Shown here: in pieces, positions 1-64,000 of the stretch
Position numbering within the stretch: position 1 is the first letter of the stretch
Layout of the letters: each line of letters opens with the position of its first letter
NCBI GenBank assembly: GCA_000004985.1
Contig: GG738856.1
Length of the DNA: 64,000 bases
Strand: one strand, 5' to 3'
Source of the DNA: Naegleria gruberi
Taxonomy: Eukaryota
Made by a program: the position numbers and the translations under genes
The notes under the pieces: generated by a model
The model's input: the letters and a program-made list of their open reading frames with translations, nothing else
Database searches by the model: none
Told to the model about the DNA's origin: nothing

Positions 1-567
1 TGAAAAAACTGTTTGAATTACAGTTTGAAATGAGGTGAGAGTTCAAACGAAACTGATCGAATCGTATACAAAATACTTTGAACGGCTTTTTGGTACTAAA
101 ATGATACACCAATACTACACAGAGATATTTGTTGCATTTGAGATGTTCGTTTCAATATTGAGTGTTCTTTATCCAATTTTCCATTCTTCTGAAACCTATT
201 CTAATAACTCATTGTAAAGTGAGTTGATATTATTGAGAGTTAAAATGTTAACAACTACTAGAATATTAGTTAGTCTGCATTTAGGCATTTTATACATTTC
301 TTCACAACCATCGTTATTTACATTTTTGTGTTATGGTGTTATCTAGGTGCAATGGTTAATTATCTTTTGGAGAATATTAAGAATGAAAATGCAATTTAAT
401 AATCAATTCTTACCAAGTAAGTAGAATGTTACTCTTGAATGGAAGCACCTTTGACGACTCCACTGTAAAGTTAACTCTTTGGATTTACAGTTTTTTAACA
501 GGAGGATAAAGAGACTGTGAAAATAAGAAACCTTTATGTCTGAAAAATTTCAAATCAGGTGGTGTTG

Positions 568-608
568 GTTTAGCGCCTAAACTTTCTTCGCGCCAAAAGT
601 TTCCCGCC
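568..608. promoter_or_regulatory. Cluster of E2F-type sites 50–90 bp upstream of the kinesin-14 ATG: TTTAGCGCC, TTCGCGCCAAAAG and TTTCCCGCC.
   Basis: These GC-rich TTTSGCGCSAAA-like motifs stand out in AT-rich 5' flanking DNA. The position fits a core promoter element of a mitotic gene. Confidence 0.45.
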
Positions 609-657
609 TTCACAAAAATTAATCAGTTAACATTTTTAAAACAACCACACAAAAAAA

Positions 658-2157
658 ATGTCTCAACTTCCATCATCTGCCCAGAGCAACATTTCCATCG
701 ATTTTAACGATCCTCCAATCGGCCTTGAACAATCATGGCTCGAAGAAAATAGAGACAGTCGTGAAGGACATACTCTTCTTAAATCATTAATTATTGATCA
801 AATTAATCAAATTCCGGTTGCTAACTTTAATCTTGTTCTTCAACAGTGCAGAAATAGAACAAGTGATGGAGTGAGTTGCCATCTTTCCCAACAAATTGAA
901 TTATACAAACAAGAGATTGACAAGTTGATTCAAGAAAATCAACGTGTTAGTAAACAATTACACAAGGAGATGAAACTCCGTCAACAATACTTTAACGAAT
1001 TGCAATTGTTGAAAGGTGCCATCAGAATTTTTGTTAGAGTCAGACCATTGCTGACACATGAAATTCAACAAGGAGACTTTACAGTACTCAGATTTTCAAA
1101 GACAAATCCACAAACTCTTTTCCTTCCAAAAGTTTTACAAGAAACACAACCAGAAGATAAGATTACCAAACAAAGCCATAGACAATTCCAATTTGACAAG
1201 GTATTAGGACCTAATGTTCATCAAAAGATGTAAGTGATTATTGATTTTAATTTATATTAATATTTACATTTGAAATATAGGTTATATGACGAAGAAATTT
1301 CACCACTAACTAAATCAGTTCTTGATGGCTATAATGTTTCTATCTTTGCTTATGGTCAAACTGGTACTGGTAAAACTCACACAATGCAAGGAAATGGAGA
1401 TGAAATTGGTATTCAACAATATATTTTACAAGATTTATATAATCACAAGAATAAGGATAAGGATATGTATAATATGACAATTGCATTGAGTTGTATGGAA
1501 ATTTACAATGAAACTTGTATTGATTTACTCAGAAGTCAAGATAACAAATTAGAACTCAAGATGGATCCACAAAATAAGAAAATTATTGCTCAGGGATTAA
1601 GAGAAGTAGTTTGTAATGAATTACAGGAAGCTTTGCAATGTTTGATTTTCGCTCAAAAGAATAGAGCTGTTTCATCTACAAGTCAAAATCATAGATCCTC
1701 AAGATCTCACCTTATTGTGCAAATTTCTGTTTGCAAAATGTTCCTTAAACACCCAGAAGCTAACAGTGAAGAAGAACAACAAAATATTACGCCAACCTGT
1801 ACAACATCTCAAATGTACTTGATTGACTTGGCTGGTAGCGAGAAGATCAACACCAGTGGTGCAAGCAATCCAATTACTGACAGTGAAACAAAACATATTA
1901 ACAAATCTTTATCTGCTCTTGGCAATGTTATGGAAGGATTAAGAAACAGAAGTGCTAAACCTGGACAAAATGCTCACATTCCTTACAGGGATACAAAATT
2001 GACATACTTTATGAGTAATGTTTTTAGAGATAAGCACTCGATATGCTGTATGATTCCTCACGTTGCTCCAAGCTCTTTATGTTTCAATGAATCTTTGAGA
2101 ACACTTCAATTTGCTGAAAGAATGAGTGGAATAGCTCTTAACAATGTAAATCAATAA
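658..2157 (+). CDS. Kinesin-14 family kinesin with C-terminal motor (KAR3/Ncd-like). Two exons: 658..1229 and 1281..2157, with intron 1230..1280.
   Basis: The neck motif LKGAIRIFVRVRP immediately precedes the motor. Motor motifs are present: P-loop GQTGTGKTHTM, switch I SSRSH, switch II DLAGSE, and HIPYRDTKLT near the C-terminus. A GTAAGT donor in phase 2 and a TATAG acceptor restore the conserved motor stretch FDKVLGPNVHQKM/LYDEEISPL. Confidence 0.85.
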
Positions 2158-2195
2158 ATTAATTTATTTAAATAATATTAACAAATGTTGACAAA

Positions 2196-3348
2196 TTACA
2201 AGTTGAGTAAATCAGCTTCTTCCTTAATTCTTCTAGAGAAATCAGCAATGGTAAGAGAAATACCTTCATGCAAGGCAACCTTTGGTGACCAACCAAGTAA
2301 AGTCTTTGCCTTGGTAATGTCTGGTCTTCTGACTTTTGGATCATCTTGTGGAAGTTCGTGGAAAACTAATTGATTTGACTCGGTTGCTCCAATCATTTCT
2401 CTAATCTTTTCAGCCATTTCCAAAACAGTATATTCTTCTGGATTACCAATATTGACAGGTCCAATAGTAACATCTTGATTCATCAAAGTGTGCAATCCTT
2501 CAATTTGATCACTAACATAACAGAATGATCTGGTTTGTTTACCAGTTCCGTAGACAGTGATGTTAATTCCCTTAAGAGCTTGATAAACAAAATTACTAAT
2601 AATACGTCCGTCAGTCAAATTCATTCTAGGTCCATAAGTGTTGAAAATTCTAGCAACACGGACTTGAGTATTCTTGGTTCTATTAAAATCAAAGCAGAGA
2701 GTTTCAGCAGCTCTCTTTCCTTCATCATAACAAGATCTAGTACCAGTACAGTTGACATTTCCCCAATAAGTTTCAACTTGTGGATTAATAGCTGGATCAC
2801 CATAAACTTCACTAGTAGAAGTGATCAACAATCTAGCATTCCACTTTGTAGCAAGAGTGAGGAAATTATATGTTCCTTGAACACAAGTCATTGTTGTATG
2901 AATTGGATCTTTTTGATAATGTGGTGGTGAAGCAGCACAAGCCATGTGATAGATTTGTCCAATACCTTCCAATGATGTAATTCTTTCATCGGAGAGAGCA
3001 TTAATCACATCAGCTTGAATGAAATGTACATTAGGATTTTCAGACAAGTGTTTCAAATTAACCAAACTTCCTGTTTGCAAATTATCAATAACATAGATTT
3101 CATCCTTGTTATCACTCTTTTTCAAAAGGTAATCAACCATATGACTTCCTATTGTATTGGAGGTATAATTTTAATATTATTATTATTGTTGATGATGATG
3201 ATAATTATATATGATGTTCATAAACCATCCACATCCATTATTATTGCAATAAGTAAAATAATATGATGGTAATTCATATTAGTAAACTAATATTGACAAA
3301 ATAATACAAACCAAGGAAGCCAGCACCACCAGTCACTACAATCTTCAT
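2196..3348 (-). CDS. UXS1: UDP-glucuronic acid decarboxylase (UDP-xylose synthase). Two exons: 3348..3312 and 3148..2196.
   Basis: Exon 1 encodes MKIVVTGGAGFLG (the NAD-binding GxxGxxG) and splices in frame to SHMVDYLL. The remainder matches the UXS short-chain dehydrogenase/reductase fold (YDEGKR, NTYGPRM, PDITKAKTLLGW). Confidence 0.85.
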
Positions 3349-3500
3349 TTTTGTTTGTTTTTTTTAATCGTTGTTGCCAATGAGAAACAACTATTTGATT
3401 GGTGAATGGTCAGCTTATTGGATAATTTGTGATATTACATTTTACAAAAGTTAAAGTACACCATGCCAATTATGAAGAGTGGATGTTGAGTTTTGGATTT

Positions 3501-4574
3501 TTAATTGAGAGAAACTTGATAAACATCAAAGTGATGATTTAGCTTTGAATTCTCATGGACGCAGTATTCTTGATTTACCTTATTGATTAGTCCACCAAAA
3601 TTATTTCCACATTCATGTACAAAGTATATTCTTCTAATTCTAGAGTGTAAGAGAGCCATTGCACACATACAGCAAGGTTCATGTGAAATAAATAAATCCA
3701 ATCCTTTGCAGAGGTAGGGAATTTCTGTACTCGGTGTGTTAGGTGGTAGCTTCTCAATTGTCTCTATACAGTATTGGGCAATGACATCCACACCAACAAC
3801 AGCACAGTGCCTCAGTGAGCATTTGAATTTTCCCAAATTTGAAAGAGTACCTTCTGTTTCTGAATAGTAAGGAGAGAAAAATGAATTTTTAGATTCGTCT
3901 AGGAATAATTCATCATGAATACTAGATTTAACAATTGTCTTGGTTTGTGGATTGAAAAATAACCCAGAAACTCGCTTACTCTTTTCAAATGAATCAATTA
4001 CTAGTTTTGTACATGTTTCTACAGATTTCTCATCGTGACTATTTACATTTAGTTCTGCTTTTGGATCTAATTTTGCCAATTGAAGTTCAGTTTCATATAA
4101 ATTAACAGTTTTAAGAGGCCAATATTGAGTATTCCATTCCTTCCACTGATATTTCAATTTAGGTCCATATTTTGGAATTTTAAAAAGTTTCAAAATTTTT
4201 TCTGCTTGTTGATGATCCGAACATTCTAAAATTGTTTTAAAAACATGATTTTCTTTTGTAAGTAATTCATCATCCGAGCTTTGAAAAACATTAGAAATCC
4301 ACCTCTGTAAATTTGTATTTTCATCAGTATCATCATCAATATTCAACAATGGATACAAAACACAATAAGTATCACTTCCAATAGTTTTAATTCTTTTAAT
4401 AAAATCTATATCACGAGCCTCCAATGGAAAATTCTTATTCAAATATTGAATCAAGCCTGAAGTTTTTGATTTATTTTCCACTCTTATCCCGATAATATTA
4501 ATCAACTCCAAATCGGTAATCTTCGGCTTGGTGTAGATGTTTTTAATTGATAACTGTGATGATGAATTTTCCAT
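3501..4574 (-). CDS. tRNA-specific adenosine-34 deaminase, non-catalytic subunit (Tad3/ADAT3-like).
   Basis: The C-terminal cytidine/deoxycytidylate deaminase zinc motifs are H-C-A-V-V (the catalytic Glu is replaced by Val, as in Tad3/ADAT3) and PCCMCAMAL. I place the start at the ATG at 4574. The upstream extension MSCPLHLKKKK in the ORF track reads through the T-run that flanks the retroelement and is probably spurious. Confidence 0.6.
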   Translation of the reverse strand: MENSSSQLSIKNIYTKPKITDLELINIIGIRVENKSKTSGLIQYLNKNFPLEARDIDFIKRIKTIGSDTYCVLYPLLNIDDDTDENTNLQRWISNVFQSSDDELLTKENHVFKTILECSDHQQAEKILKLFKIPKYGPKLKYQWKEWNTQYWPLKTVNLYETELQLAKLDPKAELNVNSHDEKSVETCTKLVIDSFEKSKRVSGLFFNPQTKTIVKSSIHDELFLDESKNSFFSPYYSETEGTLSNLGKFKCSLRHCAVVGVDVIAQYCIETIEKLPPNTPSTEIPYLCKGLDLFISHEPCCMCAMALLHSRIRRIYFVHECGNNFGGLINKVNQEYCVHENSKLNHHFDVYQVSLN

Positions 4575-4582
4575 ATTTTTTT

Positions 4583-4599
4583 TTTTTTTTAAATGCAAT
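4583..4599. repeat. 5' copy of the target-site duplication TTTTTTTTAAATGCAAT.
   Basis: Identical 17-mer recurs at 6013..6029, immediately after the element's 3' end. Confidence 0.55.
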
Positions 4600-6012
4600 G
4601 GGCAAGACAATTAGTAGTTTTATCCATCTAGCAAGAGGAAATTCAATTTCCAATCCTCGCCTACAAACAATTGACTCAACAATAAGGGGTAACCTAAAAA
4701 GATCAATGAAGATCGATGCAAAGGTAAAACCATCCACAATGTATGCACAATTCGAAAGAAAAGGACTAGAAATTCCAAACCTCGAATACATAGCCAACTC
4801 AATCCTTTGCAATAACTTAATCAACAAATTCCACTCAAGTAACCCACTTGTCAGAGAAGCAGTACAGTACGGAATTAATAACTGTAACACGAACAAAACA
4901 AAACTACACAACATATTTGAAAAATTCCACTACATCCTAAAACAACACAAACTTACCACAACAATATGTAACACCAATCATCAACTTCTGGAAAAGGAAA
5001 AAGATGAACAATACTCCTACTCAGAATTCACAATATGGACTGATGGATCCAAATCAGAAAACAAAGTAGGATTCAGTGTAATCATTCAGAACAACGAATT
5101 TACAAAAGGATACAAATACAAGCTCCACTCATACCACTCAAACAACATGGCTGAATTATCAGCAATTACAACAGCACTACACATCATACCACCAAACAGC
5201 AATGCAAAGGTACTCACTGACAGTGAAATAGCAGTCAAAATAATTTACAACACAAATTACAAAGGTCAATTTAAGCAAATCAAAGATGAAATTACCAACC
5301 TCATCAGCACTAAAAAACTTCAAGCATCCATCGAATGGACAAAAGCTCATACAGGAATAACAGATGGAAATAACTACGCTGATAAGAAAGCCAAACAAGC
5401 CTCAAGAATAGGACATCGAATTGCACCCCAACATCTACTAACTCAAGGGCAACTAATTATCACCAATTCGAAAAAAGTTTGGAAAAGTAGAATCAAAGGA
5501 GTACTTAGTGAAAAGCTCTACAATCAAGGAACATCCGAACTCATCAACAGAACAAATCTCAATTACCTCAAAGAACATACCACCCCAACTCACAAATACT
5601 CAATCTGGAGGCTCATGATAAATGGACACTTAAGAAGCCTCATAGTAGACAACCCACAATGCCCAACATGTAACAAAAACCTTGACACAGAACACCTCTT
5701 CATAGAATGCCCAGAAATGAATTCAGCTAGAAACTGGATGATTGAAGAAATCAAAAAAAATACCAATCTCGAACCAGTACTAAGCACAGAGAGGACAGAA
5801 ATATTAACACCAAACTCATTCCAACTGAATATCTTTGGTATTCTGACAGAACCTATTCAAGGTATTATCAAAGAACAATGGCCCAAGATACAAGGAGGCC
5901 TCTCACTTTTTGGAGGAAGAGTACAAAAACAATACAACAAAATCTTAAAAATTCAATAAGACGTTCCAAATGGACGAACCCGTCGGGTTCATTCGATTAA
6001 TAAACGTTTAAA
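4600..6012 (+). mobile_element. 5'-truncated non-LTR (LINE-like) retrotransposon fragment carrying the C-terminal RT tail, an RNase H domain and a Cys/His-rich tail. ORF 4547..5959.
   Basis: RNase H motifs are present (TDGSK, MAELSAITTALH, LTDSEIAV, EWTKAHTGITDGNNYADKKAK), followed by a CPTCNK..H..C zinc-knuckle-like tail. No upstream RT, endonuclease or gag sequence is present. The fragment is flanked by a direct 17-bp duplication, TTTTTTTTAAATGCAAT, and carries a 3'-terminal hairpin. Confidence 0.6.
5976..5990 (+). other. Perfect hairpin GAACCCG-T-CGGGTTC at the 3' end of the retroelement fragment.
   Basis: A 7-bp inverted repeat with a 1-nt loop sits about 25 nt before the element/TSD junction, which is the typical position of a LINE 3'-UTR stem recognised by the reverse transcriptase. 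Confidence 0.4.
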
Positions 6013-6029
6013 TTTTTTTTAAATGCAAT
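6013..6029. repeat. 3' copy of the target-site duplication TTTTTTTTAAATGCAAT.
   Basis: Identical to 4583..4599. Confidence 0.55.
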
Positions 6030-6386
6030 TTCAAAATTTATTTTTTAATCTTTTTGTAAAATATACAACAACAAACTGTAGTGAAAATTGTAAAGATTGC
6101 GACCTGTAATTTGAAAATATGTTCAATCTTGATACAATGTCGGAATTATTGCGCTCAGGAAGGGTAATTTCATTGTTTGACTTTAGATGTGTTCATTGTT
6201 GAAAAAGAGAAATAATTCCACAAACACAACATTTCAGTTCTTGCAAGGAACCATGCATAAGGTTGAGGGAACATATTTGGCACTAACCTGAAACTTCAAT
6301 TCTATTGTTTTTAATGACATTTTGTCCCAGTTGATCTATTTGAAAGACAGATGCAACAATGTTTCTTTCACTCACTTATTCAAAAA

Positions 6387-7648
6387 ATGTCTCAATATAA
6401 CCAATCTTTTACCACTCAACCTGGTTATCCTCAACCAGTTAATGTTCAACCATTGTCTTATAACCCTGCCATTCAACAATTTTCTCAACCACAATATGGT
6501 CAACCAATGAGCCCATCTCTGCAACCAAGTCCATCAACTCCAAATTCTTCTTTCACAAAGCAATCTGGAGGTTCTTTCCACATGCAACAAGATCCAGCTC
6601 TAATTCAATCAAACACACCAAGTCAACCAGTTCTCGAGTGTAAGAATTTGTTACCTTTTATTGTTAATGATAAGCTTGTAAAGAATACTTTTTGGGCAAC
6701 TGGTGGTAATATCCTAATCAAGATATTCATATTTGTTGTCAATAAGTTTATTCTCATGGGTTTAGGTGAAGCTCTGATGGTCAATTACATTACCAGAAGA
6801 GAAGTTAAAAACATGAGAATTGGTAACAGAATGTTGAGCTACAAATCAAGAGGAAACTTCAAGATGGCCCTCCTATGTGTTGTTAATTGGATATTGAACA
6901 TATTCTCATGTGGTTTATTCTACATTCTTGGTTATAGTCATATCATGTACCTTTCTCAACTCGATGCCAGAATTCACTGGGGAAAACCAGCTAAAATTTC
7001 CAAGAAGAGTCAATGAAAGAGGCAATTTGTTGGGAACCAATTGGTAATGGAATGGGTGAATTCAAGATATTTAGTGTATACTTGGGTGTTGGATTTGAAA
7101 TAATGTTCATCATTTTGTATTCACTCAATTTGGTTTCGTTTGGTTTACTTTCTCCACTATTGTACAAGATTTACTTCCCAGCCTACTTTGAGAAGGTTCA
7201 ATTGGGAAAGGGAAGATTTGCAGTCATTCATCCAAAGATGATTTCCTCAATTAATAAGCATGCCAAGAAGAGATCCAAATTGAAGAAGGAAAAAATTGAA
7301 CAACCAACAGAAGTTTATCCATGTGATTATCCAGTTTTAGGTTTTCCACCTCAACCTTCTCATGAAACATACAAACTTAAATTGAAATTTGTTCCAACTT
7401 TTTGTGAGTTGATCAAATTCTTTGTAACGATCAATGTTCTCAGCTTTGTGTCATGTGGATTATTTGTCAAGTGTTGCTTGGCAAATTATGCCAGAAATTA
7501 CATGAATAGAAATATTCATATTGAATTGGAATCAGTTCCATTAGAAGAGCTGCTCAATAATAATAATATCACAGTTTCAAATAATGAGATTGCATTGCAA
7601 CAAGTGACTGTAGTTGAAACTGTTATCATTCAACCTAATCAACAATAA
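6387..7648 (+). CDS. Multi-pass membrane protein with a P/Q/Y-rich N-terminus and two related hydrophobic modules. The reading frame is interrupted by a -1 shift near 6995..7016, from either a sequencing indel or a pseudogene.
   Basis: ORFs 6351..7016 and 7013..7648 overlap by 4 nt in different frames. Both halves have a similar architecture: a hydrophobic helix, a basic loop, then a hydrophobic helix. No GT..AG pair of plausible size could join them. Confidence 0.4.
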
Positions 7649-7693
7649 ATATTACTTCAATTCTTATGAAATGAATTTATTCGATATGTTAAT

Positions 7694-7708
7694 TTTGGCG
7701 CCATTTTG
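7694..7708. promoter_or_regulatory. Palindromic E2F-type site TTTTGGCGCCATTTT, 29 bp upstream of the ORC2 ATG.
   Basis: Near-perfect match to the palindromic TTTGGCGCCAAA consensus in an otherwise AT-rich flank. ORC subunits are classic E2F targets in other eukaryotes. Confidence 0.5.
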
Positions 7709-7736
7709 AAATGTTGAACTTTTTAAAATAAAAAAA

Positions 7737-9086
7737 ATGAGCGCCAATAACACACTCACTATCAGCAATTTAATTTTTGTTGGTGATGAGGATGAATCTT
7801 TACAGGATAGATTTAACAAGATTGATCCGAGTATTCTGACTAAATATTCACGAGATTGTACCTTTAAAGAATATAGGCTTGTGGATTCGGATGATATTAC
7901 ATTGGATTCGGAGAAGGAAGATAAATTCTTCTCCACTCCTTTTGAACAATACAATTTACAGAAATTAATTAAAAAGACTAAAACATCGGCCAGTGATAAG
8001 GTTGTAATTTCGTTGGAAGATGTTGATTGTACAATTCCTTCTCATGATGACAAGTATTTTGAACCTGTTTCTTTTAAAACTAAAAGTGATAATTTAGTAT
8101 TGGAACGAGTGAATGAATGGATGCACTGTTTGAGATGTGATAATAATTTATTATTTTATGGATTAGGATCAAAGATTAATCCACTGAATCAATTAATGTA
8201 TTGCATGAAGGAAAGTGATGTGAATAGTTTCTTTGCAATTGTTTGTGGATATAATCCTGAAATTACAATCGGAATAATGTTGGATGACATTTTAAAGACA
8301 CATCTGAAAGAGAAGAATACTAAGAATTTATCATATGTGGAGAAAGTGGACACAATTATAAGAATAATGAATCAACGTAATGAATTGGCCAAACCTTTAC
8401 CTGATGATGAATTTGGTGATTTTGCAGAATTTATGAAAGATGAAGAGCCATCTACAAAACATGCCAAACAACATTTGTACATTTGCATTCATAATATTGA
8501 TGGACCAGGCCTTCGTTCTAAATCCACTCAACATTTACTCTCTGTTCTATCAAGTAATAGATATATTCACTTGATTTGTAGTGTAGATAATCAATTATCA
8601 AATTTATTATGGGAACCCTCAATTGAAGACAAGTTTGGCTTTATGAGATTCAATATTACCAACTTTTGTACATATTTTGCTGAATCTGAATATTACTCAT
8701 TACAAGATTTGTACAATGAATCATCTGATGGAAAGAAGAGTAGTGAAGAGAAATCACTTGGACCAGTTGAAATTGTTGCCAATATTTTAAAGTCAGCAAA
8801 CAAGAAACACAGACAAATTTACATGATTATTTGCAACAAATTTATTGAAAATGAAAAGTACAATGAATCGGAAGAAGGATCTAGCCAACCTAAACCTAGT
8901 GGCAGCACTCATCAAGAAATCAAATCTTCTATGGGTGTTTATTCAACAGATGATGCCTTGCTGAGAGATGGTTTGTCATATCTGGAAAATCAAATTAAGG
9001 TTATCAAGAAGAAGCAAAATACCTTTATTCCGACCTTGAAGCGAAATCAATGTGAAAAACTCTTGGTCATATTAAACAATTCATAA
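7737..9086 (+). CDS. ORC2: Origin recognition complex subunit 2.
   Basis: Carries the ORC2 signature LLFYGLGSK..L..F and the later IHNIDGPGLR...Q.LLS.L block of the ORC2 family. Single exon. Confidence 0.75.
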   Translation: MSANNTLTISNLIFVGDEDESLQDRFNKIDPSILTKYSRDCTFKEYRLVDSDDITLDSEKEDKFFSTPFEQYNLQKLIKKTKTSASDKVVISLEDVDCTIPSHDDKYFEPVSFKTKSDNLVLERVNEWMHCLRCDNNLLFYGLGSKINPLNQLMYCMKESDVNSFFAIVCGYNPEITIGIMLDDILKTHLKEKNTKNLSYVEKVDTIIRIMNQRNELAKPLPDDEFGDFAEFMKDEEPSTKHAKQHLYICIHNIDGPGLRSKSTQHLLSVLSSNRYIHLICSVDNQLSNLLWEPSIEDKFGFMRFNITNFCTYFAESEYYSLQDLYNESSDGKKSSEEKSLGPVEIVANILKSANKKHRQIYMIICNKFIENEKYNESEEGSSQPKPSGSTHQEIKSSMGVYSTDDALLRDGLSYLENQIKVIKKKQNTFIPTLKRNQCEKLLVILNNS

Positions 9087-9087
9087 T

Positions 9088-12000
9088 TTATTTGAGTTGT
9101 TTCAAACATTGTTCAATAGTATCCTTAGTCTTACTATTCTTGGTCTTTCTTTGAATGTATTCCAATAATTCAACATCACGAGCTTCAAAGGCAGCTTCAA
9201 CAGCCTCCTTGAATTTAAGTAAATTAATCCAATATTCAACTTTGGTTTCTAATGATTCAATTAGAGGAATGTACTTGAGTGCTTCATCAGATCTATCAGC
9301 TTCCAAACAAGCTTCAACAAATGGAATGTAACCAATTGGTGATTTCTTTGCAGTGGCAAATGTTTCTAATTTCTTCCATTCTCCCAAGAATACCAAAGCT
9401 TTGATTTTAGAATAATAATATCTCTTTGGGGAAACTCCAAAATTCTTTTTCAATACCTTGACAAACTTTTTTCTTTCTCCCTTTTTGGCTTTGAGAGCTT
9501 CACTTGTCATGACTCTGTACAGAGTATCTTGTAATGATGCTCCAACAAATTCTTCATCTGTTTCATCTTCCAATTTCAATTGCAACCCGTAGAGTTCTCT
9601 TTCCTTGACTGCAAACTCGAGGTCAAGCTTATCTGCTGATCTTTCCTTAAAGTAAGTTTCTGCCTTCTCAATATAATAGGCAAATCTCTCCTCTGCCTTA
9701 TCATCAACGGAATCGTAATTCTTATAGGCATGTCTAATTTGTGTAAAACCATTTTCTCTTGAGGCAGCTTCTTCATTTTGTTCATTCTTTAAATACTTGT
9801 AGAATTTTTCTAATTTCTTATACTTTCCAAGTTGTGTACAGTAGGAAATGAAAAGTTTTCTTGCCATCTTCTTGTCAGCAATCAATTCATACATGTAATA
9901 AGCATCAAAGAACTTCATCAAATAGAGTAATACAGTGTAAAGTAGATCAGTATCATTACTCTTTTGTGCCTTGTCTAATGCACTCAATGTCTCATGCATA
10001 GATAAGTAGAGTTTGATTTGAGAGTTAGCATTAGAATCTACTTCAAGGAGAGCCTTAGCTAACTTTGGCTTTTGAACCTTGTAAGCTTCCATGGCAATAT
10101 TTGAAAAACTGACACTTGCTGAGAATTTTTCCAAATTCTTAATAATGATATCCTTGAGTTTCAATTGAGAAGTTTCATTCTTATCTTCAATCTTACTTCT
10201 AATCATGGCTTTGGCCCAATGTTCTAATACTTTGGACTTTGCCAAATTCAAATAGTCACAAACCTTATAGGCCAACAAGTATTCACGCATTTCAGAGAGT
10301 CTCTGTACCAAAACTTGAGGAGAAAGTGAAAGAATTTGTTCATAAGTGATTGGAATTTCACTTCTACTTCTCAGTTCATTCATAAGTCTAATATATTTAC
10401 ATTTCAATTGGAATGCTTTTGCTTCATCAATGGTTGTTCTCATGAAATTCTTTCCATAAATGGCAGCATTTAATAATTGTTCTTGAATGTGAACATCAAA
10501 CTCTCTACAAGCAGCATCAATACACTTATTGACACCATCATACAATGCATCAACACTTTGATCTCCCATTTCCTTGTTTTTAATTTCTCTGATTGTCTTT
10601 AAACAAGTAGCTCTTTCATTGACATAATCAGAATAGGCATCATACAATAAGGCAGCAGGTGACAAGCTACCAATTCTGAAAACTTCAACAACACTTTCAG
10701 GAATACGTTCAATCATTTCTACACTTTGAGTAGTATAGTAACGACAGGAATCTATTTCTTGTGAGACAATGATTGGACCATCATATGTGAATGATTCATA
10801 GTGTCTGAAAATAATGTTATTAAATAAATGAAACAAATTAAACTTACCCAAAACAGTTCACTAATAATACAAGAGATTGATCACCACCTCCAATATTTTC
10901 TGGACTCCAATAGAGCATCATTGATTCACCTCCACAATAGGTTAGGGAATCCAATCGGTGTTCAGTAATTCCAGTGAAGAATTTCAAATAATTTGAAGTC
11001 AGAGCCAAATCAAATACAAATAAATTACCAGAAGCTTGATGGAATGCTGAAATGGTTTTGTAATCAGGTGAAACTGATATTTTAGTGAAACCAGAAGTAT
11101 CTCTTTCTGGAATATCTCCTTTCAATCTTTCATTCAATTTTAAATCCTTATATAAATTCGAATAACATGCAATAATTGACATTCTATCTGGAACTGAGAA
11201 GAGAACAAGTGGACCCTTACCAACTTTGAATGATTTGTTTTCAGCTGGTGCAATAGAAGTATTATTCACAACAGTTCTTTGATTTCTTCTTCCCAATAAA
11301 TTACTGAAAAATCCACCAGATTTCTCATTTGATGAAAGTGAAGGAGCCAAGTTGAGAGTTGGTTTTCTAATTGTTGCTGATCGACTTGTTGTAATTGATT
11401 TAGTATCTTCATCATCGTCCTCTTCTTCCTCTTCCTCTTCTTCATTTTCCTTTTCCTCACCACTCTTTTCATTCATGCTCCTTTTCAAATCATTGACTTT
11501 CTTTTTTCTGACTGTCAAATCAAAATTAGTTACAACAGACATTACAACGTGTGTTAATTCAGCATTATTTCCAACTGCACTCTTTGGGAAAATATATTCA
11601 TGGAAAGGTTTAGTTTCTGATAAATCATATGCTACAAGGAGACGTCTCTTTGATGTGAAAACTACACATCCTTCTCCATAAAATGTGTGAGCTCTAATTT
11701 CTTCTTCTGATTGTAAAGGAATTGAAATAAATGTTGCAGTACTTGAATTAGTATTATTATTATTCGAATCATTTTGATTCTTTTTCATTTTACTTTCCAT
11801 AAGTGGACTATCTTTCTTTTTATCAACGTCATCATTTTGCCATGGTCCTGAATATCTCTCACCATTAAATACATTAAATAATGATAAACGTTTTCTATTA
11901 TTTAAATTGAAAATCATAATTCACACCATCATCATCATCGTCATTAACAATTGATCAAATTTTCATCATCAATTAATACATCCACAACAATAAGATCATC

Positions 12001-12442
12001 CATAATTTTGATGAATAAATAGTAAAGTACAATAGAAATAGTTTAAACACATTCACTTTCTAATAAAAACCTACTTGGTCAAACACATTAATTTCATATC
12101 ATCGGTCCATCCAACACCAATCAATGGTTCTTCCTTTGTCATGTCAATTTTTCTCTGAAATTTACAAGCAGCATTATAAATGTAAATAATTTGAGATTCA
12201 CTAATGTTATTATTATTATTAGATGCAGATGATGAAGTATCTAATAAAGTATTTGTTGGTTTTTTAAATAGAGCAATTGGTCCACCAAATGGACAAACAG
12301 AAGTTTCATAATATGACAAATCCTTTAATTTTACTCCTTGATCATTGAACCACGTAATATTGTTGTATAGTGGTATTCTACGATAGTAGAAAAAGTTATT
12401 GTTATATTCTGTTAGTTGAATCCATGAGGCTGCAATACTCAT
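9088..12442 (-). CDS. VPS16: Vacuolar protein sorting 16 (HOPS/CORVET subunit). Three exons: 12442..12075, 11894..10848 and 10804..9088.
   Basis: The N-terminus matches Vps16 (W.QL...FYRRIPLY..W..DLSYY..VCPFGGPIAL). Splices with a GTAGGT donor and ATAG acceptor, then a GTAAGT donor and TTTTCAG acceptor (43-nt intron), keep the frame. The C-terminal alpha-solenoid part ends ...EQCLKQLK. Confidence 0.75.
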
Positions 12443-12703
12443 TTTTTTTTATGATACTGATTGACATGAACTGACATTTGAGGTCTACACTCAACAGAGC
12501 TTTTTTCATTAATCGATTCTTCTTTGGAAATAAGAGAGTAGTCCCAGATTTGATCTTTTGATTTCCAAATTGTTGTAAAAATTGAAAATATTGAAAATTA
12601 CATATTTACAATTTTTTTTAATTATTTTTTAAATTAGTTTTTTCTAAAGGCATTAATATCCACAATTATTATTATTATTATTATTTTAACATCATTTCCA
12701 AAA

Positions 12704-13387
12704 TTAACGAGGAACATATTTGGATGCAGGTGGGTTAATTGTTGAGGAACCCAAAATTTCTTGTTGTTCAGCATATTTAACAGAAATTCTGTTAAAAGCA
12801 TCTCTTTCAATCATTGTTCGTTCATCAGGTGAAATATCATTTGAACCTTTAAAGTTTTGATAATCCCTAATCATTCTCATTGTTAATTTTTCAACTTCAG
12901 AATTAAATTCAGTTGGATTTCTTCCGTAATAATATCCTTGATCTCTGTTTTGTAATTCCTTGTTATTAGTGAATAAGTCAAATACATATCTTCCTCCGAA
13001 ATAAAAAGCTTGACCTAAAACAAAAGAACCAAACAATAGGCCAATTCGTTTTTGAAGTGGTGTCATACCCTTCTTGAATTTTCCTTCATGAACACCTTTT
13101 CTAAGTGTTTTCAATGCTTGAGCACCGACATCACCACCATAAAAACCTTCAATTTTTGCTTCAACTCTTGCTTTGAAAGGCAAATCAGTGCCTTCCTGAA
13201 TGTATTTCTTTTGAATGGCTTCTCTTGTGAATTGTGAATATTCGGATTTTAATAATTCCTTTAAATTACTAGCAGCTGTTGCTGAAACCTTTGGTAAATC
13301 GGATGGTTTGGTAAAAGATGATGAAGAAGAAGATTCGGAAGATGATGACGATGTATTCTCCTTTTGATCCTGTTGTTGTGTACTCAT
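12704..13387 (-). CDS. Hypothetical protein with a Ser-rich N-terminus and one predicted TM helix (IGLLFGSFVLGQAFYFGG).
   Basis: 227-aa ORF of non-repetitive composition. I recognise no family. Confidence 0.35.
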   Translation of the reverse strand: MSTQQQDQKENTSSSSSESSSSSSFTKPSDLPKVSATAASNLKELLKSEYSQFTREAIQKKYIQEGTDLPFKARVEAKIEGFYGGDVGAQALKTLRKGVHEGKFKKGMTPLQKRIGLLFGSFVLGQAFYFGGRYVFDLFTNNKELQNRDQGYYYGRNPTEFNSEVEKLTMRMIRDYQNFKGSNDISPDERTMIERDAFNRISVKYAEQQEILGSSTINPPASKYVPR

Positions 13388-13799
13388 TTTTTTAAAAAAG
13401 CCTATTTATTGCACTTGGAGGCGATTTTTGGATAAAAATAAGAATGGAGGTATTGTTACTACTTTTTATGAACAATTTCAAGTATGCTAAGAAATAAACT
13501 TATTGCAAAATTATTGGTTTTTATTAGAAAGAAGCTAAATTTGTCTGTTGGAAATTGTGTTAGTTTTAAAATTCTCCTTTTATTAATAGACAACAACACA
13601 TCACCTATTGGAGCATTATTAGAACATTTCCCATTAAAATTCACTTTCAAAAAAACAAGATTTTTACTTGTTGTTGTTACAGGTTATTCGACTCCGATTG
13701 ATAGAACGAACTCTCCACTTTGTTGGTCGGTACATCATCTTCTTCTTCATCATTATTAATAGTATATTATTAATTGATTATTAATTTAAAACAGAAGAA

Positions 13800-14979
13800 A
13801 TGCCCTCTTTTCAACATCAAGATGAATTGTTGTGGATTTTGAATAATGTAAATAATTATAGTCAAAATGTACTTCCGAATCTACTCTTCTCAACTTTGAA
13901 TCAATCATTACCAAATATACAGCTGCAGGAAACAACACCCAATGATCCACCTGATATTTTGTTCATTATATTTCAAGTGATTTTTGTAATTTTAAATTGC
14001 ATTCAGTTCGAGTAATATATTATTTACTGTTTGGTCATGGTGTGTTGAGTATGCACCTGCATTGAATGTTCAAAATAGTGAGATTTCGAATGTGACGTGG
14101 ATTTTGAGTCATCTATTTGCACATGGAAACTTTGCATTTGCATTATGTTCAGCAACTTGGAGTGTTTCTATAGCTGTAGCAATTTATGCAACAACGAAGA
14201 AGGTTAAATGGATGGAAGAAAATTATGTCTACGACATATTATTTCACATAATTTCATGGGGTGTTGCCTTAATTTCATTCATTTCAGTATTTACCTACAG
14301 AGTTTCTGCCAAATTGACTGGATTTCATGACCAACATCCAGATATTGAAAATTATATTCTCACCTTTTTCAACTTTTTTGGAGCATTCTATCTTATCATT
14401 GTAAGTATTTGTCAATTTATACTAATAAGCTGATTTCGCGTTTTCAGGCTGCTGTTGTGGACTTTTCTATTTTGTACCTTATTTGGAAGCATGTCGGGAA
14501 TGTTTTATCCAGAACTCAACTTAGGATTGTTGTCAAACAGGAAACAAAGCGAGCCCAACGCAGAATTATTGGAAAATTAAGCTTATATTTGGTCCCTTTG
14601 TAAGTATCTACCTCCTCAATATTTTGTTAATTATTCCACAAACAGTTTGGTTTCCTCTAGTTTTCAATCAATATGGCTATTATACAATGGATGTAAATAT
14701 CTAGTTGGAAGAAATGATGATAATTTTGAGTATTATTTCTACTTGCTATATAGTATCTTTGTTCCAATGCAAGGATTTTTAAATTTCCTAGTTTTTGGTC
14801 TGACATTGGGAAGGTCAGCACTTGTTAAACTTTTACGATGTGATTGCCTTAGGGGCAAATATACAACTTCAGAAGAAAGAGAGTCCTTATTGAGCATTAA
14901 CAATACTATGCTTAATTCCTTAAATTCCAATGTTGGTGTTGGTAGAGAACGTTCTGCATCTGATGATCTAAGTTCATGA
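13800..14979 (+). CDS. Seven-transmembrane receptor of the cAMP-receptor-like / family-2-like GPCR type. Four exons: 13800..14011, 14079..14400, 14448..14599 and 14646..14979.
   Basis: Successive hydrophobic helices are spread over four in-frame exons joined by GTAATA/GTAAGT donors and AG acceptors. The last helix contains FVPMQGFLNFLVFG, a TM7 QGF.N..VF motif as in the cAR/Crl family. The C-terminal tail is Ser-rich. Confidence 0.5.
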
Positions 14980-15432
14980 GTAATATGTTGTCTTCTATTG
15001 TTGTTGTAGTTGTGCATGACCATAGTAATTTGCAAGCCATCATCACATATCATTATAAAACGACATTATTCAACCTCTTGGTTGTGTTTGCATTTTTCAA
15101 TGAAGAAAATGCATCATGAATCCACACCTCAATTAATGAGGAAGTTTCAGTGCACTTATTCGCACTCCATTTTCTCCAATTTTTTACTTTCTAATAAAAA
15201 ACTCGGTATTATCTCTGCTGATTGACTTTAGTTTACAACAAATTTTCAACAATTATTGATAATTTTATGGCGAAATGTTTCAGGCTACCTCGCATAATTT
15301 TGAGTGTTTAATATTGAAGGTTCGGAGACTAACGTTCGATTCTTTGAAAGCACCAAACTTTTACACCAAGAAAAGATACCCCTTTAGGCTTCAATACAAT
15401 TTTCAAAAAAAGATCACAACACCTAATCTAAA

Positions 15433-17132
15433 ATGTCTTCCTTGTTAAAAGAGAGAGTCAAATGTGCTTCCTTGTTGAAGAAGGTAGTCACCCACCCAAG
15501 AGACTTGGTTTCATTGTTTAAACATGGTGATTATATTGGTATGAGTGGTTTTACTGGTATGTAATTTATTGTTGTAGGCTTGTATTCATGATTTATCTTC
15601 GGAATGATTATTTCATAAATACTACAATAATTAAAGGTGTTGGTTATCCAAAGGTTGTTCCACAAGTAAGTAAGACAATTTATCATCCATTATTCATCAA
15701 TTAATTCGGAAAGGCTTTGGCTGATCATGTCCAAGAAAACAAACTTGAAGGTAAAATGAAGTTTAATCTCTTTGTTGGTGCTTCATTAGGTGCTGAAGTT
15801 GAAGATAGATGGGCTAAATTAGATATGATTGATAGAAGATATCCTCACCAAGTCGGAAAGAACATTCAAAAGGGTATTAACGAAGGTAGAATTAGATTCT
15901 CTGACCAACACTTGTCTATGTTCTCTCAAAACTTGACTTATGGTTTTTATACTAAGGAATGTGCTAATCAAAAGAGCCCAATCAATTATGCTATTATTGA
16001 AGCTACTGAAATTAAGGAAGATGGAAGTATTATTTTGGCTGCTTCTGTTGGTGCTACACCAGAAATTCTTCACATGGCTGATAAGATTATTATTGAAGTC
16101 AATACTGCTTTGCCATCATTCGACGGTATTCATGATATTCATCTTCCTTTGGATCCTCCACACAGAAAGCCATTGATGATTGAAAATGTTCAAGATCGTA
16201 TTGGTACTACTGGATTGAAGATTGATTTGAGTAAGGTTGTTGCTATTGTTGAAAGTACTAAACCAGATAACACTGGTGGTAATGCTCCTGAAGATGAATC
16301 CAGTAAGCAAATTGCTAAGAATTTGACTGAATTCTTGATTTCCGAAGTTGACGCCAAGAGACTTCCAAAAGAATTGTTGCCACTCCAATCTGGTATTGGT
16401 AACATTGCCAATGCTGTTATTTCTGGATTGGTTGAATCTCCATTTGAAAATTTAACTGTATTTACTGAAGTTTTGCAAGATTGTTTCATTAACTTGTTCG
16501 AAGCTAACAAATTGAACTTTGCTTCTGCCACCTCTGTCAGATTGTCTGAGGAAGGTTTCAAGAAGTTCTATGCTGATTGGGATAACTATAAGAATAAGAT
16601 TGTTCTCAGACCACAAACTATTTCTAACGCTCCTGAATTGATCAGAAGACTTGGTGTCATTGCTATGAATACTCCAGTCGAATTCGATATTTATGGTCAC
16701 GTCAACTCTACCTGTGTTAATGGTTCTAGAATGATCAATGGTTTGGGTGGTTCTGGTGACTTTTTGAGAAATGGTAAGCTCTCAATTATGCACACTCCAG
16801 CTGCTAGACCATCTAAGAATGATCCAATTGGTATCACTTGTATTGTCCCAATGGTCAGTCACGTTGATCACACTGAACACGATTTGGATGTCTTTGTCAC
16901 TGAATTTGGTTATGCTGATGTTCGTGGTTTGTGTCCAAGAGACAGAGCTAAGCTTATTATTGAAAAGTGTGCTCATCCAGAATACAAACCAATTCTCCTC
17001 GACTACTTTGAAACTAACTTGAAGAAGTGTTTGAAGACTAGCTCTGCTCACCAGCCACACGACTTATCCACTGTTTTCAAGATGTACCAAAATCTCCAAG
17101 AAAAGGGTACAATGAGAATTGAACACTGGTAA
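15433..17132 (+). CDS. ACH1: Acetyl-CoA hydrolase/transferase (ACH1-like). Three exons: 15433..15556, 15637..15665 and 15714..17132.
   Basis: The two short leading exons give [57 protein letters not shown]..., the conserved AcCoA hydrolase N-terminus. All three exons are in frame, with GTATGT and GTAAGT donors. Confidence 0.85.
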
Positions 17133-17311
17133 TCATTTTTGACGTCTGTACTTTAATTTGTAAATAAACCTAAGTTTTGGAAATACTGAACCAAGAGTTG
17201 CCATCTAAGGATTTTCTTATCATGCTAAGGTAGAAAGGCAACAAAATCAAAGTGAATTTAACACAGTACCTTAAGCAAAGCTGTCCATAATATAATTATG
17301 TGAATATATTA

Positions 17312-20300
17312 TTATTTATTTGCCTTCTTTTTCATTATCACTGATAATGGCATGTCATGTTTAAATAAGTGATTAATTAACATGGTAGAAATTTCTGCAA
17401 ATAAATCTTCGTTCATAGTAAAATCCAAAGTGTTCAATTTCATTAAATTTCCTTCCAATTTTGAAATGAATAAATCGTGATCTTGTTTGTGACCGGCTGC
17501 TCCTGGAATATTATTCTCTTGCATGTATTGTTCTTGTTTTGAGAAGAATTTTCTTGTCTTTTCCAAGAAATCACTCAATAAAATTTGTATCTGAATTGAA
17601 TGTTGATCAGCTACCCAAATATAGTATAATTTGTTAACTTGATAGAATAATTCTTTGTGATATTCATTCATTTCTGGGTCAAAATCCATCTTGGCATTCC
17701 ATTTAATGAATGGTTGATTCTTAATCATTTCATCAATCTCCTCCTGTGATGTTAATTTGTTCGTTGAGGATGAGCTTCTACTGTAACGTTTACCATCAGT
17801 TGTCTTTACAATGGATGCTCTTGTATTGGTTTGTTTGGAAGTTGAATAGGATGGGAATGCACTGGTGTGTCTTTTGGCTTTTTCTTCTAATGAAAGTTGA
17901 CTCGTGTCCTTCTTGAATTTAAATTTCATCTTTTGGAAAAATCCTAAACCTTGACTTTGAGATTTCAAACTCTTTAAGGTTTTATCTTCTTCCACTTTGA
18001 GAGAAATTCCTAGCTTCTTTGCTAATTGTTTGGCTGTTACTTTTTGATTATTTTTAATTCCAACACTACAATTGGCTGCTACTAGAATGGTAACAATTTC
18101 TTGATTTTGTTGATTGACTGCAATGTGAAGAGCAGTATCACCTGCATCATTTTGTGCATCAACATCAACTTCTCTTGCTCTTGCAAGTAGAAGAATTATA
18201 TCCTGATGTCCTTTCCTTGTTGCCAAATGAAGTGGACTATCACCATTCTTTTTATCCTTCTCATTTAAACATTCAACTATTGAATCTGTTCCTGACATGT
18301 AGTTAATTAACAATTTCAATGAATTAATATATCCAAAATTAGCACAATGATGAATAATGGTATTTCCTGCACCAGAGAGACGATTCACTATTTTAGAAAG
18401 TGTTGGCTTTCCAAATGCATCCTTAGGTGCTAAATTACCACTACCACTCAAACTTGATGATGATGAAGTTGCACTATCGAATTGATCAACAAATAACTTG
18501 TCATGCTTATTTTGCTCTTCAATTTCTAGGTATTTTGAATTTGTCAAGTGTTGTTGTTGAGTTTGATGATTTGGTGTTGAATTGGTTGGTGATGGACTCG
18601 AATTACTTGTTATATTAAATACAGATTCTTCTTCTATGGAAAGTAAATATCTACACAAATAATCAATTAAATGTGGATGTGGAGCAGCAGAATATAAACA
18701 ATGTTGATCTTCACGATTCATTCTCAAAATACTTGCACCCTTTTCCAATAGAAATTCAACCTTACTCAAATCACCCTCCTCACAACAAGTATGAAGACAT
18801 GTTTGACCTTTCTGTGTTTTAAAATTAACATCAGCACCAAACATGATTAAAGTTTTAGCAATATCTAAATATCCCTTTCTCAATGCCACACTCAGTGGTG
18901 TATTTTCAAAATTATCTTTCACATTCACTTTAGCACCACGCATCAATAAATAAACACAAGCACGAATACAATTATTGGCAACAGCATAAAAGAGTGGAGT
19001 TGAACCACCACCATCCTTCTTCTCTACCAAAGCTCTATATTCATCAATGAGAATACTAATAATTTTGAAACGATTCAAAGAGGCTGCCTTATGTAAAAGT
19101 GTCGTATTCGTTGCATCCTTATCAATATAATTTGAACTGATATTGAACACTTTGCCAGATTCTTCTCTTTCCTTCCTATCTTGTTCCAATCTATTTCTAA
19201 GTTCTTGTATGAAATTATGTTTAATATAATAATTCAATTCTTCTGTAATATCAATAAAATCAGTTCTAATTCCTTTTTGTCTTTCTAATTTAGTGGCTTC
19301 ATCCTCTTCCTCTTCTTCATTTTCTGATACTGTTACATTTGAATTTGAATTTGTTATTGTTGTTTTAGATAAAGTTGATGATTGAGAGTTGTTGGAATTA
19401 TCAACATCAATATTGGTGGATTTTTCAGAATGTTCAAATGTGGTTTCTGATAACCTGTTTGATCGTTTTTTATGGGAAATTATGAATTTGTTATCGGAAC
19501 ATTCTCTATAAATTGTTTTCTCTAAATTCATATAATCTTCTGTTGTTTTAAAATATTTCTTTCTCTTTCGTCTTTGTAAACCAGTGTTTGGATCAATACT
19601 TGGTGATTGTGGAGTTGAAGTAACTGAATCACTTATAGATAGTAATTGAATCATTATAGATGAAGGAACAGATGTTGTTCTATCCAAAGATGACAATTCA
19701 CTACCCACCACTTCATTAGAAATGTTATTCGAAATATTATTAGAAACACCTTGAGTTGTTGTAATAGATGGAATATCATCAAGTAAATCAAATAAACTAT
19801 TTTCTTGATTTTTAGATATTGTTGAAGATGAATGATTATTCAAATTAGTTGAATTATTCGAATTATTATTCGATGATGGTGATGAACGAATTAATTGTTG
19901 TTTAAAATTATTACTTGTTGATGATGGCCTCAGTGATGACATGTTAGAAAATGTTCTCATCAATGGACTTGTATCTTCTCCACCACCACCATTATTAGCA
20001 GCAACAGAAACAGCAGTAACAGTAGTACTACCATTACCTATAACCTCACCAGTTCTATCATCATCACCAGTATTAGTGATGGATGACGAAAAAGCCTTCA
20101 TTGACAAGCCTTTACAAGATGACAAAGATGATGCTAGCACCTCTTCTTCTTCTGAGGAGGATAATTGATTTAAATGATTGGAACAAGTTGTACTCGTTGA
20201 TGATGATAATAATTGTTTCTCATTCTTTGGAACAATAGAATCATGATTGATATTATTAGCAATAGCATCAGACTGTAGATGGCACTGCTGGCAAGTGTTA

Positions 20301-20356
20301 TGGTTGTTTGACATTTTTTTGGTTGAAGAATATAACGCAATTCTTGTCTGTGTCAT
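17312..20356 (-). CDS. Large ankyrin-repeat protein (1014 aa) with Ser/Asn-rich low-complexity regions.
   Basis: Carries multiple ankyrin repeats (TPLFYAVANNCIRACVYLLMRGAKVN, GQTCLHTCCEEGDLSKVEFLLEKGA, GDSPLHLATRKGHQDIILLLA, GDTALHIAVNQQNQEIVTILV). Confidence 0.7.
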   Translation of the reverse strand: MTQTRIALYSSTKKMSNNHNTCQQCHLQSDAIANNINHDSIVPKNEKQLLSSSTSTTCSNHLNQLSSSEEEEVLASSLSSCKGLSMKAFSSSITNTGDDDRTGEVIGNGSTTVTAVSVAANNGGGGEDTSPLMRTFSNMSSLRPSSTSNNFKQQLIRSSPSSNNNSNNSTNLNNHSSSTISKNQENSLFDLLDDIPSITTTQGVSNNISNNISNEVVGSELSSLDRTTSVPSSIMIQLLSISDSVTSTPQSPSIDPNTGLQRRKRKKYFKTTEDYMNLEKTIYRECSDNKFIISHKKRSNRLSETTFEHSEKSTNIDVDNSNNSQSSTLSKTTITNSNSNVTVSENEEEEEDEATKLERQKGIRTDFIDITEELNYYIKHNFIQELRNRLEQDRKEREESGKVFNISSNYIDKDATNTTLLHKAASLNRFKIISILIDEYRALVEKKDGGGSTPLFYAVANNCIRACVYLLMRGAKVNVKDNFENTPLSVALRKGYLDIAKTLIMFGADVNFKTQKGQTCLHTCCEEGDLSKVEFLLEKGASILRMNREDQHCLYSAAPHPHLIDYLCRYLLSIEEESVFNITSNSSPSPTNSTPNHQTQQQHLTNSKYLEIEEQNKHDKLFVDQFDSATSSSSSLSGSGNLAPKDAFGKPTLSKIVNRLSGAGNTIIHHCANFGYINSLKLLINYMSGTDSIVECLNEKDKKNGDSPLHLATRKGHQDIILLLARAREVDVDAQNDAGDTALHIAVNQQNQEIVTILVAANCSVGIKNNQKVTAKQLAKKLGISLKVEEDKTLKSLKSQSQGLGFFQKMKFKFKKDTSQLSLEEKAKRHTSAFPSYSTSKQTNTRASIVKTTDGKRYSRSSSSTNKLTSQEEIDEMIKNQPFIKWNAKMDFDPEMNEYHKELFYQVNKLYYIWVADQHSIQIQILLSDFLEKTRKFFSKQEQYMQENNIPGAAGHKQDHDLFISKLEGNLMKLNTLDFTMNEDLFAEISTMLINHLFKHDMPLSVIMKKKANK

Positions 20357-20820
20357 ACCGTGTATGGATAGTCACAAAATTGAATCGCACCTGCCTGATT
20401 TAATTTAACAACGAAATGAGAAATGGATGGCACAATTAATTGAGATGATTCTTAATTGGTGAACTCACATATTATATTGTGAATTCATTTGTTTTCATGT
20501 TATTTCGTTATAATTACAGAAAGTAATGGGGTTGTACTTTTGGTTGATGATGAGAAAATTTTAAATAAGGTTTACTAATTAAAAGAATCCAATAGGATTC
20601 AACAAAATAATGAAAAGTAAACAATAAGCTTCAAAATTATCATCTCTTTCAATACATACACTCAAACACTTTAAAGTCGTCGACTACTCTGTCCACACTT
20701 TCCCTAGTGATATCACTCTTCATTCAAGAAAACCTTAGTTTCTCAGTTCAGTTTATTCATATCTGAAACCTTTAGGCGGGTAAAAGGAAAATCTTCACTT
20801 CAAAACTCTGAAAAAACAAA

Positions 20821-21951
20821 ATGACACTCACAAATGCTGATACACTACCAATAGTAATGACATTTCTTGATGTAAAATCAGTGATATTATCATGTTCACT
20901 TGTATCTAGAGAGTGGAATCATTTAACAAGATTAAATTCCATATGGAAGTTAAAATATGAACAAATATTCATGGAGAGTGTATTTAATTGGACTAAACAT
21001 GTTACAAATTCTTCTAATGATGATGATGATTCCGATTCTGATTCTGATTCGAAAGATGAATCTTCTGATAATTCATCATCTTCAGAATCGGAAGGAAGAA
21101 AAAGAAAAAAAAGAAAGAAAATTAAAAAGTCAAAGAAACAAAAAACAAGAAAATCCAATCAAGAAGATTACTATTGGTTTAATTTATTTAAAAAATGTAT
21201 ATTACTATTTCCTATTTTAGATATTGAATATGAAAATGTTGAACTACTTGCCAATCAATTAGATTACAATGAAATTAAAAAAATTACAAATGTTCAACAA
21301 TTACATGAAATAATTTACCACTTGAAAGAAACTATTAGAAATCAAGAAAATGGTCAATCTCAACTCACTTCTGATTATCAATATAAATTTCACAACAGTA
21401 AGGCACTAACTCTAAACAAGGAAATGAAAGCTAATTTAATGCAATTAGCAACAATATTAACAGTTTTATATGATGGACAATCAATATTCTATTTTACAGA
21501 TAATGTTTTAATTAGAGTTAAAAAGGAAATGTGGCAATGGGCTCATGAAGATGAAATTGATTGTTTTGAATGTACTTTACCTGCTTTTTGCATGTTGGTT
21601 CTCTATCCTAAAGCTGAAGAAAATATTCCCTTAAAGAAGATGAAGAAAAAGTATCATTTAATGGTATCTCCATCTATAGAAAATCATAAAAGGGAAGAAG
21701 AATCAGACTCAGAATCAGACAATGATGATGAAAAAGAAGGAGGGAGAGTACTCAATACAACAAATTCATGTTTCTGGTTAGATATGATGGGATACTCTGA
21801 ACCTGAAGGAAAGAATGATATTTGTTTTTGTAATTACTTTGATTGGTGTCCAAATTTCATTTCCTCAGAAAATTCAACCAACAATTCTCCAACCATTAAT
21901 ACATCAATGAATACAAAGAAGAGAACTATTCAGATATCAAAGTATGAATAA
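20821..21951 (+). CDS. F-box protein with an acidic/basic low-complexity linker.
   Basis: N-terminal F-box LPIVMTFLDVKSVILSCSLVSREWNHLTRLNSIWK, then a DSDSDS/KRKKRKK stretch. Confidence 0.55.
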   Translation: MTLTNADTLPIVMTFLDVKSVILSCSLVSREWNHLTRLNSIWKLKYEQIFMESVFNWTKHVTNSSNDDDDSDSDSDSKDESSDNSSSSESEGRKRKKRKKIKKSKKQKTRKSNQEDYYWFNLFKKCILLFPILDIEYENVELLANQLDYNEIKKITNVQQLHEIIYHLKETIRNQENGQSQLTSDYQYKFHNSKALTLNKEMKANLMQLATILTVLYDGQSIFYFTDNVLIRVKKEMWQWAHEDEIDCFECTLPAFCMLVLYPKAEENIPLKKMKKKYHLMVSPSIENHKREEESDSESDNDDEKEGGRVLNTTNSCFWLDMMGYSEPEGKNDICFCNYFDWCPNFISSENSTNNSPTINTSMNTKKRTIQISKYE

Positions 21952-22100
21952 GATTTTTGTACAACAGAATAGGCAAACAGACTATCAGTCAATTGGAATA
22001 ATACCACCTGTTGGTAGTCCTAAAACTTGAAATTAACAAGTCAATCAAGAAATTAAACATATTTCAATCGGATTTGAAGATACTAAAAATTCTAAGTGAA

Positions 22101-23516
22101 ATGACAAGATTTAATTCCTCACTTGAACGTTTAATAAACATTATCAAGCCTAATTATTATTTGTTTACAAAAAAAATGATCAATAAGAAATCTCATCATA
22201 AAAAGCCTTTTGATCATCGTAATCATGATCATGATAATACAATAGATCATGTTCCGATGATGGTAGGTGAAAAATCACTACTTGAAATAGGTTCCGATTG
22301 TATTTTGGAAATATTTAAATATCATGTTGAAACATCTGATGATATTTTAGTATTATCACATACATGTTCAGATTTTAAACAATTAATTAATACAAATACG
22401 GAAATTTGGACTTGTAAAATTAAATCAATATTTAAAAGAAAGGCTTTACAATTTCAAAATTTCAAAGTTAATAGAGTTGATTTGTTAAATCAATTTTTAT
22501 TAAATAATTTAACAGATAATTATTATTTACTTCCAGAAAAGGAAGTTTATCAATTTTCTAAAAAAAATGGTGGAGAATTTATTAATATGATTACAAATAC
22601 AAATGATTTAATCAAGTATTTTAAATATGAAAAACAAGTTGAATCTGATTTTAATAATAGAAATTTCATTTATTCCAAATTAGGAAATCTATTTGAATGG
22701 ATTCAAAGAATTTTTATAATCTTATTTTGTATTTATATTTCATTCCAAGAATATTATGTGGTCATGAAAACAGCATTAGATTTAAATATATATAGTTGGG
22801 TTAAATATTCTGATTTAATTATTTATACTTCTCTAATTTTGGAATCTTTAATTATTTTTATAGATGTTTTTATTTTGTGCTATTTTAGTGAATTTATTTT
22901 AAATATTAAAAAATCCATTAAAAGAGCCTATTCAAAAATTACATACACGCGCAGATATAAAATTATAGTACTCATTCTAATTCTATCAATTGCATCATTA
23001 TTTATTAGAATTATGTTTTATTTTAATAATGATAGTGATGGTTCTCTTTTACAAGAACGTAGAAAATATTATAATGAATTGGATTTGGAAAATGCAAATA
23101 TTTTACAAAGATTTCAATTAGGTGTATTTAATGGTGAAGAAATATTTAGATCTTTAATTAACAATTTTAATTTATTACTTTCAATTCCATTGGCTTTTGG
23201 ATATTATGAAGCTTCTAAATTTTTAACGGAATTTAATACTTTATTTGTTTTTGGAGTGGGAATTTATTTACAATTATTTACTTTGATATTTTTTACTAAT
23301 ATTTTAACTCCTATTTTAGCATTTGTTATTGCTATATTAGGAGGATATTATTATAAGTATGATATTTCTAATTGGAAAAAAATATTATCAATTGCAACAT
23401 CACATTTATTTGCTTATTTGGGATTTTCATCATTTTATATATTTTTACCACATGTAATTTATTTTACTATTTGTGAGAATACTGGTCATGGAAGTTCAGA
23501 GGATATAAATTTTTAA
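22101..23516 (+). CDS. F-box-like protein with a C-terminal multi-pass membrane region.
   Basis: F-box-like LLEIGSDCILEIFKYHVETSDDILVLSHTCSDFKQLINTNTEIW, followed by about 6 hydrophobic helices. The first ATG is at 22101; the ORF-track start at 22011 uses an alternative start codon. Confidence 0.45.
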   Translation: MTRFNSSLERLINIIKPNYYLFTKKMINKKSHHKKPFDHRNHDHDNTIDHVPMMVGEKSLLEIGSDCILEIFKYHVETSDDILVLSHTCSDFKQLINTNTEIWTCKIKSIFKRKALQFQNFKVNRVDLLNQFLLNNLTDNYYLLPEKEVYQFSKKNGGEFINMITNTNDLIKYFKYEKQVESDFNNRNFIYSKLGNLFEWIQRIFIILFCIYISFQEYYVVMKTALDLNIYSWVKYSDLIIYTSLILESLIIFIDVFILCYFSEFILNIKKSIKRAYSKITYTRRYKIIVLILILSIASLFIRIMFYFNNDSDGSLLQERRKYYNELDLENANILQRFQLGVFNGEEIFRSLINNFNLLLSIPLAFGYYEASKFLTEFNTLFVFGVGIYLQLFTLIFFTNILTPILAFVIAILGGYYYKYDISNWKKILSIATSHLFAYLGFSSFYIFLPHVIYFTICENTGHGSSEDINF

Positions 23517-24354
23517 TTTTATCGTTTCTGGATAGAAGAACTTTGATTGTGGTTGTAATAAGGCAAGTAGTCGTTTGGTAGAACTATTCGAATAAATTGA
23601 ATGGTTGATGAGTGAGGACTGTTACAAAACATGTTACTATCACAAGGATCCTTGACAGTATGTAATATTTCTCACTAACACATCTGATGCTTCAATAATT
23701 GTGAGCCACTTTTCATCCCAAATATTCTATTAAATTCATTATCATCCCAACAATTTGTTTCAAAAAAACTGTAGATCAAATGAGTAAAACCCATTTCATT
23801 GTATTTTGATATGGAGACTTTACAATGAAATCTATTCAAGAGACTCTTTTATTTCAGATATGATACTACTTACAAGTTGGAGATACGCTCAACTTGTATT
23901 GAAATAATTAGATTTATTAGCAATAATACCTTCAATTATTAGAAAGATTGACTTTTTCCTTTTTAGTATTGACACAATTCCGCTTGTCATTTTACAATGT
24001 GCACCAATCAGAGTGTTACATTTTTCAGTACAAAATATATTTAATATTATTATACAATCAGATACTTCACTCTGCTGAACCTAACTTTCGTTTCCTTTCA
24101 CACTGAATCGAACTAATGTTTAAATTCTAACATAAAAATCACCAATGTCACTACTATTTCAGCTTCAGTGGAAGATTCTACTTCAGTTGAAAATTGACGT
24201 CTTTATCGGCAATGGTTTTTTGAAAAGGGAAACTTTTTTCAAAGCCTAAAAAAAATCGCTTGACATTAGACTGAAACAATTTCAGTGATTTACAAGCAAT
24301 CTACCTCAACACCACTCTAATAACAGTGAACCAAACTAATTACTTTGAGAGTAA

Positions 24355-26449
24355 ATGTATTATAATAATATGATGGCAACTACAACATCAACTGAAGAAC
24401 ATGATATATTTCAATATCATTCTAATTTTCAAATTCTATCCAATGGAAGTAAATCAACAACAACAACTTCACCTAACAAACAACAACAACCTTTAAATTC
24501 TACCGATACTACTATTACTACTACTAACGATACATTATCATCTCTATCAACTGATAATATACCAATGGCTATTTCACCCTCCTTGTTATCGGTAGAAGAT
24601 TCTACAACAGTCTACAGTACAAGTTGTAATGATTCATCACTCATGATGGATCAACAATCTTCATCATCACTCGTTTCTTCATCCATTATAAACTCAACAA
24701 TATCTAATAATAATAATATTAATAATAATATTAATAACAATAACAATAATAACAATAATAATAATATTAACGGTTCAATTCCACTAATAACACTCAACCA
24801 AGAACAAAATGGTTCAGATCATGATGAATTAATTGATGTACATAGTTCATCATCCCCTAATCAATCACCTTCACATTCAACTGGAACACCGACAGATGAA
24901 GATTCGTTTACCTTCTCCAATTTAAATTGTTCTAATAGAAGTATTAATATTGCAATAACACCAACAACAAGTTTAAATGATTTAACTGTGGAATCATCAA
25001 GTGATTCATTATTATTATCAGATAATTATTCATTACAATATCCTCAATACTATTCTAATCAGACAGATCCTAAAAATTTACTTTTCCAATATTGTGTTGA
25101 GGGAAAGGAAGATTTATTTATTGAATTGTTAAAAGAACAAATTGAATCACCAAATCAAACATTGGGAAATTCATCACTTGATGCTAATAGAGTTTTAACA
25201 AGTCAATTCATTTATCATGATTTTGATAAATGTACTCTATTTCATTTATCAAGTAAATTTAATAGAGTCAATTCAATGGAGAAAATGTTGGAATATTTAC
25301 CTTCAATTTTAACATTTAAAGATTCAAAACAAGCTAATTGTTTATTTTATGCAGTTTCTAATAATTCAAAAGAAGCTTGTGCTCTAGTTTGTAATTATTA
25401 TTCAATGATAAATGGTTTATCAGATAAGAAATTTACAAATGAATTAGACATGTATGGTAATTGTTGTTTATATTTGGCAATGCAAAAATCTTTTTATGAA
25501 TTGGCTGATTTACTTTTATTATTTGGTGCTAATATTGATATTAGTTTTAAAACAGGTGAAACAATGTTACATAGAGCTATAACAGAGAGAAGATTAGATA
25601 TTGTTGAATATTTATCAAAGAAGGGTGCAAATTTATTGAAACAAAATCAAAATAATGTAAGTAGCTTTTTTTTTACCATTACTGGAAAGGTATTTAATCT
25701 TTTTGAACTATGTGTTGATTTTAAAATGTCAATTGATAATTGAACTATTTGTTGATAATTGATTCAATTGATTTATATCTTCTATAATATAATAGGAAAA
25801 TCCATTATTTAATGTATTTGTTCATCAGAAAAAGAAGGAAACCAATGTAAATACAAGTCAAGATAGTATCAATAGTACTGGTAGTAATGGTGGTAATAAC
25901 AAGACACCAACAAGTTTAGAATCACCAACTCATAGTGCACCACTCTTTTCATCAAATAATTCAAATTTCTGTAGAAATGGAGCTCTATTTTTACAAAATC
26001 TATTGAAAAGTAATGCATTTTCAAGTGAAATTATAATGAAAGGATTAAAACAAAAGAATTCTCATGGACGTACAATGTTTCAAGAATGTATTGTAAAAGG
26101 AGATTTACCAAGTTTTAAAGTACTAGTTGCCTATTTAACAACAAGAGAAAATTCAGAACAAACTCTTTCATGGTTTGTGAATGATGTTGAAAATCAAAAA
26201 CAAAGAACTTCACTTCATTTATCAGTTGCTTACAAACAATTTCACATGTGTAAGATTCTAGTTGATGCCATTCCAGGTATTGCTAAATTAGATACACTTG
26301 ATTCTGATGGTAAAACTGCAATGGATTTGGCAAGAGAAACAAATCAGGAAAATACCATTCAATTTTTCAATGAAATTCAACAATTACAGAAAGAAAAGAA
26401 AAGTTCTGGATTTGGTTTTAAAAAATTATTTAGAAGACTGAAAAAGTAA
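24355..26449 (+). CDS. Ankyrin-repeat protein. Two exons: 24355..25656 and 25796..26449.
   Basis: The intron has a GTAAGT donor at 25657 and an ATAG acceptor at 25795. Both exons carry ankyrin repeats (GNCCLYLAMQKSFYELADLLLLFGANID, GETMLHRAITERRLDIVEYLSKKGAN; SLHLSVAYKQFHMCKILVD, GKTAMDLARETNQ). Confidence 0.6.
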
Positions 26450-26611
26450 ATTGTACATATTTTGTAAACTTACTATTATTATTGAAATAATAATAATAAT
26501 GGATCTCATACAACAACAACAACAACAACATTATCAAATAATTTATCATCATCAACATCATCAACATCAACAACAATAACATTACAAAGTGCTCAACAAT
26601 TTTTCAAAAAT

Positions 26612-28390
26612 ATGAAAAAGGGTAAAATTGATATTGTAGAACAAATGTTAAAAGAGAATATAAATTTTCTAATGATACGAGATGTAGATGGAAGTACAGC
26701 ATTAATTAAAGCAGCATCTAAAAATTTAGTAAATTTTGTAGATTTATTTTGTAAATATAGTAGAGATAACAAACTTGGATTTAGTTGTTTAGATTTAACT
26801 AATAAGGATAGATATACAGCAATTAATATAGCAGTTAAAAAACAAAATATTCAAGTTGTAAAATTATTATTATCATATAATGCAGATATAACAAATACAC
26901 CAAATAAGGATGGTAATTTACCTATACATAGTGCGAGTAGACGTGGATTTACAGATGTTATTTCAATTTTAGTAAATTATGATATAAAACAATTAAATAT
27001 AATGAATCCATTAAATAATAGAACACCTATATTTATGGCAGCACAACATGGTCATTTAAAAACTGTTGAATGGTTTTTAGATCAAGATGGAATTGATTTA
27101 TCTATAAAAAGTTGTGATTACAAAAGACCAATACATTCAGCTGCATCACATGATAATTTAGATGTTTTAAAATTATTATTAGAAAAAGGACGAGAAAATA
27201 TTAATGTTATTACAACAAATGAAACTGATAAGGATAAAAGATATACTCCAATGCATTATTGTTGTAAAAAAGGTGCTTTAAAAACTGCTAAATATTTATT
27301 AGAAAGAGGTTCTCTATTAGGAATATTCATTTTAAATGCTCAACATGGTTATTTTGGTAAAAAAACACCTCTCTATTTAGCTGTTCATGGTAAAAAGGAT
27401 GAAATTGTTGAATTATTTTTAACTTATTATAAAATTATTAATGAAATGATTAATGAAATTGAAAAATCAGAAGAATTAATTAATATTAATATCAATACTA
27501 GTAATATCAATACTAGTAATAATAATACTAGTAATAATATCAATAATAATGATAGTAATAATAATAATAATGAATCTAAAAATTCAAATGAAAATGAATC
27601 AAGAATATTTAAAAAAATTGAAAAGTATAACAAATTTTCATTAGATTTAAGTTTAATTTATAAAACGTTAAATGAATATTTAAAAAAAGAAGATATTCAA
27701 GCAATAATATCAGATCCATCAAGTGAAAATTCAGGAGATTCAGATAATGATAATGCTGATGATTTCCAAAGAAACGAGGAAAAGAAATTATCAAGTGATT
27801 ATAAAAGAGTTACAAGATCAATTAAAAATGTTATACAAATTGCAACTTCAGAAGAGAATCAAGAATTAGTACATTTATCATTTTCAATTGTTCATTTTGA
27901 TATTGTAAAAGTGTATTTAGAATATTTCCCAGAATTATTGAATTGTAAATCAACTTCAAATGGAAATACATTAATTAATAAGGCAGCACATATTGGACAT
28001 TTAGAAATAATGAAATATTTAGTTTCAAAAGGAAGTAATATTTCAATACCAAATGATGTTGGTAATAGACCTATTCATAGAGCTGCGTATTGTGGACATT
28101 CTGAAATTGTTAAATTTCTCGTTGAGGATTGTGGAGAAAAGGTTGATGTATTTCAACATTCAACTCCAAAAACTAAACGGTTAGAAACATCTCTACATTT
28201 AGCTGCTAGAAAAGGTTGGATTGAATGTGTTAAAATTTTACTTTTAAATGGTTCTGATATTACACTTGCTACTAAGAGTGATAATCCAAATGGAAGAAGA
28301 GATGCACTTCAATTATCTAAGAGATATAATCAATTCCTTGTTTTTGATTTTCTTGAAAAGGTTTTCCAGAGAGTTACTCGATCTTATTAA
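26612..28390 (+). CDS. Ankyrin-repeat protein with an Asn-rich central linker.
   Basis: An N-terminal ankyrin array (GSTALIKAASKNLVNFVDLF, YTAINIAVKKQNIQVVKLLLSYNADI, NLPIHSASRRGFTDVISILV, TPIFMAAQHGHLKTVEWFL) and a C-terminal array (GNTLINKAAHIGHLEIMKYLVSKGSNI, NRPIHRAAYCGHSEIVKFLV, SLHLAARKGWIECVKILLLNGSDI). Confidence 0.65.
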   Translation: MKKGKIDIVEQMLKENINFLMIRDVDGSTALIKAASKNLVNFVDLFCKYSRDNKLGFSCLDLTNKDRYTAINIAVKKQNIQVVKLLLSYNADITNTPNKDGNLPIHSASRRGFTDVISILVNYDIKQLNIMNPLNNRTPIFMAAQHGHLKTVEWFLDQDGIDLSIKSCDYKRPIHSAASHDNLDVLKLLLEKGRENINVITTNETDKDKRYTPMHYCCKKGALKTAKYLLERGSLLGIFILNAQHGYFGKKTPLYLAVHGKKDEIVELFLTYYKIINEMINEIEKSEELINININTSNINTSNNNTSNNINNNDSNNNNNESKNSNENESRIFKKIEKYNKFSLDLSLIYKTLNEYLKKEDIQAIISDPSSENSGDSDNDNADDFQRNEEKKLSSDYKRVTRSIKNVIQIATSEENQELVHLSFSIVHFDIVKVYLEYFPELLNCKSTSNGNTLINKAAHIGHLEIMKYLVSKGSNISIPNDVGNRPIHRAAYCGHSEIVKFLVEDCGEKVDVFQHSTPKTKRLETSLHLAARKGWIECVKILLLNGSDITLATKSDNPNGRRDALQLSKRYNQFLVFDFLEKVFQRVTRSY

Positions 28391-28634
28391 TATTGTCATC
28401 TTTCATTAATATTTGTTGAGATAATATTAGTGATATATTAGTGAATGATATATTGAATGATATTATTTTTAAAACTAAATTAACGTAATATTTTAACTGA
28501 AATCAAATGAAATAATACAAATAATAATACTATTTGTAATGGTATTATTAAAAAATTCAATAATTTGATTAATGATGTAAAAAAAGAAATGATATATTAT
28601 TAATAATAACCATTATAATTGTACAAATAAAATT

Positions 28635-29129
28635 TTAATTCTTAATCTTGTTCATTGCTTGATATTTTTGAATATCAAACCAAACCTTAAATAAATCACG
28701 TGTACCTAAAGCAAAAACAGAATTTGCTCTCAAATATAAATATGGTGATCCACTCAATTGAACAAGACATGGATAGAATGTATTTTCAAATATTGGTTTA
28801 CAAGGATCATTTTCAGGTGATTCTGACATGGCTTCCGATGGTGATTTTCCGTCTTTCTTTTCATTTAAACATTCTTTATATTTTCCTAATTGTGGTCCAC
28901 AAGGAGTATGTGGGGCATGAAGAAAACAATAAGAACACAAATACTTGTCTTCTTTCTGTATTAAATCTTCAGCAGTAACTAAAGGATATATTCTTCCGTT
29001 AACATCAAATTTATTCTTTAACACTTCTGGTCTAAATTGTGCAAGTGTCTTCAAGGCTTGTTGTCTTCTTTCCTCTTCCAATTTCCTTTCTTCCTCAGCA
29101 GCTGATAATGATTTGTTTGATATTGGCAT
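28635..29129 (-). CDS. Small CHCH-like (Cx9C / Cx10C) cysteine-motif protein, probably located in the mitochondrial intermembrane space.
   Basis: C-x9-C (CGPQLGKYKEC) and C-x10-C (CKPIFENTFYPC) spacings after a charged N-terminal helix. Confidence 0.4.
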   Translation of the reverse strand: MPISNKSLSAAEEERKLEEERRQQALKTLAQFRPEVLKNKFDVNGRIYPLVTAEDLIQKEDKYLCSYCFLHAPHTPCGPQLGKYKECLNEKKDGKSPSEAMSESPENDPCKPIFENTFYPCLVQLSGSPYLYLRANSVFALGTRDLFKVWFDIQKYQAMNKIKN

Positions 29130-29269
29130 TTTTTTAAATGTTATTTATTTATAAAAAAGCAATCAATTTCTATTGAATAGAAAACAAAGCCTTTTTTTTC
29201 ATCGTCTGTCTGTTACTATTGGATGATCATTATTTTGAGGAGCAGTAGTAGAAGATAATAATAATAACA

Positions 29270-32200
29270 ATGGATTTTGAATCATCACAACATTTAAATA
29301 TTCATTCTTCGGAAGAGGATTTATCATTGATCAGTGAATCAAGTGGTAATAATAATAATAATAACAATATCAGCAGCAACAGTAGTAGTAGTAGTGGTAC
29401 TATTAGTAATATTAGTAGTACATCAGATATTATTGGAAGTATTACTTCATCAAAAACAACTGATAACGAGGTTTTTGAAATTAGAGATTTCTCAACACTT
29501 TCATCATGGGAAAAGTATGTTATGATCAATTATCATCATCAATAATTTAATAATCATCATATTTAAATAATAATATTATAGATTAATAGATAAATTTGAA
29601 CAATTAATATTAGCATGGTTTAATAGATTTTCCAATTTTCAATTTACACCCACTGAAACATTCTTCTATAAGAGTCATATCATTCAATTTAATGGAACTA
29701 AATATTTATTTTCATATTATAATTTTAATCAATCATCTTTATCAGAAGAAGAACATGATCATCAAATAGAAAAGGATTTTCTTCATAGATCTCATCATTT
29801 AACTAGATGGTTTGGAGTTAAAGAATTTTTCATCATTTCTTTATATAACAATAATAATAATAACAAGCCTTCATCTTTATCACCATTTCATTCTTATCAT
29901 CATTCTAATAATAATAATAATTCATCCAATAATAATTCTAATAATTCATCTCATAATAATTCAAATAACATTTCAATTCAATCATCAACAAGTTTATCAT
30001 CTGCATTATCAGTTTCATTATCAAATTTAAATAAGAATGAAATATCATATTTTATATTATTAAATAATGAATGTTTAAATTATAATGGAAGATTAAATTC
30101 TAAAAATAATCAAGTTACTAAATATAAAAGTGAATCTTTATATGAAAAACAATTAAATTCTTCATATATAACATCATCTTTAATGAAATTAAGTGGAATG
30201 ATTGATTTATTTTGTATAAATTTAGGTAAACATATTAGAATTACAAATGAATTAACTATTAAATCTAGATATACATTTATATTACCATATTTAAATAGTA
30301 AAGAATGGTTAAAAATTAAAGATGATTTTAATTTTACAAAAAGTGAAAGAAATTTATTATTTACAATTGGTACAAAACAAGATCCAATTAAAAATTTTCA
30401 CTTTTCATGTATTTTTAATTCTATAAATATTAATGAACCAAATATAGATAATTTAAATATTAAAAATGCACATTTATGGGAATTAAAATTTAATCAATTA
30501 AAATTAAATGAATTTGAATTATCATCAAAATTAAAATTATTTATAAATAATATTATTTTAAATAATGAAAATGATAATACTTCCAATAATGGAAATAATT
30601 TATATATAAATGAAATAATTTATGATATATTTGAAACATTATCAGATGAAACATTTCAAATTAAATCAAAGTTATTAAATGAAAAACAAGAAATTAAATC
30701 ATGTCAACCTAATAGTTTATTAAGAAGATTTTGTGATCACATTTTAAGAATTAAATCAAAACAAGATTTAAAATTATTATGGAAATTATTTATTAAAGTT
30801 TTATTTAAATATTGGGAAGAATCAAATATAAATGATTTAATTAATGAATTTCCATTAAATATTTCATTCATTCCTTTTACAAATCAAAATGTTAATTGGT
30901 CAACTTGTTTAATTGAACAAAAAATTGACATGTTAAATATTTGTTGTTTAAAACAAATTGAAATTTTAAAAAATAATTTTAATTTAAATAATAATAATAA
31001 TAATAATAATAATACAAATAATACAAATGATAAGAATACTGAAAATAATAATATTAATATTAATAATAATACTGATAATAATAATGATAATATAAATGAA
31101 AAAGAATTTAATAATAAAAAAGATGAACAAGTTGAAGAAGAAGAAGAATGGAAAGATTCAGGCTTTGAAATATTATCAGATCATGAAAGTGTAGATTTAG
31201 ATGAAGAATATTTTGAAATTGAAAATGATGAAAATTTAGAATTAAAAGAAAATATAATTAAAATTATTGAAATTTCACCTGGTAAGGAAATTAAAATTCC
31301 AAAAACACAAAATCCACCACAAAATACAGAAGATGTTATTGAGGAGGAACGTGAAATTTTATCAAATATGATTTCATCAGATCAGAGAATTAGATTTCAA
31401 TGTGAAGGTTTAATTTCTGATATGCAAGCTTTTAAAGTATGTTATTTAATATTTTACAATAATATATTTAATAATACTTTACAATACTTTACAATAATAT
31501 ATTTAATAATATATTTAATAATAGTTTGTTAATCCTGGATGTGAATTTTCTGATTTTTTATTATGGTATTCACCTAAAGATGTTAAAGATGAAAATTTAA
31601 GTTCAAGAATGAAAATGAATGAAAATATTTGGAAGAAATTTTGGGAAGAATCAAAGCCTTTACCAATTTCAAAACAAAAACAAATTTTTGATCACAAATT
31701 ACAAGCAGAAAAAATTATACATCAAATTGAAACTATGGATTTTGATATTATTTTACAACAGTATGTAATAATATATTAATAATTTACAATAATATTATTT
31801 AATATTATATAATATTTAAAATATAGATTAATGATATGTACATTAACAGGACATTATTACATGTTAAAAGAATGGTGGATTGATTTAATTATGGATAGTA
31901 CAGATATATTTAGTAATGAATTTAAACAAGTTGATAAAAAATTAGATTTAAATTTACCTTTAATTAGAATTGTAGAAAGTAAATTTTTAAAAACAAAAGA
32001 AGATTTAAAATTATTATCTAATAATAGATTACAAGATAATAATGTAATTTTACAATGTGTTGAAAATATTCAAGATTTAGAATTATCAATTTCAATTATT
32101 TTATCAATCATTTCAAAAATTTCAATTCAAGGAAGAAAATCTTTTATGGAAATTTATAATTCTTCACAATTTTTATTAATTTCATTAGAAAATTTATTAA

Positions 32201-32517
32201 TTAATTCACAAGATTATATTCAATTTAATAATACTAATAATAATAATACTAATAATACTGATACTAATAATGCTAATAATAATAATAATGAAAATATTAA
32301 TGAAAGTATATGTGAATTTATTAATGATCAATTAGATTCAAATTCTAATAATAATAATAATAATAATAATATTGAAAGAGTGAGTGAATTTATATTAAGA
32401 TGTACAGCTCAAAGACCATATTTAATATCAGAACCTACTCAACAATTAATGTATGCTCTCATATCAAGAGATGAAATTAGAGTTTCAACTGCTTTAACTG
32501 AAAAAGTACCTTGGTAA
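29270..32517 (+). CDS. RAB3GAP1: Rab3 GTPase-activating protein catalytic subunit (Rab3GAP1). Four exons: 29270..29514, 29582..31436, 31525..31760 and 31827..32517.
   Basis: The N-terminus EVFEIRDFSTLSSWEK/LIDKFEQLILAW matches Rab3GAP1 EVFEITDFTTASEWERFISKVEEVL. Further matches are HHLTRWFGVKEFFII, LSGMIDLFCINLG, and the C-terminal block PGCEFSDFLLWYSPKD...WEESKPLPISKQKQIFD...LTGHYYMLKEW. The total is 3027 nt and all exons are in frame. Confidence 0.8.
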
Positions 32518-32950
32518 TCATCAACATGAACACACTCAATAATCATTATATTATACACATTAATAAAACATTATTCAAGGATATTATAATCATATCAATA
32601 TCAATATCAATAACAATAATAATACTCATTAATTGCAAGTGTACACTGAAAACAGACTATTAGTTGTATTGAATGGCTTAGCCACCCATTACAACTGTTA
32701 CTTCTCGAGTTCTAATAAGGACTCGCACTAGATGCGTTTATTTGAAAATTGAAGCTAAGGGTGCGTGTATTATAGACATGGTAAACATTCGATCGTTCCG
32801 TAGTTGGTTCATTAGTGTTGGTTGTTCGTTCAACTTATCTGAGGGGAGGAAAAACATGATGATTTTTTCAGTTCGCAAGTGTTAAGGCTCTTTTCATCAT
32901 CTTAAAAAAATACAACAACAACAAACTCTTAACTACCTTATACTCAAAAG

Positions 32951-35900
32951 ATGGCAGAAAAAGAGTTGGATCCAAGATTATTGGATATCATGAAGGAAAC
33001 AGGTACAAATGTGTCCGGTGATGATTTATCTGCTTTGAAGAGTGTGAGTGTTAGGGAATTAATTAAATTGTGGGAAATTTTAGGTCAAACACAAGAACAA
33101 ACTCCAGTTAAAGGTATAACAATGAAATCATCAACAACGGCAACAAAATCAAAGAAGGAAATCTTTGAAGAATGGACAAAGGGTGTAGTTGAAAACTTTA
33201 AAAAGGAGACTGAAAAGAAGGCTGAAAAATCGAGTTCGGGACTAAAGCCTAAAATCATGAATGATGTTGATTATTCAAAGGTTTTAAAAGATGCTAGAGC
33301 AAATCTTAGAAAGAGAATTAATCTTGATGAACAAACAGCAGTTGCTGTTGATTCAAATGATTCAAAGTCTGTTAAGGATTTAACTGCTAAAAGAAAAATT
33401 GAAAATAAGAGTGAAGTTAAACTCAGAACAACTCCTTACTATGAAACTGTACTTAAAAAGAAATCATCTCAAGTAGGAAAACTTGTTAAACCTGCAGTTA
33501 TACCACAAATTGTTAGTGTTTGTGATTCTAGAAGAAAGCCAACAGTCGTTGCTTCAAAACAATTAGGTGCCGATGGATCTGTTTATGTCTTTATTGAAGT
33601 TGCAACAGAACAAGAAATTAGAGATTTACTTTTTGAACAAGGATCCGATAGTACTATTTCTGCTCAAAATATTACAGAACAACCAAATATTCAAAGAATT
33701 ACTTCTGAAGATTTAGAAAGTGTAGTTTATAAGGTTGATCCAGAAAGTATTGGTGAAGGTGGTCAAATTTCATTGAAAGTTCATTATACTGAAGGTGAAA
33801 CTGGTGAAAGAAAGACTGATACTCTCGTTCCAATTCAATTAGGTTTTAATGATACAGTGGAAACTGAACAAAAAGAAACTGGTGAATTTGAAAGTACATG
33901 GTTTAAAACTGGTCAAAAGAATGAAACTAAGGAAACAGTTTCTTTTGAAGCTCCTCTTCAAGAAGCTGTAGATTCATTTATTGAATCAACTGGTCTTTCA
34001 CCAATTTCAGAAGTACAAAGAGATTGTGCTAGTTCTCCAGAGAAGGGAAAACATACCATGCAATTCTTTGCAAAGAAGAATGAGAAACCAATTCTTATCA
34101 AAGTTGTTTTTTCTGAAAAACCAAATGGAACCACAGATGCAATTATTTCTTCTAGATCTGAACTTGAAGCTGCTAAATCAAATACTGTTAAAGGGTTGAA
34201 GAAATATTGGGAATGTTTAAGACAAAACAAAACTGATATTATTAAGGGCCATGGAATTAAAATCAAGATTGAAAAGACTGAAAAGGAAGAACAAGAAAAG
34301 GCTGAAAACTTGAGAATTTCTCGTAAAAAAGAGCAAGAAGAACAAGAAAATCTCAGAAAAGAACAAGAAGAACAAGAACGTTTGAGAAAAGAGAAGGAAG
34401 AAGTGGAAAGAATTAGAAAGGAGCAACAAGAACTTGAAAAGCTCAGAAAGCAACAAGAGCTCGAACGTCAACGTCTTGAAGAAGAGGAAAGACTCAGACA
34501 AGAAGAAGAAGAACGTTTGAGAAAGGAACAAGAAGAACTTGAACGATTCATAAAAGAACAAGAAGAAGCTGAACGAAAGCTCATAGAGGAAGCTGAGGAA
34601 CTCGAAAGACAACGTCTCGAAGAAGAAGAACGTTTAAGAGCAGAAGAACAAGAAAGAATAAGACAAGAGCAAGAAGAGCAAGAACGATTGATCAAAGAAG
34701 CTGAAGAACAAGAAAGACTTCGCTTAGTAGAAGAAGAAAGAATCAGAAAGGAACAAGAAGAACGTGAACGTCAACGCTTAGCTGAAGAAGAACGTTTGAG
34801 AAAGGAACAAGAAGAGTTGGAAAGACAAGAGCAAGAAGAAGAAGAGAGAATTAAGAGAGAAGCTGAAGAGCTCGAACGTCAACATTTGGCTGAAGAGGAA
34901 AGAATCAGACAAGAGCAAGAAAGAATCAGAAAGGAAGAAGAAGAGTTCGAACGTCAACGCTTAGCTGAAGAAGAACGTTTGAGAAAAGAACAAGAAGAGT
35001 TGGAAAGACAAGAGCAAATAAGAATCAGAAAGGAACAAGAAGAGCAAGAACGATTGATCAAAGAGGCTGAAGAACAAGAACGACTTCGCTTAGCTGAAGA
35101 AGAAAGAATCAGAAAGGAACAAGAAGAGCTCGAACGTAAACGTCTTGAAGAAGAGGAAAGATTCAGACAAGAAGAAGAAGAACGTTTGAGAAAGGAACAA
35201 GAAGACCTCGAACGTCAACGTCAAGAAGAAGAAGATAGAATTAAGAGAGAAGCTGAAGAGCAAGAAAGACTCATTCATGCGGCTGAAGAGCAAGAAAAGC
35301 TCAGAATTGAGCAAGAAGAAAGAGATAAAGTCGAAGCTGAACGTCTCAAAATTGAACAAGAAAAGAGAGAAGAAGAAGAACGAATTCTTAAAGCTCAAAA
35401 GGTAATAGATGATAAGAGAAGTGAAAGAAGCCAAAAATTAGTTGACAAGATGGAAGAATTTTGGGCTAGATTTGGAAAACCATTGAAATCTAAAGAATTT
35501 ATGGACACTTTTCCATTCATGATCAAAGTTCATACTCTTAAAGCTCATCAAGCTATTGAAGTTATTGTTTCACCACCACCACCACAAGAAGGAAATACTT
35601 GTTACAAGAATATTAAGGTTTCCGTAAATCCACTTGTTCATACAGGTGTGGTATTGGAATCATTCCAAGTTATTATTGATGATTTATATCCATCAAATAG
35701 TCCATCATCTGCCGCTATTGCATTAAGAAGAAAGGATAATTTCCCAACTGGTGTTATTGGTGAATTGAAAATTGAATTTGATGAAGTTACTTTTGATCCA
35801 TCTAATGATGAAATTGTTGGAGAAGAACAATCAAATGAAGCATCATTTGGTGATATTGATTTCAAATTTGGTGAATTTATTATTAATGATATTGAACATT

Positions 35901-38900
35901 CTGATTTTGATGAATTCAAAGCTTTATGGGCAATTGATAGTTTTGGTGACAAGGTTTTAGGGAATGCTTATTGTAAAACTGAAGATTTCCCACAACCAAT
36001 TGATCTTGTAAAAGCCTATTGTGCATTTAATGACGTTTTACCACTTGTTCATGTTAAAGAAGGAGCTGATGAAGGAACAAGTTACTTTGGATCATCAATG
36101 GATTTTCCATCCGGAGATTCAGTTTACGTTTTATTGAAATGTAATGTTTATGAAGGTGGATTACTTCAACTTAAACTTCAAGCTAAATCTGTTGAAGAAG
36201 AATTTACTGAATCATTTATGAGATCAACATTTGAAGATTTTAAAAAGACAATTAATTGTGTTGAACCACCAGAACCACAAGATAAATCTATTGAATTCAA
36301 AGTTGGTAAACCAATTAAAATTACTCAAAAGAAGTTGATCATTTCTAAACCAATTGATTCTAAAGTACAAGTTGGTGTTACCAAGGCAATTTATCCTAAA
36401 GGTAAATCACTTTTAAAGTATCTTATTAAGAATATTGGTGATGAACCATTATTAGAAGTTAAAATGAAAGCAACAGGTGAAGGATTTGTTGAAACATTTT
36501 CATCTGAAGCCATTTCAATTAATCCAGGTGAAGAAGGTTTAATTTATAAGGTTTATAAATGTGGTGAAGGATCTATTTCATCTGAAATTGAAATTGATGG
36601 AGGTGAAGGTGAAGAATTATTTGATACTTTTATTGGTGAATCAGATACAATGGAAGATTGTTATCCAACTGTTGACTTTTTCCATTCTGAATGGAACAGC
36701 TTGGAAGCACATCATTTTGATGAACACGATCCAATTATTGTTCAAAGTATTGATATTAATGAGATTGTTCAATGTTGTAATGATGCATTCCTTTCTGAGA
36801 AGGCTTTAAATCAACAAGCAGTTGTTGAAAATAATTTGAATTCTCTTAATTATGCTTTCCATTTAAATTCAGGTGAAGAAGCTTTTGTTAAAGTTGGTTT
36901 GGAATTAGTTGGAGATGATCAAATTCAATGTAAAGTTTCATTGAGATCAGAAGATGCAAATGCTGAAAAGTATCATCAATCCCTTGCTAAATCACTTGCT
37001 GTTCAAGCTAAAAAGATTAGTGATTTGAAGAGAATGGCCGAGGAAGCTGCAATCCCTCCAGTCGAAGAGGAAGAAGAGCCAGCTATGCCACCTGTTGAGG
37101 AAGAACCTGCCATTCCTGATGTTGAGGAAGAAGAACCTGCCATTCCACCAGTTGAAGAGGAAGAGGAACCATCTATGCCACCAGAAGAAGAACCTCCAAT
37201 TGATGAAGGAGAACCTATTGAACCACCAGTTGTTGAGGAAGAAGAACCTGCCATTTCACTTGTTGAAGTTGAAGAGGAAGAACCTGCAATTCCACCTGTA
37301 GAAGAGGAAGAAGAACCTGCAATCCCTCCAGTGGAAGGAGAACCAGTTATTCCTCCAGAAGAAGAACCTCCAATTGAGGAAGAATCACCTATTGTTCCTG
37401 AAGAACCACCAGTTGTTGTTGTTGAAGAAAAGAAACCTGAACTTCCACCTCCAATAGTTATTGAAGAAAAGAAGCTAGAACCAGTTAAAGTTATTGAAGA
37501 AAAGAAGCCAGAACCACCTGTAGTTGTTGAAGAAAAGAAACCAGAACCACCTGTAGTTGATGCACCAAAGAAACCAGTTATTGTTGAAGAAGATGTTTTT
37601 GAAGAAGAAGAACGTGTTATTAAGGAAAATGCATTTGATGCAGCCAAATTATCAAATCCATCATGGCTTAAACCAAGATTTAATGTTTCTAATACTCAAG
37701 GATCATCAACAGATAAAAGAATTTGGGAAATTGACTTTTTTGCATCAATATTCCGTGTATTTGATAAGAAGGGTGGTAAATTGAAGAGTACTTATCATGC
37801 TAAAGATTTATATTCACTTGAAAGACATTTTACAGATTCAAGAAGATCAACGTTGAGATTCTTTGGTGATAAGAATCCACATGAATTAGTATTTGAATCA
37901 AATTATCATAGAGAAAGATTTTTTGAATGTTCATCATGTATGAGAAAGAATTTATTTGTTTGGTGTCCATCAGTTTGTGGAGAAGGTCAAACAAAATGTA
38001 TAACAGATATTAAGGGTACATTTATTGCTAAAGAAAATGGTAAACCAACAGAATATAAAGGACAATGTAAAGTTAATGCCTATGCTAAACCATTTGAAAG
38101 TATTAAAGTATTTACAATGACATGGAATATGGGTGGTAAAAAGGCTCCAAAAGATCCTAAAGAATTACAAGATTTATTAATACCTGGTAAATATGATTTA
38201 TATGCCATTGCTACACAAGAAACAGGTTTTCCTAAAGATGTTAACAAATTCAAAGCCTATGTTGAAAATTGTTTAGGTGATAAGTATATTGTATTAACAT
38301 GTATGACAATGTGGGAAATTCAATTAGTTGTATTATCAAAGAAATCACATTTTTTAAAAATATCAAATATTCAAGGTGTACAAAAAGCAACTGGTTTAGG
38401 TAAATTAGCAGCTAATAAGGGTGGTGTTGGTATTTCTCTATGTTTTAATAATACACCAATGTTATTCATTTCTGCTCATTTAGCAGCTAATCATGGTGAA
38501 AATCATGAAGATAATGATTCTTTAAATTTGAGAAATCAAAATGCAAGAGAAATTATTGATGCAATGGCAATTGGTAATCCAACTATGGATATTGGTGGTC
38601 AATTTGATTATATATTCTTTATGGGTGATACAAATTATAGAGTACAATTACCATATGATCAAGCTGTTGGATTAGCAAAGAATAAGCAATATGATGAATT
38701 ATTGAAATTTGATCAACTTCGTATGCAACAAAAACAAGGTGTTGCTTTTTATGGATTTAAAGAAAGTGCTATTAAATTTCCACCAACATATAAATATAAG
38801 GCAGGTACATTAGAATTTGATACTAAAAAGAAGAGAACACCATCTTATACTGATAGAATTTTATTTAAAACATTCCCTGCTTCACAAATTGTTGCTGAAA

Positions 38901-39481
38901 AATATACTGCTAAATATCCAGAATGTAAACATCCATCTGATCACTTACCTGTACAATGTATTTTCAAAATTCCAACTCATAGACCTTTTGTTTCTGTATT
39001 TACAAGTGATTCTCAATTCACATGTCAAATTATTTTTGATTCAATTATTTGTAAATTAGCTGTTAGAGAAGATTTAAAGAATCCATCTGTTACTTTCTAT
39101 GCTCCATGGTTAGATAGTAATGAAAAGGGTGAATATCCAATCACTTCACCAATTCCAAATACAAGAAAACCAGAATGGAGTGGTTCTTTAATACCAACTT
39201 TAACTCCTGCAACTTCTGATATGGTATTTTTAAGATTACAACATATTGCCTTGACTATTAGACAAGGAAAACCTGATATCAAGACTGGTATTGACAATCT
39301 TATTGGTACTGTTGTACTTCCATTACAAAATGCTGTACTTAAGAGTCCTGATGTACATCAATTTAAGGCACCAATTAATGCTCAAGGTGGTTTAGCTGCT
39401 GGTATTATGGAAGGAAGTTATCGTATTGTTTATAAGAAGGAAGATTTGAGTCAAAAGTTAATGAATGTTGAAATTGAATAA
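32951..39481 (+). CDS. Inositol polyphosphate 5-phosphatase (IPPc domain at about nt 38100..38980) with a 1,750-aa N-terminal extension. Single 2176-aa ORF.
   Basis: Catalytic motifs are present: FTMTWNMGG, YAIATQE, FISAHLAANHGENHEDN, FFMGDTNYR, PPTYKYK, PSYTDRILF and SDHLPVQCIF. Upstream are ER/K-type charged repeats (34300..35440), PEVK-like P/V/E repeats (37040..37600) and a PH-like segment (FFGDKNPHELVFESNYHRERFFE). Confidence 0.8.
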   Translation: MAEKELDPRLLDIMKETGTNVSGDDLSALKSVSVRELIKLWEILGQTQEQTPVKGITMKSSTTATKSKKEIFEEWTKGVVENFKKETEKKAEKSSSGLKPKIMNDVDYSKVLKDARANLRKRINLDEQTAVAVDSNDSKSVKDLTAKRKIENKSEVKLRTTPYYETVLKKKSSQVGKLVKPAVIPQIVSVCDSRRKPTVVASKQLGADGSVYVFIEVATEQEIRDLLFEQGSDSTISAQNITEQPNIQRITSEDLESVVYKVDPESIGEGGQISLKVHYTEGETGERKTDTLVPIQLGFNDTVETEQKETGEFESTWFKTGQKNETKETVSFEAPLQEAVDSFIESTGLSPISEVQRDCASSPEKGKHTMQFFAKKNEKPILIKVVFSEKPNGTTDAIISSRSELEAAKSNTVKGLKKYWECLRQNKTDIIKGHGIKIKIEKTEKEEQEKAENLRISRKKEQEEQENLRKEQEEQERLRKEKEEVERIRKEQQELEKLRKQQELERQRLEEEERLRQEEEERLRKEQEELERFIKEQEEAERKLIEEAEELERQRLEEEERLRAEEQERIRQEQEEQERLIKEAEEQERLRLVEEERIRKEQEERERQRLAEEERLRKEQEELERQEQEEEERIKREAEELERQHLAEEERIRQEQERIRKEEEEFERQRLAEEERLRKEQEELERQEQIRIRKEQEEQERLIKEAEEQERLRLAEEERIRKEQEELERKRLEEEERFRQEEEERLRKEQEDLERQRQEEEDRIKREAEEQERLIHAAEEQEKLRIEQEERDKVEAERLKIEQEKREEEERILKAQKVIDDKRSERSQKLVDKMEEFWARFGKPLKSKEFMDTFPFMIKVHTLKAHQAIEVIVSPPPPQEGNTCYKNIKVSVNPLVHTGVVLESFQVIIDDLYPSNSPSSAAIALRRKDNFPTGVIGELKIEFDEVTFDPSNDEIVGEEQSNEASFGDIDFKFGEFIINDIEHSDFDEFKALWAIDSFGDKVLGNAYCKTEDFPQPIDLVKAYCAFNDVLPLVHVKEGADEGTSYFGSSMDFPSGDSVYVLLKCNVYEGGLLQLKLQAKSVEEEFTESFMRSTFEDFKKTINCVEPPEPQDKSIEFKVGKPIKITQKKLIISKPIDSKVQVGVTKAIYPKGKSLLKYLIKNIGDEPLLEVKMKATGEGFVETFSSEAISINPGEEGLIYKVYKCGEGSISSEIEIDGGEGEELFDTFIGESDTMEDCYPTVDFFHSEWNSLEAHHFDEHDPIIVQSIDINEIVQCCNDAFLSEKALNQQAVVENNLNSLNYAFHLNSGEEAFVKVGLELVGDDQIQCKVSLRSEDANAEKYHQSLAKSLAVQAKKISDLKRMAEEAAIPPVEEEEEPAMPPVEEEPAIPDVEEEEPAIPPVEEEEEPSMPPEEEPPIDEGEPIEPPVVEEEEPAISLVEVEEEEPAIPPVEEEEEPAIPPVEGEPVIPPEEEPPIEEESPIVPEEPPVVVVEEKKPELPPPIVIEEKKLEPVKVIEEKKPEPPVVVEEKKPEPPVVDAPKKPVIVEEDVFEEEERVIKENAFDAAKLSNPSWLKPRFNVSNTQGSSTDKRIWEIDFFASIFRVFDKKGGKLKSTYHAKDLYSLERHFTDSRRSTLRFFGDKNPHELVFESNYHRERFFECSSCMRKNLFVWCPSVCGEGQTKCITDIKGTFIAKENGKPTEYKGQCKVNAYAKPFESIKVFTMTWNMGGKKAPKDPKELQDLLIPGKYDLYAIATQETGFPKDVNKFKAYVENCLGDKYIVLTCMTMWEIQLVVLSKKSHFLKISNIQGVQKATGLGKLAANKGGVGISLCFNNTPMLFISAHLAANHGENHEDNDSLNLRNQNAREIIDAMAIGNPTMDIGGQFDYIFFMGDTNYRVQLPYDQAVGLAKNKQYDELLKFDQLRMQQKQGVAFYGFKESAIKFPPTYKYKAGTLEFDTKKKRTPSYTDRILFKTFPASQIVAEKYTAKYPECKHPSDHLPVQCIFKIPTHRPFVSVFTSDSQFTCQIIFDSIICKLAVREDLKNPSVTFYAPWLDSNEKGEYPITSPIPNTRKPEWSGSLIPTLTPATSDMVFLRLQHIALTIRQGKPDIKTGIDNLIGTVVLPLQNAVLKSPDVHQFKAPINAQGGLAAGIMEGSYRIVYKKEDLSQKLMNVEIE
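34300..35440 (+). repeat. In-frame coding tandem repeats giving about 370 aa of EEERLRKEQEELERQ-type charged heptad/undecad units (ER/K single-alpha-helix or coiled-coil type).
   Basis: Visible GAA/GAG-AGA-AAG periodicity. The antisense frames give spurious F/L/S ORFs (34217..34612-, 35090..35434-). Confidence 0.7.
37040..37600 (+). repeat. In-frame coding tandem repeats: PAIPPVEEEEE-type units (about 9 copies), then EKKPEPPVVVE units (5 copies). PEVK-like.
   Basis: Direct reading of the translated ORF. The antisense frame yields a spurious GSSS-rich ORF 37003..37647-. Confidence 0.7.
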
Positions 39482-39483
39482 AT

Positions 39484-40593
39484 TTATTGAGATTTCCAAT
39501 TTGGATCATATTTAACATCACTAACACTATTATGTAAATTAATATATTTAGCATATTCTTGAGCTCCTTCAACATCATTTGGTTCTTCATCATAAGTTTT
39601 AACTTTACCATATTTCTTCAAGTCTGAAATTACCTTTTCATGTGAATGCCATCTTGGATATTGGAATACTTTGTGATGTTTGACTATTTTTTAAAAATTA
39701 TTAAAATTAGAATATAAGAAAATTATTTAAAAATTAGAATAAAAATTATTAGAACATTAGAATTATTAGAATATACATCAAATAAATTACTTACATGGAG
39801 GTAAAACCATATGTAAATGTAAATGTTTAACACTAACTGGAAAGTTATAACCAGCAACAACATTCTGTTCAACATTGAAATTTTCACCAAATCTAGATAA
39901 ATCTCTCTTTTTAAATTCTTGAACACCAGCATTAAATAAATCTTCTAAAAGTGAAATATGAGAAGCATTTAAACAAGTAACATCTTCATAAACAGCAGTT
40001 GGAATGACATCAATGTGATCATCATGAACTGATACACCAAATTTATCATTAAATAAACAAATATTATCATCTCTAAATAAAATTGGAGTACTAGTATTCT
40101 TTCCTGTTAAAATATCAAGAAAAACATTATCAGGTAATTGTTGAATATCTTGTGGAACAAGTGGAAATGAACATCCTGTACAAAAATCAACATGAACTGC
40201 ATTTGGTTTAATACAGGCTGCACATATTTTACCATATTGATGTTTTGTTGTATCTTGTTGAATAACTCCACGATCATTTCTTTCCTTTTCAATCACTTTT
40301 AAATCTTGTTCATTAAAATCTTTCCAATGATTTTTATTAAATCTAAATGATGTTGTTGTTGTTGTTGCTGACATTTGTGAATGATGATATTGTTGTTGTT
40401 GTTGTTGAAGTTGTGAATGATTAAAATTGCTCAAAGGCTTGTTGTTGATCAATAATCGACAAGAAGGCTTCCTCAGGTTGAGAAGAGATTTAATTTTTTT
40501 TAATGATGGAAGAAGCAGTGAACTTGTATATCTATTCATAGATTGTTGATTACTTGTTATCCTCATAAATAATGAAATTGTAATCTTGTTCAA
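39484..40593 (-). CDS. HIT (histidine-triad) family protein. Two exons: 40593..39795 and 39683..39484.
   Basis: The HIT motif HLHLHMV lies at the end of exon 1, preceded by a HINT-like fold (NVFLDILTGK..ILFRDDNICLFNDKF..HIDVIPT). A GTAAGT donor and AATAG acceptor (111-nt intron) extend the protein by 66 aa. The N-terminus has a Q-run and a CAAC..C..GC cysteine cluster. Confidence 0.55.
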
Positions 40594-40742
40594 ATGCCAT
40601 TGTTCAACATTAAAAATATCAAATAAATATCAATTTTAATAAAATCAAATAATAATAATATTAGTGTGGAAAGATTCTCATTCCAGAGAGGGATGATGAT
40701 GGAAAGAAAAGAAATAAAATTTCAAAATTTTTATGAATAAAA

Positions 40743-40967
40743 ATGTTAGAGAATTTAAAAAAAAATGACCAATCTTCCACCATCTTATGTAGTAGTAGTA
40801 TTCCAGATGATGGTGGTGATAATTCCATGAATATACATAATGATGATATTGAAAATATTGAATTATCTATTGGTGATGTTATTTGGTTAAAATTAGAAAC
40901 ATTTCCATGGTGGCCTGCAAAAGTATGTTTTTGTTTTTTATTATTTAATCATTTAATCATCATCATC

Positions 40968-40999
<32 letters not shown>

Positions 41000-42653
41000 T
41001 TATCATCATATAATAATAATAATATAAATATCATCATCATATAAATATTATCATCATATATTAAAATAATAGATTGTAGATTGTAATGATACAAAAATAC
41101 CTAATACAGTATTAAAAGAAAAACAATCACATTTAAAATTAGTTAAATTTTTTAATTCACCACCATCAGAAGAATATTATTGGATTGATTCAAATAAGGA
41201 TATGATTAAATTATTTAAAAATGATCCATATTTATTAGATAATAATGTTACTGTTATTAAAAATAATCCAAATTTAAAAAAAGCAATTCATCAAGCTAAA
41301 CAATTATGTGGATTTGAATTACCTAATAATAATAATAATAATAATTTATCATCTAATGATAATTCTAAAAAAAGAAAGAATGAAAATGAATTATCAAATG
41401 AAAATAAGAAAATGAAAGATTTAGTTATATTAACAGATGAAGAATTAAATTCTATTAAAGAAGAATTATCTAAATCTATTGAAACTAATAATAATAATGA
41501 TATTAAACATTATTTAAATTTTATTAATGATAAATGTAATCAAATTACAGTTGATCAATTAAAAACTTGTAAAATTGGTCAAGTTGTTGCTCAATTAAGA
41601 AAACATTCAGATGAACATATTTCTAAAATGGCAAAAGATTTAGTCAAGACTTGGACTTTATTAGTTTCTTCTTCTTCTTCTTCTTCTAATACTGCATCTA
41701 ATAGTACTAATACTACTACAACTAATAGTGGTACTACTTCAACAAATGCTGCTACTACTACTACTACAGCAACTACTACAACTAAGAATGAAAAGGCTCT
41801 TAATAATACTCCTAAAAAATCATCAACCACAGATGATAAACCTAAAATTAAAAAGGTTATTAATACAACTACTGGTAGTACTAGTACAACAAGTGCAACA
41901 AAATCATCCAACACCAATACCAATACCACCACCACTACTAGTAGTAATAGTAGTACAACTACAACAACTAAACAACCACTTGCTATTAAACCAATTAAAA
42001 CATCACAATTATCCAACCATAATAATCAAGCAGTATCATCATCATCATCATCACCATCATTAAAATCACCAACAACACCACTCTCTGCATCAAGTTCATC
42101 CAATTCACTATCTAGTAGTACATTATTTGATACAAGTAAAATACCACAATGTACTGAAAGTAATCGTAATAGATGGAGACAAAAAATAGGAGAAGGATTA
42201 TCAAAAGTACCAAATTCTACTGAAGATTTAATTATTGAACTATGTGTTGAAATTGAAACACAAGTTTATAATTATTTTAAAACATTAATAACAGCAACAT
42301 CTTCATCATATGATGATCATTGTAGAACATTGAGTAGAAATTTAAATGCATCTAATAATGATGATTTTAGATCAAATGTTTATCATTCAATTATTCCAAT
42401 TGAACAATTACCAATTATGAAAGTACAAGATATGGCTTCAAAAGAGAAACAAAAAGAAAATGCTCTATTACAAGAACGTAAATTACATAATAGTATGGTT
42501 GCTAAACCTGCTGCTGTTGAATCTTCAATGTTTAGATGTGGTAAATGTAAGAAAACTCAATGCACTTTTTATGAAATGCAAACTAGATCTGCTGATGAAC
42601 CTATGACTGCTTTTATTACTTGTCTAAGTTGTGGAAATAGATGGAAACAATAA
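40743..42653 (+). CDS. PWWP-domain / transcription elongation factor TFIIS fusion. Two exons: 40743..40922 and 41073..42653.
   Basis: Exon 1 ends ...IGDVIWLKLETFPWWPAK and splices (GTATGT donor, phase 0; AATAG acceptor) to IVDCNDTKIP...KLVKFFNSPPSEEYYWIDSNKDMIKLF, completing a PWWP fold. Downstream are the TFIIS N-domain (KIGQVVAQLRKHSDEHISKMAKDLVKTW), a TFIIS central region, and the C-terminal zinc ribbon CGKCKK..C..YEMQTRSADEPMTAFITCLSCGNRWK. Confidence 0.75.
40961..41050. repeat. AAT/ATA-type microsatellite inside the PWWP–TFIIS intron.
   Basis: (aataat)n and (atcatcat) runs. Similar short (ATT)n tracts occur at 3172..3200, 12661..12690 and 46571..46630. Confidence 0.6.
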
Positions 42654-42899
42654 ATTTTTTTATACCATATATATTTGAAAGAGAAGAATTTTGATGAAGA
42701 TTAATAAGGAAATTAACAAACCTATTTTAAAAATTGGCGGTAAATAACTACAATTCATCATTGAATAGCCTTTAAAAAAACAATCAAAAACACATCTCTC
42801 TATCTTATTATTATTTTAATAAATAATAATAATATCTATTCAACAATACATCATTCTCAACAATTTCATACAAATCTTAGTAGTAATTTTAATAATAAT

Positions 42900-44806
42900 A
42901 TGAGGAAATTAGATATACAACAAATATTATCTTCACCTCTTACTCAACAACAACAACAAGTTTCACCTAAATATCATCATCCACATCATAATACAAATGT
43001 TAGCCCTCATCATGTCACTTTTTTATCACCACCTCAAACTTCAAATTCATCATCAACAACACCATCCCACCAACATCAACCTCCTTCATCAATAATACAT
43101 TCACAACAATATCTTCATCCACCAATAAATAATTCAACAACATCATTACAACCACCTAATAGTTCTGGAACAGTATCATATGGTGGATTAGGAGGATATA
43201 GTGGAATGCCACCTTATTCACCTATTTTAAATCAACACAATTTAAAACCCAAACGTATTAAATCAAGTATTGAAAGAAAATCACAGAAAATACCATGGGA
43301 ATTACCAACTATTAAAAGAGTTATTAGAATACAAAGTGCACCTAGGAAATATGTTAATAATTCATCATCTTCATCATCTTCATCTTCAAATATTAAATAT
43401 CAACGTAATATAAATACAAGTATATGTAGTGATGGTAAAATTGTATCAAGAAGAAAATATGAACAAGAACAAGAATTTACAAATGAATATGAAACACAAA
43501 GTTATCATGATGATGATCAAGATGAAGATGATGTAAATAATATAATAGATGATGATAATGAATATTTAGAAGAGGAAGAATATGAAGAAGAAGAACCAGA
43601 ATATATTTCAAATTATCATCCAAAACATTTTCATCGTAATATTGAACAAGATGAATTAGAACAACAACAACAATATGAATTGGAACAATCACAACAATAT
43701 GAATCAACAGAAGATGAACAATATGAAGAAGAACCAGAAGAAAGAGAAGATGAATATCAACAAGATGATAATATTTCATATAATTCAAATAATAATTCAA
43801 ATAATTTCAATAACAAACGAGTGATTAATAATGGAAAGAAATCATTTAAAAATCAATTAAATAATAATAGAAAAATTCAACAACAACAATATGAAGAAGA
43901 AAATAATGAAGAGGAACAACCTATTATTGAAGAAGAAGAAGAATCAAAACAATCTATAATAGAAGAAGAAGATGATTATACACCTCCACCACCTAAACCT
44001 AAAAAACCATTTTTAAAAAAAAAGAAACCTATTTCTGTAATACCTCCTAAAAATAATAATATGAAAAAATCAAAATCAAATTCAAATATAGAAGATGAAA
44101 ATAATTTAAATATTTTAAATAATTCTAATAATAGTAGTAATAATATAAATAATATAAATGAAGAATTAATTAATGAAATTTCATTTAATTATGAAGGAGA
44201 AGGAGGAGGAAGTGGAGATGAATTTTCATCAAGTTTAAATAGTAGTTTTAAAAGTACATATTCAAGTAGAAGTTTAAAATCTAGTAGAAGAAGAGTTTTA
44301 AATAGATATAATGATACTTCTATAAATAGTAATATTAATGTTAATAATTCAAATTCTAATAATAATTTAAATAATTTAAATAATAAATTAAATAAGAAAT
44401 ATATTTTAAAAGAAGGTGAAGATTCTATAATAGTTTCATTAGGTAATAAAAATCAACCACCACAATCTAAAAATAATTTAAAAAGAAATTTAATTACTCC
44501 TATAAATGGAAATAATAATTTATTTGTAAATGTTAATAATAATAATAATTTAAATTCAAGTATTGGTCAAAATAATGAAGATGAAATATTAGATAAATGT
44601 TTAAATGATCCTGAAAATGAAATATTGGTATGTTAATTTAATATTTAATATTTATTTAATATTTAATTTAATGATCATGTATTTAAATAATTTAAATAGA
44701 ATTGTATTGAATTTATTCAATCAGAAGGATGGGAAGATCAATTATCAGGTATAATGTTAATTATAAGATTAGCTAAATTTCATTCAGATGTTATTGATTC
44801 TAAAAT
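42900..44806 (+). CDS. Low-complexity (Q/N/S/E-rich) protein. The first exon is 42900..44627 and a second is 44700..44806. The 3' continuation is unresolved.
   Basis: The long ORF ends with a GTATGT donor in phase 0. The next in-frame exon encodes NCIEFIQSEGWEDQLSGIMLIIRLAKFHSDVIDSK (HEAT/TOG-like flavour) and ends at a GTATGT donor. I could not trace further exons in 44900..45880. Confidence 0.35.
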
Positions 44807-45879
44807 GTATGTTTTTATTTAATAATTTTAATAATTTTATAATAATTTTAAAATAATTTTATAATAATTTTAATAATAATATTATAATCATGTTAATGAT
44901 AAGATTTATTGGGATTTTGTTAAAATTATTGATAAAAATTAATTCTTTTTTAATTTTTTATTAATCCAAATATATTCTTGTTTCTGAGCTTATTATATTT
45001 CCTATATCACTAAGATGTACATCATAAAATAGACAAAAGAGAGGAATTGAAATATTTGTTACAAAAGTTATGTACTACTACCTATTACATTTCTAAGTTG
45101 GGTTGCAATATAAATTATAAACGTAAGTGCTATTGACTAATTATGTTCAATAAATTAACTAGACTATTGAATACAGTGTACTTGTGTATATTTCTAAAAC
45201 AACTAACTAATTCTAAACATAGAATATATAATAGAGTACAATATTGATAATAAACTCCATAACAGCAACAATAGTCATAAGACGACCGAAATCAATCGAG
45301 TAATATAATATCAGTAACCAGTAACTAAACGAATGTATTTAGTCATTCAAAATAATGGCGTTAACATAACACTGCACTTCAAAAACTTATTGTATATTCT
45401 GTGTTACCAATACACTTTACTTACACAAGCATCTTCAACCTATATTATTTGATGAAGACACCACAAGATTAGAATACGTAAGATATGTTAAGTACTGATA
45501 ACAGATATTACCTATGTGTATAACATCCACTATCTGCAGTCAATGCGTGTGTACAATTCACTACACTCTTACGAAATAAATTGTGTTACAACTTGATATT
45601 GCCCCGAGTTCGTAATGCGTACTCTAACGACTTGGTATGTTCACAAAAAAATTGAGATTTTCCATGCATAAACTAAGGAAATGGATGAACAGAGGGAAAA
45701 GGCAACAAATTTAAGCTTCCAACACAAAGATCAGCCCAATCATTAGTCTCTCTATTAACAAATAACTGTCTCATGCCACTTGATGCCACGTTGAATTCGT
45801 TTGATTCAACGACCATGTGAAATCTCATTGCTGATGTTATGAGATTGGACATTAAATGTCATTTATCAATTAAAAAAAA

Positions 45880-46579
45880 ATGACATTAAGAGAAATTATT
45901 AAACAAAATATTAATGATCTTTTAGATTGTACTCAACAATGTATTCTAGGAAATGTTAGTATTTTTATTAATTGTATTCTATATTTAAATTATAATTTTA
46001 AAATTAAAAAAGGGATTTAAAATTGAATTATTACCATCATCTAATAATAATAATAATAATATTCAACAAGGTAATAATAGTGGTGATAATGATAAAATAG
46101 AAATTAAATGTAAAATAGAAGGACCTATTAATAGTATATTAGAAGGTGGATCATATCCTATTTTAATAATAATAACATCAAATGAATATCCATTAAAACC
46201 ACCTAAATGTATTTGTAAATGTGGAATATGTCATCCAAATATATATCCAAGTGGTACTATGGATTTACCATTATTACAATCAAATAATTGGAATCAATTT
46301 ATTTTAACTAATAATTTAAATAATATAAATAATAATATAAATAATTTAAATATAATTAAAATATTATTATTAGAAATTCAAAAATTTTTAATTGAATATA
46401 ATATAAATGATCCATGTAATTGTGAAGGATATTTATTAATTAAAAATCAATTACAATTATTTAATTCATTAGCAAGAAAACAAGCAATTTTATATAAATA
46501 TGATAATAGAATAATTAATCAACATTTTAAATTGAATTTTAATTTATTATTTAATGATTGTTATTTTAATTTTAATTAA
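45880..46579 (+). CDS. Ubiquitin-conjugating-enzyme fold protein lacking the catalytic Cys (UEV-like). Two exons: 45880..45954 and 46013..46579.
   Basis: Carries UBC-fold landmarks (IEGPINSILEGGSYPILIIITSNEYPLKPPK, HPNIYPSG, NINDPCNCEG, FNSLARKQ). At the G.ICLDIL position the sequence reads GTMDLPLL, putting Asp in place of the active-site Cys. An Asn-rich insertion follows. The intron has a GTTAGT donor and an AAAAAAG acceptor. Confidence 0.6.
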
Positions 46580-46681
46580 ATATTATTATTATTATTATTA
46601 TTGTAATTAAAAATATAATAATAATAATATTAATGAATAAATTGTTGTTGTTTAAAATTCTTCAAGTTCAATTAAAAAAAA

Positions 46682-47483
46682 ATGACCAACGATAAAATAT
46701 CAACTACAACAACAACACCTTCATCATCTGATCAACAAGAAGAAGAACAACAACATCACTCCGATGCTTCTTCTTCTTCTTCATCATCATTATCTGATAG
46801 TAGTGATCATGAAGATGAAAATACAACAATAACATCATCATCTAATAATAATAATAATTCTAATTCTTCTAATAATAATAATAATAATAAATTATCAAAA
46901 TATTCACAAAGATTATTTAATTTACAATTAAGAATGAATCAAGCTAAACAAGATAATATAGAACAATTAAAAGAAGAAGAAGAAGAATTAGATTATAAAA
47001 AGAAAGTTTATTATAAACATAAAAATATAATTGAAAATGAAATGATGACACATATAAATGTAACATTGAATGAATCTCTAGAATTTGAGAAGAAGAGAAA
47101 ACGTTCACAAAAAGAACAACCACAAGGATGGGAATCTTTAAATTCAAATGCATTATATAAACAACATAAAAAGAGAATTAAACAAAATATTACAAATACT
47201 AATAATAATATTACAAATACAAATACAAATATTAATGAATCAACATTAGATAATAATTTATTATCATATGGATCAACTATTAATAATAATAATTTAATAA
47301 CAGAAGAGAATAAACAAGTAATGGTAAATGAATTGACACAAAAAAAGAAATCAAATAAAAAGAAGAAGAATGATGAAGATTCAGATGAAACTGTATTATA
47401 TATTAATAATACTAACAAACATTTTACAAAATCTCTAAGTAAAGCCTATGATAATATACTGATGATATTAGATCTAATTTAGA
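46682..47483 (+). CDS. SYF2-like pre-mRNA splicing factor. The 3' end probably continues into the assembly gap.
   Basis: An acidic Ser-rich N-terminus, a central coiled helix (SKYSQRLFNLQLRMNQAKQDNIEQLKEEEEE), then ETVLYINNTNKHFTKSLSKAYD, which resembles the SYF2 C-terminal block (YINERNKHFNKKLARAYDKYT). The apparent stop lies 1 nt before the N-run. Confidence 0.4.
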
Positions 47484-50400
47484 NNNNNNNNNNNNNNNNN
47501 NNNNNNNNNNNNNNNNNNNNNNNNNNNNNNNNNNNNNNNNNNNNNNNNNNNNNNNNNNNNNNNNNNNNNNNNNNNNNNNNNNNNNNNNNNNNNNNNNNNN
47601 NNNNNNNNNNNNNNNNNNNNNNNNNNNNNNNNNNNNNNNNNNNNNNNNNNNNNNNNNNNNNNNNNNNNNNNNNNNNNNNNNNNNNNNNNNNNNNNNNNNN
47701 NNNNNNNNNNNNNNNNNNNNNNNNNNNNNNNNNNNNNNNNNNNNNNNNNNNNNNNNNNNNNNNNNNNNNNNNNNNNNNNNNNNNNNNNNNNNNNNNNNNN
47801 NNNNNNNNNNNNNNNNNNNNNNNNNNNNNNNNNNNNNNNNNNNNNNNNNNNNNNNNNNNNNNNNNNNNNNNNNNNNNNNNNNNNNNNNNNNNNNNNNNNN
47901 NNNNNNNNNNNNNNNNNNNNNNNNNNNNNNNNNNNNNNNNNNNNNNNNNNNNNNNNNNNNNNNNNNNNNNNNNNNNNNNNNNNNNNNNNNNNNNNNNNNN
48001 NNNNNNNNNNNNNNNNNNNNNNNNNNNNNNNNNNNNNNNNNNNNNNNNNNNNNNNNNNNNNNNNNNNNNNNNNNNNNNNNNNNNNNNNNNNNNNNNNNNN
48101 NNNNNNNNNNNNNNNNNNNNNNNNNNNNNNNNNNNNNNNNNNNNNNNNNNNNNNNNNNNNNNNNNNNNNNNNNNNNNNNNNNNNNNNNNNNNNNNNNNNN
48201 NNNNNNNNNNNNNNNNNNNNNNNNNNNNNNNNNNNNNNNNNNNNNNNNNNNNNNNNNNNNNNNNNNNNNNNNNNNNNNNNNNNNNNNNNNNNNNNNNNNN
48301 NNNNNNNNNNNNNNNNNNNNNNNNNNNNNNNNNNNNNNNNNNNNNNNNNNNNNNNNNNNNNNNNNNNNNNNNNNNNNNNNNNNNNNNNNNNNNNNNNNNN
48401 NNNNNNNNNNNNNNNNNNNNNNNNNNNNNNNNNNNNNNNNNNNNNNNNNNNNNNNNNNNNNNNNNNNNNNNNNNNNNNNNNNNNNNNNNNNNNNNNNNNN
48501 NNNNNNNNNNNNNNNNNNNNNNNNNNNNNNNNNNNNNNNNNNNNNNNNNNNNNNNNNNNNNNNNNNNNNNNNNNNNNNNNNNNNNNNNNNNNNNNNNNNN
48601 NNNNNNNNNNNNNNNNNNNNNNNNNNNNNNNNNNNNNNNNNNNNNNNNNNNNNNNNNNNNNNNNNNNNNNNNNNNNNNNNNNNNNNNNNNNNNNNNNNNN
48701 NNNNNNNNNNNNNNNNNNNNNNNNNNNNNNNNNNNNNNNNNNNNNNNNNNNNNNNNNNNNNNNNNNNNNNNNNNNNNNNNNNNNNNNNNNNNNNNNNNNN
48801 NNNNNNNNNNNNNNNNNNNNNNNNNNNNNNNNNNNNNNNNNNNNNNNNNNNNNNNNNNNNNNNNNNNNNNNNNNNNNNNNNNNNNNNNNNNNNNNNNNNN
48901 NNNNNNNNNNNNNNNNNNNNNNNNNNNNNNNNNNNNNNNNNNNNNNNNNNNNNNNNNNNNNNNNNNNNNNNNNNNNNNNNNNNNNNNNNNNNNNNNNNNN
49001 NNNNNNNNNNNNNNNNNNNNNNNNNNNNNNNNNNNNNNNNNNNNNNNNNNNNNNNNNNNNNNNNNNNNNNNNNNNNNNNNNNNNNNNNNNNNNNNNNNNN
49101 NNNNNNNNNNNNNNNNNNNNNNNNNNNNNNNNNNNNNNNNNNNNNNNNNNNNNNNNNNNNNNNNNNNNNNNNNNNNNNNNNNNNNNNNNNNNNNNNNNNN
49201 NNNNNNNNNNNNNNNNNNNNNNNNNNNNNNNNNNNNNNNNNNNNNNNNNNNNNNNNNNNNNNNNNNNNNNNNNNNNNNNNNNNNNNNNNNNNNNNNNNNN
49301 NNNNNNNNNNNNNNNNNNNNNNNNNNNNNNNNNNNNNNNNNNNNNNNNNNNNNNNNNNNNNNNNNNNNNNNNNNNNNNNNNNNNNNNNNNNNNNNNNNNN
49401 NNNNNNNNNNNNNNNNNNNNNNNNNNNNNNNNNNNNNNNNNNNNNNNNNNNNNNNNNNNNNNNNNNNNNNNNNNNNNNNNNNNNNNNNNNNNNNNNNNNN
49501 NNNNNNNNNNNNNNNNNNNNNNNNNNNNNNNNNNNNNNNNNNNNNNNNNNNNNNNNNNNNNNNNNNNNNNNNNNNNNNNNNNNNNNNNNNNNNNNNNNNN
49601 NNNNNNNNNNNNNNNNNNNNNNNNNNNNNNNNNNNNNNNNNNNNNNNNNNNNNNNNNNNNNNNNNNNNNNNNNNNNNNNNNNNNNNNNNNNNNNNNNNNN
49701 NNNNNNNNNNNNNNNNNNNNNNNNNNNNNNNNNNNNNNNNNNNNNNNNNNNNNNNNNNNNNNNNNNNNNNNNNNNNNNNNNNNNNNNNNNNNNNNNNNNN
49801 NNNNNNNNNNNNNNNNNNNNNNNNNNNNNNNNNNNNNNNNNNNNNNNNNNNNNNNNNNNNNNNNNNNNNNNNNNNNNNNNNNNNNNNNNNNNNNNNNNNN
49901 NNNNNNNNNNNNNNNNNNNNNNNNNNNNNNNNNNNNNNNNNNNNNNNNNNNNNNNNNNNNNNNNNNNNNNNNNNNNNNNNNNNNNNNNNNNNNNNNNNNN
50001 NNNNNNNNNNNNNNNNNNNNNNNNNNNNNNNNNNNNNNNNNNNNNNNNNNNNNNNNNNNNNNNNNNNNNNNNNNNNNNNNNNNNNNNNNNNNNNNNNNNN
50101 NNNNNNNNNNNNNNNNNNNNNNNNNNNNNNNNNNNNNNNNNNNNNNNNNNNNNNNNNNNNNNNNNNNNNNNNNNNNNNNNNNNNNNNNNNNNNNNNNNNN
50201 NNNNNNNNNNNNNNNNNNNNNNNNNNNNNNNNNNNNNNNNNNNNNNNNNNNNNNNNNNNNNNNNNNNNNNNNNNNNNNNNNNNNNNNNNNNNNNNNNNNN
50301 NNNNNNNNNNNNNNNNNNNNNNNNNNNNNNNNNNNNNNNNNNNNNNNNNNNNNNNNNNNNNNNNNNNNNNNNNNNNNNNNNNNNNNNNNNNNNNNNNNNN

Positions 50401-51244
50401 NNNNNNNNNNNNNNNNNNNNNNNNNNNNNNNNNNNNNNNNNNNNNNNNNNNNNNNNNNNNNNNNNNNNNNNNNNNNNNNNNNNNNNNNNNNNNNNNNNNN
50501 NNNNNNNNNNNNNNNNNNNNNNNNNNNNNNNNNNNNNNNNNNNNNNNNNNNNNNNNNNNNNNNNNNNNNNNNNNNNNNNNNNNNNNNNNNNNNNNNNNNN
50601 NNNNNNNNNNNNNNNNNNNNNNNNNNNNNNNNNNNNNNNNNNNNNNNNNNNNNNNNNNNNNNNNNNNNNNNNNNNNNNNNNNNNNNNNNNNNNNNNNNNN
50701 NNNNNNNNNNNNNNNNNNNNNNNNNNNNNNNNNNNNNNNNNNNNNNNNNNNNNNNNNNNNNNNNNNNNNNNNNNNNNNNNNNNNNNNNNNNNNNNNNNNN
50801 NNNNNNNNNNNNNNNNNNNNNNNNNNNNNNNNNNNNNNNNNNNNNNNNNNNNNNNNNNNNNNNNNNNNNNNNNNNNNNNNNNNNNNNNNNNNNNNNNNNN
50901 NNNNNNNNNNNNNNNNNNNNNNNNNNNNNNNNNNNNNNNNNNNNNNNNNNNNNNNNNNNNNNNNNNNNNNNNNNNNNNNNNNNNNNNNNNNNNNNNNNNN
51001 NNNNNNNNNNNNNNNNNNNNNNNNNNNNNNNNNNNNNNNNNNNNNNNNNNNNNNNNNNNNNNNNNNNNNNNNNNNNNNNNNNNNNNNNNNNNNNNNNNNN
51101 NNNNNNNNNNNNNNNNNNNNNNNNNNNNNNNNNNNNNNNNNNNNNNNNNNNNNNNNNNNNNNNNNNNNNNNNNNNNNNNNNNNNNNNNNNNNNNNNNNNN
51201 NNNNNNNNNNNNNNNNNNNNNNNNNNNNNNNNNNNNNNNNNNNN
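47484..51244. other. Assembly gap of 3761 N.
   Basis: Poly-N run. The ORF-track entries 47424..51269 and 47479..51249 are translations of N and are meaningless. Confidence 1.
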
Positions 51245-52445
51245 TGCACTTACATTGGATCAAATTCATAGAGCAGTATTTGTTAGTATTAATACACCTA
51301 TTGAAACATTATCAGTACAAGAATTATCAAATTTCTTTTCATTTTGTGGTAGTGTTGAAAAGATTATAATGGTAGATGATTTAAATGGAGCAGTTGTATG
51401 TTTAGAAAATAATGAATCATTCTCTACTTCATTATTATTAAATGAAATGAAATTAAATGAAAAGACACAATTATATATTTTTAATTTGTGTGATTTACTT
51501 GGAATTCCAAGAAAAAAATCATCACCTAATCAAGTACCATTAAATAATTCACAACAACATCAACAACAATATGAAACATTTGAAACACCTTCATCACAAT
51601 TAGCTATTCAAGGATTATTTCAAGAAGGTTTTATTCAATCTAAATTAATATTTGAACAATTAAAAAGTAAAGCTATTAAATTAGATCAAGAGAATGATAT
51701 TTCTAAAAAAGTACAATATTCATTAAATTATAGTAAAGATCAATGGATTAAATTTGCTAAACAAATGAATGAAAATGTTGAAAATGTAAAATTAACATTT
51801 ATACCAATTAGAGAATCATTTAATTTACAAACAGTTTCACAAAGAGCTGAACAATTAAATACACAAACACAACAATATTTCTCATATATTAAATCAAGAG
51901 CAAAAGAATTAGGTAAAGATTTAAATGAAAAGATTAAACAACAAGATCAAAAAACTCAATTCACTGCTAAAATTAAAGATATGAAAATTGAAGAAAATTT
52001 ATCAAAGGCAGGTGAAGCTGTTGCAAAGAATTGGTCTGCAATGACTTCTTTTTTTAAACAAAAGGTTTCATCTAATAATTCTAATAGCTCTACATTTAAT
52101 CATTCTAATAATTCAATTAATTCTACATCATATAATAATCAATATAATCAATATAATTCAAGTGAAGATTCCTATTATAATAATACACAAACAAACAAAT
52201 CATTACCACCACTTCCAAATAAGAATAAGCAACAACCAATTACTTCACTTGAACAAGATGATTCAATGTGGTCTAATGATAATAATAATTCATCAAATAA
52301 TCAACCACAATATTCATTAGATACAAATGAAGATGATGATTTCCCTGTTGAATATCAAAATACTACTACAACTAGTACTATTACTACCACTGCTAATAAT
52401 AATAATACAAATAATCAACAAAGTGCTGATAGTTTCTTTGATTAA
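51245..52445 (+). CDS. Partial CDS with its 5' end in the gap: an RRM-like fold followed by a long Q/N/S-rich tail.
   Basis: The frame is open from the gap edge. VFVSINTPIETLSVQELSNFFSFCGSVEKIIMVDDLNGAVVCLENNESFSTSLLLNEMKL resembles an RRM-like beta-alpha-beta unit. Confidence 0.35.
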
Positions 52446-52795
52446 ATAAAAATACTTTTATTCATTGTTAAAACAATTAAATGATATTTTCAAATAATCA
52501 ATTCATTTTCATTTTATTCGTAGCTATAATTTATAAAAATTTACAATCTTTAAAAAAAATTATTTAATTATTTAATTAAATTTATTAAATATAATTTGAA
52601 AAAAGATTACTAAATTGGATTTTCAATGGGTGGACGTATTTCTATACATTTTAGTAAATTATATTCAAAATTAGTTGATAATTTAAAAAATAAGGAAAAT
52701 GTACAAGTTATGAATACTAAAGATATGACAGTTTGGGAATTTTTTAAGATTGATTCTTCTTTTAATTAAAATAACTTAATTCTCACAAAAATTGT

Positions 52796-53064
52796 TTAAT
52801 TGATATTTCTCAAATCAACAAGTGTTTGAATAGTTTGATCAGTTGTTGTTGAGCTACTAGTTGGTTGTTGATTAGTTTCTTGTTGTTGTTGATTATTGAG
52901 TTGACCATTTTGTTGGTGCTTTGATCTTCTATTCATTCCTCTTTGCATGTTACCTTGTTGTCTTGATTTTTTCATTCCACCTGCTTTTTGCATTCTATTG
53001 TTTTGTTGAGATGATTCAGTGTTGGATTGATTACCTAAATGTTGTCTATTATTCATTTGCATTC
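52796..53064 (-). CDS. Partial Q/N-rich CDS running into the gap. Low-complexity.
   Basis: ORF 52796..53062 on the minus strand is open at the gap edge. Low information content. Confidence 0.25.
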
Positions 53065-53947
53065 NNNNNNNNNNNNNNNNNNNNNNNNNNNNNNNNNNNN
53101 NNNNNNNNNNNNNNNNNNNNNNNNNNNNNNNNNNNNNNNNNNNNNNNNNNNNNNNNNNNNNNNNNNNNNNNNNNNNNNNNNNNNNNNNNNNNNNNNNNNN
53201 NNNNNNNNNNNNNNNNNNNNNNNNNNNNNNNNNNNNNNNNNNNNNNNNNNNNNNNNNNNNNNNNNNNNNNNNNNNNNNNNNNNNNNNNNNNNNNNNNNNN
53301 NNNNNNNNNNNNNNNNNNNNNNNNNNNNNNNNNNNNNNNNNNNNNNNNNNNNNNNNNNNNNNNNNNNNNNNNNNNNNNNNNNNNNNNNNNNNNNNNNNNN
53401 NNNNNNNNNNNNNNNNNNNNNNNNNNNNNNNNNNNNNNNNNNNNNNNNNNNNNNNNNNNNNNNNNNNNNNNNNNNNNNNNNNNNNNNNNNNNNNNNNNNN
53501 NNNNNNNNNNNNNNNNNNNNNNNNNNNNNNNNNNNNNNNNNNNNNNNNNNNNNNNNNNNNNNNNNNNNNNNNNNNNNNNNNNNNNNNNNNNNNNNNNNNN
53601 NNNNNNNNNNNNNNNNNNNNNNNNNNNNNNNNNNNNNNNNNNNNNNNNNNNNNNNNNNNNNNNNNNNNNNNNNNNNNNNNNNNNNNNNNNNNNNNNNNNN
53701 NNNNNNNNNNNNNNNNNNNNNNNNNNNNNNNNNNNNNNNNNNNNNNNNNNNNNNNNNNNNNNNNNNNNNNNNNNNNNNNNNNNNNNNNNNNNNNNNNNNN
53801 NNNNNNNNNNNNNNNNNNNNNNNNNNNNNNNNNNNNNNNNNNNNNNNNNNNNNNNNNNNNNNNNNNNNNNNNNNNNNNNNNNNNNNNNNNNNNNNNNNNN
53901 NNNNNNNNNNNNNNNNNNNNNNNNNNNNNNNNNNNNNNNNNNNNNNN
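53065..53947. other. Assembly gap of 883 N.
   Basis: Poly-N run. Confidence 1.
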
Positions 53948-54114
53948 GATGTATTTATGATACGAGTGGAACTATTGATTCGAACTAGTTTTTATATTAT
54001 TGTTCTAACACCATAACATCTCAATTACTATAAATGTCAATTAATGGACTAGTAGGACGGAGTTATCATTTCCAATTCCAATTCAAAGTAATTATAGCAA
54101 GTATTAAAATAAAT

Positions 54115-56029
54115 TTATTGACCTAATAAATTACCAAGTAAACCCTTCTCTGCCAAATAACCCAAAGTATTTCCAGGACCACATATTTGACTAAATACAT
54201 TAACATCTTCAATACATAACTTGAATAAGAATTGACAAATCATTGTTTTGAAATTATAATTATAATCTGACATTCTTCCAACAAATAAACATTTCACTGG
54301 TTTAAATGATAAATCAATTGCATCTAATGCATCAATTTTAGTTTGATTATTTGCTTGTTCATTATCTTCATTATCTTCTATATCTTCTTCATCATGTTCT
54401 TGTTCTTCTTCATGTTCATGTTGTTGATTTCTACTTGTTCTTTGTTCAATATATTCTTGTACATAATCAGGTATATGAGGAGGTGTATTTAATATCCAAT
54501 TTGTATTTTCAAATATCCAATCACAAAATATTATTCTAAATTCACTTCCCAATGTAGGTGTTTCTTCATCTGAGAAATTAATACAATTTATAAATATTCC
54601 AACAAGTGGTGTTAAATAATCTGTATATAAATCTGAATCTACATTATAATTAATATATTCACCTAATAAAGCATATAATATTGCCTTATTTGGTATTAAA
54701 TTAGAATTAGAATCTACAAGACATAAAATTTCCTTCTTTTGTAAAGTAGTAAATTCTGTCAAATTCTGAATAGTATGTTTCATTAGAGTTTTTAATTGAG
54801 ATTTGAAATTTATCATGTGATAGAGTAAATCTTCATCATCTTCTTTATCATCATCACTAGTTGTTGATTTTTTATAAATTTCACTTGATCTAATATTTAT
54901 ATGAACAGAGAGTGATGTAAAGAGATGAATTGTTTTTTGAACAAGTGGTTTAAAACTAAATTAATAATTTAAGTATATAATTAAATAGTTAAATACATTT
55001 AAATAGTTAGTTAAATATATTTAAATAATAAAAATAATTAAAAAACATACCAATTTAAAATTTCTTGTAATTCTTCCTTTTCTAAATGAACAGATAAACA
55101 ATAACTAGTTTTAAATAAATCTTCAATAAAACTTAAAAAGAATGGTTTAAATGTAAATGATGAAATTGACATGTTCAAATTCTTTTCAACTTGTATAAAA
55201 TTATCTTGATTTAGAAATTCACGTTGATCCTCATTATAGATATTACCATATTTGTTTAAATGATTTTCAATCCAATTTGAAAAATAATGAAAAGCCTTTT
55301 CAATAACCAATAATAATATTGTAATATTTTCCTTGATAAATAATTTAGCATTTTCCTTTTCAAATGTCATGTAAAATAATAATCTTGTAAATAAAAAGTG
55401 TTCTTCAAAGTTTTCCTTTTTTAAATTTCTAATCAAATTATTCTTTTAAATAAGAAACTTACATTTTCAAATATCTTTTCAATTAGTAAAGTTAATTGTG
55501 ATTTAAATTCCTCACTATTACATAACCATATTCTCAACTCTGATGAATGATGAATTAAATTTAATAAACATTTAAAAGTACAATTCATAGTTTCGAATAG
55601 TTTGGTTGTTCTTGTTGTTGATGTACTTTCCAAAGTGTATTTGATCAATAATTTACTAATAAATTCAATGACTTGAATATTTAATATTGAATCTAATCCA
55701 TCATATTCTCTCAATAATAAACGAAGTACATTTAAACCTGATTCTATATTATTATTGTTATTATTAGTATTATTAGTATTCATACTATTCGATTCTGTTT
55801 GTTGTAAATATTTAAATAATAAATTTAAAAATTGTGATTTGATGCTTGATGAAGGGAATGGATGTGGAATGAATCTTGTTTGAATATTAAAATCATCATT
55901 AAATTGATCAATCACATCAATATTTAATGTTATTTCGGATAATGAAGATGATGATGATTCTAATTGTTTGATCAAATCAAATAATGGACCATCATTATTA
56001 ATAGGTCCTCTTTCACTCATAAAAAACAT
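54115..56029 (-). CDS. RIC8: Ric-8 / synembryn (G-alpha chaperone/GEF). At least three exons: about 56029..55455, about 55440..55051, and 54955..54115.
   Basis: The C-terminal block FKTMICQFLFKLCIEDVNVFSQICGPGNTLGYLAEKGLLG matches the Ric-8 [39 protein letters not shown] motif, and the body is armadillo-like. The exon 2/3 junction is clean (GTATGT donor in phase 2, TTTAG acceptor; total 841 nt). The exon 1/2 junction near 55433..55455 is unresolved. Confidence 0.65.
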
Positions 56030-56197
56030 CCTTTTTTCAATATTATTATTATTATTGCTGTTCAAACTTTTTAGCCTTTGACAGGAGGAAATACAAAATT
56101 ACAGAGAGTAATGTGAGAGAGTTCAAAGGCTTTTTTTTGTATTGTACTTTTTCAAAGCCTTATTGAACGTTGATGGCTAGATGATTAAAGAACACAA

Positions 56198-56680
56198 ATG
56201 AAAGGCTTGAAAGGTGGAAAATCAAAAAAAATGTCATCACCAAACAGCAGTCAACCATCAATAACAAATAACACTTCTCAATCATCGGCATCCTCGGAGC
56301 AAACAAGCCTTTCTTCAATGTTCATATTTGATAGTATTAGGAGGAATGATTTTGAACAAGTAAAACTCTTCATTCAACAAAATCCATCACTACTACTTGT
56401 TTGTGATGAGAATAATAATCTACCTGTTCATATTGCTTGTAAATGTAGTCATGAGAAGATAGCCTTGTTTCTTCTAGATAGAATATCAACACAATCTTCA
56501 ACACAACAATTAATTGAAATTATACAGAAGGAGAATAATGAGAAACAATCACCAATTACATTGGCCAATCCAAAATTAAGAGGAATGATCAAGGCTTCAA
56601 TTGAAATTTCCAAAATGAAGAAATTACTGATGGAAAAGTATGAAAACAAAAAGCAACTTGTACCAACAACAATAAACTGA
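56198..56680 (+). CDS. Small ankyrin-repeat protein (160 aa).
   Basis: LPVHIACKCSHEKIALFLLDRI and SPITLANPKLRGMIKASIE are ankyrin-type repeats. The N-terminus is Ser-rich. Confidence 0.45.
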   Translation: MKGLKGGKSKKMSSPNSSQPSITNNTSQSSASSEQTSLSSMFIFDSIRRNDFEQVKLFIQQNPSLLLVCDENNNLPVHIACKCSHEKIALFLLDRISTQSSTQQLIEIIQKENNEKQSPITLANPKLRGMIKASIEISKMKKLLMEKYENKKQLVPTTIN

Positions 56681-56747
56681 TAATAATGCTGAGTAATGTA
56701 AAGATATAATATATCACTATAATGAATCTAATATAAATTGATTGAAT

Positions 56748-59700
56748 TTATTGTAAATTAAATGTAGTTGAAAGAGCTAATGTTTGTAAAAGATCAATTT
56801 GATTGGTAAGGTAAATATTTTGTGTAACACTTGCAATGTTAAATAAACATTGTTCCTTTTGATTGGATCTATCTTCTTGTATCATACCAATATAATCTGT
56901 ATCAGCTTCATAAACCGTCAATAAGGATTTAACCTTAACCATCATGTTAGTAATCTTTACAGTTGTATCTGAAACAGCTACACGATGTTCAAGTGTGTAA
57001 AGAGTTAAATGTTTAACTAGATCTAATAATTCTGTAATTTGAATATCCAATCTACATAATGCATCATAGGTTGATTTAATATTGGATGACTCGGTGAAAA
57101 TTGTTGAATTTCCTTCAACATGTGCTTCAAGATCTTCAAATTGTTTTCTCACACAAATATATCTATATAAAATATCACCTCCCTTACTCCAATTTGGAAT
57201 CAAATCTTGATGATTATAAAGCTTTTGAACATATTTAGAAAGTTCTTCATACTTGTTACAAAGTAAAAGATCAGATAGAATATATTCTAGGAAAACATTG
57301 TGAGCTTCAATATAATTATGATAAAGACACAAATTTTCAAATAATAAATGATAGGAACATGTATATCTAGCATAAAGAGCTGCAGCTTCATATATCCAAT
57401 TAGGAGAAATTTGTAATTGAGAGATGAATTTCATTCCTGATTCATTAGACATGAGAATAGGATAATTTCTAAAGAGAATTTCTCTGAGTGCTCTATTTCT
57501 AACATCAATGAGTCTTTCTCTCTTGAATTTAGAAACAAGACTATTTGATTTGTCTTGGTAATTCAATTCTCTATTAATATCATCTGAAATATTTGGCATT
57601 AAATCACAATGACACAATATAAACAAGGCATATTGTGGATACCCAGATTGTTCTAATTGAAGAGCATAATTACAAGTGATAATATGTGACATTGATCCAG
57701 TAGTATCACAACTTGTAACACGTCTCAATACATTATACAAATGCCATGTAAGTTGACAATCTAAAATATCATCAATATAAGTGGATGGTTCTAAAGATGA
57801 ACTTATTGGTATTTCTTTTTTACAATACATTCCTAAAATATGATACCTCAAATCATAATGTGTCTCTGATGAATGTCTAGATGATGATAAAAATGGTTTA
57901 GTGGCTCTAAAAGTTTCAAAATAATTTGTATAACTAGAGAAAACTTCACTAATTGTTGTATCTGGAGAACTCTTATACCACAAATGCAAACCCAAACATT
58001 GAAGCCATGTTAGAGAAGTATCACAAACATTACCTGCTAAGAGTTCATAAATTTTGATCAAATCCTTTTCAATATTAGCTTTTGCTTGTTTCCATAAATT
58101 AATTTGTTTTTGAATATCCTTTTGCATGAAAGGATTTGAGAAGGATTGAGAAATGATTGAAGAAAGTCTCACATCCTTATTATCGAGAGCAACTCTAGCA
58201 GCTTCTGCAATTCTTCCAGAAGATAACAACAAGTAAATTTTTTCCAATGGTTTTGGATTAGCTCTATTGATAATTTCATCAATTGGAATTTGTTCACGAA
58301 TCCAAGCACTCAAATTTCTCTTTCTAGCAATATCAGTTGCATAATTATTACCATCAAGCATATCAACATCACCAAAAAGTAAATTAGCAAGCTTCCATAC
58401 ACTCAACTCAAACTTTTCACGATTAACAATCAATTGTTTAGTAGCATCAGAGAAGTGATAATGATCAACTGAATTAATTATCTTTTCACATTTTTGAACG
58501 TGACCTTCCATTAATGCTGTATATGAATTATTCTTGAGAGAAATATGAACATCAGTAGGATCTCTTTCAACGTGTTCAATTTCCAAGTGAACCTTAGATT
58601 CATATTTGAGTTTAAGATATTCTTCATCTTGATTTTGTGGTACTTGCTTATCTTCTTTTACAAAGAACTCTGACACTGAAATATTGGAAACTTTTGATTT
58701 TGGATTAAATACAATAGTAGGTACAATAAATTGGCCATTAGGTAAAAATCCCACTCTAAATGATCGACTCAATGAAAACAATGAATCTCTCTTGTCAGAC
58801 TCTGCCTCTGCATCTCCAACAATATTTGATGGAGTACTGTCGATATACTTTCTTGGTTTGATTGTTGGTTGTTGGATTGGAGCATCCTTTTTAATAAATG
58901 CTAAAGTTGGTTCTGATTCAGAAATTTCCTTAAATCTTGGTTTCTTAGTTTGTCTAATAGCTTCAAAATCGATATTATTATCATCAGCAGCTTCATCATC
59001 AGTCATTAAATTTGCTTGCATAATGTACATTCTTCTTGGATCTAAATTAAGTTGTCTTGGAAGAAATGTTCTGTGACTTTCAATTTGCATAACATCTTCT
59101 CCTTCTTCCTCATCATTATCCATAACTTCTTCCTCATCAACAATTTCATCTGAATTGGTGCAGAATAGAGTTAATTATGTTAAAAAAGAAAGTTTAATTT
59201 GTTTCATTATTACAAATTAATATCTTACCTTCTGAAGTATCCGAAATTTCATCAAGATTGATTTTTTTCACAACTTGAAATGGTTCTTGTTTTTCCTCCT
59301 CATCTTCAATAATTTCTTCCTCTTCCTCGTCGTCAAAAATACCATACTTGGTAAAGTGTTCAACTTTGAATGTCCATTGTCCGGTTTCATAGTCAATAAA
59401 TCTACTACCAGACTTTTCATTGGCTTTTCTCAACTTTCTTTCAAATTGCTTGTAATCATTGTTCTTTGGATGGACATTGAACAATTTAATGATGGTTGGC
59501 TTATTGAGTTCAGTTCCAACTGGAGGTTTGGTCCTTTCTGTGTATACATTGCTACTATATACCTCCACATGATGAGTTTCAATCTCGTAAATAATTTTAT
59601 CCAAATCCAAATTCTTAGTCAAGTCAGTAACTCCAAGGAACTCAACTTCACCATATCCTTTTCTTCCTACAGTGAATCCATTACAATTTTGCAAGTCGTG

Positions 59701-62142
59701 TTGAGACATTTGCTTCATTTGTTCAAAGGATGGCTTGGTGTAATATCCTTCCTTTGTTAACTTTGGTAAATAGCTTGGTTTAACAGTTGTTTCCTTTGGT
59801 GCTTGTTCAATATCAAGAGAAATACCTTTACCCTTTTGAGGTTTTGGTCTAATAGCATTACTACTAATTGTTTTTTGAGAATCATCTCTTTCTATAGTTG
59901 TACCAGTAGATCTTGGTTGATTCAATTGTTGACTTGATCTCTTATCAAAAACAGCAGAAGAAATTGTCAATTCCTTAACATTTTCCTTAGAAGTAAATGA
60001 ATTACTATCAAGCAAGTCCAATGTTACAGGTTCTGTATCAGAAGCAATTAAAGACATTCTGTCAACCAATGTACTATTAGAGCTCTTTTTGAAAGTTCTT
60101 GGTCTAACTTGAGTTGATGTCTTTTGAATAGACTTTGAAATAACACTAGATTCTTCTTCTTGGGCATAGCTTTGCTCGAGTGCTTCCTTTTGAAGTTGGA
60201 AAAGAGGATTAGTACCAAATGGATCTGCCAAGAGATTATTAAGATCTTGGAGAGCCATTGGAGCAACACCATATCCGGTATTGGTTGGTTGAGCACCAAA
60301 ACCTGTTGTCATGCCAAGTCCAACACCAGTAGGTCCACCAAAATTGAAACCACTTGTTCCTCCAAGAGGTTGAGTAGTAGTGCCACCAAAATTGAAACCA
60401 GATGAACCAGTTGTGTTACCTCCAGTTGTACCAAAATTAAATCCACTACCAGTTGTAGTACCAGGTCCAGTTGCGCCCAATCCACCACCACCAAAGTTAA
60501 AACCAGTAGATGGTGCTGTAGTTGTTGTACCAGTTGTTGCACCAAATCCACTTGTACCAGTACCAAAATTAAATCCACTTGATGTTTGAGCTGGTTGTGT
60601 TGAGCCACCAAAATTGAAACCAGAACCAGTATTAGTTGCACCAGTTGTTGGTTGTGTTGAACCACCAAAATTGAAGCCAGAGCCTGTGGTTCCTGTATTA
60701 GTTGTTCCTCCTATAGGTGCAAGAGTTGTAGAACCACCTCCAAAGTTGAATCCTGAAGAAGGTTGAGAAGCACCAAATCCAGTGGTAGTGTTAGCTGTTC
60801 CTGTATTACTAGATCCAAATGCAAAACCAGTGTTTGCAGTTCCTGTTGTTGGTTGTGATCCAAAGCCTAATCCTCCAGTGGTTCCTGTTGTTGGTTGTGA
60901 TCCAAAACTAAAGCCAGTACTAGTTGTGGCAGGCTTATTACCGAATGCAGATGTTGTAGAACCGAATCCACCTGTAGTTGTATTACCAAATCCAGTGTTA
61001 GTAGTAGTACCAAATCCTGTTTGTGTGGTAGGTTGAGTTCCAAAACCAAAGCCAGTATTAGAAGCACCTCCCATAGTTCCTGTCGTTCCAAAACCAGTAT
61101 TTGTTGTTGTTGTTGTTGTTCCAGTATTTCCAAAAGAGAAACCTGTAGATGGTTGAGTTGTTTGTCCAAATCCTCCAGTTGTGGTACCAGTTGTTGGAGT
61201 AGAAAATGGATTTTGAGTTAATTTTCCTTGAGATGCAAGTGTGAAATACCATCTCCATTCTTCAAATGATTTATCCTTGTAAGGATCCATTTTAGTAATC
61301 GAATAGTATATCATCTTTGAATTTGTAGTAGTATTGTTTTCTTCAGTTGGCTTAAATGATGGGAAAGATTGTGGAGTAATTGGTCCACCAGTATTTCCCA
61401 TACCCATACCTGTGGTGTTAGTTGCTCCGAATCCCATTCCAGTATTTTGTGTTGGTTGAGCTCCAAATAAACCTCCACCAGTAGTGTTTTGTGTTGGTTG
61501 AGATCCAAATGAAAAGCCTGTACCTGTTGTTGGTTGAGTAGAACCAAATGTACCTGTTGTTGTTCCAGTAGTCCCACCAAATGGATTGGATGCACCAAAT
61601 GCACCTGTTGTTCCTGTACTTGGTTGAGAACCAAAACTAAATCCTGTGCCACCTGTTGTTGTGGTTGTTCCTGTTGATCCAAATGTATTTGTGGATGGTG
61701 CTCCAAATCCAGTGTTAGTTGCAGTGGTTCCACCAAAAGGATTACCAGATGCACCAAATGTATTACCTTGTTGTTGTGGTTGTTGTGGTTGTGTTTGTGT
61801 ATTACCAAAGCCAAAACCTGTATTTGTAGCTCCAGTTGTACCAAAAGGCTTATTTTGACCAAAAGCACCAGTTGTATTATTATTCATTCCACCAAAGCCA
61901 CCAGTATTTGTCGATGGTTGAGAACCAAAGCTAAATCCTGTATTTTGGGTTGTTCCTGTTGATCCAAAACCTCCACCACCAGTGTTTGGTTGTGCTCCAA
62001 ATCCACCACCTGTATTTCCACCAGTACCAAAAGAAAAACCAGTACCTCCTGTTGTTCCTGTTGATCCGAATCCACCACCACCAGTGTTTGGTTGTGCTCC
62101 AAATCCACCACCAGTATTAGTACCTCCACCAAAATTAAACAT
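56748..62142 (-). CDS. NUP98: Nup98–Nup96 nucleoporin precursor encoded as one gene. Two exons: 62142..59229 and 59149..56748.
   Basis: Exon 1 carries about 800 aa of FG/GLFG/FGxxxxFG repeats, the Rae1/Gle2-binding GLEBS-like segment (MIYYSITKMDPYKDKSFEEWRWYF), and the C-terminal autoproteolytic domain (GYYTKPSFEQM...FTVGRKGYGEVEFLGVTDL...HFTKYG). A GTAAGA donor (phase 1) and TTCAG acceptor (79-nt intron) lead in frame into the Nup96 body (EIVDEEEVMDNDEEEGED... to the C-terminus). Confidence 0.85.
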
Positions 62143-62707
62143 TTTTAATCGACGTTTCTGTTATTATATAATGATATTATTATTTGTATATATATTCAAT
62201 AAAGTATTGTTTGCGTTATTCCGTTTTACCTTGCCGTGTTGATGACAAATCTACAATGATGACAATCTTACGCGAAAAAGCACAACTTTTTACTTTGAAT
62301 ATTTTTTTAGAAGGCAATTTAAAACAAATAAAATTTATCAAAGGCTTTGTTGATGATTGTTATTTTCTTCTTATTCTTCTAACAATTGTAGTTTAGTACG
62401 AGAATGATGTAAACTCTTAGTAATAATATAAAAGAGAGTTTTTGTTTGGAATTGAATGTTTGGAATGTAGTTATTTTGAGAAACTTGCCAAAACATGTTG
62501 TAGAGATATTCTTGTGGTAGGAAATACTTGAGCAAGGAATTCCAAAAAATGGAATTTATCAGCATCAAGATGAAAATACTAATAATATGAATAGAATCGG
62601 ATCACTATTATCATTAATATTTTAATATTAATATTAATCTAATTTAATTATTCCAATTATTTAATAATATATAATATATAATATAATAATAATATATTTA
62701 AAAAAAA

Positions 62708-64000
62708 ATGAAAAGATGGTGTTGTGTAATGGATTGTAATTGTACAGAATTATTAAAAAGAGGAATGGCTGATCATGATATAATGAATCATCAAAATATA
62801 TCATTTTCATCATCACTTCCAACTTTTTCATCATTCTTTTCTGAATTTCAAAGTAACATGTCTAAATTATCGGGTGATACACATTCAATGCAATCATTAC
62901 TTCCAGATACATCACATACTAGTTTATTATATACAACATTTATTAGATCATTTTCATCATGTACTCATCAAGTAATGGTAATGGAAAGTGAAAATACTTG
63001 TATTACTTTTTTACCAATTCTTGATCCTGAAGATGTTATTACATCTTCTACTTCTTCTACTGTTAATCATCATCATCATGGAACTACAAATAGTTTAAAA
63101 TTTCCAATGTATCATAATCCTCCTTCCATGTCAATGTTATTAATTGTTGCTGATGTTTTAAATAGTGAAGAAAAAAGTGAAGAACAAACAGTTAAAAAGT
63201 CAAATGTCATATTTCAACATTTTTGTAATGAAACATTTTTAAAAATATTAGAATCAATAATTTATTTATTTATTAGTAAGAGTACATTATCATCAATTAC
63301 AACAAAACAATCATCAGATAAAGTTGCAAAGAAAATACCTCAAGTTAAAATAACTTTAAATTCAATGACTGATATAATTACTTATTTATTACAATCATCT
63401 ACACCTTATTCTATTAAAAAATCATTTGATTTTGAAAATGATTTAAAAGAAACACCATCTCTAAATTCATATTTACATCAACCATTTGAACAGTTATGTT
63501 TAAGACCTGGTAGAAAAATATTTAAATTTCCAGAAGTTAAGGATAATGAAATTAGTTTTCAAAAATTAATGAGCTCTCTTCATTCCACTTTTAAAAATGG
63601 AATATTTTGTTCAGCTATTTATGTTAATTCTGGATATTATTATACAGGTTTGGAATGGCATAAGATTCTCAATCAACAACAAATGACTGCAATATCTGTT
63701 TATATGAATGCACTTGCTCATTCACAAAATGATTTTACCACTAGAGATATACCAATCATTGTACGTGAAAATATTGCAACTAGGTTTATCTCAATCAAAT
63801 TGATTGATAATATTCAATATTGTGCAATTGTTTATGGTGATACCAAGGCATCTGATATTTCAAATGTAATTCAATTTAAGGGAGATGAATGGGCAAAAGC
63901 TGTTATACGATTGAGTAATATAATGACAAAATCTATATTATCTTTAATTTATGATATTTCTGAAAAGAATGAGGTTTTGAGTGAAGTTACTCATTTAACA
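62708..64000 (+). CDS. Partial CDS (3' end beyond the window) for an uncharacterised protein with a Cys-rich N-terminus.
   Basis: ATG at 62708. The frame stays open to the window end and the composition is non-repetitive. I did not recognise a family with confidence. Confidence 0.35.
   Translation, partial: MKRWCCVMDCNCTELLKRGMADHDIMNHQNISFSSSLPTFSSFFSEFQSNMSKLSGDTHSMQSLLPDTSHTSLLYTTFIRSFSSCTHQVMVMESENTCITFLPILDPEDVITSSTSSTVNHHHHGTTNSLKFPMYHNPPSMSMLLIVADVLNSEEKSEEQTVKKSNVIFQHFCNETFLKILESIIYLFISKSTLSSITTKQSSDKVAKKIPQVKITLNSMTDIITYLLQSSTPYSIKKSFDFENDLKETPSLNSYLHQPFEQLCLRPGRKIFKFPEVKDNEISFQKLMSSLHSTFKNGIFCSAIYVNSGYYYTGLEWHKILNQQQMTAISVYMNALAHSQNDFTTRDIPIIVRENIATRFISIKLIDNIQYCAIVYGDTKASDISNVIQFKGDEWAKAVIRLSNIMTKSILSLIYDISEKNEVLSEVTHLT

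Follow-up and report, generated by a model that had tools for sequence, protein, structure and literature searches.

The elements at 586-608 and 7693-7707 of the window (the whole 64-kb stretch of Naegleria gruberi DNA analysed here) are probably sites for the Naegleria E2F-DP heterodimer, in predicted promoter-proximal positions at a mitotic-type kinesin-14 gene and at ORC2, and would belong to a proliferation-linked regulon of S-phase and mitotic genes. The two-domain DEL/E2F7-8-like factor possibly binds these elements as well. An Rb/E2F cell-cycle regulon had been proposed in the first-pass annotation, and the rarity of the motif, its conservation in orthologues and the presence of E2F, DP, DEL and RB factors argue for this proposal. 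N. gruberi belongs to Heterolobosea (Discoba) and is neither an amoebozoan nor a plant; no description of E2F cis-elements in Heterolobosea was found in the literature. The features are listed in Table 1. Element positions were counted from the ATG, not from the transcription start, and "promoter-proximal" is meant relative to the ATG.

Table 1. Genes, predicted E2F elements and weaker look-alikes in the window
Feature	Position	Strand	Remarks
Distal kinesin-14 element TTTAGCGCCTAAA	569-581		Near-palindrome; -89 to -77 from ATG
Middle kinesin-14 element TTCGCGCCAAAAG / CTTCGCGCCAAAA	587-599 / 586-598	-	Exact consensus TTTGGCGC at 590-597
Proximal kinesin-14 element TTTCCCGCC	600-608	+	Exact TTTSSCGC match; -58 to -50 from ATG
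Kinesin-14 gene	658..2157	+	Exon 1, 658-1229; intron, 1230-1280 (51 nt); exon 2, 1281-2157 including stop codon
ORC2 element TTTTGGCGCCATTTT	7693-7707	+	-44 to -30 from ATG at 7737
ORC2 gene	7737..9086	+	Single exon; 449 aa plus stop codon
Second ORC2 E2F-like site ATTGGCGC (plus strand GCGCCAAT)	7741-7748	-	One mismatch; inside ORC2 codons 2-4
F-box gene look-alike TTTAGGCGGGTAAAA	20771-20785		Direct reading
Nup98 5' flank look-alike TTACGCGAAAAA	62268-62279		Direct reading

The strict E2F consensus TTTSSCGC, scanned on both strands of the whole window, gave three exact matches (590-597, minus strand; 600-607 and 7694-7701, plus strand). All of them lie in the upstream flank of kinesin-14 or ORC2, 30-70 bp 5' of the ATG, and no further match was found elsewhere in the 64 kb. 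The expectation from shuffled sequences was 0.38 ± 0.63 matches, and three were attained in one of 100 shuffles. The SGCGCS motif was found twice in the window versus 0.29 expected. The relaxed core TTSSCGC did not occur in any of the 23 upstream regions of the other genes in the window, in agreement with the earlier statement that no comparable motif precedes them. Neither the relaxed nor the strict form was found in the 36 control regions (upstream 150). The heterolobosean DNA scanned, 120.7 kb in total, contained five TTSSCGC matches (4.1e-5 per bp), and the probability of at least one match in a 120-bp promoter is 0.005 at that background. The relaxed core was present in six of the eight target promoters versus none of the 36 controls (Fisher p ~4e-6, a value that treats the orthologues as independent samples, which they are not).

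Direct reading of the sequence bore out the original claim of consensus E2F sites directly 5' of both genes, with coordinates right to within 1 nt and flanks that are indeed AT-rich. The kinesin motif block has 50% GC versus 29% in its flank, and the 88-bp intergenic region in the middle of which the ORC2 element sits has 16% GC when the element is left out. The predicted sites span -71 to -50 upstream of kinesin-14, and the kinesin-14 elements taken together extend from -89 to -50 relative to the ATG at 658. The distal one is E2F-like with one mismatch on either strand (TTTAGCGC, plus; TTAGGCGC, minus), and TTTAGCGCC at 569-577, which lies within it, is likewise a one-mismatch site only. It was not conserved in the three other kinesin-14 promoters compared and is therefore the weakest of the three elements. 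The middle element has a plus-strand half CTTCGCGC with one mismatch, and as CTTCGCGCCAAAA it is a single base off the classic palindromic E2F site of DHFR, TTTCGCGCCAAA. The palindromic ORC2 element is present 1 nt to the left of the position first given; it contains the exact consensus TTTGGCGC at 7694-7701 and a palindromic GGCGCC core at 7697-7702.

The identities of the two genes were also upheld. The kinesin-14 product (482 aa) carries a C-terminal motor at residues ~127-480 (Pfam Kinesin, 1.2e-80), and, judged by sequence matches, its best named counterparts are KIFC3, KIN-14 and C-terminal motor kinesins. The protein shows 100% identity with the partial NCBI N. gruberi model XP_002679701, and the N. 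lovaniensis orthologue shares 75% identity with it. Its N-terminal tail is acidic (pI 4.3 for the first 60 aa). Five kinesin-14 paralogues are known in N. gruberi, two of them induced in mitosis and three in differentiation only; a negatively charged tail is carried by one of the mitosis-induced paralogues, and the remaining four have basic tails (PMC10802493). Judged by tail charge alone, the gene in the window appears to be a mitotic rather than a differentiation paralogue. The ORC2 product contains the RecA-like domain PF04084 (4.6e-39, 134.6 bits) and matches named ORC2 proteins of Naegleria species, plants and animals. Identity to the partial model NAEGRDRAFT_88227 is 100%, and 448 of 449 residues agree with the 449-aa ENA protein P0223. 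The additional E2F-like site ATTGGCGC within the first ORC2 codons was absent from the first-pass annotation and its status is uncertain.

Eight orthologous promoters from N. gruberi, N. lovaniensis, N. fowleri, Willaertia magna and the environmental lineages L005 and L006 were compared: four of kinesin-14 (N. gruberi; N. lovaniensis, L003; W. magna, L004; L006) and four of ORC2 (N. gruberi, L005, N. lovaniensis and N. fowleri). Conservation in such promoters, set beforehand as the refuting test, was found throughout for kinesin-14 and in half of the cases for ORC2. TTSSCGC was present in all four kinesin-14 promoters, with two sites apiece in three of these, so that the sites are kept in three independent lineages (N. 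gruberi, the N. lovaniensis/L006 clade and W. magna). The middle element has the counterparts TTTTCGCGCC in N. lovaniensis (L003, 3933-3942) and GCGCCAAAAA in Willaertia (L004, 3958-3967), and a weakened one, CCGCCAAAAAA, in L006. In the alignment of the four kinesin-14 promoters (A1), with a mean column identity of 52%, TTCCCGC is the sole invariant 7-mer block. The Willaertia promoter has both sites with their order exchanged; this indicates turnover under selection and not merely slow divergence. Among the ORC2 promoters, TTSSCGC was found in N. gruberi and L005, which have in common the 10-nt block TTTGGCGCCA (at -38 in L005). It was not found in N. lovaniensis and N. fowleri, which have at best the decayed TTTTTTCGCCAC and in which the intergenic region between ORC2 and the deaminase gene is only ~20-30 bp long. 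The sites stay with the kinesin-14 and ORC2 genes while the gene neighbours vary. The divergent gene upstream of kinesin-14 is different or missing in N. gruberi, the N. lovaniensis clade and Willaertia, and ORC2 lies 3' of a membrane-protein gene on its own strand in N. gruberi and head-to-head with the deaminase gene in L005. The 5' flank of a cyclin A-like gene of the relative L007, the only further cell-cycle promoter examined, contained no E2F site; the two TTCCCGC copies of this gene lie only ~620 bp inside the coding sequence.

The N. gruberi factors comprise an E2F, a DP, a DEL/E2F7-8-like protein and a pocket protein of the RB type; their sequences are those given in the source data to Medina et al. 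(2016; PMC4862756), and a domain scan confirmed their domains. NgruE2F has the E2F_TDP (1.3e-28) and CC-MB (7.8e-32) domains, NgruDP the DP domain (2.7e-31) and NgruDEL two E2F_TDP stretches. The RRxYD DNA-recognition helix is intact in both NgruE2F and NgruDP; compared with chains A and B of the structure 1CF7, it is identical to that of human E2F4 in the former and nearly identical to that of human DP-2 in the latter. The RB_A domain of NgruRB scored 27.0 bits versus a cutoff of 25 (a 280-aa N-terminal fragment was scanned). The C-terminus of NgruE2F, GEGVSDLF, resembles GEGIRDLF, the RB-binding sequence of human E2F1. The E2F-DP heterodimer would read the TTTSSCGC core via the RRxYD helices, and an RB-family pocket protein would dock onto the C-terminal tail of E2F and silence the kinesin-14 and ORC2 promoters while cells are not proliferating. 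CDK activity would lift this repression, and replication and spindle genes would then be transcribed jointly as the cells ready for division. Such a control circuit looks old but of an ordinary kind.

Canonical E2F/DP S-phase promoters include those of DHFR, human and Drosophila ORC1 and the Arabidopsis ORC genes. The Naegleria elements share with animal and plant E2F/DP sites the TTTSSCGC consensus, the position near the gene start and the often paired or palindromic arrangement, and the systems have in common an ORC-subunit target and the set of E2F, DP, atypical E2F and pocket protein. In contrast to those cases, the host is a heterolobosean, it is ORC2 that carries the site, in some Naegleria lineages only, and the evidence comes from sequence. 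In Dictyostelium, ORC, MCM and precisely the seven mitotic kinesins are repressed in a single wave by the RB protein RblA (PMC3386910); this regulon, which comprises orc, mcm and cdc6 genes, was defined genetically by mRNA-seq of the rblA disruptant (Strasser et al. 2012; PMC3386910). In Naegleria, also an amoeba, ORC2 and a mitotic-type kinesin-14 form a similar pair, although Dictyostelium (Amoebozoa) belongs to a very distant supergroup and the Naegleria evidence consists of a cis-motif and its conservation. The occurrence of the hexamer TTTGAA close to an E2F-like, GC-rich box also resembles the DREAM/MuvB-bound CDE/CHR of animal G2/M genes including kinesins. TTTGAA was found within 150 bp in all eight promoters examined versus 14 of 36 control regions, and in N. 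gruberi ORC2 it follows the GGCGCC core by 2-3 nt. The CDE/CHR arrangement itself, TTYGAA 4 nt downstream of CDE in a fixed orientation, was not found in the eight promoters, in which TTTGAA lies at -10 to -135 in varying orientation.

It is unlikely that E2F-family proteins bind these sites for amoeba-to-flagellate differentiation or for quiescence and encystment and not for the mitotic cycle. An E2F-driven burst for de novo assembly of basal bodies and flagellar microtubules, loosely like that of animal E2F4/5-Multicilin, would be an example. Such a role agrees with the promotion of centriole amplification by E2F4/5 in animals (PMC12183034) and with the differentiation-only induction of three of the five kinesin-14 paralogues (PMC10802493), to no named one of which the window gene was matched. 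However, ORC2 is a replication factor that has no evident part in differentiation, the acidic tail fits the description of one mitotic paralogue and not the other four (PMC10802493), and one motif on an S-phase and an M-phase gene fits the single-wave pattern of Dictyostelium.

We also consider it improbable that the boxes are read by a non-E2F factor (a KLF/Sp-like zinc finger on CCCGCC, a CGCG-box/CAMTA-like or a Naegleria-specific factor) and that their likeness to E2F sites is superficial. There is a GGCGGG GC-box core inside TTTCCCGCC, and Naegleria promoter grammar is not described in the literature searched. Nevertheless, the canonical E2F flavours TTTGGCGC and TTTCCCGC are both present together, each with a T-run, the invariant block TTCCCGC is more than CCGCC, and the ORC2 site TTTGGCGCC is neither a GC-box nor a CGCG-box. 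Moreover, the KilA-N factors SBF/MBF are found only in fungi (PMC4862756), and the E2F/DP recognition helices, unchanged from human, show that a cognate factor of exactly this specificity is present. It is highly improbable that these GC-rich octamers arose by chance or are neutral remnants without a regulatory role. Only two genes are concerned and their classes were picked post hoc, a shuffled sequence can reach the observed count, and two of the four species lack the ORC2 site. In spite of this, at the low background per promoter the site recurs in three independent kinesin-14 and two ORC2 lineages, is absent from all controls and forms an invariant island amid an otherwise divergent kinesin-14 alignment.

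The E2F, DP and RB factors have so far been placed in the last common ancestor of eukaryotes by gene presence alone, and the cis-regulatory evidence for E2F comes almost wholly from animals, plants, green algae and Dictyostelium. If the E2F-DP assignment is true, conserved sites on a replication and a spindle-motor gene would carry the cis-code itself to Discoba and support the view that a joint S-phase/M-phase wave is old. We tentatively suggest, as a possibility that may well prove wrong, that Heterolobosea share the E2F cis-code with animals and plants, acting in one proliferation wave, as in Dictyostelium, on both S-phase and mitotic genes, and that this combined E2F/RB regulon is ancestral in eukaryotes. 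The regulon may include the CHR-like TTTGAA partner, which hints at a DREAM-type complex. On this reading, Naegleria would gain its first defined cell-cycle promoters. For cell-cycle specialists, the finding is expected and not surprising. Its practical use lies in short candidate cell-cycle promoters (<100 bp) for an organism that has few molecular tools and whose promoters are little known; N. fowleri, a relative, is a lethal pathogen.

The weaker look-alikes near the F-box and Nup98 genes were confirmed at the positions reported for them; they are plain one-mismatch sites without support. Fungal MCB/SCB boxes (ACGCGT / CRCGAAA), bound by MBF/SBF, are GC-core cell-cycle boxes that overlap E2F specificity (PMC4862756). 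The kinesin-14 and ORC2 promoters differ from them in having no ACGCG core, whereas the look-alike TTACGCGAAAAA in the Nup98 flank is similar to these boxes.

The E2F-type elements which the first-pass annotation had described directly before the ATGs of the kinesin-14 and ORC2 genes proved to be present with the sequence reported there, within 1 nt. In the whole 64 kb, both strands included, the strict consensus TTTSSCGC has three matches only: 590-597 (minus strand), 600-607 (plus strand) and 7694-7701 (plus strand). Shuffling of the window gave 0.38 ± 0.63 matches, and three were reached in 1 of 100 shuffles. The sequence TTTAGCGCC is one mismatch away from the E2F consensus and an extra one-mismatch E2F-like site, GCGCCAAT, is located at 7741-7748, within ORC2 codons 2-4. 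The flanks are otherwise AT-rich, as had been claimed: once the motifs are excluded, the GC content is 16% in the ORC2 intergenic region and 29% in the kinesin flank.

Coordinates in the window of the two genes, their E2F-type elements and the one-mismatch look-alikes
Feature	Position	Location relative to gene	Remarks
Kinesin-14 gene	exons 658-1229 and 1281-2157		51-nt GT..AG intron between the exons; product of 482 aa, C-terminal motor
TTTAGCGCCTAAA	569-581	kinesin-14, -89 to -77 from ATG	
TTCGCGCCAAAAG	587-599	kinesin-14, -71 to -59 from ATG	
TTTCCCGCC	600-608	kinesin-14, -58 to -50 from ATG	
ORC2 gene	7737-9086		single 449-aa ORF; PF04084, 4.6e-39
TTTTGGCGCCATTTT	7693-7707	ORC2, -44 to -30 from ATG	
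TTACCCGC	20776	45 bp before F-box gene	ordinary one-mismatch site
TTTCGCGT	62270	~130 bp before Nup98-96	ordinary one-mismatch site

The window, from the heterolobosean (Discoba) N. gruberi, has ~30% GC. The kinesin-14 product is 100% identical to N. gruberi XP_002679701; its motor domain (Pfam Kinesin, 1.2e-80) has KIFC3, KIN-14 and C-terminal motor kinesins as the closest named relatives. The ORC2 ORF is 100% identical to N. gruberi NAEGRDRAFT_88227. The public N. gruberi models are truncated for both genes (283 aa for the kinesin and 296 aa for ORC2), and the full ORC2 length is backed by the ENA protein P0223 (448/449 identical). The remaining genes are all unrelated to the cell cycle and encode a sugar epimerase, a deaminase, RNase H, Vps16, acetyl-CoA hydrolase, ankyrin and F-box proteins, a Rab3GAP-like protein, an inositol-phosphatase-like giant protein, TFIIS, SYF2, DcpS and Nup98-96. 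Two runs of N (assembly gaps) at 47484-51244 and 53065-53947 are surrounded by extremely AT-rich sequence (10-25% GC).

The rarity of the relaxed core TTSSCGC was determined in a pooled set of 120.7 kb, consisting of the window plus seven heterolobosean loci that were fetched. It occurs five times (4.1e-5 per bp) elsewhere than in the promoters under study, a density at which the chance of at least one match per 120-bp promoter is ~0.005. One match scored as background is an exact TTTGGCGC at 3211-3218 of L005, the ORC2 locus of an environmental lineage; it lies 28 bp past the ORC2 stop codon with no obvious gene start close by. The core was present in 6 of the 8 kinesin-14 and ORC2 promoters, whereas none of the 36 control upstream-150 regions (23 from the window and 13 from the fetched loci, with gene starts approximated by the first ATG) contained it, which agrees with the claim that comparable motifs are missing before other genes. 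By our own arithmetic, Fisher's test gives p ~4e-6, with the orthologues being non-independent samples. Scanning the window with one mismatch allowed yielded 42 matches vs 26 expected. Much of this excess is due to the FG-repeat coding region of Nup98-96 (59197-62160), which yields a run of one-mismatch TTTGGTGC/TTTGGAGC matches and thus inflates relaxed counts; another match, at 14434, is inside an intron. The look-alikes before the F-box and Nup98-96 genes are unsupported as E2F sites.

A box CGGGTAAAA (TTTTACCCG) is common to the F-box gene (20775-20785) and to a cyclin A-like gene in the fetched locus L007 (~5925-5935), 45-75 bp upstream in both; it could be a separate motif or a variant of the E2F site. 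GGCGGTAAA is present also at 42737-42745.

Conservation in orthologous promoters, the lack of which would have refuted the first-pass reading, was found for kinesin-14 and only in part for ORC2. The kinesin-14 promoter of N. lovaniensis carries TTTTCGCGCC at -67 and GTTCCCGC at -49, and that of its environmental near relative (L006; motor domains 89% identical) carries CCGCCAAAAAA and TTCCCGC at -52. In Willaertia magna, a separate genus with kinesin-14 protein identity of 59-61%, both site types are kept in swapped order (TTCCCGCC at -73 and GCGCCAAAAA at -44). None of these 6-10 kb loci contains TTSSCGC beyond the promoter sites, and TTCCCGC is the sole invariant block in the four-way promoter alignment, the mean identity of which is 52%. 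A promoter shared with a conserved divergent neighbour was ruled out: there is no ORF at 1-560 of the window, and the upstream neighbour of the N. lovaniensis gene is absent from it. Since the neighbour varies by lineage, the sites follow the kinesin gene.

At the L005 ORC2 gene (protein 57% identical), TTTGGCGCCA at -38 aligns with the N. gruberi site. No TTSSCGC was found within 9.4 kb of the N. lovaniensis and N. fowleri ORC2 loci, where ORC2 and the deaminase gene are arranged head-to-head only ~20-30 bp apart. Conservation is therefore partial, covering 2 of 3 deep lineages. N. lovaniensis has TTTTTTCGCCAC where the N. gruberi site aligns, possibly a decayed remnant of an E2F site. Compared with window 3504-7736, the head-to-head arrangement is found in L005 as well; in N. 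gruberi, the RNase H gene (~4559-5956) and a second gene (~6351-7648), whose product is without a Pfam match and probably a membrane protein, separate ORC2 from the deaminase gene. The start codon annotated for N. lovaniensis ORC2, at 4001 of its locus (L001), probably lies downstream of the true one: in the same frame, an ATG at 3899 (region 3899-4003) adds MKRRRSSKRR..., matching the N. fowleri N-terminus, and would put the divergent start codons ~20 bp apart.

The sequences of N. gruberi E2F, DP, the DEL/E2F7-8-like protein and the RB pocket protein are available in published source data (Medina et al. 2016; PMC4862756). Pfam domains E2F_TDP and CC-MB were detected in NgruE2F, E2F_TDP and DP in NgruDP, two E2F_TDP stretches in NgruDEL and RB_A in the NgruRB fragment. 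The recognition helix of NgruE2F is identical to that of E2F in the E2F4-DP2-DNA structure 1CF7, and the NgruDP helix (NIRRRVYDALNVLMA.NIISK.KKEIKW) is nearly identical to that of its DP chain, and therefore the Naegleria E2F-DP would be expected to share the DNA specificity of human E2F4-DP2. The C-terminus of NgruE2F (GEGVSDLF) resembles the RB-binding segment of human E2F1. The consensus, the conserved sites and the encoded factors support the E2F assignment; this support is strong in the case of kinesin-14 and moderate in that of ORC2.

What the data show directly is the motif with its rarity, position and conservation, and the factors with conserved specificity residues; from these we infer that E2F binds, in which direction and when it regulates, and how far the regulon reaches. 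The candidate boxes would be bound by E2F-DP, perhaps also by DEL, and RB docking on E2F would repress the target promoters outside proliferation. CDK activity would lift this repression, and ORC2 and the spindle kinesin would then be co-transcribed ahead of division. When Dictyostelium loses its RB orthologue, ORC, MCM and other replication genes are derepressed along with exactly the seven mitotic kinesins, and replication genes and mitotic kinesins are expressed at one point of the cell cycle (PMC3386910). Of the five kinesin-14 paralogues in N. gruberi, two are induced exclusively during mitosis and three exclusively during differentiation; the tail of one mitotic paralogue is negatively charged and the other four are basic (PMC10802493). 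The first 60 aa of the window kinesin-14 have a pI of 4.3, and it is therefore probably that mitotic paralogue, as judged from tail charge alone.

It is very unlikely that the kinesin-14 and ORC2 sites are mere chance occurrences, as they recur across lineages and the motif is missing from all controls. Recognition of the boxes by a GC-box factor other than E2F is improbable: both canonical E2F flavours with T-runs co-occur and the cognate E2F-DP factor is unchanged. The sites might also be bound by E2F and yet serve differentiation or quiescence, which we consider unlikely in view of ORC2 as a target and the charge of the kinesin tail. The kinesin-14 and ORC2 sites would be a new instance of a well-known regulatory element in a new supergroup, Discoba, useful rather than surprising. 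Our literature search found no paper on Naegleria that describes E2F sites or promoter motifs of the cell cycle.

Other promoter motifs were also noted. The CHR-like TTTGAA is present in the 150 bp preceding the ATG in 8/8 kinesin-14 and ORC2 promoters vs 14/36 controls (p ~0.002, post hoc), and in N. gruberi ORC2 it is found at 7705-7710, 2 nt past the GGCGCC core. A CDE/CHR reading was rejected, the spacing being non-canonical and the hexamer common among controls; DREAM-type CDE/CHR is only a hint because spacing and orientation vary in the other promoters. CWGTTAA (Myb-like TAACTG/TAACAG, or an initiator) lies ~30 bp before the ATG in 4/4 kinesin-14 promoters (window 624-630; ~3970 in the N. 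lovaniensis locus L003; ~2428 in L006; ~3969 in the Willaertia locus L004, minus strand and thus in opposite orientation). With a frequency in the window at chance level (24 matches vs 27 expected), it is recorded as a side observation only. The one additional cell-cycle promoter covered, that of a cyclin A-like gene (locus L007; protein P0137 from a Naegleria relative, Logan SRR29240419), contains no E2F site in its 5' flank. Two copies of GGCGGGAA (TTCCCGCC), the sole sites of that type near this gene, lie 25 bp apart at 6622-6654, ~620 bp into the called CDS; they could be a pair of E2F sites within the gene or in an intron, or a chance occurrence.

Follow-up and report, generated by a model that had tools for sequence, protein, structure and literature searches.

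A 5'-truncated LINE fragment lies directly upstream of a Tad3-like gene in Naegleria gruberi, in the 64-kb stretch of contig GG738856.1 (assembly GCA_000004985.1; 64,000 nucleotides, hereafter the window) that was analyzed here, and the same site is empty in a related strain. With high confidence, we attribute this arrangement to a member of a heterolobosean LINE family, encoding an APE endonuclease, a reverse transcriptase (RT), an RNase H and a CCHC motif, that inserted by target-primed reverse transcription (TPRT) into the A/T run preceding the Tad3 start codon. The copy at 4600-6012 was dead on arrival, being truncated at its 5' end and devoid of both the endonuclease and the RT core. The insertion is young, as indicated by its identical flanking repeats, its unbroken open reading frame (ORF) and the empty site in a strain that is 1.4-3.6% divergent; it postdates, or segregates within, a lineage of that divergence. 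The features discussed below are as follows.

3501-4574, minus strand: Tad3/ADAT3-like deaminase gene, 357 aa, with its ATG at 4574
4583-4599, plus strand: left (5') copy of the target-site duplication (TSD), TTTTTTTTAAATGCAAT; an exact repeat, present as a single T8 copy in the empty allele L003
4600-6012, plus strand: 5'-truncated non-LTR (LINE) fragment, 1,413 bp, missing from the related strain (L003)
4601-5959, plus strand: ORF2 remnant (post-RT region, RNase H and CCHC tail), 452 codons plus stop, unbroken
5024-5404, plus strand: RNase H domain (Pfam PF00075, E 3.7e-17, aa 142-268)
5660-5710, plus strand: CCHC zinc-knuckle-like motif, C-P-x-C-x7-H-x4-C, from the family alignment and a weak Pfam zf-RVT match
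5976-5990, plus strand: 3' UTR stem-loop GAACCC-GUC-GGGUUC, ending 22 nt before the element end
5991-6012, plus strand: conserved 3' terminal tail ...GATTAATAAACGTTTAAA, without poly(A), from the alignment of the window, L002 and L013
6013-6029, plus strand: right (3') TSD copy, with T8; an exact repeat that matches the L003 junction
6030-6350, no strand assigned: remaining original Tad3 upstream intergenic region, which adjoins the Tad3 ATG in L003 and is now 1.43 kb away

The target-site duplication and the empty allele

The 17-mer TTTTTTTTAAATGCAAT occurs in exactly two copies in the 64-kb window, at 4583-4599 and 6013-6029, and a third site is absent even when up to 2 mismatches are allowed. 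The remaining exact 17-mer pairs that were inspected (<3 kb apart) fell within AAT microsatellites, low-complexity tracts rich in A and T, or coding sequence with internal repeats. The initial annotation had proposed that this pair is a TSD, on the understanding that a common low-complexity motif would speak against it. Uniqueness in the window, together with the empty allele described next, rules out a low-complexity coincidence.

A search for Tad3 homologues returned a near-identical Logan protein, P0188, encoded on contig L003 (run ERR1078381). This contig matches the flanks of the element with 98.6% identity to window positions 2460-4583 and 96.4% to 6012-7555, and it skips 4600-6012 altogether. 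Its junction reads ...TTTTCCAT-A-TTTTTTTT-AAATGCAAT-TTCAAAATTT..., or CCAT-A-T8-AAATGCAAT-TTCAAAA in short form, and holds the 17-mer once. Since the empty allele carries a single 17-mer, the repeat is a true target-site duplication, a conclusion that goes beyond statistics. The comparison with a related strain suggested in the initial annotation thereby bore out both the duplication and its placement of the insertion directly upstream of the minus-strand ATG, the empty site being contiguous in L003. No mention of accession ERR1078381 was found in the literature searched.

At the empty site, the 17 bp that became duplicated starts 2 nt from the Tad3 ATG, which would place the first nick essentially at the start codon. 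The left edge of the duplication is blurred in the window, since the T run of the left copy comprises 15 T (4576-4590) versus 8 T in the right copy and in the empty allele. This 7-nt homopolymer expansion affects one side only. The seven extra T probably arose through slippage, either in the fill-in of the gap or in later replication; a simple TPRT model does not predict them, and they count as a point against it.

The Tad3-like gene and its displaced upstream region

Homologues of the gene are named tRNA-specific adenosine deaminase 3. In the Tad3-like ORF, the PCxxC motif (HEPCCMC) is conserved, the equivalent of the HAE motif is HC followed by A, S or V, and the catalytic Glu is absent; the Pfam dCMP_cyt_deam_1 match, at 24.3 bits, lies just below the cut-off. 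The ORF is intact and differs from that of the empty-site strain by five synonymous codons and one non-synonymous codon, so that the window and Logan proteins are one residue apart. Look-ups of the exact sequences of the window Tad3 and ORC2 ORFs gave no match. There was likewise no N. gruberi protein among the matches of the Tad3 homologue search, and the public annotation of this genome may lack the gene.

Only 25 bp of native sequence is left upstream of the Tad3 ATG in the window, and these bases themselves hold the duplicated target. In the empty N. gruberi allele, the Tad3 upstream intergenic region measures 350 bp. A 26-bp indel, TGAAAATATGTTCAATCTTGATACAA, is located at 6112-6137 inside the displaced upstream region, being present in the window and not in L003. 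In N. fowleri, N. lovaniensis and the metagenomic contig L004, Tad3 and ORC2 are divergent, their coding regions lying 32-142 bp apart; every one of these Tad3 orthologues has an A run adjoining its ATG, and no element is found at the 5' end of Tad3. Because the intergenic regions of these relatives are so short and carry an A run at the ATG, the retained 25 native bp might still hold the Tad3 start site. The view of the initial annotation that the gene must now be transcribed from or through the element is therefore not supported in that strict form. If, instead, Tad3 transcription starts more than ~60 nt upstream, a 12-codon, element-derived upstream ORF, ATGGATAAAACTACTAATTGTCTTGCCCATTGCATTTAA, would precede the ATG. 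The upstream ORF extension reported initially (MSCPLHLKKKK) begins at a TTG, accepted as a start in a list of ORFs made with the bacterial table, and is meaningless in a eukaryotic gene.

The fragment is the C-terminal third of a LINE ORF2

The ORF at 4601-5959 has no ATG at its start. An exhaustive HMMER search with this ORF recovered 1,080 relatives. Among the long ones, the best are P0004 from N. fowleri (1152 aa), P0008 from Logan (1213 aa) and P0023 from Willaertia magna (1218 aa); the names of the more distant matches gave no help in assigning a clade. The last ~450 residues of these three proteins align to the entire window ORF, which corresponds to the C-terminal third of 1,150-1,220-aa proteins; specifically, aa 2-445 align to residues 637-1097 of P0004 and 761-1207 of P0008. 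All three contain RVT_1 and RNase_H domains. Exo_endo_phos is found at the N-terminus of P0008 and P0023, with Exo_endo_phos_2 also matched, and the N. fowleri members of the cluster carry the name endonuclease/exonuclease/phosphatase. The RT of P0004 matches the solved structures of R2 and human L1 ORF2p. The ~140 N-terminal residues of the window ORF align just past the RVT_1 domain of the full-length relatives, the fragment beginning ~44 residues after that match ends. The initial reading of the fragment as a 5'-truncated LINE is thus supported both by its homology to full-length ORF2 proteins and by the empty allele.

The domains that the initial annotation had read from the plus strand, a post-RT region followed by an RNase H and a Cys-rich tail, were recovered by the alignment to the full-length relatives, the Pfam RNase_H match and the CCHC motif, and the RNase H is intact. 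The RNase H catalytic residues D148, E185, D207 and D261 are invariant in a three-sequence alignment, and three of the four are still nearly invariant when the family alignment is extended to 13 sequences. Across the same 13 members, C354, C357, H365 and C370 of the CCHC motif are nearly invariant; the zf-RVT Pfam match over this motif in the window ORF is weak. The coding region is followed by a 3' UTR of 53 nt.

A word-indexed homologue search with the LINE ORF yielded two proteins with the single sequence and seven with the alignment. Searching contigs with an alignment of the ORF returned only distant RNase H matches from JGI metagenomes, and no further junctions. There is no second copy of the 4600-6012 element within the 64-kb window, and neither a full-length copy nor a second copy of the subfamily from N. 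gruberi itself was retrieved in the homologue searches. The annotated N. gruberi LINE proteins are only ~30% identical. Both observations weigh against the proposed origin of the fragment.

A stem-loop and a fixed tail at the 3' end

The hairpin GAACCCG-T-CGGGTTC noted initially at the 3' end is present, and as RNA it folds into a 6-bp stem with a 3-nt loop (-15.5 kcal/mol, z -2.0). Two other copies, L002 and L013, retain the window stem with a change from G-C to G-U, which fits pairing in the sense RNA given that this change keeps the stem. In L001 and L007, different hairpins occupy the equivalent distance, 19-23 nt from the terminus. The fold z-scores are modest, at about -2 in three copies and about -0.3 in L007.

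Poly(A) is missing at all of the ends (...AAACGTTTAAA, ...AAACATCAAA, ...TAATAAAAG), and the 3' end of L001 reads ...TTTAATAAACATCAAA. In the window, the element terminates in ...AAACGTTTAAA and the duplication then opens with T8 on the sense strand; a T run also starts the adjoining sequence in L001, L007 and L013. The RT probably recognizes the 3' stem-loop.

Other copies of the family and their target sites

A copy in N. lovaniensis (L001) is flanked by TTTTTTTCTGTTGGTT at 9549-9564 and 11292-11307, a 16-bp TSD that extends into the start codon of an SNF2-family gene in divergent orientation. Positions 10001-11245 (C9374_014533), annotated as a hypothetical protein or 'ribonuclease H', are in fact part of this LINE copy, which is truncated at its 5' end; similarity to LINE ORF2 runs upstream of this gene model to position 9566. 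A copy on Logan contig L007 is flanked by ATTTTTTAGTGCTAAAT at 3659-3675 and 5239-5255, a 17-bp TSD, and lies 65 nt upstream of the ATG of a divergent gene. The duplications of the window, L001 and L007 are thus 16-17 bp long, and each opens with a T run. The 5' truncation points vary, mapping to P0004 residue 636 in the window, P0004 residue 542 in L001 and P0008 residue 713 in L007, and the 3' region is common to all.

Two more 3' junctions were found, in which the element is followed by T10 (L013) or TATTTT (L002). A recognizable duplication was looked for at the flanks of L002 and none was found; its 5' end probably reflects a collapsed or chimeric metagenome contig.

The divergent, start-proximal position of the three copies with defined TSDs is suggestive. 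All three (3/3) are found 0-82 nt upstream of the ATG of a gene that points away from them. A tentative and rather unlikely proposal is that this Naegleria/Willaertia LINE family is a start-codon-proximal integrator, which would target the A-rich leader at start codons through a preferred A-run-T motif, AAAAAAAT^G, that makes up the leader or Kozak context in many Naegleria genes, insert divergently and, by way of its 16-17-bp TSD, keep the minimal promoter, leader or initiator of the gene. If true, the position at Tad3 would reflect a property of the element instead of an accident, and this could explain the tolerance of insertions 0-25 bp from an ATG in a genome where intergenic regions can be as short as 32 bp. 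The A run at the ATG of each Tad3 orthologue and the tiny intergenic regions are in agreement with such targeting. A count of A6+T sites over window positions 1-44 kb found 6 so placed and oriented, from 20 non-coding and 40 in total; against these backgrounds, the chance of 3/3 is ~0.003 (all sites) to 0.03 (non-coding null), with n = 3. However, an A run stands at the first ATG in only 5 of 22 long window ORFs, and a plain preference for A runs combined with selection against coding insertions may suffice to produce the same pattern.

Proposed insertion mechanism and alternatives

In the proposed mechanism, the endonuclease would nick the A-run strand (the sense strand of Tad3) at 5'-AAAAAAAA(T)^ATG; the site presumed to be nicked at the Tad3 start lies between AAAAAAAAT and ATG. 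The first nick would accordingly follow an A run and its T on the strand complementary to the element sense strand. We infer both the strand and the position of this nick from the junctions. The freed 3' end would then prime cDNA synthesis on an element RNA ending in the stem-loop and ...UUUAAA, without poly(A), with little or no annealing between primer and template. Reverse transcription would halt early, so that the last 1.41 kb alone is copied, and a second nick 16-17 bp away (17 bp here) would generate the duplication.

An older insertion, with the empty allele arising as a later precise deletion by recombination between the 17-bp repeats, is in our view very improbable. A 17-bp direct repeat could in principle drive such a deletion, and the T8 of the empty allele equals that of the right-hand copy. 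The 452-codon ORF is, on the other hand, unbroken and the repeats are otherwise identical, both of which point to youth, and the Tad3 5' ends of N. fowleri, N. lovaniensis and L004 are free of the element. Precise loss of LINE insertions is also rare, which counts against this explanation.

Less probable still, and effectively ruled out, is that the ORF belongs to a cellular or domesticated RNase H/zinc-finger gene: the catalytic residues are conserved, the N. lovaniensis homologue is annotated as a 'ribonuclease H' and ORFs are intact in four truncated copies (window, L001, L002 and L007), but such ORFs are expected from discovery via protein databases (L008 and L009 are frameshifted), the window ORF lacks a starting ATG, every copy sits at a different locus with its own TSD, of the two strains compared, one has the window copy and the other lacks it, and homology runs upstream into the C-terminal part of the RT in the longer truncated copies L001 and L002 and on to the APE-RT-RNase H proteins. 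The ORF is therefore retroelement-derived, and the initial concern that the region might match a cellular gene did not materialize. Recent TPRT by a LINE at the Tad3 start codon remains the reading that we favor.

Comparison with known LINEs

The domain order APE-RT-RNase H-Cys/His of the full-length relatives is common to the RNase H-bearing APE clades of LINEs (I, Ingi/L1Tc, Tad1, LOA and Nimb), in which variable 5' truncation and TSDs are seen as they are in the copies of this family. By its architecture alone, with an RNase H after the RT, the family resembles the I/Ingi/Tad1 group, a placement that we regard as favored rather than established. Ingi/L1Tc elements are also from Discoba; ingi TSDs are 12 bp long, in contrast to the 16-17-bp duplications with a T-run start described here.

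Likeness to L1 extends to an APE-type endonuclease, a nick at a homopolymeric A/T tract, frequent 5' truncation, TSDs of ~15-17 bp and the match of the P0004 RT to the L1 ORF2p structure. The window family differs from L1, however, in the absence of poly(A) and the presence of an RNase H, a 3' stem-loop and a fixed tail. Furthermore, its TSD starts with T on the element sense strand; the 3' end exposed by the nick therefore consists of A residues with no more than a single T, to which poly(A) could not anneal. Neither the A-rich tail nor the TTTT/AA-type priming nick that mark the L1 clade is found in the window family.

Stringent-type LINEs such as UnaL2 of eel (L2 clade) are recognized through a 3' stem-loop; the present family resembles them in having a conserved 3' UTR hairpin at a fixed short distance from the 3' end, kept through a G-C to G-U change. 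The stringent-type LINEs belong to another clade with another domain content, and the role of the hairpin in the present family is putative. The TRE5 and TRE3 elements of Dictyostelium are similar in their narrow, gene-adjacent insertion zone within a gene-dense genome with few transposons. Their targets are tRNA genes, whereas here they are A-run starts of protein-coding genes at three loci, for which a simple sequence preference may be the explanation.

Transposon content in Naegleria is reported to be very low, 0.13-0.28% (bioRxiv 10.64898/2026.06.24.734286). The literature searched covered this overall content only; LINE families of the genus, the sites that they target and the start sites of Naegleria transcripts were not described in it. 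Overall, the window element is an ordinary APE-type LINE insertion from a family that is undescribed in the literature searched and may exist in Repbase.

The surrounding sequence

The gene between the LINE and ORC2, at 6351-7648, has no Pfam match; its product is rich in Q and P at the N-terminus and contains hydrophobic segments. The window splits it between two ORFs that overlap (6351-7016 and 7013-7648). An additional 7 nt is present in L003 at ~7009-7013, where the gene reads through as a single ORF of at least 392 aa, which argues that the window copy is either a frameshifted pseudogene or an assembly error. This gene is part of ~1.7 kb of extra sequence between Tad3 and ORC2 in N. gruberi (6030-7736), including the empty-site strain, relative to N. 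fowleri, N. lovaniensis and a metagenomic relative (L004, L005 and L006), in which the two genes abut. The extra 1.7 kb represents a lineage-specific gene gain or loss.

Further along, the ORF at 20821-21948 is identical to N. gruberi EFC46964.1, which assigns the window to this species. The window is AT-rich, with a GC content of ~0.3, falling below that to ~0.22 in a stretch at 44-56 kb that includes two runs of N (assembly gaps) at 47484-51244 and 53065-53947; the ORFs listed over 47424-51269 are artefacts of an N run. Internally repetitive coding stretches occur at 34350-35250, 37120-37530 and 60330-62100, and long ORFs contain many exact 17-mer repeats, as exemplified by the 2176-aa ORF at 32951-39481.

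Implications

The correct annotation of the 4600-6012 segment is a transposon remnant, not a 'ribonuclease H' gene as in the N. lovaniensis homologue. It provides a dated, strain-polymorphic insertion in N. gruberi, whose genome is reported to be very transposon-poor. Together with two other loci, the window gives a hint that the family may prefer A runs at start codons as its targets. For the host gene, which is probably essential, the two alleles constitute a natural experiment in which one Tad3 has 1.4 kb of foreign sequence 25 bp away from its ATG and the other has none, and which could gauge the minimal promoter and leader that a Naegleria gene requires.

Follow-up and report, generated by a model that had tools for sequence, protein, structure and literature searches.

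A PWWP domain joined to a complete TFIIS in Naegleria gruberi and its heterolobosean relatives

A 64,000-nt stretch of Naegleria gruberi DNA (contig GG738856.1, assembly GCA_000004985.1; in the following, the window) contains a two-exon gene on the plus strand. Once spliced, it encodes a 586-aa protein that carries a PWWP domain on a complete elongation factor TFIIS. Four Pfam domains are found above threshold in the order PWWP (residues 44-137), TFIIS N-terminal domain (TND, 217-256), TFIIS central domain (421-533) and zinc ribbon (547-585). A sequence-only reading of this locus had described a PWWP domain joined to a TFIIS that is complete from domain I to domain III. The four Pfam domains, PDB matches and an orthologue in N. 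lovaniensis bear this out, and both the identity of the protein and its PWWP-TND-TFIIS architecture are practically certain. The locus is the N. gruberi member of a heterolobosean TFIIS family composed of PWWP, KKRK linker, TND, S/T linker and domains II and III. Taken as a whole, a heterolobosean PWWP-TND-TFIIS that is tethered to chromatin via its PWWP domain is the likely explanation of this gene. The Naegleria protein is a new example of an architecture that is already known. The novelty of the fusion implied by the earlier reading was overstated: PWWP-TFIIS proteins were described in 2008 in trypanosomatids and in Cyanidioschyzon (Uzureau et al., 2008, PMC2610381), and all four domains are already annotated in the N. 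lovaniensis protein.

Exon 1 (40743-40922) comprises codons 1-60, i.e. a poorly conserved N-terminal tail followed by PWWP strand beta-1 with the GDVIWLKLETFPWWPAK motif. Its start ATG at 40743 is preceded, 9 nt upstream, by a stop in the same frame, and the translation of the exon aligns with N. lovaniensis exon 1. The 3' end at 40922 yields ...FPWWPAK as final residues. The intron (40923-41072, plus strand) is a spliceosomal phase-0 intron of 150 nt with the borders GTATGT...AATAG. It has a GC content of 10.7% and contains stops in all frames. The acceptor is the sole AG within these 150 nt. The next AG, at 41079, was considered as an acceptor and rejected, because the resulting frame shift runs into a stop. 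Exon 2 (41073-42653) provides codons 61-586 and the TAA and thereby the remaining PWWP, the linker, the TND, the S/T-rich linker and TFIIS domains II and III. From 41073 onwards, its reading frame is uninterrupted up to the TAA (42651-42653). Further introns hidden in the long S/T linker were likewise rejected: the frame is open throughout, and the region is collinear with N. lovaniensis. On re-reading the sequence, all coordinates hold for the earlier claim that exon 1 ends exactly at ...FPWWPAK and is followed by a phase-0 GTATGT...AG intron of 150 nt. The public N. gruberi protein (P0003, partial) is a C-terminal fragment of 116 aa and 100% identical to the last 116 residues of the spliced product. 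Another ORF of the window, 20821-21948, corresponds exactly to NAEGRDRAFT_64992. The 586-aa two-exon model corrects this public model, which hides PWWP and TND.

The PWWP domain (40872-41303, plus strand, residues 44-137; PF00855) is split by the intron. In the Pfam control with exon 2 alone, no PWWP match was obtained, and the unspliced exon-1 ORF covers only positions 1-19 of the profile, with exon 2 supplying the rest. This means that the PWWP domain is made by the splice. The spliced product, and only this, matches PF00855 at profile positions 1-90 of 93 (E 1.5e-12, 48.2 bits versus a cut-off of 25.6). Such a splice-made PWWP domain is far beyond chance. In addition, PDB chains of the NSD3 and WHSC1L1 PWWP domains match in a single stretch across the junction. 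These results bear on an artefact of the gene model, in which exon 1 would either not be translated (as a leader), be open by chance or belong to a different transcript, while translation would start inside exon 2, e.g. at M103 (41202). Although the public N. gruberi model spans the last 116 residues only, as such an artefact would have it, this explanation is extremely improbable. Exon 1 supplies exactly the missing beta-1 strand and PWWP motif, exon 2 lacks a PWWP match whereas the spliced product gives a full-length one, and the acceptor is the only AG available in the intron. Furthermore, N. lovaniensis and two heterolobosean-like genomic loci (L003 and L005) share both the coding sequence of exon 1 and the position of the intron, and a Percolomonas protein derived from mRNA continues through the junction without interruption. 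The junction is thus supported comparatively, by a kept intron position and a contiguous mRNA-derived orthologue, which suggest that the two exons are joined as modelled.

The TND, domain I of TFIIS, is a helical bundle encoded at 41424-41678 (plus strand, residues ~178-262) that includes the LVKTW 'LW' motif. Within it, Med26/TFIIS-N (PF08711) matches residues 217-256 with E 5.3e-13 and 49 bits versus a cut-off of 20.6. The PDB matches of this region are TCEA3 domain I (1wjt), the TCEA1 TND (6zv4, 7cnf) and the Elongin-A TND (6zuz). The central domain II (42153-42491, plus strand, residues 421-533; PF07500) is covered by TFIIS_M at profile positions 2-113 of 114 (E 2.9e-16) and aligns with the TFIIS chains of Pol II complexes from human (TCEA1) and yeast (Dst1). 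For the zinc ribbon, domain III (42531-42647, plus strand, residues 547-585), Zn_ribbon_TFIIS (PF01096) matches over its full length (1-39 of 39, E 2.5e-17), and the four zinc cysteines C549, C552, C577 and C580 all align with TCEA1 cysteines. At the tip of the acidic hairpin, R-S-A-D-E can be read directly at 42585-42599 (plus strand, residues 565-569), with D568 and E569 as the acidic pair. The acidic loop QTRSADEP is intact, and human TCEA1 shares the sequence QTRSADEPMT (residues 563-572 in N. gruberi). In canonical TFIIS, domain II binds Pol II, and the D-E pair of the acidic loop reaches the Pol II active site, where it is catalytic. TFIIS identity is also evident from PDB sequence matches of the protein to human TCEA1 (E 3e-28) and yeast Dst1 (E 6e-20).

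Two linkers connect these domains. The one between PWWP and TND contains a basic cluster, KKRKN (41367-41381, plus strand, residues 159-163), which probably acts as a nuclear localisation signal. The two Naegleria species have an identical KKRK despite a divergent surrounding linker. The second, S/T/N-rich linker (41679-42122, plus strand, residues ~263-410) is of low complexity, as read from the translation, and presumably disordered. Its N. lovaniensis counterpart has a similar composition but a different sequence.

The orthologue in N. lovaniensis, C9374_000563 (P0001), has the same four Pfam domains and is 44% identical over 95% of the length. Compared to N. gruberi, its PWWP-TND linker is longer and contains a K/D/E-rich repeat. 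Its intron, 168 nt long, is found at the identical position, and the loci of both species share a divergent DcpS_C/HIT neighbour. The C9374_000563 record is named only 'hypothetical protein'. Beyond N. lovaniensis, an intron at the identical position is present in the heterolobosean-like genomic loci L003 (34 nt) and L005, and in L004 the acceptor is located at the same place as that of the N. gruberi intron. The intron that splits the PWWP domain is kept in Acrasis-like and Percolomonas-like genomic loci, too. The Percolomonas sp. WS transcriptome protein P0129 is composed of PWWP, a weakly matching TND, the central domain and the zinc ribbon, and is contiguous through the junction. Wider conservation is apparent from two metagenomic proteins (P0126 and P0184), the spliced L003 gene and L005. 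For Acrasis kona, two half-models are available: P0005 (279 aa) and P0136 (partial), which comprises PWWP and the start of the TND. An A. kona TFIIS without PWWP was considered and rejected, since P0005 abuts the contig end and the separate P0136 carries the PWWP domain. A word-indexed protein search with the full-length protein, in which low-complexity words filled the limit of 8000 candidates, gave at least two matches, and one with the PWWP region alone gave one candidate and no match; as the method also missed the N. lovaniensis orthologue in another search, absences from it carry no weight. The earlier reading had suggested looking for the fusion in related species; the architecture proved to be kept in Naegleria, Percolomonas and Acrasis-like lineages.

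That exon 1 and exon 2 jointly form a PWWP domain, as proposed from the letters of the locus, is agreed upon by Pfam, PDB sequence matches, the orthologue and a fold model. The sequence-only reading had also called for a structure model of this region. The predicted structure of the N. lovaniensis orthologue, which is ~50% identical to N. gruberi over the N-terminal region, gives a PWWP fold with a five-stranded beta-barrel followed by a C-terminal helical bundle. Its best structural neighbours are BRPF1, LEDGF and DNMT3B, which are established H3K36me3 readers. In a profile alignment to NSD2 and DNMT3B, F54, W57 and F86 of N. gruberi sit in the columns of the aromatic cage, which is formed by Y233/W236/F266 in NSD2 and F236/W239/W263 in DNMT3B. 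All three positions are aromatic in N. gruberi, P0126, P0129, P0184 and P0206. In N. lovaniensis, a Cys replaces the first of them (F54). Therefore, the cage is not strictly conserved even within the genus.

Based on canonical TFIIS, domain II would dock on RNA polymerase II, and domain III would enter the pore and place D568 and E569 at the active site, so that cleavage of backtracked RNA and restart would be stimulated. The TND may recruit partners that bear TND-interacting motifs of the IWS1 or Mediator type. PWWP domains belong to the Royal superfamily of methyl-lysine/DNA readers. From their biology and the cage residues F54, W57 and F86, the PWWP domain would keep the protein bound to methylated nucleosomes within the bodies of transcribed genes, with H3K36me3 as the obvious candidate mark. 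With such tethering, TFIIS might be more concentrated at sites at which nucleosome barriers cause Pol II to backtrack. In a ChIP-seq survey with N. gruberi among the organisms covered, H3K36me3 marked the bodies of genes that are expressed (bioRxiv 10.1101/2025.03.17.643675). Whether the PWWP domain indeed tethers the protein to methylated nucleosomes is evenly balanced in our view. A coupling of mark reading to arrest rescue, as the earlier reading had envisaged, is a plausible hypothesis.

The closest counterpart stems from trypanosomes. T. brucei TFIIS2-1 (Tb927.2.3580) and its trypanosomatid orthologues show the same order as the Naegleria protein: PWWP, domain I with LW, domain II and domain III with the acidic loop. 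Unlike in TFIIS2-1, the PWWP-coding part of the Naegleria gene is interrupted by an intron. TFIIS2-1 is the T. brucei paralogue with all three TFIIS domains, and the solution structure of its PWWP domain was determined (Wang et al., 2016), so that both T. brucei PWWP domains, those of TFIIS2-1 and TFIIS2-2, are structurally solved. In T. brucei, the sole system studied by experiment, the TFIIS2-1 PWWP domain showed no detectable binding to methyl-histones or DNA (PMC8638923, PMC7468196). It is also dispensable for nuclear and subnuclear localisation, as TFIIS2-1 lacking PWWP localised normally (PMC2610381). Because the TFIIS2-1 PWWP bound neither methyl-histones nor DNA, histone-mark reading by the Naegleria protein is to be regarded as plausible at most. 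These data agree with a working TFIIS whose PWWP domain does not read histone methylation and either binds DNA or another protein or is largely vestigial, and the Cys at the first cage position of N. lovaniensis fits this as well. By contrast, the complete set of cage aromatics in N. gruberi and in the four proteins listed above, the retention of the domain across Naegleria, Percolomonas and Acrasis-like lineages and the H3K36me3 readers as best structural neighbours argue against it. A PWWP domain that does not read methylation is conceivable, albeit somewhat unlikely. The second T. brucei PWWP domain, that of TFIIS2-2, binds H4K17me3 and H3K32me3 (PMC8638923, PMC7468196); its structure is 2NAS (Wang et al., 2019; Staneva et al., 2021, PMC8559703). 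TFIIS2-2 is not known to belong to those T. brucei TFIIS proteins that possess domain III. In the Naegleria protein, both the zinc ribbon and the acidic loop are complete.

Naegleria and T. brucei both belong to Discoba. The presence of PWWP-TFIIS throughout Heterolobosea with a kept PWWP intron makes an old origin within Discoba plausible. The red alga Cyanidioschyzon merolae encodes a further fusion, CMT501C, compared here by its description only, which was judged independent and convergent by the authors (PMC2610381). So far, PWWP-TFIIS had been regarded as a peculiarity of trypanosomatids, with a red alga as the single convergent case. No relevant paper emerged from a literature search for Naegleria and TFIIS.

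The importance of the gene depends on whether or not it encodes the only TFIIS. In the 64-kb window, a second TFIIS gene was not found. Each heterolobosean TFIIS that was recovered either carries PWWP or is truncated at the N-terminus. No other Naegleria TFIIS was among the matches to domains II-III in a word-limited protein search that also missed the N. lovaniensis orthologue. These observations speak, in the case of the domain II-III search weakly, against a specialised paralogue comparable to TFIIS2-1 beside TFIIS1, with general arrest rescue performed by a separate canonical TFIIS. In favour of such a paralogue, trypanosomatids have a PWWP-less TFIIS1 beside the PWWP forms, and TFIIS expansions occurred in several lineages (PMC2610381). 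Moreover, P0139, which has PWWP and TND and a zinc ribbon without acidic loop, shows that the family diversifies. A specialised paralogue is possible, though not the probable case; it would fit the anatomy of the preferred explanation, PWWP-based tethering of a complete TFIIS, and would change the importance of the gene. That PWWP-TND-TFIIS is the only TFIIS in heteroloboseans, with a fusion and intron as old as the heterolobosean ancestor or older, perhaps inherited from a common ancestor with kinetoplastids, is doubtful and should be regarded as unlikely. If it were the sole TFIIS and its cage intact, all Pol II backtrack rescue in free-living amoebae would be routed through a histone-methyl reader. 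This would provide a natural, genetically tractable test of chromatin marks that target TFIIS action.

LEDGF and HRP2 are metazoan H3K36me readers. LEDGF/p75 (PSIP1), HRP2 (HDGFL2) and the fungal PWWP and TND proteins P0176, P0209 and P0231 are devoid of TFIIS domains II and III and, therefore, cannot stimulate RNA cleavage. The TND of the LEDGF/HRP2 type is the IBD subtype, which reads FxGF-containing motifs. The Naegleria protein resembles this family in its N-terminal half only and continues into domains II and III. The statement of the earlier reading that LEDGF/HDGF proteins dock onto TFIIS-N-like domains was imprecise: LEDGF and HRP2 possess PWWP and TND of their own, and the short motifs to which they dock are located in IWS1 and further factors (PMC9987994). 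Since they combine PWWP and TND, the N-terminal half of the Naegleria protein has the LEDGF/HRP2 layout. This means that TFIIS itself can bear a pairing of PWWP and TND of the LEDGF/HRP2 type.

Within a single chain, yeast Bye1 and human PHF3/DIDO1 likewise combine a reader of histone marks with a Pol II-binding domain II that resembles that of TFIIS. In these proteins, the reader is a PHD finger (H3K4me3), and they have a SPOC domain and no domain III zinc ribbon, whereas the Naegleria protein has PWWP and a complete domain III. Lacking the zinc ribbon, Bye1, PHF3 and DIDO1 are not known to stimulate cleavage. With Pfam, neither PHD nor SPOC was matched in the Naegleria protein, which sets it apart from this group.

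The Naegleria PWWP-TFIIS does not overturn current understanding. It offers a free-living, culturable organism, for which H3K36me3 ChIP-seq data exist, in which one can ask whether a histone-mark reader targets transcript cleavage. The heterolobosean PWWP profile matches the PDB chain 2m1h_A, which bears the name 'Transcription elongation factor S-II', with E 7.6e-6; its entry, 2M1H, was not found mentioned in a literature search. NSD2/3, DNMT3B and MSH6 are scored above this chain by the same profile.

The gene at 40743-42653 (plus strand) encodes a PWWP domain joined to a complete TFIIS and comprises two exons. Exon 1 (40743-40922, plus strand) starts with the ATG at 40743, with a stop in the same frame lying 9 nt before it, and its 60 codons end in ...GDVIWLKLETFPWWPAK. 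It is followed by a 150 nt phase-0 intron (40923-41072, plus strand; GTATGT...AATAG) and by exon 2 (41073-42653, plus strand), which is open throughout and terminates with the TAA at 42651-42653. Splicing yields a protein of 586 aa. Reading of the region 40300-43100 and scripted splicing reproduced exactly the coordinates, the exon layout and the GTATGT...AG intron proposed in the sequence-only reading. The intron has a GC content of 10.7% compared to 26-29% in the exons, contains stops in all frames, and its lone AG is the acceptor. Use of the next AG downstream, at 41079, was rejected: It is out of frame and leads to an immediate stop. Imperfect ATCATCATCATATAATAATAAT-type repeats make up most of the intron (40950-41060), which contains just four G residues. 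An 11-codon upstream ORF (40733-40768; MNKNVREFKKK and stop), which may lie within the transcript, overlaps the ATG at 40743 in another frame.

In a Pfam scan, four domains exceeded the curated cut-offs: PWWP (residues 44-137, E 1.5e-12, profile positions 1-90 of 93), the Med26/TFIIS N-terminal domain (TND; residues 217-256, E 5e-13), TFIIS_M or domain II (residues 421-533, E 3e-16) and a full-length Zn_ribbon_TFIIS or domain III (residues 547-585, E 2.5e-17). Control scans yielded no PWWP match at E <= 0.1 in exon 2 alone, and the unspliced exon-1 ORF matched only profile positions 1-19. This means, the PWWP domain is created by the splice. In PDB sequence searches, the N-terminal region was aligned with the PWWP chains of NSD3 and WHSC1L1 in single stretches spanning the exon junction, and the C-terminal half with human TCEA1 (E 3e-28) as well as yeast Dst1 (E 6e-20). 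The zinc ligands, four cysteines, are all kept, as is the acidic hairpin QTRSADEPMT. Thus, the proposed combination of a PWWP domain split by a phase-0 intron with a complete TFIIS is borne out. Judged from its sequence, the protein has every feature of an active TFIIS. The first linker contains a conserved KKRK that probably serves as a nuclear localisation signal. Only a C-terminal fragment of the protein is represented in the public N. gruberi model, from which the PWWP domain, the TND and most of the gene are missing: P0003 ('predicted protein, partial [Naegleria gruberi]', 116 aa), retrieved by searching with domains II-III, matches the C-terminal 116 residues (42306-42653) at 100% identity and spans no more than the end of domain II plus the zinc ribbon.

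The PWWP fold was modelled on the corresponding fragment of the N. lovaniensis orthologue, which is about 50% identical to the N. gruberi N-terminal region, and a nine-row alignment was used. The model (mean pLDDT 85.4, pTM 0.77) shows five beta-strands followed by helices. The best 50 Foldseek matches in the PDB were PWWP domains without exception (50/50), so that the expected beta-barrel was found in the orthologue. The PWWP domain of the N. gruberi protein is well-formed. Profile alignment to NSD2 and DNMT3B places the predicted aromatic cage, the putative methyl-lysine pocket, at F54, W57 and F86; most homologues likewise have aromatic residues there. In N. lovaniensis, the first position is a Cys (residue 39 of P0001; about 6100-6135 of its locus L001) instead of F54 (GCPYWP vs. 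TFPWWP), which may weaken methyl-lysine binding.

Among homologues of the full-length protein, N. lovaniensis C9374_000563 (P0001, 618 aa) ranks first, with 44% identity across 95% of the query; its precomputed domains are the identical four Pfam families. Its gene contains one phase-0 intron of 168 nt (L001 6136-6303; GTATGT...TAG) at the identical site, ...PYWPSK/ILNSND.... In the metagenomic Acrasis-like locus L003, the upstream exon ends with ...GYPWWPAR before a 34 nt phase-0 intron (3753-3786; GTATGT...CAG); a second intron is present, and the 582 aa spliced product carries all four Pfam domains. The Percolomonas-like contig L005 (Logan assembly) reads ...SYPWWPGE, GTAAGT...TATAG (about 1365-1480), IFDVND..., and the Naegleria-like metagenomic contig L004 begins within the intron (1-38) with the acceptor visible at the matching codon. 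A phase-0 intron of 34 to 168 nt directly after the PWWP-x-x codons is hence shared by N. gruberi, N. lovaniensis and the Acrasis-like and Percolomonas-like loci, and its origin within Heterolobosea is apparently old. Percolomonas sp. WS provides mRNA-level evidence from a related lineage for PWWP and TFIIS in one reading frame, since its transcriptome-derived protein P0129 is uninterrupted (...PWWPGEIYDEHD...) and runs on into domains II and III. The Acrasis kona annotation divides the gene into two partial proteins, P0136 (PWWP and start of the TND) and P0005 (domains II-III, at a contig end), which align to the respective halves of the L003 protein. This gene (L002 1-939, JAOPGA020001522.1; P0136) is seemingly split by an assembly break. 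The proposed check for conservation in related species was run, and N. lovaniensis, L003 and P0129 carry the fusion. It is therefore very unlikely that exon 1 belongs to something other than the TFIIS gene: The comparative loci retain the intron position, P0129 is contiguous, and both Acrasis kona halves match one protein.

A PWWP + TND profile had 116 matches among 1.84 billion representative proteins, which were sorted by local domain scan and Pfam into (a) heterolobosean-type PWWP-TND-II-III proteins (P0123-P0126, P0129, P0133, P0148, P0182, P0192), several of which stop at the PWWP intron due to intron-blind gene calling, (b) further PWWP-TFIIS proteins (P0184, P0139), (c) proteins of fungi (Tremella, Exidia, Pseudozyma) with PWWP + TND but no domains II-III, (d) ordinary PWWP proteins and (e) ordinary TFIIS proteins. 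P0139 (536 aa, GC-rich eukaryote) combines PWWP, TND and a TFIIS-type zinc ribbon without the RSADE acidic loop; reminiscent of trypanosome TFIIS2-2, it could represent a TFIIS-like paralogue without catalytic activity. The basidiomycete proteins P0176, P0209 and P0231 (350-430 aa; PWWP, then TFIIS-N/TND) have the LEDGF/HRP2 layout.

The architecture itself is already known from trypanosomatids and a red alga: TbTFIIS2-1 is a TFIIS with an N-terminal PWWP and domains I-III (Uzureau et al., 2008; PMC2610381), and PWWP-TFIIS also occurs in Leishmania and C. merolae (CMT501C; PMC2610381). PWWP deletion left nuclear and subnuclear localisation of TbTFIIS2-1 unaltered, and single knockouts were viable (PMC2610381). 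Solved structures exist for the PWWP domains of both TFIIS2-1 and TFIIS2-2 (references in PMC8638923); PDB 2m1h_A ('Transcription elongation factor S-II') matches the heterolobosean PWWP profile, and 2nas_A was confirmed to be from T. brucei. The TFIIS2-1 PWWP reportedly binds neither methyl-histones nor DNA, and that of TFIIS2-2 binds H4K17me3 and H3K32me3 (PMC8638923, PMC7468196). Pol II subunits and PAF1C co-purify with TFIIS2-2 (PMC8559703). A literature search found no discussion of Naegleria TFIIS, and as far as could be found, the heterolobosean family and its conserved intron are undescribed. Novelty is limited to the new lineage, the corrected gene model and the conserved intron.

By analogy to what is established for TFIIS, both structurally and functionally, domain II would bind Pol II at its jaw and funnel. 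Domain III would place D568/E569 in the active site and stimulate cleavage of backtracked RNA, and the TND would recognise short motifs of partner proteins, e.g., IWS1. The PWWP cage and basic surface could, as PWWP biology suggests, tether the factor to methylated nucleosomes. A suitable mark is present in N. gruberi, since H3K36me3 covers expressed gene bodies in all species profiled, N. gruberi included (ChIP-seq survey, bioRxiv 10.1101/2025.03.17.643675). Since the PWWP of T. brucei TFIIS2-1 seems to be inert, the chances of such tethering are rated about even. The suggested functional coupling of mark reading to arrest rescue is a plausible hypothesis. The statement that LEDGF family proteins dock to TFIIS-N-like domains needs correction: LEDGF and HRP2 are PWWP + TND proteins themselves (PMC9987994). 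The Naegleria protein thus resembles a LEDGF-type reader module fused to a TFIIS catalytic module.

The product of the divergent neighbour (39787-40374, minus strand) has a HIT-type DcpS_C domain (Pfam E 5e-13), and the same head-to-head gene order is found in N. lovaniensis (L001). P0125, a metagenomic ORF, is chimeric and combines the N-terminal half of TFIIS with this neighbour. Downstream, an ORF of 578 aa (42900-44636) is extremely low in complexity (N/S/Q/E-rich). The gene located 3' of TFIIS in N. lovaniensis is a different one, a kinase-PARP gene, so that synteny is kept on the upstream side only. No second TFIIS was found within the 64-kb window. Two minus-strand ORFs of about 1250-1280 aa (47424-51269 and 47479-51249) overlap almost completely in different frames; the pair may reflect a frameshift, an intron or a compositional artefact. 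The ORF at 20821-21948 matches NAEGRDRAFT_64992 (XP_002679708.1) exactly.
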